From the sequence record SRR20825006_1847: a DNA stretch of 46,157 nucleotides; one strand, written 5' to 3'. A model generated the notes under the pieces. The model searched no databases and was not told the origin of the DNA. It saw only the letters and a list, made by a program, of their open reading frames with translations. The position numbers and the translations under genes are program-made. Of the stretch, positions 1-46,157 are shown in pieces. Position 1 is the stretch's first letter. Every line of letters starts with the position of its first letter.

Positions 1-710
1 TGCAGGAATTCCTGCTGCGGATGCTTGCGCCCGCCTTGCGGCGGCACGGAAGCCACGGTGCCTTCCATGATTTTCAGCAAAGCCTGTTGCACACCCTCGC
101 CCGACACATCGCGAGTGATCGAAGGATTGTCGGATTTGCGGGTGATTTTGTCGACTTCGTCGATGTAAACGATGCCGCGCTGCGCCCGCTCGACGTTATA
201 TTCAGACGCCTGAAGCAGTTTCAGGATAATGTTTTCGACATCTTCCCCGACATAGCCCGCCTCGGTCAAAGTCGTCGCATCGGCCATGGTGAAAGGCACG
301 TCGAGAATGCGCGCCAGCGTTTGCGCCAAAAGGGTTTTCCCGCAACCGGTCGGACCGATCAAAAGGATGTTCGACTTCGACAATTCGATGTCGCCATTGC
401 CTTTGGCCGCATGATTAAGGCGCTTGTAATGGTTGTGAACCGCCACAGACAACACGCGTTTCGCGGTCGCCTGACCGATCACATAATCATCGAGAACCTG
501 ACAAATGTCGCGCGGGGCAGGCACGCCCTCGGAGGATTTCAGACCAGAGGATTTGGTTTCCTCGCGAATGATATCCATGCACAGTTCGACACATTCGTCA
601 CAGATGAAAACGGTCGGGCCCGCAATCAATTTGCGCACCTCGTGCTGGCTCTTACCGCAGAACGAGCAGTAAAGCGTGTTTTTGCTGTCACTACTGGACG
701 AATTGCTCAT
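1..710 (-). CDS. clpX: ATP-dependent Clp protease ATP-binding subunit ClpX (runs off the window start)
   Basis: Manual translation from ATG at 710: [40 protein letters not shown] (ClpX zinc finger). Lies directly downstream of clpP. Absent from the ORF track because it is truncated. Confidence 0.97.
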
Positions 711-957
711 CACATTCCCCTAAGGACCCGGAACTGGGCCGTCTTTATAAATCTGGCTGAGCCCCAAACGGCGCTCAACTTTGCCCTGAAATAGCAGCCC
801 CCAAAGGGGCCGCCCATTGCCCTTGTTCCCCTGAGTGTAAGACAGCGATTTTTCGGGCACAATGGCAAAATCCCGATCGCACTTAACAGCATTGCGAGGC
901 CAATGGCCCCGCCCCTGACCGGCCCGGATGCATCCAGACCGATCAGAGCCTTTGATC

Positions 958-1581
958 TTACTCTTCCGGCACCGCGCGGCTTTCGACGATTTCGTCGATC
1001 AAACCAAAGGCTTTGGCATCTTCCGGCGACATGAAATTGTCGCGTTCAAGCGCATCCACCACGGTACCCATGGTTTGCCCGGTATGTTTGACGTAGATCT
1101 CATTGAGCCGATCTTTGAGTTTCTGCGTCTCTTTGGCGTGGATCATGATATCCGTCGCCTGACCTTGGTAGCCACCGGAGGGTTGGTGCACCATGACGCG
1201 CGAATTGGGCAGCGAGAAGCGCATGCCTTTTTCGCCCGCAGTCAGCAAAAGAGAGCCCATCGACGCCGCCTGCCCCATCACAAGGGTCGACACTTTCGGG
1301 CGGATATATTGCATCGTGTCATAGATCGACAGACCGGAGGTGACGACACCACCCGGGCTGTTGATATACATTGCGATCTCTTTTTTCGGATTCTCGGCCT
1401 CAAGGAACAAAAGCTGGGCACAGATCAGCGACGACATGCCGTCATGCACTGGACCGTTGAGGAAAATGATCCGCTCTTTGAGCAGGCGCGAGAAAATATC
1501 ATAGGCCCGCTCGCCACGGCTGGTCTGTTCAACGACCATGGGAACGAGGGTATTCATGTAGGTATCAATCGGGTCTTTCAT
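958..1581 (-). CDS. clpP: ATP-dependent Clp protease proteolytic subunit
   Basis: [47 protein letters not shown] and MVHQPSGG motifs. Confidence 0.98.
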
Positions 1582-1634
1582 ATACGCCTGCCTATTGCTT
1601 CTATGTGAGGTGTTAGCGCGGAAGTGTTACTTGA

Positions 1635-1663
1635 GTCTTAGTGTCGGACCGATGGGGCTGCAA
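1635..1663 (-). promoter_or_regulatory. Possible clpPX promoter (TTGCAG-N17-TAAGAC)
   Basis: Minus strand reads TTGCAG ccccatcggtccgacac TAAGAC, ending about 50 nt upstream of the clpP ATG. Confidence 0.3.
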
Positions 1664-1934
1664 GGGCACCCGGCTCTCAGATCGGCACTGCGACACGCCT
1701 TAGGCGCGCCCCCTGCCCCAAAGCCCTCTGTTGATTTGCCATTTTTTCCTTTTGCGTCAAATGGATGCGAAAATCCTCACAGGGGCTTTTGCGGGGGCGC
1801 ACAGATGTGTGATTTTGCTGTGTTGCCAGTTTGCCTCAAATTTCGATAAAATTTTAAGCAAAGTCTCCCAATCATCCGCCGCATCTTGCGCCCGCCACTC
1901 TGCCAAACATGCGCGCCGCAAACCGCCAAAGATG

Positions 1935-3026
1935 TCAGGCCACGCGCGCGAGCAAAGCCACCAAATGATTGTCCCAGGCCAGCCCCGGAACCGCCGTCAA
2001 AGGCCGCATATCGTCTTTGAGCGCCAAAAGCGCGCCAAAGCCATCAGAGCCAAGATAGCCCGCACCAAAGGGTGCAAGACCACAGAGATCGGCGCGCAAC
2101 ACCGCGCCCAAAAACGTGCCGTCGGCGGCGAAACGTTGTAACCGACCGCCGCGTGGCGACGTGATTGCCACCTCAGAGCCATCGCCCGAAAAGGCAATCG
2201 ACCCGGCATAGCCCTGCATCATCACATGCTCGGCCAAATTCGCCTCGGCCAAAACCACATCTTCACCACGTCGATGCAGCCCCAAAAGCGGCACGGCCTC
2301 GGCGGAATCGCCTTCCCATTGCATCGCAAAACCGACCTGATCGTCAGGGCCCACGGCCAGATGCCGGATCGAATTCTGGTGTAACTCGGGCGCAAGAACA
2401 TGCTGCTCTGCGAGGCCGAAATCCGCGTTCAGATAGGTCAGAGACGGAGTCATATCTGCGATGTTCAGTTTTTCGCGCCCCTCGCCAATCTCCGGATGGG
2501 TGAAAATCCCGCCATTGGCGACCACAAGGCTGCCATCGGACAGCTCGCGAATGTCGTGGGGACCAATGCCATGGCTCGGCACTTCGCCCACACGTTTATA
2601 GCCTTTCGCACGATCCCAGATGCCCAAAACACCTTTTTTCTCAGTATAGTGGTTCTCTGGTGTCAGCATCAGATTGCCCTCGCCGACAAACACCCCATGG
2701 CCCATGAAATGATGGCCTTGAGGCGCATCCAAACGATGGGTGACGGAGCCGGTGGCGCAATTTACCACCACGGCAAAGGTGCCCGGACGACGAGCAAAGG
2801 CCACCGCTTCGGGTTTGCTCGGATGGGCGGCGGCGGCATGGCCGCGGGCGGGCAAAGGCACACGAAACAGAATCTGCGCCGCCTCATCCATGCCATAGAG
2901 CGCGTAATCGCCCGAGGCATCGCGCGCCGCCCCCAAATAGGCCGGAGACCCGGCATCGGCCCAACTCAGACGCGGGACAACTGTGGCAGCGATGGCGGCT
3001 TTGATGAATGTGCGGCGGGAGGTCAT
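1935..3026 (-). CDS. DUF1513 family Tat-exported protein (iron-uptake cluster)
   Basis: Start reassigned to MTSRRTFIK (twin-arginine motif, AAAGGA RBS). LPARGHA, FARRPG, GIGPHD and WDNH motifs. Last gene of the imelysin cluster. Confidence 0.85.
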   Translation of the reverse strand: MTSRRTFIKAAIAATVVPRLSWADAGSPAYLGAARDASGDYALYGMDEAAQILFRVPLPARGHAAAAHPSKPEAVAFARRPGTFAVVVNCATGSVTHRLDAPQGHHFMGHGVFVGEGNLMLTPENHYTEKKGVLGIWDRAKGYKRVGEVPSHGIGPHDIRELSDGSLVVANGGIFTHPEIGEGREKLNIADMTPSLTYLNADFGLAEQHVLAPELHQNSIRHLAVGPDDQVGFAMQWEGDSAEAVPLLGLHRRGEDVVLAEANLAEHVMMQGYAGSIAFSGDGSEVAITSPRGGRLQRFAADGTFLGAVLRADLCGLAPFGAGYLGSDGFGALLALKDDMRPLTAVPGLAWDNHLVALLARVA

Positions 3027-3066
3027 GGGCAGTCCTTTGAGAGGGGGAGAGAGGCGGCGGCAACGA

Positions 3067-4107
3067 TCAATCGCCATCGGAGGCGTTGAACCCGGCGGAG
3101 ACGCCCAAAGGCAGGCCAACGTCATTGGCCAAAGCGCCCAAAAGCGCCTCGATCCGCTGGCCAACAATCTCGGTTTTGAGCCGCTGCATCGGCTCAATGA
3201 CGCCAGAGAAATCCGGGTCATTCAAGGCCTCGGCCAAGCCGATCACCTCGGCAAACATCTCTTCGCTGGCGCTCATGTCGCCCGGTGCCATGGTGCGGGC
3301 CAAATCGCGCGCCGCGATCAGCGACAAGACCACATTGCGCTCGGAGCGGCCCGACCGATAGGCCTCGGCGCGGGTTGGGCGCGGCTTGTCAAACGTTCCC
3401 AACGGGCGGGCAATGCGTTTGTCTTTGGTGTCCTCAAGGCCGGACATCAACATGGTATAAAGCGCCTGAACGCTTTCCTGCGGCGTCAGATAGTGAGGTT
3501 TTGCCGCCGCTCCCGCCTCGCGCAACGTGTCGGCAAACCCGTCTGGCGCGGTCCATTCCGCGTCAATCACCTGTGCCATCCGGCCCAGATCATGGGTGAT
3601 CGCCTGAACCAGCTCGCAGGAATAGCTGCCCGCCGCATAGTCATCAAAGGCGTCATCATAGAGCATGTATTCGAGCGCAAAGAACCCGCGTGCGGCAATG
3701 GAAACTTGCGAAAACGCCTGTGGGTCCTGCACAACCGGGTCTTTGGCCGCAATCATATCGGCCAGAGCGCGCGGGATCAGGCCCTTTTTATCGGGCCAAA
3801 AGGCGATGGTCAGAATACGGCCATTGGTCTCAAGCGGTCCCATATGCAGGTGTTGCAGCCCCATCCACGCGTCAAACGCGGCGTTATAGGCGGGTTTGAC
3901 AGCCTCGGGCGTGCAATCTGCGGCGGCGGCATCCGACAGGGCCGTGGCGGCGTGATCAAACCGCGCAACCGCCGGAGTCGCATGCTGATCCACCGCCCGC
4001 GTAAGCGCGTCTTGCAACGGGTCGGCCAGAACCGGCGCCGCGACACTCAAGGACAGGCCCAGCCCAAGGGAGGTGACAAGCGAAGTGGCCAGAAATCTCA
4101 TACGCAT
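3067..4107 (-). CDS. Imelysin family (peptidase M75-like) exported protein
   Basis: Signal peptide, FWPDKKG, RGFFALEYMLY and C-terminal GFNASDGD, typical of the second imelysin-like gene in these clusters. Confidence 0.88.
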   Translation of the reverse strand: MRMRFLATSLVTSLGLGLSLSVAAPVLADPLQDALTRAVDQHATPAVARFDHAATALSDAAAADCTPEAVKPAYNAAFDAWMGLQHLHMGPLETNGRILTIAFWPDKKGLIPRALADMIAAKDPVVQDPQAFSQVSIAARGFFALEYMLYDDAFDDYAAGSYSCELVQAITHDLGRMAQVIDAEWTAPDGFADTLREAGAAAKPHYLTPQESVQALYTMLMSGLEDTKDKRIARPLGTFDKPRPTRAEAYRSGRSERNVVLSLIAARDLARTMAPGDMSASEEMFAEVIGLAEALNDPDFSGVIEPMQRLKTEIVGQRIEALLGALANDVGLPLGVSAGFNASDGD

Positions 4108-4113
4108 ATGTCC

Positions 4114-5703
4114 TCACAGACTTTCTAGGAACCGGATCAAAGCGGCACGATCCGATTTTGACATCACCGTCACAGCATCGCGCGCCGCTTGCGCCTCACC
4201 GCCATGCCAGAGCACCGCTTCCAAAAGCGAGCGCGCCCGGCCATCGTGGAGGTAGGTCGTAGCCCCGGAAACCTGCGCCGTCAAACCGATCCCCCACAAC
4301 GGCGGCGTGCGCCACTCGCGCCCGGTGGCGCGGCCCTCGGGGCGATTGTCCGCCAAATCCGGCCCCATGTCATGCAAAAGCAGATCACTATAGGGCCAGA
4401 TCAGTTGAAACGACTGCGGGGTCGAGGTCGCGCCCTCAAGCCGGTGGGTGACAAATTTCGGCACATGGCACGACGCGCAGCCCGAGGTGTAAAACATCTC
4501 CTTGCCGCGCAGGACCTCTGGATCATCCACATCCCGGCGCGCGGGCACGGCCAGATTGCGGGCATAAAACGTCACAAGATCGAGACCGGATTGATCAATC
4601 TCATCGCCGCGCACGTCCCCCGCACCATCGGGAGCTGTGCGACAGGCGACCTGTTCCACCGTGCAATCACCAAACGTGGTGGGAAACAGCGGTGTGGAAA
4701 TGCCAATGTCACCATGAAAGGCGGCGGCGGATTGGTGTTCCACGCGCGGCTCCCCGGCTTTCCAGCCAAACCGACCCAGCATCGGTGCCCCCTCCCGCTC
4801 TGACCATACCAGATTAGGCCTGCCCGAAATCCCATCGCCATTCTCATCCTCAGGGTCAGCATGGGCCAAAAGATCAGCTGCCGGAATCGCCTCCAACAGG
4901 CCCAGACCGATCATCGGAGTGGCCACACGCGGCGAGATTTGCAGATCCTTGGGCAAAGCACCGTAGCCCGGATTTGAAATGGTGTAATTCGGCCTGCGCA
5001 ACATCACAACCTCACCGTCAGCTAAGGTCACGGGGATCTCGGTATAGGCGATTTCCATCCGCCCCTCGGCGGCATGGCCCGTGATGGCAAAATCCTGCAA
5101 CTGGCCGCCATATCCGGGCGCGGGACGTGTGCGCGGCGTGGCGTTTGGCCCGTCAAGATCGGCCAGATAGGCCTCAATCTCGGTCAACGCCGCAGTTTGG
5201 GGTGCGGGCACCGAGAGGCGCAAAAACATCGACACGCGGCTGTCGTCTGGGTGTTCTGGCGGATGCCCGCGCCCATCCTTGACATGGCACCTCATGCAGG
5301 AACGCGCATTGAACAGCGGCCCCAAACCGTCCGACGCCTTGGTCGAAGACGGCGACGAGACCCAGAGCTTGGCGAACAGCGCATGGCCCAATTCGAAATC
5401 GAGCCGATCGTTCAAGGGCAACGTGGTGGGCGGCAGAGAAAACACCGTGTCATCGCCCGTATCCGCCACGGTCCCCGCCCCGCCTTGGTTGGCCTCAAAC
5501 GGCTCTGGCGTGGTGAAATCAACCGTTGGGGCCGTCACCGCGTTGATCCGCGCCTGCTCCTGCGCCGTGCGGGGGTAGATCGGCAAAGCGGGATCATCTT
5601 TGGTTCCATCGGCCCCGCCCGCCTGCCCGGCCAACACCGATAAAACGCACAAAGCCCCGATCAAACGCGGGGCCTGTTTCACATGTGGGGAAAGGATAAG
5701 CAT
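4114..5703 (-). CDS. Di-haem oxidoreductase family protein (DUF1111)
   Basis: Two CxxCH haem motifs (SCMRCH, GCASCH), DGLGPLFNARSC, WRTPPLWGIG, YLHDGRARSLLEAVLWHGGEA. Start placed at ATG 5703 behind AAGGA. Confidence 0.9.
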   Translation of the reverse strand: MLILSPHVKQAPRLIGALCVLSVLAGQAGGADGTKDDPALPIYPRTAQEQARINAVTAPTVDFTTPEPFEANQGGAGTVADTGDDTVFSLPPTTLPLNDRLDFELGHALFAKLWVSSPSSTKASDGLGPLFNARSCMRCHVKDGRGHPPEHPDDSRVSMFLRLSVPAPQTAALTEIEAYLADLDGPNATPRTRPAPGYGGQLQDFAITGHAAEGRMEIAYTEIPVTLADGEVVMLRRPNYTISNPGYGALPKDLQISPRVATPMIGLGLLEAIPAADLLAHADPEDENGDGISGRPNLVWSEREGAPMLGRFGWKAGEPRVEHQSAAAFHGDIGISTPLFPTTFGDCTVEQVACRTAPDGAGDVRGDEIDQSGLDLVTFYARNLAVPARRDVDDPEVLRGKEMFYTSGCASCHVPKFVTHRLEGATSTPQSFQLIWPYSDLLLHDMGPDLADNRPEGRATGREWRTPPLWGIGLTAQVSGATTYLHDGRARSLLEAVLWHGGEAQAARDAVTVMSKSDRAALIRFLESL

Positions 5704-5759
5704 AGATGTCCTTGCCAAAAGGCGGGTTTCAACGCGCGGTGCCACAGGGGGCCATAAGA

Positions 5760-5778
5760 GGGGGGCTGAAAGCCCCCC
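5760..5778 (-). terminator. Stem-loop downstream of the first imelysin gene
   Basis: GGGGGGCT-GAA-AGCCCCCC perfect 8-bp stem, followed on the minus strand by TCTTAT. Confidence 0.55.
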
Positions 5779-5801
5779 ACGCATGTGTTTTTGCCTCGGG
5801 T

Positions 5802-7061
5802 TTATTCAAACACGGCGGAGGGGTTGTCCAGGCTGTCAGAGCCCTCAACCGAGACCTCGCCCGCTTGCAAAACCGTCACGGCCCGCTCAATCGAGCGTGT
5901 TTGCAGCACAAGGGCATCAACCGCCGACATGATCAACTCTTCGCCCGCCGCATTGCCGCGCGCAAGCATTTGGTCATAGGAGAACCCGGCTTCGGCGGCG
6001 GCTTTGATCTGACCCAATTCGGCCACGGAATGATCCACCGCCGCGCTCAATTCTGCACCCGCCTCCGGGTCTGCCGCAGTCAACAGATCGGCAAGGCTTT
6101 CGCCGCTGATCAAGGTTCCATCCGTGCGCACATATTGGCCGGTGAACACATTGCGCATCCCCAAACCGTCATAGAAATGTGAATTGTGGGTGTTGTCGGA
6201 GAAACAATCATGCTCCTCTTCCGGGTCATTGAGCATCAGGCCGAGCTTCATCCGTTCGCCGCCCAATTCGCCATAGGACAAGGAGCCCATGCCGGTGAGC
6301 ATCGCCACAATACCGGCTGCCGGATCGGCCAGAACCGTTTCTCGCGCTTCGCCGCCCTCGGCCCATTGCCCGACCATATACTCAAGATCAGACATCAACA
6401 GATCGGTGACCGCAGTCAAATAGTGCCCACGCCGATCACAGTTGCCGTTGGTGCAGCCCTCGCCCACGACATAATCGGTGTAGGGGCGATTGCCCGCACC
6501 ATGCTCGGTGCCGTTCAAATCCTGACCCCAGAGCAGGAATTCGATGGCATGATAGCCGGAGGCGACATTGGCCTCGACCTCATCCGCCTCATGCAATGTC
6601 TCGCCGATCAGCTCGGGCGTGATCTCGGTGGCGTCAATCTCGGTACCCGATAGGGTAAATTTCGGCGTGGCGATGACATTGAGCGCGGCATAGTCGTTCT
6701 CGTCTGTCGGTCCGCCATAGGAGGCGTCGACATAGTCGATCAGCCCTTCGTCAAGCGGCCAGGCGTTCACCTTGCCCTCCCAGTCATCGACGATGGGGTT
6801 GCCGAAACGGAAGACTTCAGTTTGCTGATAGGGCACACGAGCGGCGATCCATGCTGTGCGCGCCGCTGTCAGGCCTGCCTCGGACGGATCGGTCAACAGC
6901 GTGTCAATGGCTGTGCGCAACTCCTGCGCCTTGATCAACGCGTCCTCAAACGTGGCGTGGCCGATCTCGACATAGGTGTCCACCACCTCTTTTTCGCCCG
7001 CAAAGGCCGGTGCCAGCGGCAGGGTGGCGGCGAACAGTGCCGTCGTCGTCATGCGTTTCAT
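5802..7061 (-). CDS. irpA: Imelysin family iron-regulated protein A-like
   Basis: Signal peptide MKRMTTTALFAA, VNAWPLDEGLIDYV, GYHAIEFLLWGQD (GxHxxE metal motif), EEEHDCFSDNTH. Confidence 0.9.
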   Translation of the reverse strand: MKRMTTTALFAATLPLAPAFAGEKEVVDTYVEIGHATFEDALIKAQELRTAIDTLLTDPSEAGLTAARTAWIAARVPYQQTEVFRFGNPIVDDWEGKVNAWPLDEGLIDYVDASYGGPTDENDYAALNVIATPKFTLSGTEIDATEITPELIGETLHEADEVEANVASGYHAIEFLLWGQDLNGTEHGAGNRPYTDYVVGEGCTNGNCDRRGHYLTAVTDLLMSDLEYMVGQWAEGGEARETVLADPAAGIVAMLTGMGSLSYGELGGERMKLGLMLNDPEEEHDCFSDNTHNSHFYDGLGMRNVFTGQYVRTDGTLISGESLADLLTAADPEAGAELSAAVDHSVAELGQIKAAAEAGFSYDQMLARGNAAGEELIMSAVDALVLQTRSIERAVTVLQAGEVSVEGSDSLDNPSAVFE

Positions 7062-7158
7062 CAGTCTTATCCCTTTCCTGTGCCCCACCGCCTCTTTGGG
7101 CGGTCAAGATCACGTTCCATTTGCCCCGCGTTCGGGCGGTGGCTCATGGGGTCAATAA

Positions 7159-7209
7159 CTGACTTTTTTAGTATGTTATGTCAATCCCGATTGTTTTAAT
7201 TGGAATTGA
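7159..7209. promoter_or_regulatory. Tandem Iron-Rhodo-box-like palindromes (putative Rrf2/IscR-type iron regulator sites)
   Basis: CTGACT-TTTTT-AGTATG (7159-7175) and TCAATCCCGATT-GTTTT-AATTGGAATTGA (7181-7209), about 100-150 nt upstream of irpA. They resemble the CTGACT-N5-AGTCAG motif of Rhodobacteraceae iron genes. Confidence 0.65.
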
Positions 7210-7259
7210 ACACCGCATAGCCCCTGTCAGAAAACGTCGTAAACTACTGTTTTCGCGCC

Positions 7260-8405
7260 TCAATCCAAGGTCTGCCGATACCGCCGCAAGGCCACAATCA
7301 CCACCACGACCAAGATCACGGCAATCGCCAACATATCCGGTGCCACCTCGCGCAGACCGCCATCTTTGAGCATCACCTTGCGGACAACCCGCAAAAAATG
7401 CGTCGCGGGAATCGCTGTGCCAAGCGCCTGCGCCCAGCCCGGCATCGCCGCAAACGGGAACATGAACCCGGACAAAAGAATGGTCGGCAGGATGGTGAAA
7501 AACGACAATTGCATCGCCTGCATTTGCGACCGCGCCATGGTCGAGACCAGAAATCCAATCGCCAGATTGACCACGATATAAAGGTTGAAACCAAGGAAAA
7601 ACGCCAGAAATGACCCCTCGAACGGCACATCGAACAACACCCGTGCTGCGATCAAAAACACCAGCGTTTGCACATAGCCGACAAAGACATAGGGGATGAT
7701 TTTGCCCAACATCACCTCGGCGGGCGTCACCGGCGTGGCAATCAGGCTTTCCATCGTGCCACGTTCGCTTTCGCGCACAATCGCCACCGCCGTGATCATC
7801 ACCATGGTCATCGACAGGATCACCGCCAAGAGCCCCGGCACGATGTTGGTCGAGGTCTTGCCCTCGGGATTGAACGCCCGGTGGATGACCATATCAAACG
7901 GCGCAGGCGCCCCCGCCGCAAAGGCCAGAGGCCCGGTCAGGCTTTGCGCAATCGCGGTGTTGACCACACCATTGATCGCCCCAATCGCGCCCCCCGCCGC
8001 CACCGGATCGGAGGCATCCACCGTCAACAAAATCTCGGGGCGCAGCCCCCGGATCATATCGCGATCAAACCCCGGCGGCACGGTCAGGATCACCGTGGCA
8101 CGGCCATCTCGCAGCGCCAGATCACTTTCCGCCTCAGAGGTCGAAATCCCAATGAAATCAAAATATTCGGAGGTGTCCATCGCCGTCGTCAACGCATGCA
8201 AAATCGGGCTTTCCTCGGTCATTTCCACCAAGGTCGGCAGGTGACGCGGATCGGTGTCGATGGCATAGCCAAACAGCAAAAGTTGCACCACCGGAATGCC
8301 GATCATCATCGCAAAGGTCACGCGATCACGACGCATTTGGATGAATTCCTTGATCAGAACCCCGGCAAAGCGCGCCCATGAAAAGAACCGCCCCCGCCCG
8401 CTCAT
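7260..8405 (-). CDS. ABC-2 type exporter permease (YbhR/YbhS-like)
   Basis: KEFIQMRRDR, VRESERGTMESLIATP and LLSGFMFP motifs; multiple TM segments. Confidence 0.92.
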   Translation of the reverse strand: MSGRGRFFSWARFAGVLIKEFIQMRRDRVTFAMMIGIPVVQLLLFGYAIDTDPRHLPTLVEMTEESPILHALTTAMDTSEYFDFIGISTSEAESDLALRDGRATVILTVPPGFDRDMIRGLRPEILLTVDASDPVAAGGAIGAINGVVNTAIAQSLTGPLAFAAGAPAPFDMVIHRAFNPEGKTSTNIVPGLLAVILSMTMVMITAVAIVRESERGTMESLIATPVTPAEVMLGKIIPYVFVGYVQTLVFLIAARVLFDVPFEGSFLAFFLGFNLYIVVNLAIGFLVSTMARSQMQAMQLSFFTILPTILLSGFMFPFAAMPGWAQALGTAIPATHFLRVVRKVMLKDGGLREVAPDMLAIAVILVVVVIVALRRYRQTLD

Positions 8406-9367
8406 GATACGACCTCCAACTCAGCGCCAAAGTTGTCGCGCGCGCCAGCCATGAGGTAGATAAACGCCTCCTCAAGACCGGCCTTTTTGGCGCGCCACTC
8501 ATGGCTGCCGCGTGCGGTTTCGCGTTTGGCCAGCGCCTCAAGCGCCGCTTTGTCCGTGCCCGACACATGCAATTCCGCGCCAAAGCGGATCACCTGCCCG
8601 GCTGCGGCGTCTTGTTTCAAACGCTCTTCCAAAGGTGTCAAATCCGGCCCTGTCACCACGAATGTGTGCAATCCGATCTGGCCGGGGATCTCGGACGCCG
8701 CCCCGTCGATCAACTTTTTGCCATAGGCGATATAGGCGATATGGTCGCATTGCACCGCCTCGTCCATGTAATGGGTCGACACCAATACCGTCACGCCCTT
8801 GGCGCTCAACCGTCTGATTTCATCCCAAAAATCGCGCCGCGCCTTGGGGTCCACCCCCGCTGTCGGTTCGTCCAGAAGCAACAGGTCCGGCGCATGGATC
8901 ATACAGGCCGCGAGCGCCAAGCGCTGCTTCCAGCCCCCCGACAACGTGCCCGCCAATTGATGCGCCCGGCCTTCAAGTCCCAGATCGCGCACCGCGTCTA
9001 AAACCTGTTGCTTGCGGTTCGGCATATCAAACATCCGCGCCACGAAATCGAGGTTTTCCGCGATGGTCAGATCTTCGTAAAGCGAAAACTTTTGCGTCAT
9101 GTAGCCGACGCGCTTTTTGATTTCGCGCGACTGTTTGACGATATCGAGGCCAAGGCAATGTCCCTCGCCCGCATCCGGCGTCAACAACCCGCACATCATC
9201 CGAATGGTGGTGGTTTTGCCCGACCCGTTCGGCCCCAGAAAGCCATAAATCGCGCCCTTTTTGACCTCCATATCAAAGCCATCGACGACCTTGCGGGTGC
9301 CAAAAATCTTGGTCAATCCGCGCACGGAAATGGCAATGTCATCGGCGTGACCAAACCCCGTTTCCAT
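8402..9367 (-). CDS. ABC exporter ATP-binding protein
   Basis: Walker A GPNGSGKT, LSGGWKQR signature, LLLDEPTAGVDP. Confidence 0.95.
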   Translation of the reverse strand: METGFGHADDIAISVRGLTKIFGTRKVVDGFDMEVKKGAIYGFLGPNGSGKTTTIRMMCGLLTPDAGEGHCLGLDIVKQSREIKKRVGYMTQKFSLYEDLTIAENLDFVARMFDMPNRKQQVLDAVRDLGLEGRAHQLAGTLSGGWKQRLALAACMIHAPDLLLLDEPTAGVDPKARRDFWDEIRRLSAKGVTVLVSTHYMDEAVQCDHIAYIAYGKKLIDGAASEIPGQIGLHTFVVTGPDLTPLEERLKQDAAAGQVIRFGAELHVSGTDKAALEALAKRETARGSHEWRAKKAGLEEAFIYLMAGARDNFGAELEVVS

Positions 9368-9370
9368 GGC

Positions 9371-10333
9371 CTATTTCCCCACCGCTGAGGCGGCATCGAC
9401 CGTGATCGGTTGCCCCGGCAAAACGCCCTTTGGTTCGATCACATCGGCCTCGACCCGGTAAACCAAGCGGCCGCGTTGTTCGCGGGTGTAAAGGATCGGC
9501 GGAGTGTATTGCGGGTCCGAGGCCATGCGGGTGATTTTTGCTGTTAAATCAATTGGACAGCCATCGCAACTCACCTGAACCACATCGCCAGACTGCAAAT
9601 CCGCGCGCTCGGATTCCGGCACGAAAAACAGCGCCGTCAGATCGCCCGGCGGCAACAGCGCCACCACGGGCACCCCGGTCGCTGCCACTTCACCCGCGTC
9701 GAAATAGACCTTGTCGACCCGCCCCGCCTGAGGCGCGCGCACCTGTCGGTCCTCAAGGTTGGAATGCGCCAAATCGACCTGCGCGCGCGCCGCCTCAACC
9801 CCCGCTTCGGCGGCCACACGTTGGGCCGCGCGCGCCGGCAACTCCGCCACTTTCAACTGCGCTTCAAAATTGGCGACCGAAGCGGCCGCTTCGTCCACCG
9901 CCGCCTGGCCATCATCCACCGCCGCCTGCGTGGTCGCGCCCTTGGCCAACAGCGCCTTGGCCCGGTCCAACCGGGTTTGGGCAATGTCATAGGCCACGCG
10001 AGCTTGGCGCAACGAGGCGCGGATGACCTCGGTTTCGGCCTCGCGCGACCCGGTGGACAGGTTTTCCAATTCGGCCTGTGCCTGTGCCAATTGCGCCTCG
10101 GCGCTGCGTAAACTGGCTTTGGCTTGGCCATCCTCAAGGGCAAAAAGCAAGGCCCCCTCCGCCACATCCTGACCTTCTGTCACCGCGATTTGATCAATGC
10201 GCCCACTGGCAGCAGCGGCGGCATAGACGTAATCGCCTTCGATATAGCCGTCATAGACATAGGGCGGCGCGGGGGTGAACCCCGGATAAATCGCAGCAAT
10301 GACAGCGACAATCCAGCTTGGGAGATCAGCCAT
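9371..10333 (-). CDS. HlyD family membrane fusion protein (YbhG-like)
   Basis: GYIEGDYVY, Ala/Gln-rich coiled coil, QYTPPILYTREQR. Start MADLPSW overlaps the TetR stop. Confidence 0.9.
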   Translation of the reverse strand: MADLPSWIVAVIAAIYPGFTPAPPYVYDGYIEGDYVYAAAAASGRIDQIAVTEGQDVAEGALLFALEDGQAKASLRSAEAQLAQAQAELENLSTGSREAETEVIRASLRQARVAYDIAQTRLDRAKALLAKGATTQAAVDDGQAAVDEAAASVANFEAQLKVAELPARAAQRVAAEAGVEAARAQVDLAHSNLEDRQVRAPQAGRVDKVYFDAGEVAATGVPVVALLPPGDLTALFFVPESERADLQSGDVVQVSCDGCPIDLTAKITRMASDPQYTPPILYTREQRGRLVYRVEADVIEPKGVLPGQPITVDAASAVGK

Positions 10334-11042
10334 GGGACATGTCCTTTTGGGGGGAGGGATCGGGCGATGGGTCAGGGTCCAGCCCGGCAAAGAAGATCGA
10401 CAAATGGGTGTCGAGCAATGTGGCGAGTTTCAGTTCTCCGGGGGCGGCGCCAGAGGGGCGGATGCCAAACACATCCTCCAACATCACATGCATCAAAAAT
10501 GGTCCGATCAGACAGCGCACTGCCATTTCCGGGTCGATTTTGCGGATATATCCGCCCTCCACCGCCTGCGAAAACAGCGCGGTGAGCGCGGGAAAGGCCG
10601 TGCCGATCACCTGTTCGCGGTACATTTCGGCCAGTTTCGGATGGCTCGGCGCCTCTCTGATGATCAGCTTTGGCACCGCCAAAACCCGCGGATCAGAGAC
10701 GCGTTCCACAAAGATTGGCACGAGCCGGATCAACAGCGGGCGCGGGTCACCGCGCCACGCGGTGATGTGATCCGCCATTTTGCCGACGAAACTGCCGACC
10801 GCGCGATGCACCAGCGCTTCGATCACTGCGTCTTTGGACGGGAAATAAAGGTAAACCGCGCCTTTCGAGACCCCGGCGCGACGGGCGATGTCTTCGACCC
10901 GGGTGCGGTCAAACCCCTTTTCCGCAAACAAATCGAGCGCCGCGTCCAAAATCTCGTCTGGGCGCGCGTCCTTGCGGCGGCGGAATTTTGGTTCTGGCTC
11001 GGTCTGATCTGTCTCGGGCCGATCCTCAGGCTGCGCTGTCAC
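10326..11042 (-). CDS. TetR/AcrR family transcriptional regulator
   Basis: RRRKDARPDEILDAALDLFAEKGF...IARRAGVSKGAVYLYFPSK HTH. GTG start at 11042 behind CAGGAG. Confidence 0.92.
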   Translation of the reverse strand: MTAQPEDRPETDQTEPEPKFRRRKDARPDEILDAALDLFAEKGFDRTRVEDIARRAGVSKGAVYLYFPSKDAVIEALVHRAVGSFVGKMADHITAWRGDPRPLLIRLVPIFVERVSDPRVLAVPKLIIREAPSHPKLAEMYREQVIGTAFPALTALFSQAVEGGYIRKIDPEMAVRCLIGPFLMHVMLEDVFGIRPSGAAPGELKLATLLDTHLSIFFAGLDPDPSPDPSPQKDMSHG

Positions 11043-11068
11043 GGGGGGCTCCTGTTGAGTCGTAAATA

Positions 11069-11090
11069 TAAATAACTGACCAGTCATTTA
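11069..11090. promoter_or_regulatory. Putative TetR operator palindrome
   Basis: TAAATAACTG-AC-CAGTCATTTA (one mismatch), 27 nt upstream of the TetR start. Confidence 0.65.
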
Positions 11091-11270
11091 TTTACACTAA
11101 GCCGCCAAGTAAAGATAAATCGTGGTGGGCTGGGTTTGCGCAACACCCCTGCGCCGCCAATAAGGCCTCTCTCAATCACCCCTCGAACCTCGATCGGGAG
11201 CGACACAAAACACCCAATAAGGCCACTGTAAAATCATAAAGTTACAAGCCAAATCAAACCCATGCGTGCC

Positions 11271-11284
11271 TTGATTTATGTCAA
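11271..11284. promoter_or_regulatory. FNR/FnrL box
   Basis: TTGAT-TTAT-GTCAA versus consensus TTGAT-N4-ATCAA, 60 nt upstream of the flavoprotein ATG. Confidence 0.75.
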
Positions 11285-11343
11285 CGCCACGTCCGCCGAA
11301 CCCCGCGATGCTGTGTCAGGCCAGACCTCATAAGGCATCTGAC

Positions 11344-13017
11344 ATGTCCCATCCGAAAGACCCAAAAGCCGACACAGCCCCCGGCAGCAAACGCAAAGAT
11401 TTCACCCCTCTCATTGATCACACCAAGATCGGTGGCACGGGGCCTGTGCGCCGTCAAATCCCACAATATGTGACCTTGACCCCGCCCTGTGCAGCGGCCT
11501 GTCCGGCAGGCGAAAACATCCGCGACTGGTTGGCACGCGCAATGGCGGGCGACTACCGCGCCGCTTGGGACATCCTCACAGCCGACAACCCGATGCCCGC
11601 CGTGCATGGCCGGGTCTGTTACCACCCCTGCGAGGGCGGTTGTAACCGCGGTGAGGTCGACACCTCCGTGTCGATCCACGCGATTGAGCGGTTTTTGGGC
11701 GATATGGCCAATGCAAAAGGCTGGGCCTTCAAAGCGGTGGCCCCGCCCTCCGGCAAAAAAATCCTGATCGTCGGCGCGGGCCCATCCGGCCTGTCCTGCG
11801 CCTATCACCTTGCCCGTCTCGGCCATCACGTCGAGATTCGCGAGGCCGGTCCCGTGGCGGGCGGCATGATGCATTTCGGCATTCCCGCCTACCGGATGCC
11901 GCGCGCTGAATTGGCCCGCGATATCGCCCGGATCGAAGCCCTTGGGGTCAAAATCGCCCTCAATCATAAGGTCACCGACCTGATGGCGGAAAAGACCGAG
12001 GGCGGCTTTGACGCGGTCTATTTGGCGATTGGTGCCGGGGCGGGCAAACATGTCGACATCCCTTTGAGAGAAGCGCCGAAAATCCTTGATGCTGTGCACC
12101 TGTTGTCAGATGCCTCCAAAGGCGACGCGCCGCTTTTGGGCCGTCGGGTCATCGTTTACGGCGGCGGTAACACCGCGATGGATGCGGCACGCACGGCCAA
12201 ACGGTTGGGCGCGACCGAGACTTTGATCGTCTACCGCCGCGACCGCGCCCATATGCCCGCGCATCAATTCGAAGCCGATGAGGCGATGGCGGAAGGCATT
12301 AAAATCAAATGGTTGACCACGATCAAAGAGATCGACGGGGAGGATTTGAAAGTCGAACGGATGGAGATCGGCGCAGATGGGCGCGCCGTGCCCACGGGCG
12401 AATTTGAAACGCTGACGGCGGATGCGGTGGTCTTGGCCTTGGGGCAGGAAACCGACAGCACGTTTTTGAAAAACGTCCCCGGATTGACCTTCAGGTGGAA
12501 TGGCACGGTCGAGGTCGATGCCGCCCGAATGACGGGCGCTTCGGGCATTTTTGCCGGCGGCGATATGGTCCCCGACCAGCAAAGCGTCACCATCGCCACA
12601 GGCCACGGCAAACTGGCCGCCCGCCACATCAACGCTTGGCTTGCGGGCACGGCCTATGTGGCCGACGAGGCCCCCGCCCTGGTCACCGGCGACATGTTGC
12701 ACCTGCCGGTTTACTCCGATGTTGATCCGAAAGAACAAGCCGCGCTCGCCACCAGCCAACGCCAAAGTTTTGACGAAGTCCTCAGCGGATTGTCCGAGCG
12801 CGAGGCCCGCTATGAGGCGTCGCGCTGTTACTCCTGCGGGTCGTGTTACGAATGCGACAATTGCTTTGCCGCCTGCCCCGAAGACGCGATTGTCAAACTG
12901 GGAACGGGCTTGGGCTATGAGATCGACCCGGAGAAATGCACCGGCTGCCAAAGCTGTTTCGATCAATGTCCCTGCCATGCGCTTGAGATGATCCCGGAGG
13001 ATCTTCACCATGCTTGA
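11344..13017 (+). CDS. GltD/DsrL-like NAD(P)-binding Fe-S flavoprotein with C-terminal 2x[4Fe-4S] ferredoxin domain
   Basis: PPCAAACP, GRVCYHPCEGGCNR, GAGPSG, GGGNTAMD, VYRR, and C-terminal CYECDNCFAACP / CTGCQSCFDQCP. Start MSHPKD. Confidence 0.88.
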   Translation: MSHPKDPKADTAPGSKRKDFTPLIDHTKIGGTGPVRRQIPQYVTLTPPCAAACPAGENIRDWLARAMAGDYRAAWDILTADNPMPAVHGRVCYHPCEGGCNRGEVDTSVSIHAIERFLGDMANAKGWAFKAVAPPSGKKILIVGAGPSGLSCAYHLARLGHHVEIREAGPVAGGMMHFGIPAYRMPRAELARDIARIEALGVKIALNHKVTDLMAEKTEGGFDAVYLAIGAGAGKHVDIPLREAPKILDAVHLLSDASKGDAPLLGRRVIVYGGGNTAMDAARTAKRLGATETLIVYRRDRAHMPAHQFEADEAMAEGIKIKWLTTIKEIDGEDLKVERMEIGADGRAVPTGEFETLTADAVVLALGQETDSTFLKNVPGLTFRWNGTVEVDAARMTGASGIFAGGDMVPDQQSVTIATGHGKLAARHINAWLAGTAYVADEAPALVTGDMLHLPVYSDVDPKEQAALATSQRQSFDEVLSGLSEREARYEASRCYSCGSCYECDNCFAACPEDAIVKLGTGLGYEIDPEKCTGCQSCFDQCPCHALEMIPEDLHHA

Positions 13018-16000
13018 TCACCCCCATACGACGCCCGAACACGCCATCATGGACGGCAACGCCGCCGTGGCGCATGTGGCCTACCGCGTCAACGAGGTCT
13101 GTTCGATCTACCCGATCACGCCATCCTCGCCGATGGCCGAATTGGCCGATGATTGGACTGCTTTGGGGGTCAAAAACATCTGGGGCGACATTCCGGTGAT
13201 TCAGGAAATGCAATCCGAAGGCGGCGCGGCCGGCACAGTCCACGGCGCATTGCAAGCGGGCGCTTTGACCACCACCTTCACCGCCTCGCAGGGCCTGATG
13301 TTGATGCTGCCCAATATGTTCAAAATCGCTGGCGAACTGACGCCGACGGTGTTTCACATCGCGGCGCGCTCACTGGCCACCCACGCCCTGTCGATCTTTG
13401 GCGACCACTCGGATGTTATGGCCGCGCGCTCCACCGGCTTTGCCATGTTGGCGTCAGCCTCCGTGCAAGAAGCGCATGACATGGCGCTGATTGCGCAGGC
13501 CGCCACGTTGAAATCCCGCGTCCCTTTCATGCATTTCTTTGACGGGTTTCGCACAAGCCACGAGGTCAATACGCTCAACCTGATCCCCGACGGGCAAATC
13601 CGCATGATGATTGGCGACGATCTGGTGCGGGCGCATCGCAAACGGGCTTTGTCGCCGGAAACCCCGTTTATCCGTGGCACTGCGCAAAACCCCGACGTGT
13701 TTTTCCAAGGCCGCGAAGCCTCGAACCTGTTTTACGCCGCCACGCCCGACATTGTCGCCGATGAGATGGCGAAACTCGGTGCGATGACCGGGCGGCACTA
13801 CAAACCGTTCGATTATATCGGTGCGCCGGACGCCACCCGCGTGGTGATTGCCATGGGCTCGGGCGTCGATGTGATTTCGGCCACGGTGGCGGATCTGGTC
13901 GCGAGAGGCGAGAAAATCGGCCTCATCGTGGTACGGCTGTATCGCCCGTTTTCGGCCGCGCATTTCCTTTCCGCACTGCCCGATACTGTGACAAAAATCG
14001 CCGTTCTGGACCGCTCGAAAGAAAGCGGGGCCAATGGCGAGCCGCTCTATCTCGACGTGGTCTCAACCCTGATGGAAGCGGTCGCCACAGGCATCCGCGC
14101 CACCCTGCCCCGTGTGATCGGCGGGCGCTACGGCCTCAGCTCCAAAGACTTCACCCCAGCGCAGGCAAAAGCGGTGTTTGACAATCTGTCCAAAGACCCG
14201 CCAAAGCCGAATTTCACCGTCGGCATCCATGACGATGTGACCTTTACCTCTCTGCCCATTGATCCCAGCTATGACATCGAAAAAGACACCGTCGTGCGCG
14301 CGGTGTTTTACGGCCTGGGCGCGGATGGCACGGTGGGGGCCAACAAGAACTCGGTCAAAATCATCGCCCATCAGCCGGGCCATTTTGCCCAAGGCTATTT
14401 CGTCTATGACAGCCACAAATCCGGCGCGATCACCGAAAGCCACCTGCGCTTTGGTCCCGAGCCCATCGCCGCACCTTATCTGATCGCTTCGGCCAATTTC
14501 GTCGCCTGTCATCAGTTCCATTTTTTGATGAAAATGGATGTGCTCAAACTCGCCGCCCCCGGCGCAACCTTCCTGTTGAATTCGCCCTATGGGGCGGATG
14601 CCACATGGGACCGCCTGCCACGTTCTGCACAGCAAACGATCATCGACAAGCGGTTGAAATTCTTCGTCATCGATGCCTCGGCTGCGGCCCGAGAGGTCGG
14701 CCTTGGCGCCCGCACCAACACCATCCTTCAGACCTGTTTCTTTGCCCTCTCAAACGTCCTGCCACGCGACGAAGCCATTGCCAAAATCAAAGCGGCGATT
14801 GAGAAAACCTACACCGAAAAGGGCCAACATATCGTTGATATGAACTTTGCCGCCGTCGATGGCGCACTGGCCGGATTGCATGAAATTGCGGTGCCGAGGG
14901 CGGCCACAAGCACACTCGAACGCCCCGCTATGGTGCCTCATGACGCCCCTGATTTCGTCCGCGAAGTCACGGCGAAAATGATGGAGGGCCTCGGCGACGA
15001 CATTCCGGTCTCCGCCCTGCCCGTCGATGGCACTTTTCCGTCCGGCACCGCCGCGTGGGAAAAACGCAATGTGGCTGAGGATGTGCCGGTCTGGATCGCG
15101 AACGAGTGCATTCAATGTGGCCAGTGTTCCTTTGTCTGCCCGCATTCGGTCATTCGCGCGAAATATTTTGACGAAGAGCTGCTTTCAAACGCCCCCAAAA
15201 GCTTTAAATCCGCACCGATCAACACCCGCGGTTACCCCGGCGCGCAATTCGCGCTTGAGTTCTATTTGGAGGATTGCACCGGCTGCTCGCTATGTGTCGA
15301 GGCCTGCCCGGCGGTGTCCCCCGATGACCCGTCTCACAAAGCCATCAACATGGTGATCAAAGGCGATTTGCCCGAAAAGGAACGCGAAAATATTGCGTTT
15401 TTTGAAAGCCTTCCGGTCAATGACCGATCCCGCGTCGATTTCGCCAATGTGCGCGGCGTGCAGTTTTTGGAACCGCTGTTCGAATTCCCCGGCGCCTGCG
15501 CGGGCTGTGGCGAAACGCCTTACGTCAAACTGCTGTCGCAGCTCTTTGGCGACCGTCTCATGGTGGCCAATGCCACCGGATGTTCGTCGATTTACGGCGG
15601 CAACCTGCCCGTCACGCCTTGGACCAAAAACGCCGAGGGGCGCGGTCCAGCCTGGGCCAATTCGCTCTTTGAGGACAACGCCGAATTTGGCCTTGGCTTC
15701 CGCTTGGCTGTCGACAAACAAACCGATGTGGCGCGCGCGCTATTGACCGGCATGGCAACGGAAGTGGGTCAGGATTTGGTCAGTGCCATCCTCACCGCGC
15801 CGCAAATCCGCGAAAGTGAAATCCGTACCCAACGCGAACGGGTTGCCGCGCTGCGGGTCAAGCTATTGAGCCTGCCGCAAACCTCTGAGGTTGAGCACCT
15901 GTTGTCGCTGTCCGATCACCTTGTCAAACGCGCCATCTGGCTCGTCGGCGGCGATGGCTGGGCCTATGACATCGGCTACGGGGGCCTTGATCACGTCTTG

Positions 16001-16615
16001 GCCTCGGGCCGCAACGTCAACATTCTGGTGATGGACACCGAGGTCTATTCCAACACCGGCGGGCAGGCCTCAAAGGCCACGCCACTGGGCGCAATAGCCA
16101 AATTCGCCGCCGCCGGAAAACGCACCAACCGCAAAGACATGGCGCTGCAAGCCATCGCCTACGGCAATGTCTATGTGGCGCAGGTTGCCTTGGGCGCGAA
16201 CCCGCAACACACCCTGCGCGCCTTCCGCGAGGCCGAGGCGTGGGACGGGCCATCGATCATCCTTGCCTACTCCCATTGCATCGCCCATGGGATCGACATG
16301 TCGAAAGGCATGGATCAACAAGCCAAGGCGGTAAAATCCGGCTATTGGCCACTGTTGCGCTATGATCCGGCCCTGCATGGCTCAGGTGAGCCGCCCTTCC
16401 GCCTCGACAGCCCGCGCCCGAGTCTGGCCTTCAAAGACTATGCCTATGGCGAGTTGCGGTATCGCGCCCTGACAAAATCGCGCCCCGAAGAGGCGGCGGA
16501 CCTTTTGGCCTTGGCGCAAAAAGGCATCTTGGACAAATACCGCACCTATGAGGAATTCGCCGAGATGGAAAAAGGCCCGGACCCAAGCCGGGTGATGGGC
16601 ACGGGGTCGTTTTGA
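13010..16615 (+). CDS. nifJ: Pyruvate:ferredoxin (flavodoxin) oxidoreductase, single-chain
   Basis: DGNAAVA, YPITPSS, EMQSEGGAAG, CIQCGQCSFVCPH, GACAGCGETPY, GGDGWAYDIG, VYSNTGGQ; 1201 aa. Confidence 0.97.
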   Translation: MLDHPHTTPEHAIMDGNAAVAHVAYRVNEVCSIYPITPSSPMAELADDWTALGVKNIWGDIPVIQEMQSEGGAAGTVHGALQAGALTTTFTASQGLMLMLPNMFKIAGELTPTVFHIAARSLATHALSIFGDHSDVMAARSTGFAMLASASVQEAHDMALIAQAATLKSRVPFMHFFDGFRTSHEVNTLNLIPDGQIRMMIGDDLVRAHRKRALSPETPFIRGTAQNPDVFFQGREASNLFYAATPDIVADEMAKLGAMTGRHYKPFDYIGAPDATRVVIAMGSGVDVISATVADLVARGEKIGLIVVRLYRPFSAAHFLSALPDTVTKIAVLDRSKESGANGEPLYLDVVSTLMEAVATGIRATLPRVIGGRYGLSSKDFTPAQAKAVFDNLSKDPPKPNFTVGIHDDVTFTSLPIDPSYDIEKDTVVRAVFYGLGADGTVGANKNSVKIIAHQPGHFAQGYFVYDSHKSGAITESHLRFGPEPIAAPYLIASANFVACHQFHFLMKMDVLKLAAPGATFLLNSPYGADATWDRLPRSAQQTIIDKRLKFFVIDASAAAREVGLGARTNTILQTCFFALSNVLPRDEAIAKIKAAIEKTYTEKGQHIVDMNFAAVDGALAGLHEIAVPRAATSTLERPAMVPHDAPDFVREVTAKMMEGLGDDIPVSALPVDGTFPSGTAAWEKRNVAEDVPVWIANECIQCGQCSFVCPHSVIRAKYFDEELLSNAPKSFKSAPINTRGYPGAQFALEFYLEDCTGCSLCVEACPAVSPDDPSHKAINMVIKGDLPEKERENIAFFESLPVNDRSRVDFANVRGVQFLEPLFEFPGACAGCGETPYVKLLSQLFGDRLMVANATGCSSIYGGNLPVTPWTKNAEGRGPAWANSLFEDNAEFGLGFRLAVDKQTDVARALLTGMATEVGQDLVSAILTAPQIRESEIRTQRERVAALRVKLLSLPQTSEVEHLLSLSDHLVKRAIWLVGGDGWAYDIGYGGLDHVLASGRNVNILVMDTEVYSNTGGQASKATPLGAIAKFAAAGKRTNRKDMALQAIAYGNVYVAQVALGANPQHTLRAFREAEAWDGPSIILAYSHCIAHGIDMSKGMDQQAKAVKSGYWPLLRYDPALHGSGEPPFRLDSPRPSLAFKDYAYGELRYRALTKSRPEEAADLLALAQKGILDKYRTYEEFAEMEKGPDPSRVMGTGSF

Positions 16616-16807
16616 ACGAAGCGTCTGCGTTTCACAAAAACCGTCACATCATCCGGTCCAGACTGGATCGGGTGAATACCCCCCCGCTTTCAGCAAAGTT
16701 AAAGAGATCGTGAACACTCCCCCAAAAACTTGCGTTTTTATGGGGTTAGCTTAAGTATGGCAAAGTTGGGTTGCTACCGCACCCTGCTGCCCAAAGGAGT
16801 CACGCAT

Positions 16808-17476
16808 ATGTTCACCCGTCGCCATTTTATTCAAACCTCCACCGCGCTGTTTTCCGCCACCGCCCTCGGCACGGTGGCGACACCGGCCATGGCCGCGACA
16901 AAAAGCGATTGGGAGACCTGGGATGCACAGGTGACACCGGCGAATTTCGATCTTGAAACCACCAACCCCTGGGATCTGCACGATCGCTTTTTGCCGCGCC
17001 GGGTTGAAGCCAATGCCGGTCTCGTCCCCGGAGACATCCATGTCGATGCGGTTGCGCGCTATCTCTATCTGATCGAAGAGGGCGGCACTGCGATGCGCTA
17101 TGGCGTGGCGATTGGGCGGGACGGTCTCTATGAACCCGGCACCTATGCGATCAAACGCAAGGTGAAATGGCCCACTTGGACCCCGACCCCCAACATGATC
17201 AAGCGCGAGCCGGAAACCTACGCGCAATACGCCGATGGGATGGCACCGGGTCCGCGCAATGCGCTTGGGTCACGCGCGCTCTATCTCTACGTGGGCAACC
17301 GCGACACCTATCTGCGCATCCATGGCACGCCCTACCCGCGTTCTATCGGGTCGCGCGCCAGTTCGGGCTGTGTGCGGATGGTCATGGCCCATGTGATCGA
17401 CCTCTATGATCGGGTCGACACCGGCGTCACCGCCCATCTTTATCCGGCGGAACGGGTCGTCACAGCGCAAAGCTGA
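16808..17476 (+). CDS. L,D-transpeptidase (YkuD/ErfK family), Tat-exported
   Basis: MFTRRHFI twin-arginine signal behind AAGGAG; RYGVAIG, WPTWTP, LGSRALYL, RIHGT...SSGCVRM catalytic motif. Confidence 0.93.
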   Translation: MFTRRHFIQTSTALFSATALGTVATPAMAATKSDWETWDAQVTPANFDLETTNPWDLHDRFLPRRVEANAGLVPGDIHVDAVARYLYLIEEGGTAMRYGVAIGRDGLYEPGTYAIKRKVKWPTWTPTPNMIKREPETYAQYADGMAPGPRNALGSRALYLYVGNRDTYLRIHGTPYPRSIGSRASSGCVRMVMAHVIDLYDRVDTGVTAHLYPAERVVTAQS

Positions 17477-17493
17477 CACGACCCGCCCTCAGA

Positions 17494-17775
17494 TCACATC
17501 GCCGTCAGTTGCGGTTCTTGTTGCTGTGCGCAAATCACATTGCCGCGCGGGGTGCGCAGCGGCAACATTGTCGTCTCGACCGGGCCAACATGCTGATACC
17601 AGAAACAGCCGTCTTTGGGGTTGAGCTGAACGGCATTGAGGTTTTGATCCGGGGCCGCGAGGGCAAGGACGCTCTCGGGCACCTCTTTGAGAAACCCCTC
17701 CGGCGTCACCTGTGTCATCGGGTCCGCGCAGCCCGCCAAAGCCACCAATCCCGCCAGTACAAAACCATATTTCAT
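17494..17775 (-). CDS. Small lipoprotein, unknown function
   Basis: Lipobox LAGC after MKYGFVLAGLVA, AAGGAA RBS, two further Cys (DGCFWY, NVIC). Confidence 0.8.
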   Translation of the reverse strand: MKYGFVLAGLVALAGCADPMTQVTPEGFLKEVPESVLALAAPDQNLNAVQLNPKDGCFWYQHVGPVETTMLPLRTPRGNVICAQQQEPQLTAM

Positions 17776-18010
17776 CGACTTTTTCCTTTTGCGTCACTCA
17801 TCGCCAAAGCGTTTCGAAACCAAGCTGAGACACAACTTATTTACGAAACACATGCAATATCTATAGGGTTTGTGCGTTTCACGCCAAAGCTTTAAGCCAA
17901 GTTTGTCGCGAAACGCTTTCACCTCCCCTTTAGGCGTTTCCCGCCCGCCTGTCCCGCAGAAAGACGCCACACCTCTTTCGAGAAAGACAGAGGGCCAGAT
18001 GTCACCCGTG

Positions 18011-18973
18011 TCAGTTTACGGGCGTGATCAACGCCTCACCGGCAAAAAACGCCGCCAAATTGGCGCATTGCGCCATGGACATATCGCGGCGGGTTTCGAC
18101 AGTCGAAGACGCCTGATGCGGCTGTAACAACACATTGTCCATCGCGATCAACCGCGCATCGACATGCGGCTCATTGCAAAACACATCCAACCCGGCGCCA
18201 GCGATTTTGCCCTGTTGCAACGCCTCGATCAGCGCCTCTTCGTCAATGCATGTGCCGCGCGCGATGTTGATCACCACGCCCTGCGGCCCCAGTGCTTCGA
18301 TGGCCGCGCGCGAGACATAGCCGCGCGTGCTGTCCCCGCCGACCACGGCGACCATAAGCCAATCGACCGCCGCCGCCAAAGCCACCACATCGGTGTGATA
18401 GGTCCAGCCGGGCGTGTCCTTTTCCCCCCGTGAGCAATAGTGGACCTCCATGTTGAATGCCGCCAAACGATCGGCAATGGCACGGCCGATCCGGCCCATC
18501 CCAGCAATGCCCACCTTGGCCCCGGACATTTTGCGATTGAGCGGCAATTCGCGCCCCGATGCCCATGTGCCATTGCGCACCCACGCGTCGCCTTGCGGGA
18601 TTTGGCGCGCCCAGCCCAGCATCATCGCCACCGCCAAATCCGCCACATCTTCGTTCAACACATCCGGTGTATTGGTCACTTTGATCCCACGCGCCGTCGC
18701 CGCCGCGACGTCGATCGCATCATAGCCGACGCCAAATTGCGCGATGAGTTTGAGATTGGGAAACAGGTCCATTTGTGCGCCATCAATCGCCCGATGGCCC
18801 TTGTTCGCAATGGCTTTGATTGAGGCACGCTGATCCGCAGGCAAGGCTGCGCGGGCTTCTTTGGTTCCGGCACGCAGCGCCGGGGCGACGACCTCGATCC
18901 GCGCAATTTCATCCGGGGTGAAGCTGTCAGAAGAAATAAGGGTCACAGGATCAGACAGACGCAGGTCAGACAT
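18011..18973 (-). CDS. D-isomer specific 2-hydroxyacid dehydrogenase
   Basis: FGVGYDAID, VTNTPDVL, GMGRIG, INIARG, GLDVF, QPHQAS. Confidence 0.93.
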   Translation of the reverse strand: MSDLRLSDPVTLISSDSFTPDEIARIEVVAPALRAGTKEARAALPADQRASIKAIANKGHRAIDGAQMDLFPNLKLIAQFGVGYDAIDVAAATARGIKVTNTPDVLNEDVADLAVAMMLGWARQIPQGDAWVRNGTWASGRELPLNRKMSGAKVGIAGMGRIGRAIADRLAAFNMEVHYCSRGEKDTPGWTYHTDVVALAAAVDWLMVAVVGGDSTRGYVSRAAIEALGPQGVVINIARGTCIDEEALIEALQQGKIAGAGLDVFCNEPHVDARLIAMDNVLLQPHQASSTVETRRDMSMAQCANLAAFFAGEALITPVN

Positions 18974-19102
18974 GTGGCGGGTCCTTTTCAAAACAAGAGA
19001 GCATGTATGGCGCGCGGCCTTGCGGACTGTGTCATTTGATCACGGCGAGGAAAAGCGCAAATTGCCCGATGTCCCCTCGGGCTTCCCCTGCGCTGAGCCG
19101 CC

Positions 19103-19321
19103 TTATTCGAAGAACTGGTCGGGATCGACCCGCCCAAATGGCGCTCTGGAGTCGCCATTGATTTGGGAAATGGGCCGGTTCGACAGGTGCATGATGGCCA
19201 TGGGCGACATTTCCGGCGCTTTGGGGCTGGGCGTGGTCGGCCAGTGGATGACCGACTGCCGGGTCTGATGCTGGATCGGTTCGAAGACCCCACCGGCACG
19301 CCGATTTACTCTGTGGCTTTT
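19103..19321 (-). pseudogene. Possible start-less gene remnant (3' end of a lost CDS)
   Basis: Open frame ...GGVFEPIQHQTRQSVIHWPTTPSPKAPEMSPMAIMHLSNRPISQINGDSRAPFGRVDPDQFFE* with strong GC3 bias. It is bounded upstream by an in-frame TAG at 19322-19324 and has no start near its 5' end. Confidence 0.35.
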
Positions 19322-19338
19322 CTAAAGGTTTTTCGGGA

Positions 19339-19372
19339 AAGGCGGTTGACGACCGCCTTAAAACGTATATAC
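19339..19372 (+). promoter_or_regulatory. Putative promoter/operator of the RHH-parA pair
   Basis: AAGGCGGT-TGACG-ACCGCCTT inverted repeat overlapping TTGACG (-35-like), plus palindrome GTATATAC at 19365-19372 over the -10 region. Confidence 0.5.
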
Positions 19373-19399
19373 AAAGATCAACCCGAACCGAGACATCAC

Positions 19400-19570
19400 A
19401 TGCCCCCCAAAAGCAAAAAAGACAGCAGTTTGATCATTCGCCTGCCCAAGGCAGACCGGGATGACTTTGTCGCGCTTTGCGAGAAAACCGGCACCTCGGC
19501 TTCACGCGAATTGCGCGAGCATATTCAGAAATTCATCAAGAAAAACAGTAAGAAAGGATCGTCCTCGTGA
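19400..19570 (+). CDS. Small ribbon-helix-helix-like DNA-binding protein (56 aa)
   Basis: MPPKSKKDSSLIIRLPKADRDDFVALCEKTGTSASRELREHIQKFIKK: alternating beta strand, helix, G-x-S turn, helix. Stop overlaps the parA GTG (GTGA). Confidence 0.7.
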   Translation: MPPKSKKDSSLIIRLPKADRDDFVALCEKTGTSASRELREHIQKFIKKNSKKGSSS

Positions 19571-20196
19571 AAACGCTACTGGTCGCCAACAGCAAAGGTG
19601 GATCCGGCAAAACCATGACGGCGATCACATTGGCCGCGGCGTTGAAAGCGGCGGGGTTCAAGGTCGCTTTGGCTGATGCCGACCCGCAACAATCGGCGCG
19701 CCAATGGGGCAAACGCCGCTCCGCCTATGCGCCACATATCCCCTTGCTCGATTGGTCCGGCACGGCGCGGCCTTCGGTGCCCAAAAAGACCGAATGGCTG
19801 GTGATCGACAGCGGCGCGGGGCTTGGCGCGGAAGAGGCAAAACCGTTTTTGAAAGACGCCGATGTCATGGTCACCCCGGTGATGGCCTCGATGTTTGACG
19901 AATTGGCGGCCAAAGGGTTTTTGAAATCCCTGCGCGAGATCAAACAGATCAAAAAAGGCAAAATCGACATCCTGCCCATTGGGTCACGGATTGATCCAAG
20001 GCGCAAAGATGCACGGTTGTTAAAGGAATTCCTGGCGGCCAATGGTCAAGAGCTTGTGACCATGATCTCGGAACGCGCCGCCTATGTCGATTTGGCCCGC
20101 GAAGGCCTGTCGATTTTCGACCAAAAACAGGCACGATTCACGCCGATCAAACAGCAATGGCAGCCGGTGCTCAAACGCATGGGTGTCAAACTCTAA
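19567..20196 (+). CDS. ParA family ATPase (no N-terminal HTH)
   Basis: Deviant Walker A KGGSGKT, DADPQQS, VIDSGAG. Confidence 0.9.
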   Translation: MKTLLVANSKGGSGKTMTAITLAAALKAAGFKVALADADPQQSARQWGKRRSAYAPHIPLLDWSGTARPSVPKKTEWLVIDSGAGLGAEEAKPFLKDADVMVTPVMASMFDELAAKGFLKSLREIKQIKKGKIDILPIGSRIDPRRKDARLLKEFLAANGQELVTMISERAAYVDLAREGLSIFDQKQARFTPIKQQWQPVLKRMGVKL

Positions 20197-20359
20197 ATTC
20201 AGGCGCTCTGGCCCACAGATTTTGCCCTCTGGCCGCATGACGAAGCAGTAAGAATCGGCCAATCTGCCCCGGCAAAGACGGGTCAGTCGCGCGACTGTCA
20301 TATTCGCGACACAGCTCGGCGCTACCTCCATGCAACACCGCTTAGAGGACACTACGCGC

Positions 20360-21304
20360 ATGATCCCATCCGCCTTCACCGCCCCCGGCCGTTTTTATCG
20401 CGGCAATCTTCACACCCATTCCACGCTCTCCGACGGGATATTGGACCCTGCCGAGGTCTGCCGTCGCTATAAAGCCGAGGGCTATGATTTCATTGCCCTG
20501 ACGGATCATTTCGTCGGCGTTTACAACTATCCACTGGCCGACACTGTGCCATTCCGCGATGACGCGTTTACCACGATCTTGGGTGCTGAATTGCATTCGG
20601 GCGCGATGGAAAATGGCGAGCTTTGGCATATTCTCGCGGTCGGCCTGCCCGCCGATTTCGCGCCCTCCAACAGCCCGGCCTTTGTGCCCGTGGAAGGCCA
20701 AGAAACCGGCCCCGAACTTGCCCAACGCGCCCGTGACGCAGGCGCTTTTGTCGCCGTGGCACATCCGCAATGGTCGGGCATGTCGCTCGCAGATGCGCGC
20801 TCCATCGAGGCCGCCCATGCGGTCGAGATTTACAACCACGGCTGTGCCATGGGCTGTGATCGCGCAGATGGGGCGTTTTATGCCGATTTGTTGCTCTCGG
20901 AAGGTCGCGACCTGACCCTGATCGCCACCGATGACGCACATTTTTCCGAGCCCGACCATTTCGGCGGCTGGGTCATGGTCAAATCCGAAGAGAACACCCC
21001 GGAAGCACTTTTGGAGGCGCTCAAACGCGGCGATTTCTATAGCTCGCAAGGCCCGGAATTGCGCCACGTCGAGGTAAGCGACAAAGCGATGACGGTGCAG
21101 TGCAGCGCCGTCTCCTCCGTGATCGTGCAGGGCCATGGCAGCGCCGCCACCGCCGTCCACGGCGCAAGCCTGACCCAAGCAGAGGTGCCGTTGGGGCGGT
21201 TTTTCAACAGCCCTTGGCTGCGTGTGACGGTGTTGGATCGGGCCGGAAAACGGGCATGGTCCAACCCAATGCCCAACCCGGCCTATAAAATGCCGAAAAA
21301 ATAG
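20360..21304 (+). CDS. PHP-domain (CehA/McbA-like) metallohydrolase
   Basis: GNLHTHSTLSDG, LTDH, AHP, EIYN, DDAH, GDFYSSQGP, AWSNP. Confidence 0.85.
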   Translation: MIPSAFTAPGRFYRGNLHTHSTLSDGILDPAEVCRRYKAEGYDFIALTDHFVGVYNYPLADTVPFRDDAFTTILGAELHSGAMENGELWHILAVGLPADFAPSNSPAFVPVEGQETGPELAQRARDAGAFVAVAHPQWSGMSLADARSIEAAHAVEIYNHGCAMGCDRADGAFYADLLLSEGRDLTLIATDDAHFSEPDHFGGWVMVKSEENTPEALLEALKRGDFYSSQGPELRHVEVSDKAMTVQCSAVSSVIVQGHGSAATAVHGASLTQAEVPLGRFFNSPWLRVTVLDRAGKRAWSNPMPNPAYKMPKK

Positions 21305-21311
21305 TCATATC

Positions 21312-21338
21312 CGGTCGCGCCTCAAACGGGCGCGACCG
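21312..21338. terminator. Stem-loop between the convergent PHP and RidA genes
   Basis: CGGTCGCGCC-N7-GGCGCGACCG perfect 10-bp stem; the loop contains the RidA stop codon. Confidence 0.45.
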
Positions 21339-21717
21339 CTGTCACTTCGACCTCGACCAAAAACTCTGCACGGGTGAAGCCCGTGACGATGATCAGGGTG
21401 GAGGCGGGTTTGACCGCGACCTGCGCCAACCACGCATCGCGCACCGCCATATAGGTCGCAAAATCTTCGCGCCGGGTGACAAACGCGGAGATGCGGATCA
21501 CATCGGATCGTCCCGCACCCGCCTCTGTCAAAATTGCGTCAATATTGGAGAAACACTGTTCTGACTGGGCTTTCACGCCTTCAGGACAGGTGCCATCGGG
21601 GGCAAGACCTAGTTGACCCGACGTTACGATCACCCGTCCACCCGGACCCGCATCAATCCCATGCGAATAGGCGCCAAAAGGCGCGGCAATACTCGGGGGA
21701 GTCAGGGCTTTTTTCAT
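21322..21717 (-). CDS. RidA/YjgF family imine deaminase
   Basis: PFGAYSHG, SGQLG, PASTLIIVTGF, LVEVEVTA. Start MKKALTP (alternative at 21732). Confidence 0.9.
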   Translation of the reverse strand: MKKALTPPSIAAPFGAYSHGIDAGPGGRVIVTSGQLGLAPDGTCPEGVKAQSEQCFSNIDAILTEAGAGRSDVIRISAFVTRREDFATYMAVRDAWLAQVAVKPASTLIIVTGFTRAEFLVEVEVTAVAPV

Positions 21718-21862
21718 CGTCGGCACATCCATTTGAGATTCGGTCGCGTGCCCTCTGCATGGCAGGTTGTGCCGACAAAGACCCGAATTGTGTACAATGG
21801 CGCATCCGAAATCCCCGTCTGCCGCATGATATTTGACCATCCGGCCAGAAAATCGCCGCAGA

Positions 21863-21887
21863 ATTGAGCAATTCATGTTTGCTCAAT
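21863..21887. promoter_or_regulatory. Perfect inverted repeat in the divergent ridA/ABC promoter region
   Basis: ATTGAGCAA-TTCATGT-TTGCTCAAT; overlaps a CGC-N11-GCA NtrC-like element. Confidence 0.5.
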
Positions 21888-21969
21888 CAAAAGCGCCGCC
21901 CCGCCCTACCCTTCCCCCCGGAACCGCTCGCTAGGATGGTCTTCGGAATTTCACCCACGGAGAATTGAC

Positions 21970-22977
21970 ATGACACTCAAACGCGTCCTCGCGGGGCTGA
22001 CCCTTGCCGCGACCACGTCCACCGCCGCCCTCACGGGGGCGATGGCCGCCGATCTGACCCCGGTCACCTTTGGCACCAACTGGCTGGCTCAGGCCGAGCA
22101 CGGTGGCTATTACCAAGCGGTCGCAGATGGCACCTATGCCGAATGCGGTCTGGATGTGACCATCCAATCTGGCGGCCCACAGGTGAACAACCGCGCCTTG
22201 TTGCTGGCCAATAAAATTCAGTTTCACATGGGTGGCGATCTTTTGCAGGCTTTCAATGCCGCCAAAGAGGGCATCCCGGTTGTGGCCGTGGCCGCCACGT
22301 TTCAAAAACACCCGCAGGTGATCATCGCCCACCCCGGCCAGGCGGACACATTCGCCGACCTGACAAAGCTGACGCTGTTGATCGGCGACAACGGCTTTGC
22401 CTCCTATTACCAATGGATGATGGCCGCCTATGGCTTTACCGCTGAACAGCGCGAACCCTACACGTTCAACCCCGCCCCGTTCCTGGCCGATGAAGGCAAG
22501 GCGATGCAGGGCTACCTGTCCTCCGAACCCTATGTGATTGAAAAAGAGGGTGGTTTTACCCCTGACGTGTTCCTGATCGCGGATGCGGGCTATTCGACCT
22601 ATGCCACCACCATCGAAACCATGCAGAACACCATTGAGGAAAGCCCCGAATCTGTGGCCTGTTTCGTCGATGGCTCGGCCAAGGGCTGGTACAATTACAT
22701 CTATGGCGATCACTCGGCCGCCGATGCGATGATCATGGCCGCCAACCCGGACATGACCCAGGACAAGATCGACTTTGCCATCGAGAAAATGAAATCAGAA
22801 GGCATCGTCGACAGTGGCGACGCGCTTGAGCTGGGCATCGGGGCGATGACCGATGAAAAGATCAAAGATTTCTACGACAAAATGGTCGATGCGGGCGTGA
22901 TCGAGGCGGGGCTGGATTATTCTGCCGCGTACACCTTGGCCTTCACCAACAAAAAGGTCGGGATGGATCTCAAATAA
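21970..22977 (+). CDS. ABC transporter substrate-binding protein, NMT1/THI5 (NitT/TauT) family
   Basis: Signal peptide, FGTNWLAQAEHGGYYQAVADG, GGPQVN, QGYLSSEP. Confidence 0.9.
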   Translation: MTLKRVLAGLTLAATTSTAALTGAMAADLTPVTFGTNWLAQAEHGGYYQAVADGTYAECGLDVTIQSGGPQVNNRALLLANKIQFHMGGDLLQAFNAAKEGIPVVAVAATFQKHPQVIIAHPGQADTFADLTKLTLLIGDNGFASYYQWMMAAYGFTAEQREPYTFNPAPFLADEGKAMQGYLSSEPYVIEKEGGFTPDVFLIADAGYSTYATTIETMQNTIEESPESVACFVDGSAKGWYNYIYGDHSAADAMIMAANPDMTQDKIDFAIEKMKSEGIVDSGDALELGIGAMTDEKIKDFYDKMVDAGVIEAGLDYSAAYTLAFTNKKVGMDLK

Positions 22978-23010
22978 GACCTTTGGCCTGAGACCCTCCC
23001 TGACATCTCA

Positions 23011-23044
23011 CACGGGGGCGCGATCCGTTTGTCCCGCCCCCGTG
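23011..23044 (+). terminator. Intercistronic stem-loop after the SBP gene
   Basis: CACGGGGGCG...CGCCCCCGTG 10-bp stem, typical of mRNA-stabilising hairpins after binding-protein genes. Confidence 0.55.
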
Positions 23045-23067
23045 ATCTCTAAAACCAGCAGGTAAAC

Positions 23068-23874
23068 ATGACCTCCCCCAACATAATTCCGCCCATGGGC
23101 CAGCGCGAAAAGCTCTTGGATATGGTGAATGTCGATAAGGTGTTCAACGGCAATGTCGTGGCCCTCAAAGACATGAACCTGACCGTCAATCAGGGCGATT
23201 TCATTTCGCTTTTGGGGCCCTCTGGCTGTGGCAAATCCACCGCTTTGCGGCTGATTTCCGGGCTGATGCGGCCCACCTCGGGTCAGATTTCGTGGGAGGG
23301 CGGTCAAAACTCTGGCGATCTGGGCGTGGTGTTCCAAGAGCCCACTTTGATGCCCTGGGCCACGGTCGAGCAAAACGTCTGGCTGCCATTTCGCCTGCGC
23401 GGCAAATCGCTTTCGGATGTGCAGGACGAGATCATGTGGGCGCTCAACATGGTTGGCCTTGAGAAATTCCAACGCTCTTATCCGCGCGAACTCTCGGGGG
23501 GGATGAAAATGCGCGTTTCCATCGCCCGTGCTTTGGTCACAGAGCCGCGGCTGATCCTGATGGATGAACCTTTCGCCGCCTTGGATGAAATCACCCGGCA
23601 CAAATTGAACAACGATCTGTTGGACCTCAGAGACAAATTGAAATGCACGGTGATTTTCGTCACCCATTCGGTGTTTGAATCGGTGTTTCTTTCGGATCGC
23701 ATCGTTGTCATGGCGGCGCGTCCGGGGCGGGTGTCCTCGGAGGTCACGGTCGATGCGCCCTACCCGCGCACCGAAGACTTCCGCACCTCCGCCGCCTATG
23801 CCGACCTGTGCCGCAAGGCCTCGGACGCATTGCACGGCGCAATGAATCAACATGGCGCGAGGGCTTCCGCATGA
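23068..23874 (+). CDS. ABC transporter ATP-binding protein (NitT/TauT family)
   Basis: GPSGCGKST, VFQEPTLMPW, LSGGMKMR, LMDEPFAALD. Confidence 0.95.
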   Translation: MTSPNIIPPMGQREKLLDMVNVDKVFNGNVVALKDMNLTVNQGDFISLLGPSGCGKSTALRLISGLMRPTSGQISWEGGQNSGDLGVVFQEPTLMPWATVEQNVWLPFRLRGKSLSDVQDEIMWALNMVGLEKFQRSYPRELSGGMKMRVSIARALVTEPRLILMDEPFAALDEITRHKLNNDLLDLRDKLKCTVIFVTHSVFESVFLSDRIVVMAARPGRVSSEVTVDAPYPRTEDFRTSAAYADLCRKASDALHGAMNQHGARASA

Positions 23875-24725
23875 GTTTGACCGATATGAACCCACCGCTG
23901 GTGGTCGACGAAGAAGAACTGCGCCACGCCCGCGCCCAAAAACGCGAGCGCATCGCCAAATGGGTCCTGCCCGTTGTGGTGATCGCTCTTGCGATTTTCA
24001 TGTGGGATCGGATCGTGGTCTGGAATGACATCCCGCATTACATTTTGCCCGGTCCCGGCCTTGTGATCACAACCCTGATTGCCGATTGGGGCATGTTGTC
24101 CTCTGCCCTTGTTGTGACGTTGAAAATCACTTTGGCCGCTCTGTCGGTGGCGGTGATCGGCGGCGTGGGGCTGGCGATCCTGTTCACCCAATCGCGCTAT
24201 TTCGAGATGTCGTTTTACCCGTTCGCGGTGATCCTTCAGGTCACGCCCGTGGTCTCGATCGCGCCGTTGATTTTCATCTATGTCGAAAACCGTCTGGCGG
24301 GCCTGTTGCTTTGTGCGTGGATCGTGGCGTTTTTCCCGATCCTGTCCAACACCACGCTGGGCCTCAATTCCACCGACCATAACCTGCGCGATCTCTATAA
24401 AATCTACGGCGCGACCCGGTGGCAACGCCTGCGCTATCTGCAACTGCCGACCGCGCTGCCGTATTTCTTGGGCGGGCTTCGCATTGCCGGGGGTCTGTCC
24501 TTGATCGGGGCAGTGGTGGCCGAATATGTCGCGGGCACGGGTGGCATCGGATCGGGTTTGGCGTTTCGCATCCTTGAGGCGGGGTATCGCCTCAACATTC
24601 CGCGCATGTTCGCGGCGCTTCTTTTGATCGCGGCCACAGGCGTCGTGATCTTTACCGCAGCCTCGCTTTTAAGCCACGCGCTGCTTCACAAATGGCACGA
24701 AAGTGCGATCAAACGGGAGTCATAA
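23871..24725 (+). CDS. ABC transporter permease (NitT/TauT family)
   Basis: QVTPVVSIAP, FFPILSNT, LIGAVVAEY. ATG overlaps the ATPase stop (ATGA). Confidence 0.93.
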   Translation: MSLTDMNPPLVVDEEELRHARAQKRERIAKWVLPVVVIALAIFMWDRIVVWNDIPHYILPGPGLVITTLIADWGMLSSALVVTLKITLAALSVAVIGGVGLAILFTQSRYFEMSFYPFAVILQVTPVVSIAPLIFIYVENRLAGLLLCAWIVAFFPILSNTTLGLNSTDHNLRDLYKIYGATRWQRLRYLQLPTALPYFLGGLRIAGGLSLIGAVVAEYVAGTGGIGSGLAFRILEAGYRLNIPRMFAALLLIAATGVVIFTAASLLSHALLHKWHESAIKRES

Positions 24726-24734
24726 GGAACCTGA

Positions 24735-26030
24735 ATGAGCTTTTGCGTTCTGCCCAGCGGCGCGAAGATACTTGAAAACGTCACCCTCCCGGCCTGCCTT
24801 ATGGGCCTTGAGGGGGATCTTATCCAAACCAACCTGACCATTGCAGATGGCAAGATCACATCAACGGACGCTGGAGCCTCAGCCGAAACTGTGATCCCCA
24901 GATTTGATATGAAAGGCGCAATGGTCTTTCCCTGTTTTGTCGATATGCACACGCATTTGGACAAGGGGCACATTTGGCCACGGGCCTCAAACCCGGACGG
25001 CTCTTTCATGGGCGCGCTCAACACAGTGCGTGCAGATCACGGCAATTGGACGGCCGAGGATGTCGCCGCGCGGATGGATTTCGCCCTGCGCTGCGCCTAT
25101 GCCCATGGCACCAAGGCGATCCGCACCCATATCGACAGCCTGGACAATCTCGCCGCCTCCTCCTTTGGCGTGATTGCCGAGATGCAGGACAGATGGCGTG
25201 GCAAGATTGAGCTTCAGGCCTCCTGTCTGGTGGCCGTTGACCGGATTTTCCGTGACGAGGGCGATTTCCCCGCGATTGCGAAAATTGTCGCGGAGGGCGG
25301 TCACACGCTTGGGTCGGTCACCTATCCGGTGCCAGACCTGAAAGAGCGGCTGTTGGATTTCTTTCACTTCGCGATACTCTATGATTTGGACGTCGATTTT
25401 CACGTCGATGAAACCGACGATCCCACCTCGGACACGCTGCGCACCATCGCCGAAACCGTTTTGGAACTGGGCTTTAAAAACGCCGTCACCGTGGGGCATT
25501 GTTGCTCAATCTCGGTGATGCCGGAGGAAACCGCGAACGAAATCATCGCGCTGGTGGCCGAGGCCGGGCTCAACGTCGTCTCCCTACCGATGTGCAACAT
25601 GTATCTGCAAGACCGCACTCCGGGCCGCACACCGCGGTGGCGCGGTGTGACCATGGCGCATGAGTTGAAAGCCGCCGGGGTCAACGTCTCCTTTGCCTCG
25701 GACAACACCCGCGATCCGTTCTACGCCTATGGCGATCTCGACATGATCGAGGTCATGCGCGAAGCCACGCGGATTTGTCATTTGGATCATGGCCGCACCG
25801 ATTGGACCGAGGCCTTCCTCACCAATCCGGCCCGTGCCTGTGGCTTTGACGCCCCCTCATTGACCATCGGCGCCCCTGCCGATCTGGTCCTGTGCAACGC
25901 ACGAAACTGGACCGAGCTTTTCGCCCGTCCACAGGCCGACCGGGTGGTTTTACGGGACGGAGATCCCATCGACCGCAGCCTGCCGTCCTACAGTGAACTC
26001 GATCAAATTGTGAGCAAATCCCATGTCTGA
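24735..26030 (+). CDS. Cytosine deaminase-like amidohydrolase (possible pterin deaminase)
   Basis: HTHLDKGH, IRTHID, FHVDET, GHCCS and SDNTRDPFYAYGDLD metal-centre motifs. Confidence 0.85.
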   Translation: MSFCVLPSGAKILENVTLPACLMGLEGDLIQTNLTIADGKITSTDAGASAETVIPRFDMKGAMVFPCFVDMHTHLDKGHIWPRASNPDGSFMGALNTVRADHGNWTAEDVAARMDFALRCAYAHGTKAIRTHIDSLDNLAASSFGVIAEMQDRWRGKIELQASCLVAVDRIFRDEGDFPAIAKIVAEGGHTLGSVTYPVPDLKERLLDFFHFAILYDLDVDFHVDETDDPTSDTLRTIAETVLELGFKNAVTVGHCCSISVMPEETANEIIALVAEAGLNVVSLPMCNMYLQDRTPGRTPRWRGVTMAHELKAAGVNVSFASDNTRDPFYAYGDLDMIEVMREATRICHLDHGRTDWTEAFLTNPARACGFDAPSLTIGAPADLVLCNARNWTELFARPQADRVVLRDGDPIDRSLPSYSELDQIVSKSHV

Positions 26031-27438
26031 CATGAAACCCAATATCGCCGCCGCCAAGGCCGCGCTGTCCCATATTGAAATGGACGAAAGCCCCGTCACC
26101 ATCCGCAACAAATCCCGCGATTTCTTTTGGTATTCGCCGGTTCTTAAGGCGGAAATGGACCATTTGGAGGCCGATTTCGTCGTCAATCCAAAATCCGAAG
26201 CCGAGGTGATCGAGGTCCTCAAGGTCTGCTATGCCCATGACGTCCCCGTCACCATGCGCGGCGGCGGCACCGGCAATTACGGCCAAGCCATGCCCTTGGC
26301 GGGCGGCTGTGTCATGCACATCACCGGCATGAATAGGATCAAAGAGATCGGCCAAGGTTATGTCATCGCCGAACCCGGCATCATCATCAAAGAGCTCGAC
26401 GCCGAACTGAAAGAAAAATCCGGTCAGGAATTGCGCATGTTCCCCTCGACCTATTCCCAAGCCTCGCTTGGCGGCTTTGTCGCCGGTGGCTCCGGCGGGG
26501 TTGGATCGGCCAATTGGGGTGCGCTGCGCGATCTGGGCAACATCAACCGGTTGCGCATTGTGACCATGGAGGCCGAGCCGCGCGTGTTGGAGTTCACCGG
26601 CGAAGAATTGCACCGGGTCAGCCACGCTTACGGCACCAACGGCATCATCACCGAACTCGAAATGCCGCTCGCCCCCGCCTATGATTGGGTCGAGATGTTC
26701 GTGCGCTTTGACACCTTCCGCGCGGCCACAGAATTCGCCGGGACGCTGACCAAGGAGCCGGGCATCCTGATCAAACTCGCCTCGGTCTATGGCGCACCGA
26801 TTGCGCATAAATATTTCCAGCGCGTCAAAGCCCATGTCACCGAGGACGATCACCTCTGCGGGTTGATGGTCGCGCCACAGTCGATGGACGGGTTCCTGAC
26901 CCTGTTGGCGCGGTTTGACGAGGGCGAGGTGATTTACCGCTCCGACGATGTGGTTTGGGACCGCCACCCCGGTCCGATCTATGAATATGGCTGGAACCAC
27001 ACCACCCTGCGGGCGCTGAAATTTGAGAAAGACCTGACCTATCTTCAGGTCCGTTACGGTGGCGATGTGGACAAGGTCATGGCCGCCTCAGAGGCCTTTG
27101 CGGACAAGCTTTACATGCACCTCGAAGTCATGCGCGAAGGCGGTGGGATTTCCTTTGCTGGCTTGCCCATCGTGCAACCGATGAGCAAGGCGGAGCTGGA
27201 TCAACTGGTCGCCGATCACGAGGCGATGGGCTGTATGATTTTCAACCCGCATCGCTACACCTTGGAAGAGGGCGGACGGCAATCCGCCGACCAGCGCCAG
27301 CTTGATTTCAAACGCGAAGCTGATCCCAAAGGCCTTTTGAATCCTGGCAAAATGATCACCTGGGATGAACCGGATTTCGACTATTCGGATATGTATTCCT
27401 ACAAAGGCATCCTCCCAAAACCTGAGGCCGCCGAATGA
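26023..27438 (+). CDS. FAD-binding oxidoreductase (VAO/GlcD-type FAD-binding domain)
   Basis: RGGGTGNYGQAMP, GGFVAGGSGG, HAYGTNGIIT, C-terminal DPKGLLNPGK. Confidence 0.88.
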   Translation: MSDMKPNIAAAKAALSHIEMDESPVTIRNKSRDFFWYSPVLKAEMDHLEADFVVNPKSEAEVIEVLKVCYAHDVPVTMRGGGTGNYGQAMPLAGGCVMHITGMNRIKEIGQGYVIAEPGIIIKELDAELKEKSGQELRMFPSTYSQASLGGFVAGGSGGVGSANWGALRDLGNINRLRIVTMEAEPRVLEFTGEELHRVSHAYGTNGIITELEMPLAPAYDWVEMFVRFDTFRAATEFAGTLTKEPGILIKLASVYGAPIAHKYFQRVKAHVTEDDHLCGLMVAPQSMDGFLTLLARFDEGEVIYRSDDVVWDRHPGPIYEYGWNHTTLRALKFEKDLTYLQVRYGGDVDKVMAASEAFADKLYMHLEVMREGGGISFAGLPIVQPMSKAELDQLVADHEAMGCMIFNPHRYTLEEGGRQSADQRQLDFKREADPKGLLNPGKMITWDEPDFDYSDMYSYKGILPKPEAAE

Positions 27439-28040
27439 CCCAGCCCCGCACAGCCACCAAAGGCCGTGTGCTCGTGCTCTACGCCCACCCCTGCCCCGAA
27501 AGCTTTAACGCGGCGGTGCATGAGGTGGTCGTCGGCACGCTGACCGCATCCGGCTGGGAGGTCGATGATTGCGACCTCAATGCCGAAGGCTTTTTCCCGG
27601 TGCTCACAGAGATCGAGCGCCGGGGCTATCATGACGAACCCGCAAACATCGAACCGGTCAAAGACTATGTCGCTCGCGTCAAAGCTGCCGATGCGTTGGT
27701 CATGGTGTTTCCGGTGTGGAATTTCGGCTATCCCGCAATCCTCAAAGGCTTTTTAGACCGGGTGTTCTTGCCGGGGATCAGTTTCAAACTGGTCGATGGC
27801 AAGGTCCGCCCCGGCCTGACCAACATCAAAAAGCTCTACGCCTGCACCACCTATGGCGGCACCCGTTGGCGCGCGATCCAAAACGCCGATCCACCCCGTA
27901 AAACCGTCACCCGTGCGGTGTGGTATGCCTGTGGCATGCCAAAAAAGAAATACATCGGCCTCTACGACATGAACCGCAACACCAAGCCAAAGCTCAAAGC
28001 GCATCTCGAACGGGTGCGGCGCGAGATGGAGGCGTTTTGA
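27435..28040 (+). CDS. Flavodoxin-fold NAD(P)H-dependent oxidoreductase (copy 1)
   Basis: YAHPCPESFN, FPVWNFGYPAILKGFLDRV. Confidence 0.9.
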   Translation: MTQPRTATKGRVLVLYAHPCPESFNAAVHEVVVGTLTASGWEVDDCDLNAEGFFPVLTEIERRGYHDEPANIEPVKDYVARVKAADALVMVFPVWNFGYPAILKGFLDRVFLPGISFKLVDGKVRPGLTNIKKLYACTTYGGTRWRAIQNADPPRKTVTRAVWYACGMPKKKYIGLYDMNRNTKPKLKAHLERVRREMEAF

Positions 28041-28658
28041 ATGCGCGCGCTTGTCATCTACTGCCACCCGCGCGAGACCTCGTTCAACCGCGGCATTCGC
28101 GATTTGGTCCTCACGCGGCTCAGCGCCGCCGGGGCCGAGGTGCGCCTACGCGATCTTTATGCCGAAGGGTTCGATCCGGTCATGTCGGCCTATGATCACG
28201 AGACCTACGAAACCGTGCCGGAGAACCGCAAGCGGGTCGAGCGCGATTGTACCGACCTTGAATGGTGCGACACGCTGATCTTTATCTACCCGACGTGGTG
28301 GTACGGCTTGCCCGCCATGCTCAAGGGCTGGTTGGACCGGGCTTTGGTGCCCGACGTGGCGTTTATCATGCCGAAATCCGAGGGCGAGGACATCAAACCC
28401 GGCCTCACCCATATCACCAAACTGGGCGTGTTTACGACCTGCGGCGCCTCAAAGTGGCTGACCTTTCTGGTCGGCGCGCCGGGCAAGCGCACGTTGATGC
28501 GCGGGCTGCGGATCATCTTGGCGAAACGCTGTAAAACCGCCTTTGCCGCGCATTTCCTGATGGACAGTTCCACGCCTGAAAGCCGCGCCAAACACCTGAC
28601 GCGGGTGCAAAAGCGGCTCGACCGGCTCATTGCTGCCCCAACCCCAAAGGAGGGATGA
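28041..28658 (+). CDS. Flavodoxin-fold NAD(P)H-dependent oxidoreductase (copy 2)
   Basis: YCHPRETSFN, DLYAEGFDP, YPTWWYGLPAMLKGWLDR. Confidence 0.9.
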   Translation: MRALVIYCHPRETSFNRGIRDLVLTRLSAAGAEVRLRDLYAEGFDPVMSAYDHETYETVPENRKRVERDCTDLEWCDTLIFIYPTWWYGLPAMLKGWLDRALVPDVAFIMPKSEGEDIKPGLTHITKLGVFTTCGASKWLTFLVGAPGKRTLMRGLRIILAKRCKTAFAAHFLMDSSTPESRAKHLTRVQKRLDRLIAAPTPKEG

Positions 28659-29585
28659 ATGGATATTCCTGTTCTCGATTGGCAACGCTTTGCCTCCGGC
28701 TCCGATGTCGACGGCTTCGTGCGCGACCTGGGCCGGGCGTGCCGCGAAACCGGGTTCTTTTTGATCACCGGCCACGGCATTCCCGACGACTTGATCAAGG
28801 ATGTCTTTGCCAAGGGTGACACGTTTTTCGCGCGTCCCATGGCCGAAAAATCAAAAGTCGACATTCGCAACAACCCGCACAATCGCGGCTGGGCCTGTGA
28901 AGGCTCCGAGGCGCTGGACGAAACCTCCGGCCAAATGGACCGCAAAGAGGCGTTCAATGTCGGGCTTGATCTGACCGCCGACGATCCGCGTGTTCTCAAC
29001 GGCGAGCCTTTCCGGGGCGTCAATATCTGGCCCGAAATCGACGGCTTTCGCGACACCATGCTGGCCTATTACGATCAGATCTGGGCCCTGTCGCGCGCGT
29101 TGCACCGGGCGTTTGAACTGGACCTGAACCTGCCGCAGGACTATTTTGCGCCCCATTTCACCGCCCCCTTGGCGACCCTGCGCGTGCTCTCTTATCCGGC
29201 CGCGACAGACGGGACGGGCATCGGCGCGGGCGCGCATACGGATTATGGCTCTGTCACCCTGCTGATGACCGATGGCGTCGGCGGGTTGCAGGTCAAACCG
29301 CGCGGTCTGGATTGGATCGACGCGCCGCATGTGCCCGGCGCTTTCGTGGTCAATATCGGTGACTGTTTGATGCGGTGGAGCAATGACATCTATGTCTCCA
29401 CCCCGCATCGGGTTTTGCCACCCAAAACCGCCCGCCGCTCAATCGCCTTTTTCCTCGACCCGAACCCGGACAGCGTGATCACCGCCCTGCCCGGCACCGG
29501 CGAGGCCAAATATGCCGCCATAACCGGCGCCGACTATCTGCGCTCGCGTCTGGACGCGACCTATACCCCAAAGGACATCACATGA
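28659..29585 (+). CDS. 2-oxoglutarate/Fe(II)-dependent oxygenase (isopenicillin N synthase family)
   Basis: GFFLITGHG, HTDYG (HxD), VNIGD, STPHRV, RRSIAFF. Confidence 0.92.
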   Translation: MDIPVLDWQRFASGSDVDGFVRDLGRACRETGFFLITGHGIPDDLIKDVFAKGDTFFARPMAEKSKVDIRNNPHNRGWACEGSEALDETSGQMDRKEAFNVGLDLTADDPRVLNGEPFRGVNIWPEIDGFRDTMLAYYDQIWALSRALHRAFELDLNLPQDYFAPHFTAPLATLRVLSYPAATDGTGIGAGAHTDYGSVTLLMTDGVGGLQVKPRGLDWIDAPHVPGAFVVNIGDCLMRWSNDIYVSTPHRVLPPKTARRSIAFFLDPNPDSVITALPGTGEAKYAAITGADYLRSRLDATYTPKDIT

Positions 29586-30385
29586 GCTGTCTTGCAGAAA
29601 AAAGATACGACTGGGCCGAGTTCCGCACCACGGAATTCGCCGATATGGACCCGGAAAAAACCATCGTCATCCTGCCCACCGCCGCCGTTGAACAACACGG
29701 GCCTCACCTGCCCGTCGGCGTCGATCAGTACATCAACGAAGGCATGTTGGCGCATCTGCGCGCCACCTGCCCCGAGGACATCAATATCCTGATCCTGCCG
29801 GTGCAGGCGGTCGGCAAATCCAACGAGCATATCCACGCCAAAGGCACGCTGACCTATACGGCCAAAACCGCGCTTGATGCCTGGACCGAGATCGGGCTTT
29901 CGGTGGCGCGAGCGGGGTTGAAAAAGATGGTGATCGTCAATTCCCACGGCGGCAATCTGGACCTGATCTCGATCTTGGGTCGCGAGTTGCGGGTGCAGGC
30001 CGGGATGATGGTGGTGAAATGCCAATGGGGCAATTTTGGCAAGCCCGAGGGGATGTATTCGGCGCAGGAAAGCACCTACGGCATCCATGGCGGCGATCTT
30101 GAGACCTCTTTGATGCTGCATTTCAAACCGCATCTGGTGGACATGTCCAAAGCCGAAGATTTCCGCTCAACGGCAGAAACCGCGCCGATCTCACCAATCG
30201 GTCCGGTGAACCTCGCGTGGGTGTCCAAAGACCTGAACCCCAAAGGCACAGTCGGCGAAGCGCATTTGGCCACAGCCGAGAAAGGCATCGCCACCTGCGC
30301 CCATCAAGTGGCGGGGTTTATCGACATGCTCAAAGAGTTCCGTGACCTCTCCTCTGAGGGCTACGCACGCACGATACCGGATTAA
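29582..30385 (+). CDS. Creatininase-family amidohydrolase
   Basis: AVEQHGPHLPVGVD, GKSNEH, NSHGGN, HGGDLETS. Confidence 0.92.
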   Translation: MSCLAEKRYDWAEFRTTEFADMDPEKTIVILPTAAVEQHGPHLPVGVDQYINEGMLAHLRATCPEDINILILPVQAVGKSNEHIHAKGTLTYTAKTALDAWTEIGLSVARAGLKKMVIVNSHGGNLDLISILGRELRVQAGMMVVKCQWGNFGKPEGMYSAQESTYGIHGGDLETSLMLHFKPHLVDMSKAEDFRSTAETAPISPIGPVNLAWVSKDLNPKGTVGEAHLATAEKGIATCAHQVAGFIDMLKEFRDLSSEGYARTIPD

Positions 30386-30408
30386 GCCTGCGAGTGAGAT
30401 ACGATGAC

Positions 30409-30434
30409 AAAGGGGGCCGATTGGTCCCCTTTTT
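30409..30434 (+). terminator. Rho-independent terminator of the catabolic operon
   Basis: AAAGGGGGCC-GATT-GGTCCCCTTTTT. Confidence 0.75.
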
Positions 30435-30552
30435 GGTGGAGTGTTGTTATGACGCGAAGGGCGGGTTGGAGCCCAGCTTGACTGATACTAAGACATTGAT
30501 CAATGTCGGCTTCATTGGAAGAGTGGCAGATGCAATATCAAATCGAGAGGAA

Positions 30553-31092
30553 ATGATCGTAATCTACTCTTTAACGTTTCTGCTTGGTTTGATTGTTGCT
30601 CCGCTTATGGCTCATATCCGAGGCTGGAAGCCCGCTGCATTATTCTTTGCTGCTGCGGTCATCTACGGAATTTTTGGTGCCGCGAGTTTGGCACAAATCC
30701 AAATCGGTCTAAGCCAAATCAAACAAACAGGACCTGCATATCACGACACCTACTATGTTGTAAGCCATGGCTATTTTATAGCGAACATCGGCATCGCAAT
30801 GGCTGTCTTCGGGGTGATAACATGGGTGCAAACGCGGTTCGGGGCGATGAGGTACCCAGCCCTGACCAACATTCTCTTCTGGGTTTTACATATCGCACTG
30901 ATCGGCAGCACTGCATTCCAAGGCCCGCTCGCCTTTGTTGTGCCAAAGCCGCGCAGATACATCGACTTTCCAGAGTTCATGGAAACCTACGCTCTGATTA
31001 ACGCGTGGTCTGGATTTCTATCACAAACGGCATTACTCGGCCTTCTGGGCCTGTTGCTATGGTCGATCATGGCAAAATGGTTGGTTAGGTAA
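30553..31092 (+). CDS. Small integral membrane protein resembling the C-terminal helices of haem-copper oxidase subunit I
   Basis: GAGAGGAA RBS then MIVIYSL (179 aa), about 5 hydrophobic segments, HDTYYVVSHGYF and PKPRRYIDFP motifs; lower GC than its neighbours. Confidence 0.7.
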   Translation: MIVIYSLTFLLGLIVAPLMAHIRGWKPAALFFAAAVIYGIFGAASLAQIQIGLSQIKQTGPAYHDTYYVVSHGYFIANIGIAMAVFGVITWVQTRFGAMRYPALTNILFWVLHIALIGSTAFQGPLAFVVPKPRRYIDFPEFMETYALINAWSGFLSQTALLGLLGLLLWSIMAKWLVR

Positions 31093-31165
31093 ATCTCGTC
31101 TTACAAAAGCACCATTGGCTCAACCGCAGCGAAATGGCGTTTCGTCCGCAAACCACCACCATCTT

Positions 31166-31200
31166 AAAAAGACCCCCGAATTCCCCTTCGGGAGCCTTTT
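31166..31200 (-). terminator. Rho-independent terminator of the Pot-like ABC operon
   Basis: Minus strand AAAAGGCTCCCGAA-GGGGAA-TTCGGGGGTCTTTTT; probably bidirectional. Confidence 0.7.
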
Positions 31201-31220
31201 CTCACCTGATCCCCCGGACC

Positions 31221-32411
31221 TCACTCGCTTGGCGCGGGCGGTGCGATACCCCCGAAGGCGCCGCCAAAGCCGCCCTCGGGTTTCGGCGCTGCAGGCGCGG
31301 GTGCCGCTCCGCCCAATCCCCCAAAAGCCCCACCAAACCCGCCTTCGGGTTTTGGCACGGTGATGCCCTGCTCCGCCTCTTGCGCCTCGATCTTGGCCTT
31401 TTGCGCCGCGCGCAACTCGGCTTGGCGGTCGAGTTTGTCTTGCAAAATCGCGGCCTCACAGACCGAGCTGTCGTGTTTGGAGCCGATATAGGACACCGTT
31501 GCCACAATTGCCACGAGGATCGCGAACACCACGCCCGGATGGGTCAGCGCGCGCGTCACCGGATTGGCGTAGAGCGGCGAACGGGACGCCTTGCCGCCCA
31601 GTTCCGCCTCTTTGCGCCGCTGCACCGCCTCGTTGGTCAAGGCCCCCACCAGCGTGATGGTGATGATGATCACGGCCAAAGCGGAGAGCGACGGGTCCGT
31701 GCCATGCCGCACCTTTGAGGCAAGCGCCGTGGTGAATGTGCTTTCCGAGAGGACAGTGAACACCGTGGTGTTGTAATTCTCGAACGACGCCAGAAGCGTG
31801 ATGAAGGCTGCCGAGCCAATCGCCGGGGCCATAAAGGGCAGCAAAATTTTGCGAAACGCCTGACCCGGCGTAGCGCCAAGATCCAAAGCCGCCTCGGTCT
31901 GGGTGGCGTCGAACCGTTGCAACCGGGCGATGAACACCAACATCGCATAGGCGGAGACAAAGGTGATCTGGCCTACAATGGTCAGGAAATAACCGTTGTA
32001 GATCCCGGCCTGTACCGCCCCGCCCAGCCCGCGCGAAATCTGCCCCCACAGCACGATGGTCGAGATGCCCAAAACCACACCGGGGATCAGGATCGGCAGG
32101 ATCAGCACGGTGTAAAGCGTGGCGCGCAGTTTGGAGGGCAATTCGGACAAAGCCAAAGCGCCCGCAAGCCCGATCGGCACCGCCAGCGCGACCACGCCCA
32201 CCCCGATGATCACGGAGTTCAGCAAGCCGTCCATCAGCCGTTGGTTGCCAAAGAGTTCTGCAAACCATCCGGTGGTGAAACATTCCCACGGCACCACGCG
32301 GGGGAATTTCGACGAATTGAAGGCGGTGACCACCATGATGATCAGCGGGCCAAACAAAAAGGAGAAAAACGCGATGGCGTAAGCGCCACCAAAGACAACC
32401 GCCCGGCTCAT
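31221..32411 (-). CDS. PotC-like ABC permease with extended C-terminus
   Basis: AFNSSKFP, LPILIPGVVLG, EAALDLGAT, SFENYNTT; extra TM segment, coiled coil and Gly-rich tail. Confidence 0.9.
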   Translation of the reverse strand: MSRAVVFGGAYAIAFFSFLFGPLIIMVVTAFNSSKFPRVVPWECFTTGWFAELFGNQRLMDGLLNSVIIGVGVVALAVPIGLAGALALSELPSKLRATLYTVLILPILIPGVVLGISTIVLWGQISRGLGGAVQAGIYNGYFLTIVGQITFVSAYAMLVFIARLQRFDATQTEAALDLGATPGQAFRKILLPFMAPAIGSAAFITLLASFENYNTTVFTVLSESTFTTALASKVRHGTDPSLSALAVIIITITLVGALTNEAVQRRKEAELGGKASRSPLYANPVTRALTHPGVVFAILVAIVATVSYIGSKHDSSVCEAAILQDKLDRQAELRAAQKAKIEAQEAEQGITVPKPEGGFGGAFGGLGGAAPAPAAPKPEGGFGGAFGGIAPPAPSE

Positions 32412-33331
32412 TTGCCGATCTCCCCAACAGAAACCTTGAACACCCGCATCATCAACAAAACAAAAGAGATACAGGTCAATAGCAACACCACGGCGTAGGC
32501 CGAACCACGGGGCCAGTTGGAGCTTTCATTGAACCATTGATAGATGACTTGCGTGAACCACAGGTTTGACGGCCCGCCCAGAATTTGCGGCGCGGCCAGG
32601 GCCCCGGCTGTGAGCATAAACACCATGGTCGCGCCCGACACGATCCCCGGTTTGGCAATCGGCAACACCACCCGCCAATGCACCCGCCAGAGCGGAGCGC
32701 CCATGTCGCGGGCGGCTTCGACTTGGGTGTGATCGAGTGCCTCGATGGCGTTGTACATCGGGAAGATCATCAGCAAGATATAGGCGTAGGACAGGCCAAA
32801 ATAGAGCGCGACATCGGCGCGGATGAAATCCACCGGCACGTCCCAAAGCCCCATCTGCATCCCCACCGTGTTGACCACACCCGTGGCCCCAAACAGCACC
32901 CGAAAGGCAAAAGCGCGCAGGATTTCATTGATCCAATAGGGGAGGATCAAGCCGATCACCATCAACCGCGCGGCCACGCCTTTGGCCCCATGGGCAAGGA
33001 TATAGGCGATGGGGTAACAGATCAGTACGTCAATCAGGGTGACGATGGCGGCGGCCAAGAGCGTACGCCCCAAAATGACCAAATCCAACGTGTTGAGCGA
33101 CCCGTCCGAGTTGAAGAAAAAGCTGTGAAAATTATCCAGCGTGTAGTGATCCGCATCCGTGCCGATCTGATCGGCGGGCAGGTTGAAGCGGAAGGAATAA
33201 TCCAACATCGACAGTTGCGGCAGGGTGATGAACACCACCACCCAAAGCGTCACGGCAATGGCGACAAACAGCGCAGCACCCAAGCCATGCCGATTGGCCA
33301 GCGCGCGGTAGGCCTGTGTCAGATGTTTCAT
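32408..33331 (-). CDS. PotB-like ABC permease
   Basis: CYPIAY, LPYWINEILRAFA, EAARDMGA, NWPRGSA. Confidence 0.92.
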   Translation of the reverse strand: MKHLTQAYRALANRHGLGAALFVAIAVTLWVVVFITLPQLSMLDYSFRFNLPADQIGTDADHYTLDNFHSFFFNSDGSLNTLDLVILGRTLLAAAIVTLIDVLICYPIAYILAHGAKGVAARLMVIGLILPYWINEILRAFAFRVLFGATGVVNTVGMQMGLWDVPVDFIRADVALYFGLSYAYILLMIFPMYNAIEALDHTQVEAARDMGAPLWRVHWRVVLPIAKPGIVSGATMVFMLTAGALAAPQILGGPSNLWFTQVIYQWFNESSNWPRGSAYAVVLLLTCISFVLLMMRVFKVSVGEIGK

Positions 33332-34443
33332 GCTTCGCTCGCGATCTGACCCACAGGCAGGATCGTGGCATTCATCGGCGCAAAGCCCAGCGAGAGCGTG
33401 TCGCCCTTGGAGCCAACGCTGCCCGCAAGGCCCGCGTTGACCATGGACACGCGCAATTCGGTGTCGCCTGCACGGGCGAACACATGATTGGTGGCACCTT
33501 CAAACTCTTGCCGCGACAGCGTGGCCTGAAACGCGTTTTCCGCCTGGCCGGGCACCAATTGTTCGGGCCGCACAAACAGCAACGCCTCATCGCCGGGCTT
33601 ATATTTGCGCCCGCCACCGACGCGGGCCTCAAAGGTGCCCATCGGAGTTTCAAGCGCGGCCATATCTTCAGATTGACTCTTAACAACACCCTTCAACGCA
33701 TTGTTTTCCCCAACAAACGAGGCCACGAAAGACGAACGCGGGCGATTGTAAATCTGATCCGGTGCGCCGACCTGTTCGATCACGCCCTTGCTCATCACCG
33801 CCACCCGATCCGACATCGTCAAGGCCTCGCCCTGATCGTGGGTGATGTAGATAAAGGTCACGCCGACCTGTTGTTGAATGGCGCGCAGCTCGGTGCGCAT
33901 ATGTTGGCGCAGCTTGAGATCAAGCGCAGAGAGCGGTTCGTCCAAGAGCAAAATATCCGGCTCCACCGCCAAAGCGCGGGCAATCGCCACGCGCTGTTTT
34001 TGCCCACCAGAGAGTTCCGACACCTTCTTGTCGCCAATCCCCGGAAGCGCAATCATATCAAGCAGGTCTTCGGCGCGTTTGCGACGCATCTTTTTGCCCA
34101 CGCCGCGCACCTCCAGTGGAAACGCGATATTGTCGGCCACAGACATCAGCGGAAACAACGCCAGATGTTGAAAGATCAAAGCGGTCGGACGTTTGTTCGG
34201 CCCCACGCCTTTCATGTCTTTCGCGCCGATCAAAACCCGGCCTTCGGTGGGTTCGGAAAACCCCGAAATACAGCGCAACAGCGTGGTTTTGCCACAGCCG
34301 GAAGGGCCGAGAAAGGAAAAGAATTCGCCGGAATTGATTTTGAGATTGGCGTTGTCGACGGCGGTGAAATTGCCAAATCGGATGGAAACATGATCGAGGA
34401 GAACGGAGCGGTCAGGGGAATTGACTGGGGAGGTCTCTGGCAT
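33328..34443 (-). CDS. PotA-like ABC ATP-binding protein
   Basis: GPSGCGKTT, LSGGQKQR, LLDEPLSALD, THDQGEAL, TOBE-like tail. Confidence 0.95.
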   Translation of the reverse strand: MPETSPVNSPDRSVLLDHVSIRFGNFTAVDNANLKINSGEFFSFLGPSGCGKTTLLRCISGFSEPTEGRVLIGAKDMKGVGPNKRPTALIFQHLALFPLMSVADNIAFPLEVRGVGKKMRRKRAEDLLDMIALPGIGDKKVSELSGGQKQRVAIARALAVEPDILLLDEPLSALDLKLRQHMRTELRAIQQQVGVTFIYITHDQGEALTMSDRVAVMSKGVIEQVGAPDQIYNRPRSSFVASFVGENNALKGVVKSQSEDMAALETPMGTFEARVGGGRKYKPGDEALLFVRPEQLVPGQAENAFQATLSRQEFEGATNHVFARAGDTELRVSMVNAGLAGSVGSKGDTLSLGFAPMNATILPVGQIASEA

Positions 34444-34476
34444 GGTATCGCCTTATTATTGTGGGTCATCAAAATG

Positions 34477-34510
34477 AAAACCGCCCCACGCCAAAAGGCG
34501 CAGAGCGGTC
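34477..34510 (-). terminator. Intercistronic stem-loop after the SBP gene
   Basis: Minus strand GACCGCTCTGCGCC-TTTT-GGCGTGGGGCGGTTTT. Confidence 0.6.
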
Positions 34511-34520
34511 GTGACCCAGA

Positions 34521-35666
34521 TCAGGCCGAGAGGAATGTATTGGCATACTCGGTGCGCATTTCCGAATACCAAGGTGCCTCTGCTGGCCATGCATTCAAAT
34601 TCGCCAAAGCCTCGCCCGGATAGGCATCGGCAAAGTTTTTGGCGTAAACCTCGCCCCCAAAAGCATCCGCGCCCAAAACCGGCGAGTTGTAGCCGTGGGT
34701 TTTGATCGCCTCGCCCGCCCATTCCGGGTTATAACAGGCATCGATAAAGGCATAGGCTTGGTCAATATTGGTCGCCCCCGTCGGCATCGCCATGCCATCC
34801 ACCCACGCCATCGCGCCCTCAATCGGCGCACGGTACATCACCGGCTCGCCTTCGTTTTTCAACGCAATCGGCGGGCCATCCCAGGTCTGTCCCACAATGA
34901 CACCTTCGTTCAAAAGACCGTTCTTTTGCGTGTCGGAATCGTTCCAAATCAGCTTGATATTGCCCTTCTTTTCAAGCGCATGGGCCAAAACAACATCCCA
35001 AACTTCGGTCATCTTCTCAGGCGTGGTATAGGCGGCCCACATCGACCCCGGCTCCATCAGGCCAAGGCGCTCCATGCCCAGACCAAGCCCCAACATCATC
35101 GAATGCCCCCGGCCCATGGTTTTGCCCGCATTCGCATCATCCCAGATGTCGTAATAGGACGGAAATTCGCCCGCGGGCGTGAATTGATCGGTGCGCCACG
35201 CCACGCCTTCGGTGCCCCAGATATGCGGCACCCAGAACGTGCCTTTGCCTTCGAAATTCCAATGTTTCTCACCCAAAGCCATCGCCGGGTTGACTTTATC
35301 GATGGCGATTTTGGACATGTCAAACGGCTGCAACAGACCCAGTTCGGCCCACAACAGATTGCGGTTCACGGTCGGGGAGACGATGTCAAACCCCTCGCCG
35401 CCGGTGGCTTTGAGTTTGTTGATGATCTCATCGTTGGAACCGATGCCGGTAAAGTTGAGCTTGATGCCGGTCGAACTCTCAAAGGCGGTCACGAAACTTT
35501 CCGGCAAATAATCGGACCACATCATCACGTTGAGTTCGCCCGAGGAGGCAAGCGCGGATCGGCTGACCAGCGCAGGTGCCGCCAGACCGCCCAGCACTGC
35601 GGCGGAGCCTTTGAGGAAACCACGTCGTGCGACGCCTTCGGATTTGGTAAAATTGGGTGTCTTCAT
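34521..35666 (-). CDS. PotD/PotF-like substrate-binding protein, Tat-exported
   Basis: ARRGFLKG twin-arginine signal, WSDYLP, WGTEG, QTWDGP, EGAMAWVDG. Confidence 0.9.
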   Translation of the reverse strand: MKTPNFTKSEGVARRGFLKGSAAVLGGLAAPALVSRSALASSGELNVMMWSDYLPESFVTAFESSTGIKLNFTGIGSNDEIINKLKATGGEGFDIVSPTVNRNLLWAELGLLQPFDMSKIAIDKVNPAMALGEKHWNFEGKGTFWVPHIWGTEGVAWRTDQFTPAGEFPSYYDIWDDANAGKTMGRGHSMMLGLGLGMERLGLMEPGSMWAAYTTPEKMTEVWDVVLAHALEKKGNIKLIWNDSDTQKNGLLNEGVIVGQTWDGPPIALKNEGEPVMYRAPIEGAMAWVDGMAMPTGATNIDQAYAFIDACYNPEWAGEAIKTHGYNSPVLGADAFGGEVYAKNFADAYPGEALANLNAWPAEAPWYSEMRTEYANTFLSA

Positions 35667-35805
35667 GTCACTCCCCGTGAACTTGGTTGGCTGGCTCGCC
35701 GCGCTTTTGCGTCATGTTTCTTTGGTCATTCGGTCGAACCACGGCGCAGGATCATCCCATCGCCGCTCATGAGAAAAGCCTAGGGGCGGCCTGTCTGGCG
35801 TATTT

Positions 35806-35836
35806 AGAGCCAGTTGTGCTAAATTATGGGTCCAGA
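35806..35836 (-). promoter_or_regulatory. Putative MocR/TauR-type operator, copy 1
   Basis: AGAGCCAG-N12-ATGGGTCCAGA between the SBP gene and the regulator; both half-sites recur identically at 38987-39017. Confidence 0.8.
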
Positions 35837-35995
35837 GCGCGTTTCGCCCCTGTACCTCACCGTGATGCTCAATAGAGTGGCGCTATCGGGTCGCCCCTGC
35901 ACAGCTTGCGGGCGGAGGTGTCATCGCCCTCGCGAAACACAGCGGCGGTGAAAGAGACGCGATGAATGAGACAATGAAAGAAACGGTGCGCCCTT

Positions 35996-37465
35996 ATGTT
36001 GGAACGCTATTTTACCCCCGCCTTTGATCAGAGCGCGTCCTTGCAGCATCAGATCCAAGAGCGGCTCATTCAGGCGATCCTCGACGGCGCACTCTCCCCC
36101 GTCGATCCGCTGCCCTCCTCGCGCGCCTTCGCGGCCGCCATCGGTGTGTCACGCAACACCATTTCCATCGTCTACGAGCGGCTGAACCAAGACGGGTTCA
36201 TCACCGCCAAAGCCCGGCGCGGCTATTTCATCGACGAAAACCTCGTGCGCGAAAAACTCAACGTCTCACCGCCACGCCGCTCGCAAGACCGCGCCGTTGC
36301 CCCCGATTTCACCCGCGCCTATGCCCGGCGCTACACCACCCAACCCAATATCGCCAAACGCAGCGATTGGCGCACATTCCCCTACCCGTTTGTCTATGGT
36401 CAGGTCGGGCGCGATGAGACCTCGGTGGCGCGATGGCGCGATTGTTTGCGCCGGGCGGGCACCTCGCGCCATGTCGGCACATGGGCCGATGATTTGGTCG
36501 ACAGCGACGATCCGCTTTTGTTGGAACAGATCGCGCGGCGCGTGCTACCGCAGCGCGGCTTTCGCGCCGATCCCGACGAGATGTTGATCACGGTGGGCGC
36601 GCAAAACGCGCTGTGGATGGTGGCGGAATTGTTTGCCGATGCCAGCAAAGAGATCCATATCGAAGACCCGGTCTACGTCGATGCCCGCAATATCTTTGCC
36701 GCTCATGGCGCGCAGATCGTCCCCACGCCAGTGGATCGCAAGGGGTTAAAACCCGGTCCAGAATTGGCGAACGCCGATATGGTCTACGTCACGCCGGGGC
36801 ATCAATCGCCAACCAATGTGACCATGCCGATGGAGCGACGGTTGGCTTTGATCGAAGCGGCCTCACTGCATGATTTCCTGATCCTTGAAGACGATTACGA
36901 ACATGAGTTGAACTTTTTGGGCGCTCAACATCCGACCTTGAAGGCGCTCGATCCCTGCGGGCGGGTGATCCATGTCGGCTCGCTCACCAAGCCGCTGTTT
37001 CCCGGCATCCGCCTTGGCTTTATCGCCGCCGACCGCGCGGTGATCAAAGAGCTGCGCGCGCTGAGGCGATTGATGTATCGCCACCCCTCGGCGCTGGCGC
37101 AGCGCGCGATGGCGCTGTTTCTCTCTGAGGGGCATTATGACGCCCATATCCGCCGCCACCGCCGCGCCATGTCGGAAAAATGGCACATGATGCTGCGCGA
37201 GATTGACCGGCAATTGCCCGACTGTCAGGCGACGATGACCACCGGCGGGTCCGGCATCTGGATGGCCCTGCCCGAAGGCATGGATGCGGGCGACGTATTC
37301 ACCGCCGCCGAGGCACGCGGCGTTTTGGTGGAAAACGGCACGCTACATTACCTGCGCCCCAACCCGCCGCGCAATCAATTGCGACTGGGGTTTGGGGCGA
37401 TTGATCTGGCCAAGATCGCGCCGGGGATCGGCGAATTGAAACTGGCGATTGACAGCCTGCGTTAA
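35996..37465 (+). CDS. MocR/GabR (GntR-PLP) family regulator, TauR-like
   Basis: wHTH LPSSRAFAAAIGVSRNT, YVTPGHQSPT, EDDYEHE, GSLTKPLFPGIRLG. Confidence 0.93.
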   Translation: MLERYFTPAFDQSASLQHQIQERLIQAILDGALSPVDPLPSSRAFAAAIGVSRNTISIVYERLNQDGFITAKARRGYFIDENLVREKLNVSPPRRSQDRAVAPDFTRAYARRYTTQPNIAKRSDWRTFPYPFVYGQVGRDETSVARWRDCLRRAGTSRHVGTWADDLVDSDDPLLLEQIARRVLPQRGFRADPDEMLITVGAQNALWMVAELFADASKEIHIEDPVYVDARNIFAAHGAQIVPTPVDRKGLKPGPELANADMVYVTPGHQSPTNVTMPMERRLALIEAASLHDFLILEDDYEHELNFLGAQHPTLKALDPCGRVIHVGSLTKPLFPGIRLGFIAADRAVIKELRALRRLMYRHPSALAQRAMALFLSEGHYDAHIRRHRRAMSEKWHMMLREIDRQLPDCQATMTTGGSGIWMALPEGMDAGDVFTAAEARGVLVENGTLHYLRPNPPRNQLRLGFGAIDLAKIAPGIGELKLAIDSLR

Positions 37466-38952
37466 TCGAAACTCATCACGATGGTTTTCGAGCGGGTAAA
37501 ATGCGCGAGCATCGCCTCCAAAGACGCCTCTTTGCCCAATCCCGATCGCCCAAACCCGCCGTAGGACACATTGGGTTGGATCGTCAGATTTTGGTTCACC
37601 TGCACATAGCCCGCGTTGAGCCGGGATGTCGCGTCCAAGGCCATCGACAGGCTTTGGGTCCACACCGTCGCGGCCAAACCATAGCGGCTGTCATTGGCGC
37701 GCGCGATCACGTCCTCATAGTCGGACCATGTTTGGATCACCGCCACGGGGCCAAAGATTTCGTTTTGCACGCAGGGGTGGTCTTCGGGCAAGCCAAGCAG
37801 CAGCGTCGGCTGTGCAAAGAGATCAGGCGACAGGCCCGCGCCCTCTGGCATCTTGCCACAGCGGACGACCTTTGCCCCCGGCGCGGCCTCGGCCATGGCG
37901 ACATAGCCCGCCACCACCTTGGCCTGTTTGGCGTTGATGATCGTGCCAATATCTGTGGCCTCATCCAAGGGATCGCCAATCACCAGCGCGTCCAATTTGG
38001 TTTTCAACGCGACGAGGAAGGCCTCATACAGGCTGTCATGGACATACATCCGCGACGAAGCGGTGCAGCTTTGGCCCTGACGGGTGAACCGCATCCCCGA
38101 AATCGCCCCCGCCACGGCTTTGCCCACATCCGCATCGGCGCAGACGATCATCGGGCTTTTGCCGCCCAATTCCAAGGAGGCGGGCGCGATCCGTTCGGCG
38201 GCGGCTTTATAGACGGTTTCACCCACCGCCTCAGACCCGGTAAAGGTGATTTTCGCCACATCCGGGTGCGCGGTTAGCGCCGCGCCACAATCCGGCCCCG
38301 TGCCGTTGATCACATTCAACACGCCCGCAGGCAGGTGTTCCATCACGATCTCTGCTGCCAAATAGGTGGCAAAGGGCGCCTCTTCGGAGGCTTTCACCAC
38401 AACCGTGTTGCCCGCCACCAAAGCCGGTGCGATTTTCAGCATCATCAAAACAAGCGGCACATTCCATGGCACAATCGCCGCCACAACGCCCAAAGGTTCG
38501 CGCACCGTCATCGTCAACATACGCGGGTTGAACGGGATGGTTTCGCCTTTGAGTTCCGACCCCAGCCCGCCGTAAAATTCCATGATATCGGCGGACACGG
38601 CGACCTCGCCCCGGCATTCGGTGCGAATGGCCTTGCCGGTCTCCCGCGCCAAAACTTGCGCCACCAACTCGGCGTGTTCGGCCAGGGCGCGTCCGGCGCT
38701 TGCGACCCGTTTGCCGCGCTCGCGGGCAGGCATCGCAGCCCATGCCGCCCCGGCGGCTTTGGCGGCCTCAACGGCGGCGTCCGTCTCCACAGCTCCCGAG
38801 GCGGCGGCCTGCCCCAAAACCGCGCCCGTGGCCGGGTTCAACACATCCAGTCCCGCCGCCACAGGCACGCGTTCGCCGCCCACAAGATTGAGGTTGCGAT
38901 AGGCCACGATGACGGCGGCGGCGTCGGGGAATGGGGATGCGATGCTGTTCAT
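37462..38952 (-). CDS. NAD(P)-dependent aldehyde dehydrogenase
   Basis: IVPWNVP, FTGS, LELGGKSP, GQSCTA, EIFGP. Stop overlaps the MocR stop (TTAA). Confidence 0.95.
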   Translation of the reverse strand: MNSIASPFPDAAAVIVAYRNLNLVGGERVPVAAGLDVLNPATGAVLGQAAASGAVETDAAVEAAKAAGAAWAAMPARERGKRVASAGRALAEHAELVAQVLARETGKAIRTECRGEVAVSADIMEFYGGLGSELKGETIPFNPRMLTMTVREPLGVVAAIVPWNVPLVLMMLKIAPALVAGNTVVVKASEEAPFATYLAAEIVMEHLPAGVLNVINGTGPDCGAALTAHPDVAKITFTGSEAVGETVYKAAAERIAPASLELGGKSPMIVCADADVGKAVAGAISGMRFTRQGQSCTASSRMYVHDSLYEAFLVALKTKLDALVIGDPLDEATDIGTIINAKQAKVVAGYVAMAEAAPGAKVVRCGKMPEGAGLSPDLFAQPTLLLGLPEDHPCVQNEIFGPVAVIQTWSDYEDVIARANDSRYGLAATVWTQSLSMALDATSRLNAGYVQVNQNLTIQPNVSYGGFGRSGLGKEASLEAMLAHFTRSKTIVMSFD

Positions 38953-38986
38953 CCCCCATCCATCGCCGGAAAGGTCAGACCCGGAC

Positions 38987-39017
38987 AGAGCCAGCCAAAT
39001 GATTCAATGGGTCCAGA
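38987..39017 (-). promoter_or_regulatory. Putative MocR/TauR-type operator, copy 2
   Basis: AGAGCCAG-N12-ATGGGTCCAGA upstream of the aldehyde dehydrogenase. A further CTGG...CTGG pair with 22-bp period (39035, 39057) faces the aminotransferase. Confidence 0.8.
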
Positions 39018-39119
39018 TTGGCTTCTTCCTTGAACTGGAGCGCCAAATCGTTTCCGCTGGCCACATGCACCGCCTCAAGAGGCCGGTTTGAACACCCCAT
39101 TTTGCCACGGAGTTCCCCA

Positions 39120-40493
39120 ATGTATGACAATGATCTCTCTGCCGTCGTCAGCGCCGATCGCGCTCATGTGTGGCACCATATGTTCCAACACCAACTGCTC
39201 GAAAGCCGCGATCCGCGCATCATTGTCGAGGGCAAGGGCATGTCGGTTTGGGACCAAAATGGCCGGGAATTTTTGGACGCGGTGTCGGGCGGCGTGTGGA
39301 CCGTCAACGTCGGCTACGGACGCGAACGGATCGCCAATGCGGTACGCGATCAGTTGATCAAAATGAACTATTTCGCGGGCTCTGCCGGATCTATTCCGGC
39401 GGCGACCTTTGCCGAGAAACTGACCGAGAAAACCCCCGGCCTGAGCCGCGTTTATTACTGTAACTCCGGGTCGGAAGCCAATGAAAAGGCTTTCAAAATG
39501 GTGCGCCAGATCGCGCATCAACGCTATGGCGGCAAGAAATCCAAAATCCTCTATCGCGACCGCGATTATCACGGCACCACCATCGCTACGCTGTCGGCCT
39601 GTGGTCAACAACAACGCGCCACGCATTACGGCCCCTTCGTGCCCGATTTTGTCCAGGTGCCGCATTGCCTTGAGTACCGCAAACAATGGGATGTGGAGAA
39701 TTACGGTCTACGCGCCGCTGAGGCGATCGAAGAGGTGATCCTGCGCGAAGGCCCCGATACTGTGGGCGCGCTCTGTCTTGAACCCGTGACCGCCGGCGGC
39801 GGCGTGATCACTCCGCCCGAGGGCTATTGGGAAAAGGTTCAGGAGATCTGTCAGAAATACGATATTCTGTTGCACATCGACGAGGTGGTGTGTGGCATGG
39901 GCCGGACCGGAGAATGGTTTGGCTATCAGAACTACGGCATCAAACCGGACTTCATCACCGCCGCCAAAGGCGTGGCCTCGGGCTATGCCGCCATTGCGGT
40001 GCTGATCACCACGGATGAGGTGTTTTCGATGTTCAAGGACGCCCCCGAAGACCAACTCAACCACTTCCGCGACATCTCCACCTTTGGCGGCTGTACGGCG
40101 GGTCCGGCGGCGGCACTCGAGAACATGGCAATCATCGAGGAAGAGGGTTTGCTCGCCAACACCACAGCCATGGGCGCGCGCCTGATGGAGGGCTTGGCGA
40201 TGCTCGAAGACAAGCACCCGTTGATTGGCAATATTCGCGGCAAAGGCCTGTTCTGTGGCGCGGAATTGGTGGCGGATCGGGAGACCAAAGAGCCACTGGC
40301 CGAAAAGCTGGTGCAGGCGGTTGTGGCCGAATGCGACAAGCAGGGCGTGATCATCGGCGCGACCATGCGCTCGATCCCCGGCTTCAACAACACGCTGTGT
40401 TTCTCACCGGCGCTGATCTCTGGGCCGTCCGAGATCGACCGGATTTTGGATGCGGTGGACAATGGCTTGACCACAGTTGAGTCGGCACTTTAA
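39120..40493 (+). CDS. tpa: Class III aminotransferase, taurine:pyruvate aminotransferase-like
   Basis: ADRAHVWHH, LDAVSGGVWTVNVGYGRE, NSGSEANEKAFK, YRDRDYHGTT, HIDEVVCG, AKGVASGY, RDISTFGGC, all characteristic of Roseobacter Tpa. Substrate not proven. Confidence 0.75.
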   Translation: MYDNDLSAVVSADRAHVWHHMFQHQLLESRDPRIIVEGKGMSVWDQNGREFLDAVSGGVWTVNVGYGRERIANAVRDQLIKMNYFAGSAGSIPAATFAEKLTEKTPGLSRVYYCNSGSEANEKAFKMVRQIAHQRYGGKKSKILYRDRDYHGTTIATLSACGQQQRATHYGPFVPDFVQVPHCLEYRKQWDVENYGLRAAEAIEEVILREGPDTVGALCLEPVTAGGGVITPPEGYWEKVQEICQKYDILLHIDEVVCGMGRTGEWFGYQNYGIKPDFITAAKGVASGYAAIAVLITTDEVFSMFKDAPEDQLNHFRDISTFGGCTAGPAAALENMAIIEEEGLLANTTAMGARLMEGLAMLEDKHPLIGNIRGKGLFCGAELVADRETKEPLAEKLVQAVVAECDKQGVIIGATMRSIPGFNNTLCFSPALISGPSEIDRILDAVDNGLTTVESAL

Positions 40494-40525
40494 GTTAAAA
40501 CACTACTGCATTGATCTAAAAAGAG

Positions 40526-41290
40526 TTATGCCCCGCCTATGCGCGGGGCATTTTCCGTTTCGACCTGCGCGCTGTCTTCTTTCAATCCGGTGCCCGTGAG
40601 GCCCAATGTGAGCGCCGCGCGGGTCAGCCAGGCGATTTTTCGCGCCGCCTCATCCGGGCTCATCCCGCCCTTGCCATGGATGTTGGACAGGCAATTGCGG
40701 TCGCTGTCGCGTCGGCCAATGCGCGGACCAAAGGTCAAATACGCGCCCAGACTATCGGCGACGCTCAACCCCGGTCGTTCACCGACCAAGACCACCACCA
40801 GCTGCGCTCCCAAGAGATCGCCAATCTCATCGCCAATCGCCACACGGGCCTGCGCAGCGATGACAACCGGGCCGATCCTCAGCCCTGACACTTTCGGCAC
40901 ACAGGCATGCACCACCGCCGCCGCATGGGTTTGCACTGCGGCTGAGGACAGCCCGTCGGCGATGACAAAGGCCACATCACAGGGTGCGCGGGCGTTGAGC
41001 TTTTCCGCCTCACCCGAAGCCAGCCTTCGCCCCAAATCCGGGCGGCGCAGATAGGTGCCGCGATCTGGCGCGGCGGAGGCGACGCGGATCACCTCTTGCG
41101 GTGCCAAATCCCGCGCCAAAGCCTCGACATCCAGCGCCGAATGCACCGCATCGCGGGCGCGGGCATGGGCGTATTGAAAGTCCAGGTTGGCCCCGGTCGG
41201 CAGACCCGCCCCCGTGCGGCCCAACCCGATCCGCGCCACCGTGGCAGCGCGCAGCTTGGCCCATGGATCATGGCTCGGGACATCACTCAT
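40526..41290 (-). CDS. eutC: Ethanolamine ammonia-lyase small subunit
   Basis: ARIGLGRTG, HARARDAV, YLRRPDLGR, IADGLSS, GERPGLS, RNCLSNI. Confidence 0.96.
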   Translation of the reverse strand: MSDVPSHDPWAKLRAATVARIGLGRTGAGLPTGANLDFQYAHARARDAVHSALDVEALARDLAPQEVIRVASAAPDRGTYLRRPDLGRRLASGEAEKLNARAPCDVAFVIADGLSSAAVQTHAAAVVHACVPKVSGLRIGPVVIAAQARVAIGDEIGDLLGAQLVVVLVGERPGLSVADSLGAYLTFGPRIGRRDSDRNCLSNIHGKGGMSPDEAARKIAWLTRAALTLGLTGTGLKEDSAQVETENAPRIGGA

Positions 41291-42669
41291 TGCGCCGCCT
41301 CCAAAAGCCGCAGCGCCCCCGCACCATTCTCAACCAAATGTCCGGTCTCAGACACGATCCCCATCGCCATGAGCCAGGTTTCAAACTCCGGCGCGGCCTT
41401 TAACCCAAGGCTGTTGCGCAGATAGGCGATGTCATGAAACGACAGGCTTTGGTAGTTGAGCATGATGTCGTCCGCCCCCGGCACCCCGATCAGGAAATGC
41501 GCCCGCGCCTCGGCCAGAAGCGTCATCAACACATCCATGTCGTTCTGATCGGCTTCGGAATGATTGGTGTAACACACGTCACAGCCCATCGGCAGACCCA
41601 AAAGTTTGCCGCAAAAATGGTCCTCAAGCCCAGCGCGGATGATCTCTTTACCGTCATACAAATACTCAGGGCCGATAAAGCCGACGACCGTGTTCACAAT
41701 CAGCGGATCATAGGCACGACAGACCGCATAGGCGCGGGTCTCAAGGGTTTGTTGATCAATGCCATGATGGGCATTGGCGGAGAGTGCCGCCCCCTGCCCG
41801 GTTTCGAAATACATCACATTTTGCCCCACCGTGCCGCGCCTCAATGAGAGCGCCGCCTCATGTGCCTCTGCCAGCATCGGCAGGGTCACACCAAAGCCTT
41901 CATTGGCGGCTTGGGTCCCGGCCACCGATTGAAACACCAAATCAACCGGCGCGCCGCGGTTGATGATCTCGATGGCGTTGGTCACATGGGTCAGCACACA
42001 GCTTTGGGTCGGGATGTCGTAGCTTTGCCGCAGATCATCCAACATTTGCAACAGCGCCATGGCGGTGGGAATATTGTCCGTCGCCGGGTTGATCCCGATC
42101 ACAGCATCCCCAACGCCAAAGGACAGCCCGTCGAGCGTGGAGGCAACGATGCCTTTGAGATCATCGGCGGGGTGGTTGGGTTGCAGGCGCGACCCCATGC
42201 GGCCCTCAAGACCCAAGGTGGTGCGAAACGCGGTGACCACGCGGATTTTGCGCGCCACAGCAATCAGATCGCGGTTGCGCATGAGTTTTGAAACGGCGGC
42301 GACCATTTCCGGCATCAACCCCGGCGCAAGCCCGCTCAGCGTCGGCGCGTCAGCCACGTCGGACAACAGCCAATCGCGAAATTGCCCGACGGTCATGTGA
42401 GACACCAGCGCAAAGGCCACCGCATCGTGACTGTCGACAATCAGCCGGGTGACATCGTCGATCTCATAGGGGATCAGCAGGTCGGTCAAAAACAGCTTGA
42501 GCGGCAAATCGGCCAGCACCATTTGGGCCGCGACCCGTTCGACATCGCTCTCGGCCATCACCCCTGCCAAAGCATCGCCAGAACGCGCGGGCGTGGCCTT
42601 GGCCATCACTTCCGCCAAAGAGCCAAAGCTGTGACGTTCACCTGCCAAAAGGGTTTGAAAACGGCTCAT
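41287..42669 (-). CDS. eutB: Ethanolamine ammonia-lyase large subunit
   Basis: AKATPARSGD, RLQPNHP, MYFETGQG, GFIGPEYLY, GLEDHFCGKL, DVCYTNH. Start MSRFQ behind GAGGA. Confidence 0.97.
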   Translation of the reverse strand: MSRFQTLLAGERHSFGSLAEVMAKATPARSGDALAGVMAESDVERVAAQMVLADLPLKLFLTDLLIPYEIDDVTRLIVDSHDAVAFALVSHMTVGQFRDWLLSDVADAPTLSGLAPGLMPEMVAAVSKLMRNRDLIAVARKIRVVTAFRTTLGLEGRMGSRLQPNHPADDLKGIVASTLDGLSFGVGDAVIGINPATDNIPTAMALLQMLDDLRQSYDIPTQSCVLTHVTNAIEIINRGAPVDLVFQSVAGTQAANEGFGVTLPMLAEAHEAALSLRRGTVGQNVMYFETGQGAALSANAHHGIDQQTLETRAYAVCRAYDPLIVNTVVGFIGPEYLYDGKEIIRAGLEDHFCGKLLGLPMGCDVCYTNHSEADQNDMDVLMTLLAEARAHFLIGVPGADDIMLNYQSLSFHDIAYLRNSLGLKAAPEFETWLMAMGIVSETGHLVENGAGALRLLEAAQ

Positions 42670-42773
42670 TCGGTCCTCACACATGCGATCCAGTTAAGAC
42701 CTAAAATGCGCCGTTGCGAAAGCCCCGTGAAAACCGCCCCTGACCCAATGACCGGAGCGCGCATTCTCGTCTG

Positions 42774-42789
42774 CGCCCTAAAATGAGGC
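42774..42789. promoter_or_regulatory. Putative NtrC binding site upstream of eutBC
   Basis: CGCC-CTAAAATGA-GGC matches the Rhodobacter NtrC consensus CGCC-N9-GGC; a weaker second site follows. Confidence 0.5.
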
Positions 42790-42814
42790 ACAGGCGCATA
42801 ATTTTCCGCCGGCC

Positions 42815-43486
42815 CTAAGGCGCATGTCTCAGGCAGCCGTTGAGGAAAATCTCGATCGCGGCCTCCCGACGCAGAGCCATGTCGCCCTCAACCGGACAGG
42901 CATAGTCCGGGTCCAACAGACTTGGCACCGGGTTCCAAAACGCCATATCCATCAAAATCTCCGCCGCCAGCGCCACCCGATCTGGAGCAATTTCAAGCAC
43001 ATCCTCGCGCACCGCCTCCTCCAACTCGGCACAGATGTACCCTCGCAAGATGCCGCGGCCATTCTGGCACATTTCACGCGCCAAATTGGGGTAGACATGC
43101 GCCTTGGCAATCAGGGTGCGCAGGAACTCCCGCTTGCGGTCTTCACTGACCGGCGGCTTGTTCAGCGTGAGCAAAAGCGACAAACGCTCCTTCAAAGGCT
43201 TGGTTTTCTCGACCTCATTCAAGGGCAGAAAAATCACCTTGCCGATCTCGGCCATGCTGCGGCGCAGGAGCGCTTCGAGACTGTCAAAATGAGCGTAGAT
43301 CGTGCGCTTTGACATGCCGGTTTCGCGTGCAATTGCCGCCATCGTGACCTCATCCAAGGACGAACTCATCAACAGCGCTTTGGTGGCACGCACAATTTCC
43401 TCTTCGCGTGCAGCACTGTCCATTTGAACCGGGCGACCGCGACGGCGATGAGGCTCACACGCATTCATATCTGTCTCTTTCACCAT
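42815..43486 (-). CDS. TetR/AcrR family regulator, divergent from the RND pump
   Basis: RRRGRP...TMAAIARETGMSKRTIYAHF HTH; ATG behind CAGGAG. Confidence 0.9.
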   Translation of the reverse strand: MVKETDMNACEPHRRRGRPVQMDSAAREEEIVRATKALLMSSSLDEVTMAAIARETGMSKRTIYAHFDSLEALLRRSMAEIGKVIFLPLNEVEKTKPLKERLSLLLTLNKPPVSEDRKREFLRTLIAKAHVYPNLAREMCQNGRGILRGYICAELEEAVREDVLEIAPDRVALAAEILMDMAFWNPVPSLLDPDYACPVEGDMALRREAAIEIFLNGCLRHAP

Positions 43487-43711
43487 ATGCGCTTCTCCTG
43501 CTTGCCATGATCGCCACCATTTCGCCCACAACTGTCCTGCATTTGTGCACAGAGAGGGTGCCGATCACAAACTTTACAAAACCATCCCGTTTCTTTAATG
43601 AAAATTCAAGAGCGACATACACCTGTGTGATAAACAGAGCCATCGCAAACGCATCATTCCTGAGACTGGGCCGTTCCTACGCGTGCCCCAATCCCCTTGC
43701 CGGAGACCTCC

Positions 43712-44881
43712 ATGCCCAACACCCTCCTCCCCCAAAGCCTGCCTGTGTCGCTGCGCCGGATGTCCACCGCCTTTGCGCTTGCCCTCTGCGCCGCGATGCC
43801 CGCCTTCGCGCAAGAATCACCCCCGCCAACGCCTGTGACCGTGGTCACGCTGGAGGCCAAAGACATCACCTTGACCGCCCCTCTGCCCGGTCGCGTTGCC
43901 GCCTCAAGTGCCGCCGAAGTGCGTCCCCAGGTCGATGGCATCATCCGCGCCCGTCTGTTTGAAGAGGGTCGCCCGGTTGAAAAAGGCGATGCGCTTTATG
44001 AAATCGACGCCGCCTCTTATGAGGCGCAAAAGGCAGTGGCCGAGGCCGGTTTGGCCCAGGCCAAGGCCGCGCTGAAATCGGCGATGATCGAATATGATCG
44101 CCAGCAGGAATTGAAATCGCGCAATGTCGTGGCGCAGCAAAACCTCGACAGTGCCATCGCCGCCCGCGATTCCGCAGAAGCCGCGATCAAACTGGCCGAA
44201 GCCAATCTTTTGTCCGCCGAGATTGATCTGGACCGCGCCACGATCCGCGCACCGATCGCCGGCGTGGTGGGTCTCAGCCAAATCACCCAAGGGGCGCTTG
44301 TCACCTCAGGGCAAGCCAGCCCGCTCACCGTGATCCGCGCGCTCGATCCGGTCTATGTCGATGTCACCCAGGCGGCGGCAGACATGCTGCGCTGGCAGCG
44401 CGCCGGAAGCGATGCGGTCTTTGCCGGCAACATCGGCCAAACGGTCGAGCTGCAGCTGACCGATGGCAGCACCTATGAGCAAAAAGGCGAATTGTCCGCC
44501 GCAGAGCCCCATGTCGATGAACAAACCGGCTCGATCCTGTTGCGCCTGTCCTTCCCGAACCCGGATCATTTCCTGCTGCCCGGCATGTATGTTCAGGTCG
44601 AGATGCCGCAAGGTCTGATCAAGGGCGCGATCCTGGTGCCGCAAGAGGCGGTGACACGGGATCGGCGCGGTCGCCCGATGGTCTTTGTCGTCACGCCCGA
44701 ACATGTCGTCGAACAGCGCACGCTGACGGTGCAAAGCGATCAAGGCGCGAATTGGGTGGTGACCGAGGGTGTCGCCTCTGGTGAGATGGTGATCGTGGCC
44801 GGACTGCAAAAAGTCTCCCCCGGTATGACCGTCGCCCCGCAACCGCAAGAGGCCGTCCCCGCCTCCAGCGACAGCAACTGA
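43712..44881 (+). CDS. acrA: RND efflux periplasmic adaptor subunit
   Basis: [44 protein letters not shown]. Confidence 0.9.
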
Positions 44882-44903
44882 GCAAAGCCCGGAAGGACCC
44901 CTC

Positions 44904-46157
44904 ATGGCCCGTTTTTTCATTGACCGCCCGGTATTTGCCTGGGTTATTTCGATCCTGATCATGGGCATTGGTGCGCTGTCGATCGTCACCCTGCCCATTG
45001 CCCAATACCCGCAAATCGCACCGCCCTCGGTCTCGATCCACGCCACCTATCCGGGGGCATCGGCCGAAACCGTGGCCAACACCGTCACCCAAGTCATCGA
45101 ACAACAGATGACCGGGTTGGACGGAATGCGATATATGTCATCAAGTTCGACCTCATCGGGGTCGGCCTCGATCACCATGACCTTTGAAACCGGGATTGAC
45201 CCGGACATCGCGCAGGTTCAGGTGCAAAACAAATTGGCCCAGGCCACGGCGCTTTTGCCCGAAGCGGTGCAGCGCCAAGGCGTGACCGTTCAAAAATCCT
45301 CGGCGGGTTTCTTGATGGTGATCGGTCTGATTTCCGAAGATGGCCAGTTGGATCAGGCTGATCTTGCCGATTATCTCAACACCAATCTTGTCGACGCGTT
45401 CAGCCGCATCGAAGGTGTCGGCGGCACCCAGATTTTTGGGGCGCAATATGCCATGCGAATCTGGCTCGATCCGTCCAAACTGGCCGCTTTTGACATGACG
45501 CCCTCCGATGTCGTCAGCGCGATCTCTTCGCAAAACGCCCAGATTTCGGCGGGGGCCTTTGGCAGTCTGCCCTCCCCCGAGGGTCAGGCCCTGAACGCCA
45601 CCATCACGGCACAATCGCTTTTGAAAACGCCGGAAGATTTCCGCAATATCATCCTGCGCTCCGAAGGCGACGGTGGCATTGTGTTGTTGCAAGACGTGGC
45701 CCGTGTCGAAGTCGGTGCGGAAAACTACTCCACGATTGCCCAATACAATGGCAACCCCGCCTCCGGCATGGCGATCCAGCTTGCCCCCGGTGCCAATGCG
45801 CTCGACACGTCGAAATTGGTGCGTGAAAAAATTAGCGAATATGCACAGTATTTCCCCGAAGGCGTGAGCTACGTCATCCCCTATGACACGACGCCCTTTG
45901 TCGAAATCTCGATCCACGAAGTCCAGAAAACCCTGATGGAAGCCATCGTTTTGGTGTTCTTCGTCATGCTGTTGTTCTTGCAAAACCTGCGCGCCACGTT
46001 GATCCCGACCTTGGCTGTGCCTGTCGTTTTGCTCGGGACTTTCGCGATCTTGTCGCTGTTTGGCTATTCGATCAACGTGCTGACCATGTTGGCGATGGTT
46101 CTGGCCATCGGTCTTTTGGTCGATGACGCCATCGTGGTGGTCGAAAACGTCGAACGG
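44904..46157 (+). CDS. acrB: RND efflux permease subunit (runs off the window end)
   Basis: Manual translation: [20 protein letters not shown]...[12 protein letters not shown]...[18 protein letters not shown]. Confidence 0.95.

Follow-up and report, generated by a model that had tools for sequence, protein, structure and literature searches.

Nearly every cell makes pterins, folate among them. The E. coli Rut pathway (RutA-G) associates a ring-cleaving flavin oxygenase, a flavin reductase, an amidohydrolase, a transporter and RutC, a protein of the Rid family; its RutA belongs to the luciferase-like proteins and its RutB to the isochorismatases. The enzyme Arad3529 reportedly starts a pterin degradation pathway that is undescribed. 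This pterin deaminase of Agrobacterium radiobacter K84 (Fan et al., JACS 2013, as cited in PMC9513972, PMC12391406 and PMC13197243) is a cytosine-deaminase-like amidohydrolase acting on pterins. A single bacterial route for destruction of the pteridine ring, described in 2025, is known from the literature and is molybdenum-dependent. According to its description (PMC12391406), cluster I of Cupriavidus sp. LA-1 codes for a pterin deaminase, the molybdenum enzyme LuDH, the isomerase DHLI and the prFMN decarboxylase XCDC, and leads from lumazine to xanthine. The same authors (Doi et al., PMC12391406) state that in Rhizobiales and Rhodobacterales the lumazine clusters carry CDA-like genes in place of the pterin deaminase.

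The locus described here lies in a window of 46,157 nucleotides, the whole stretch of DNA that was analysed (sequence record SRR20825006_1847). Its deaminase is CodA-like, as is Arad3529, but rhizobia have at least two groups of NF005759 proteins, found in different clusters. With Cupriavidus cluster I (PMC12391406), the locus would share an initial deamination of pterin to lumazine followed by oxidation of the pyrazine ring. Neither a molybdenum enzyme such as LuDH nor DHLI (Amidohydro_2) nor XCDC (UbiD) is coded in the operon or in the rest of the window, and assignment to a Cupriavidus-type lumazine cluster I was rejected because all three families are absent. Their place is taken by a flavoenzyme of the VAO fold, a pair of NQO-like reductases, a hydrolase of the creatininase family (CREA) and a Rid protein, and the importer of the locus is an ABC system, whereas purine/pyrimidine permeases are described for cluster I (PMC12391406). 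The overall logic of oxygenase, reductase, hydrolase, Rid protein and transporter resembles by analogy that of the Rut pathway, but the enzymes are not homologous at family level and the operon has an additional deaminase. Members of the superfamilies of E. coli CodA and Pseudomonas creatininase are also present and keep most catalytic metal ligands; they differ by changed substrate-binding residues, by one changed metal ligand and by scores below the cut-offs of the equivalog models.

Gene organization and conservation of the operon

The features of the locus are the following.

21322-21717, - strand: Rid-family (YjgF/L-PSP) protein, 131 aa (PF01042)
21718-21969, no strand: divergent intergenic (promoter) region of 252 nt, between the Rid gene and the SBP gene
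21970-22977, + strand: periplasmic substrate-binding protein (SBP) of the NMT1/THI5 type (PF09084)
23068-23874, + strand: ABC transporter ATPase (PF00005, ABC_tran)
23871-24725, + strand: ABC transporter permease (PF00528, BPD_transp_1)
24735-26030, + strand: amidohydrolase-superfamily deaminase (Amidohydro_3/NF005759)
26023-27438, + strand: PCMH/VAO-fold FAD enzyme (PF01565, FAD_binding_4)
27435-28040, + strand: flavodoxin-fold NAD(P)H oxidoreductase 1 (FLX1), NQO/MdaB-like (PF02525, Flavodoxin_2)
28041-28658, + strand: flavodoxin-fold NAD(P)H oxidoreductase 2 (FLX2; PF02525, Flavodoxin_2)
28659-29585, + strand: 2-oxoglutarate/Fe(II) (2OG) oxygenase, isopenicillin-N-synthase-like (PF14226, DIOX_N, and PF03171, 2OG-FeII_Oxy)
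29582-30385, + strand: creatininase-family metal hydrolase, CREA (PF02633)
30409-30434, + strand: intrinsic terminator with a 10-bp stem, a GAUU loop and a U-tract (from folding and reading of the sequence)

The nine + strand genes form one conserved operon with a terminator at its end. They are co-oriented and mostly overlap or abut in the ORF table, with the Rid-family gene diverging on the - strand. Profile searches recovered on the nine ORFs every gene family that an earlier note, made from the letters of the sequence, had named. The six abutting or overlapping junctions quoted there are exact: the ATGA at 23871-23874, in which the permease start codon overlaps the ATPase stop codon, was read in the sequence, and the coordinates of the ORF table give the others, among them the 8-nt overlap of the deaminase and FAD enzyme genes. 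The remaining two junctions are short gaps of 90 nt (SBP-ATPase) and 9 nt (permease-deaminase). The terminator said to close the run is found after the last stop codon as a hairpin with a U-tract (30409-30434; MFE -20.7 kcal/mol, z -2.1, with 8 of 200 shuffled sequences folding equally well), and was missing from the output of a simple terminator scan.

Of 83 loci examined, 4 were set aside and 15 are truncated, leaving 64 untruncated Rhodobacterales loci that were counted. The SBP, ATPase, permease, deaminase and FAD enzyme are present in constant order in all 64, so that the genes are indeed conserved together by genome-neighbourhood comparison, and this recurrence places the five-gene core arrangement far beyond chance. 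The other members are found in 62 (FLX1), 63 (FLX2), 62 (CREA), 55 (2OG oxygenase) and at least 52 (Rid) of the 64 loci, and all ten genes keep an identical order in 41. The 2OG oxygenase, listed in the earlier note as part of the operon, is thus present here without being a core member; by these counts both it and the Rid protein are accessory.

More distant homologs of the FAD enzyme were found in 18 further loci, with a homolog of CREA nearby in 12, of the deaminase in 12 and of the SBP in 13. A single flavodoxin-fold reductase gene is found in a plasmid locus (L002) and in most of the rhizobial-type loci examined (L120, L121, L127, L128). Genes neighbouring the distant versions code for allophanate hydrolase, AtzH-like, amidase, isochorismatase and RutR-like TetR proteins, which fit with a ureide or pyrimidinedione product, and for urea-type transporters.

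Proteins coded by the locus

The SBP (PF09084, 71.7 bits) has a signal-peptide-like amino terminus. The solved folds nearest to its structural model (pLDDT 89.9) are, in this model-based comparison, ThiY (3ix1; formylaminopyrimidine), a thiamin-binding protein (4nmy) and Thi5. These relatives bind thiamine-type pyrimidines, not pteridines, and the thiamine-type binding proteins are 18-20% identical to the SBP. The ATPase and the permease score 118 bits (PF00005) and 78 bits (PF00528), respectively.

The deaminase belongs to the NF005759/PRK07583 family (600.8 bits for a cut-off of 403), which carries the name 'cytosine deaminase'. In the alignment the catalytic residues of CodA (HxH, His, Glu, His, Asp) are matched by H72/H74, H223, E226, H255 and D323. 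At the positions of Gln156 and Asp314, which we take to be the numbers of the cytosine-binding residues of CodA, it has Ala167 or Val168 and Asn324, respectively, and it scores far below cut-off with the E. coli-type cytosine deaminase models (NF006685, 127 vs. 483; NF005748, 176 vs. 438). A CodA-type cytosine deaminase (EC 3.5.4.1) was rejected on these two grounds. The best PDB match, 4r7w, is deposited as cytosine deaminase and is presumably the Klebsiella 5-methylcytosine deaminase. The R. leguminosarum ortholog is 96% identical to a UniRef entry named 'Pterin deaminase', so that this name is found within the ortholog group of an enzyme for which pterin deamination had been suggested beforehand. 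The protein is proposed to be a pterin 2-aminohydrolase. Rhizobium and Agrobacterium carry a second NF005759 group in a different cluster. Both rhizobial groups score above the cut-off of 403 (698 for group 1, 617 for group 2), and the second could be the true Arad3529 group.

The FAD enzyme features a FAD_binding_4 domain (PF01565, 96 bits) and full-length similarity to PDB 6V42 (535 bits over residues 7-463; Foldseek E 1.6e-49, TM 0.87, 54% identity). This identity exceeds the sister-paralog band of 36-44% and lies inside the ortholog band of 49-67%, the range found for rhizobial clusters that share the gene order; at the level of sequence the protein is an ortholog-level match to 6V42. Entries 6V42/6V43, released in 2020, are titled "flavin oxygenase ... 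involved in folate catabolism", and this homolog brings independent support to the pterin idea of the earlier note. A folate-derived substrate for the FAD enzyme is a lead, since it comes from an unpublished depositor title and 54% identity does not fix specificity. Literature searches found no publication on 6V42/6V43, no paper on a flavin-dependent pterin route and nothing in print on the steps that follow deamination.

FLX1 and FLX2 (PF02525, 109 and 113 bits) are old paralogs with 33% identity to each other, and the nearest PDB entries of FLX1 are NAD(P)H:quinone reductases. The 2OG oxygenase (PF03171, 82 bits) has the H193-x-D195 and H250 facial triad and the R259-x-S261 2OG-binding motif; its PDB relatives include thymine dioxygenase 5c3p (2.5e-39). 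CREA aligns with positions 2-237 of the 238 of profile PF02633 (223 bits) and scores 86 bits with the creatininase equivalog TIGR04448, whose cut-off is 235. It keeps E37, H39, D48, H122 and H169, while Glu122 of creatininase, which we take to be one of the ligands of the binuclear metal site, aligns with Gly124, and the creatininase HYEN motif reads HGGN. A true creatininase (EC 3.5.2.10) was rejected because of the TIGR04448 score and of the ligand replaced by Gly124. CREA is proposed to be an amide/formamide or lactam hydrolase acting on an oxidised ring.

The true start of the Rid gene is the ATG at position 21717, giving a protein of 131 aa instead of the 184-aa ORF and, thereby, the divergent intergenic region of 252 nt. 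The protein is a Rid-family member (PF01042, 81 bits) whose homolog likewise diverges from the operon in at least 52 of the 64 loci. The divergent RidA of the earlier note therefore stands as a divergent Rid-family gene, but not as archetypal RidA, an identity rejected with a TIGR00004 score of 62 bits for a cut-off of 106. The protein matches RutC (TIGR03610) weakly (E 3e-4). Its sequence reads K-P-A-S-T where RidA presumably has P-A-R-S, so that the conserved Arg (R105 of E. coli) is tentatively placed as missing. The region 21718-21969 has no Rfam match even at E<=1, neither a THF nor another riboswitch, and no sigma-70 consensus site. A 9-nt inverted repeat at 21863-21887 is matched in 2 of 73 loci and hence is not conserved. 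Neither a regulator gene nor a nitrogen-regulation element adjoins the operon in the window.

A candidate pteridine pathway and its alternatives

We propose that the operon takes up a pterin or lumazine derived from folate with high affinity, deaminates it, oxygenates it in a flavin-dependent step and opens it by hydrolysis, a reading to which we give somewhat better than an even chance. The substrate would be an oxidised pterin, most likely from folate decay, e.g., pterin, 6-formylpterin or pterin-6-carboxylate. The NMT1-type ABC system would import the ring compound (step 1) and the NF005759 deaminase would cleave off its exocyclic amine, so that pterin yields lumazine and ammonia (step 2). 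The VAO-fold FAD enzyme, counterpart of 6V42, would then oxygenate the lumazine ring (step 3), the two NQO-like flavodoxin-fold proteins supplying or recycling reducing equivalents or reducing a quinonoid intermediate. CREA might open the resulting lactam or act on a product of the diaminouracil type by removing its formyl or oxalyl amide (step 4), and the divergent Rid-family protein might dispose of a reactive imine or enamine (step 5). The 2OG oxygenase probably widens the substrate range through oxidation of a ring side chain, much as thymine 7-hydroxylase oxidises a methyl group. The net yield would be ammonia or urea for growth. Chemical inference alone underlies the order of the steps and the parts given to the flavodoxin pair, CREA and the Rid protein. 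The scheme of the earlier note, in which a pterin/lumazine or another N-heterocycle is taken up, deaminated, oxidised and opened, is supported in that families, operon structure and conservation hold, its substrate still being a lead. In favor of a pterin, the R. leguminosarum version of the operon adjoins a PaoABC-type molybdenum hydroxylase with XdhC. Against it, folate-specific genes (carboxypeptidase G, aminobenzoyl-glutamate hydrolase) are neither present in the window nor recurrent in the flanks, and the solved relatives nearest to the SBP bind no pteridines.

The same operon logic would also suit a monocyclic aminopyrimidine or modified nucleobase, such as 5-methylcytosine, isocytosine, the pyrimidine of thiamine (HMP or formylaminopyrimidine) or a base akin to these: removal of the ring amine would fall to the deaminase, oxidation of a methyl or hydroxymethyl side chain to the 2OG and/or FAD enzyme, and ring opening to CREA. 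We regard such a substrate as unlikely, if by no means negligible. In its favor are the nearest solved folds of the SBP (ThiY, thiamin-binding protein and Thi5), the deposition of 4r7w as cytosine deaminase, the similarity of the 2OG enzyme to thymine dioxygenase and the RutR-like TetR regulators flanking the distant versions. Against it are the folate catabolism label of the characterised protein closest to the FAD enzyme, the loss of the CodA cytosine-binding Gln and Asp, the dispensability of the 2OG gene, absent from 9 of the 64 loci, and the low identity of the thiamine-type binding proteins. A canonical creatinine and/or cytosine utilisation pathway, composed of a creatininase and a cytosine/creatinine deaminase, is suggested by the automatic names 'cytosine deaminase' (NF005759) and 'creatininase family' but is very improbable. 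The residues and model scores lost by the deaminase and by CREA indicate that the operon is neither a cytosine nor a creatinine pathway, and no creatinase, sarcosine oxidase or N-methylhydantoinase is found in the operon or in recurrent flanks.

Another explanation keeps pterins as substrate but assigns to the operon a role in salvage or damage control, clearing or recycling oxidised photoreactive pterins from the cell's own or ambient folate rather than serving mainly as nitrogen source. Seawater contains little free pterin, so that a role in nutrition is less obvious, and NQO-like reductases and Rid proteins often act in detoxification; the lack of a nitrogen-regulation element or dedicated regulator adjoining the operon in the window goes in the same direction. 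We nevertheless consider this role quite improbable, because in all 64 loci the operon begins with a dedicated ABC importer of high affinity, which argues for an external substrate, and because the allophanate hydrolase, amidase and urea-type transporter genes found next to the operon elsewhere are typical of nitrogen harvesting.

Distribution and implications of the pteridine reading

The operon is common to many marine and root-associated bacteria. The FAD enzyme family occurs in 28 of 401 sampled Pseudomonadota genomes, among them 12 of the 15 from one family and 7 of the 20 from the window's own family, and more than 7,900 proteins of the public collection match it at E<=1e-30. Contigs from RNA libraries of four seawater/marine runs match the operon, some of them bridging gene junctions, which is weak evidence. 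If pterins are degraded through flavin chemistry, the operon would define a second, enzymatically distinct pathway; functions would then be assigned to five widely mis-named families ('cytosine deaminase', 'creatininase family', 'FAD-binding oxidoreductase', 'NAD(P)H-dependent oxidoreductase' and 'RidA'), and vitamin B9 turnover in seawater and rhizosphere would become testable with defined genes. A broader proposal, which we hold tentatively and at less than even weight, is that a molybdenum-independent cleavage of the pteridine ring with Rut-like logic (VAO-fold flavin oxygenase, NQO-like reductases and CREA) is the main recycling of folate breakdown products in marine Roseobacter-group and rhizobial alphaproteobacteria.

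Organization and transcription of the operon

The operon comprises nine genes on the + strand, listed below together with the divergent Rid gene. All nine, with the families assigned to them in the earlier note, were confirmed by the ORF table and profile matches, and every one of the six junctions quoted there is exact.

Genes of the operon and its divergent neighbour (window positions; basis of assignment within brackets)
21970-22977, +, NMT1/THI5-type binding protein (family match)
23068-23874, +, ABC ATPase (family match)
23871-24725, +, permease (family match)
24735-26030, +, amidohydrolase, the deaminase (NF005759, 600.8 bits, cut-off 403)
26023-27438, +, FAD_binding_4 flavoprotein (family match)
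27435-28040, +, Flavodoxin_2 protein 1 (family match)
28041-28658, +, Flavodoxin_2 protein 2 (family match)
28659-29585, +, DIOX_N/2OG-Fe(II) oxygenase (family match)
29582-30385, +, creatininase-family protein (family match)
ATG at 21717, divergent from the operon, Rid-family gene, 131 aa (start codon read)

The ATPase/permease junction (23871-23874), read directly from the sequence, is an ATGA overlap, while the two gapped junctions measure 90 nt and 9 nt. The terminator said to close the run is a 10-bp hairpin with a U-tract at 30409-30434, 23 bases 3' of the last stop codon (-20.7 kcal/mol); this result is taken from direct folding, the hairpin at 30409 having been missed by a simple consensus scan. 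Setting the Rid start at ATG 21717 gives a divergent intergenic region of 252 nt. The divergent gene is indeed of the Rid family; its designation as RidA did not hold, the protein scoring 62 against a RidA subfamily cut-off of 106. The arginine essential in RidA seems to be absent, as judged from the protein's own sequence.

The ORF at 30394-31092 (+) was ruled out as a further, tenth member of the operon: it would start at a GTG within the terminator hairpin, it has a GC content of ~52%, and no tblastn match of at least 60% coverage was found in the 83 related loci compared. This ORF (segment 30450-31092) codes for a membrane protein with a weak COX1-like Pfam match and is found between the operon terminator and polyamine-type transporter genes; a terminator-like hairpin is present at 31175-31192. 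Two runs yielded RNA-library contigs (3.0-3.4 kb) that match the 30450-31092 segment at ~98% identity and run into sequence unlike the window, so that the segment may be inserted or mobile.

Contigs of four RNA-filed marine/seawater runs match the operon at 95-100% identity, and one RNA run covers 23 of the 30 operon bins. Five junctions (ATPase/permease, permease/deaminase, deaminase/FAD, FAD/flavodoxin-1 and flavodoxin-2/2OG) are spanned by contigs that extend 31 nt or more to either side. This occurrence of near-identical operon sequence in RNA libraries weakly supports expression; contigs of this kind could also stem from several transcripts or from DNA in the library, and uncovered parts and depth are uninformative.

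A search for riboswitches and known RNAs gave no Rfam match, whether across the whole window at the gathering score or at E<=1 within 21400-22100, and the 252-nt intergenic region has no consensus sigma-70 promoter. A perfect 9-nt inverted repeat with a 7-nt spacer is found at 21863-21887, 83 nt 5' of the binding-protein start. It was rejected as an operator, being present (<=3 mismatches) in 2 of 73 loci, both from the same species. Rhizobial versions of the cluster carry a LysR regulator.

Conservation and distribution of the gene set

The FAD gene of the window is 100% identical to that of a Celeribacter baekdonensis record; the closest genome available for comparison has 68% of sampled words in common. 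The 83 loci compared are 80 species-representative genome loci, picked with the FAD protein and by title all from Rhodobacterales or unclassified MAGs, and three plasmid records. The tally (n=64) leaves out the three plasmids, a near-identical strain and 15 loci truncated near the FAD gene. Since loci were chosen by this gene, the counts show co-occurrence given its presence.

Gene content of the 64 loci (co-occurrence given the FAD gene)
Binding protein, ATPase, permease, deaminase and FAD enzyme, in the same order: 64/64
Flavodoxin paralog 1: 62/64
Flavodoxin paralog 2: 63/64
Creatininase-family gene: 62/64
2OG oxygenase: 55/64
Divergent Rid gene: at least 52/64 (a lower bound because the query was an over-long ORF)

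The ten-gene order is identical in 41 of these loci. Apart from the ten genes, no accessory gene recurs in the regions flanking the 83 loci; the recurring flank clusters were discarded as antisense artefacts, ParA-like genes, SRAP and lineage-specific neighbours.

Of 401 evenly sampled Pseudomonadota genomes, 28 carry the FAD family (E<=1e-40), among them 7 of the 20 from the window's family and 12 of the 15 from another alphaproteobacterial family. Its matches form two bands, one of orthologs at 49-67% identity and one of sister paralogs at 36-44%. Among 18 further 20-kb neighbourhoods of distant FAD homologs, 12 code for a creatininase-family protein, 12 for an NF005759-like deaminase and 13 for an NMT1-type binding protein, which makes the partnership an old one. 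In rhizobial versions there is a single flavodoxin gene and no 2OG gene. The window operon has the form in which this widespread cluster commonly occurs in Rhodobacterales. Genes for allophanate hydrolase, AtzH-like protein, amidase, isochorismatase, a urea-type transporter and a RutR-like regulator are found near distant versions, which fits a ureide-type product.

In two alphaproteobacterial genomes (loci L114 and L115) one island carries both an FAD ortholog (48-49%) and, 4-5 kb away, a sister paralog (42%), with one deaminase, one creatininase-family gene, one flavodoxin gene and one ABC importer between them. This arrangement hints at two related flavoenzymes acting in sequence in those genomes.

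Enzymes and candidate substrate

A lead to the substrate comes from the FAD enzyme. It matches PDB 6V42/6V43 over its full length (535 bits), and its model (pLDDT 74.8) superimposes on 6V42 with a TM of 0.87 and 54% identity; the 6V42 entry title reads 'flavin oxygenase ... involved in folate catabolism'. A search of mostly open-access literature returned nothing relevant on a flavin-dependent lumazine/pterin oxygenase, on the 6V42 entry or on the gene combination of the operon. The pathway is not known to be published beyond the PDB title and, reportedly, a sentence in the abstract of Fan et al. 2013.

The automatic name of the deaminase points to cytosine metabolism, an assignment rejected on both residue and model tests. 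Aligned with E. coli CodA, the protein keeps the metal/catalytic residues H72/H74, H223, E226, H255 and D323, whereas the residue in place of CodA's cytosine-binding Gln is Ala167 or Val168, and that in place of its second Asp is Asn324. Scores on E. coli-type cytosine deaminase models are far under their cut-offs. Homology searches for an Arad3529-type deaminase returned generic names, save one UniRef entry named 'Pterin deaminase' that is 96% identical to the Rhizobium leguminosarum ortholog; none of the 15 listed members (of 111) of the UniRef cluster is marked K84, and the protein atlas gave 'cytosine deaminase' clusters only. By citation in three papers (PMC9513972, PMC13197243, PMC12391406), the family is the one containing the pterin deaminase Arad3529. 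Indirect evidence also comes from Doi et al. (PMC12391406), who place CDA-like genes where pterin deaminase would stand in lumazine clusters of Rhizobiales/Rhodobacterales.

The R. leguminosarum cluster adjoins genes for a PaoABC-type molybdenum hydroxylase and its maturation. On plasmid pSK01 (L134, 1647-7024) these are the three-subunit hydroxylase, XdhC and a cofactor nucleotidyltransferase, divergent from the creatininase-family gene. Evidence against this link is a second rhizobial NF005759 group, 44-48% identical, which lies in a different cluster with an ABC transporter, a 2OG oxygenase and LysR, and could be the Arad3529 group. The smaller conserved cluster on Rhizobium johnstonii pRL11 (L132, 5120-11128) and Agrobacterium tumefaciens pAt (L133, 5118-11128) combines LysR and a deaminase of NF005759 (44%) with an NMT1-like ABC importer other than that of the window and a 2OG oxygenase that shares 33% identity with the window's. 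This could be where the studied pterin deaminase truly belongs, or else a sister pathway.

Creatinine metabolism was rejected. With 86 bits, the creatininase-family protein stays under the cut-off of the creatininase equivalog (235), and its HGGN motif replaces HYEN, so that one metal ligand is missing, the others being kept. Neither creatinase nor sarcosine oxidase nor hydantoinase turned up in a profile search of the window. In the 2OG oxygenase the triad is complete and the RxS motif is present; thymine dioxygenase is among its PDB relatives, and this suggests that it oxidises a side chain on a ring. Both flavodoxin-fold proteins are related to NAD(P)H:quinone reductases; they are old paralogs (33% identical) from a family that usually forms homodimers.

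The earlier reading of the operon as degrading a pterin or other N-heterocycle is supported as the best lead, and we favour with moderate confidence a pterin or lumazine as substrate. The binding-protein model (pLDDT 89.9) is closest to ThiY, thiamin-binding protein and Thi5 (16-20% identity), supporting an aromatic N-heterocycle as probable ligand, not specifically a pteridine. A monocyclic aminopyrimidine or modified base, the main rival, appears rather unlikely.

For a pterin substrate, we infer all steps beyond the operon structure itself. Import would precede deamination of the pterin to lumazine, whose ring the 6V42-type enzyme would oxygenate while the two reductases give electrons or reduce a quinonoid intermediate. 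The creatininase-family enzyme would carry out hydrolytic ring opening or amide removal, the Rid protein might dispose of a reactive imine, and the 2OG oxygenase could widen the range to pterins bearing side chains. This logic parallels that of the Rut pathway, whose enzymes are unrelated. It differs from the published route (PMC12391406), which uses molybdenum, an isomerase and prFMN to reach xanthine.

Neighbouring genes in the window

The region just 5' of the Rid gene (19163-21304) contains, besides a small ORF, genes for an orphan ParA-like ATPase (NF041546, 109 bits, cut-off 180) and a PHP-domain metallohydrolase of the CehA/McbA family, the position of whose gene is kept in seven of the 83 loci, all Celeribacter. 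At 11278-16615 a dihydropyrimidine-dehydrogenase/GltD-like Fe-S flavoprotein precedes a 1201-aa pyruvate:ferredoxin/flavodoxin oxidoreductase, which is unusual in an aerobic marine heterotroph. The genes at 31221-42684 (polyamine-type ABC transporter, MocR-type regulator, aldehyde dehydrogenase, class-III aminotransferase and the ethanolamine ammonia-lyase EutBC) make up a neighbourhood of their own for amine catabolism.
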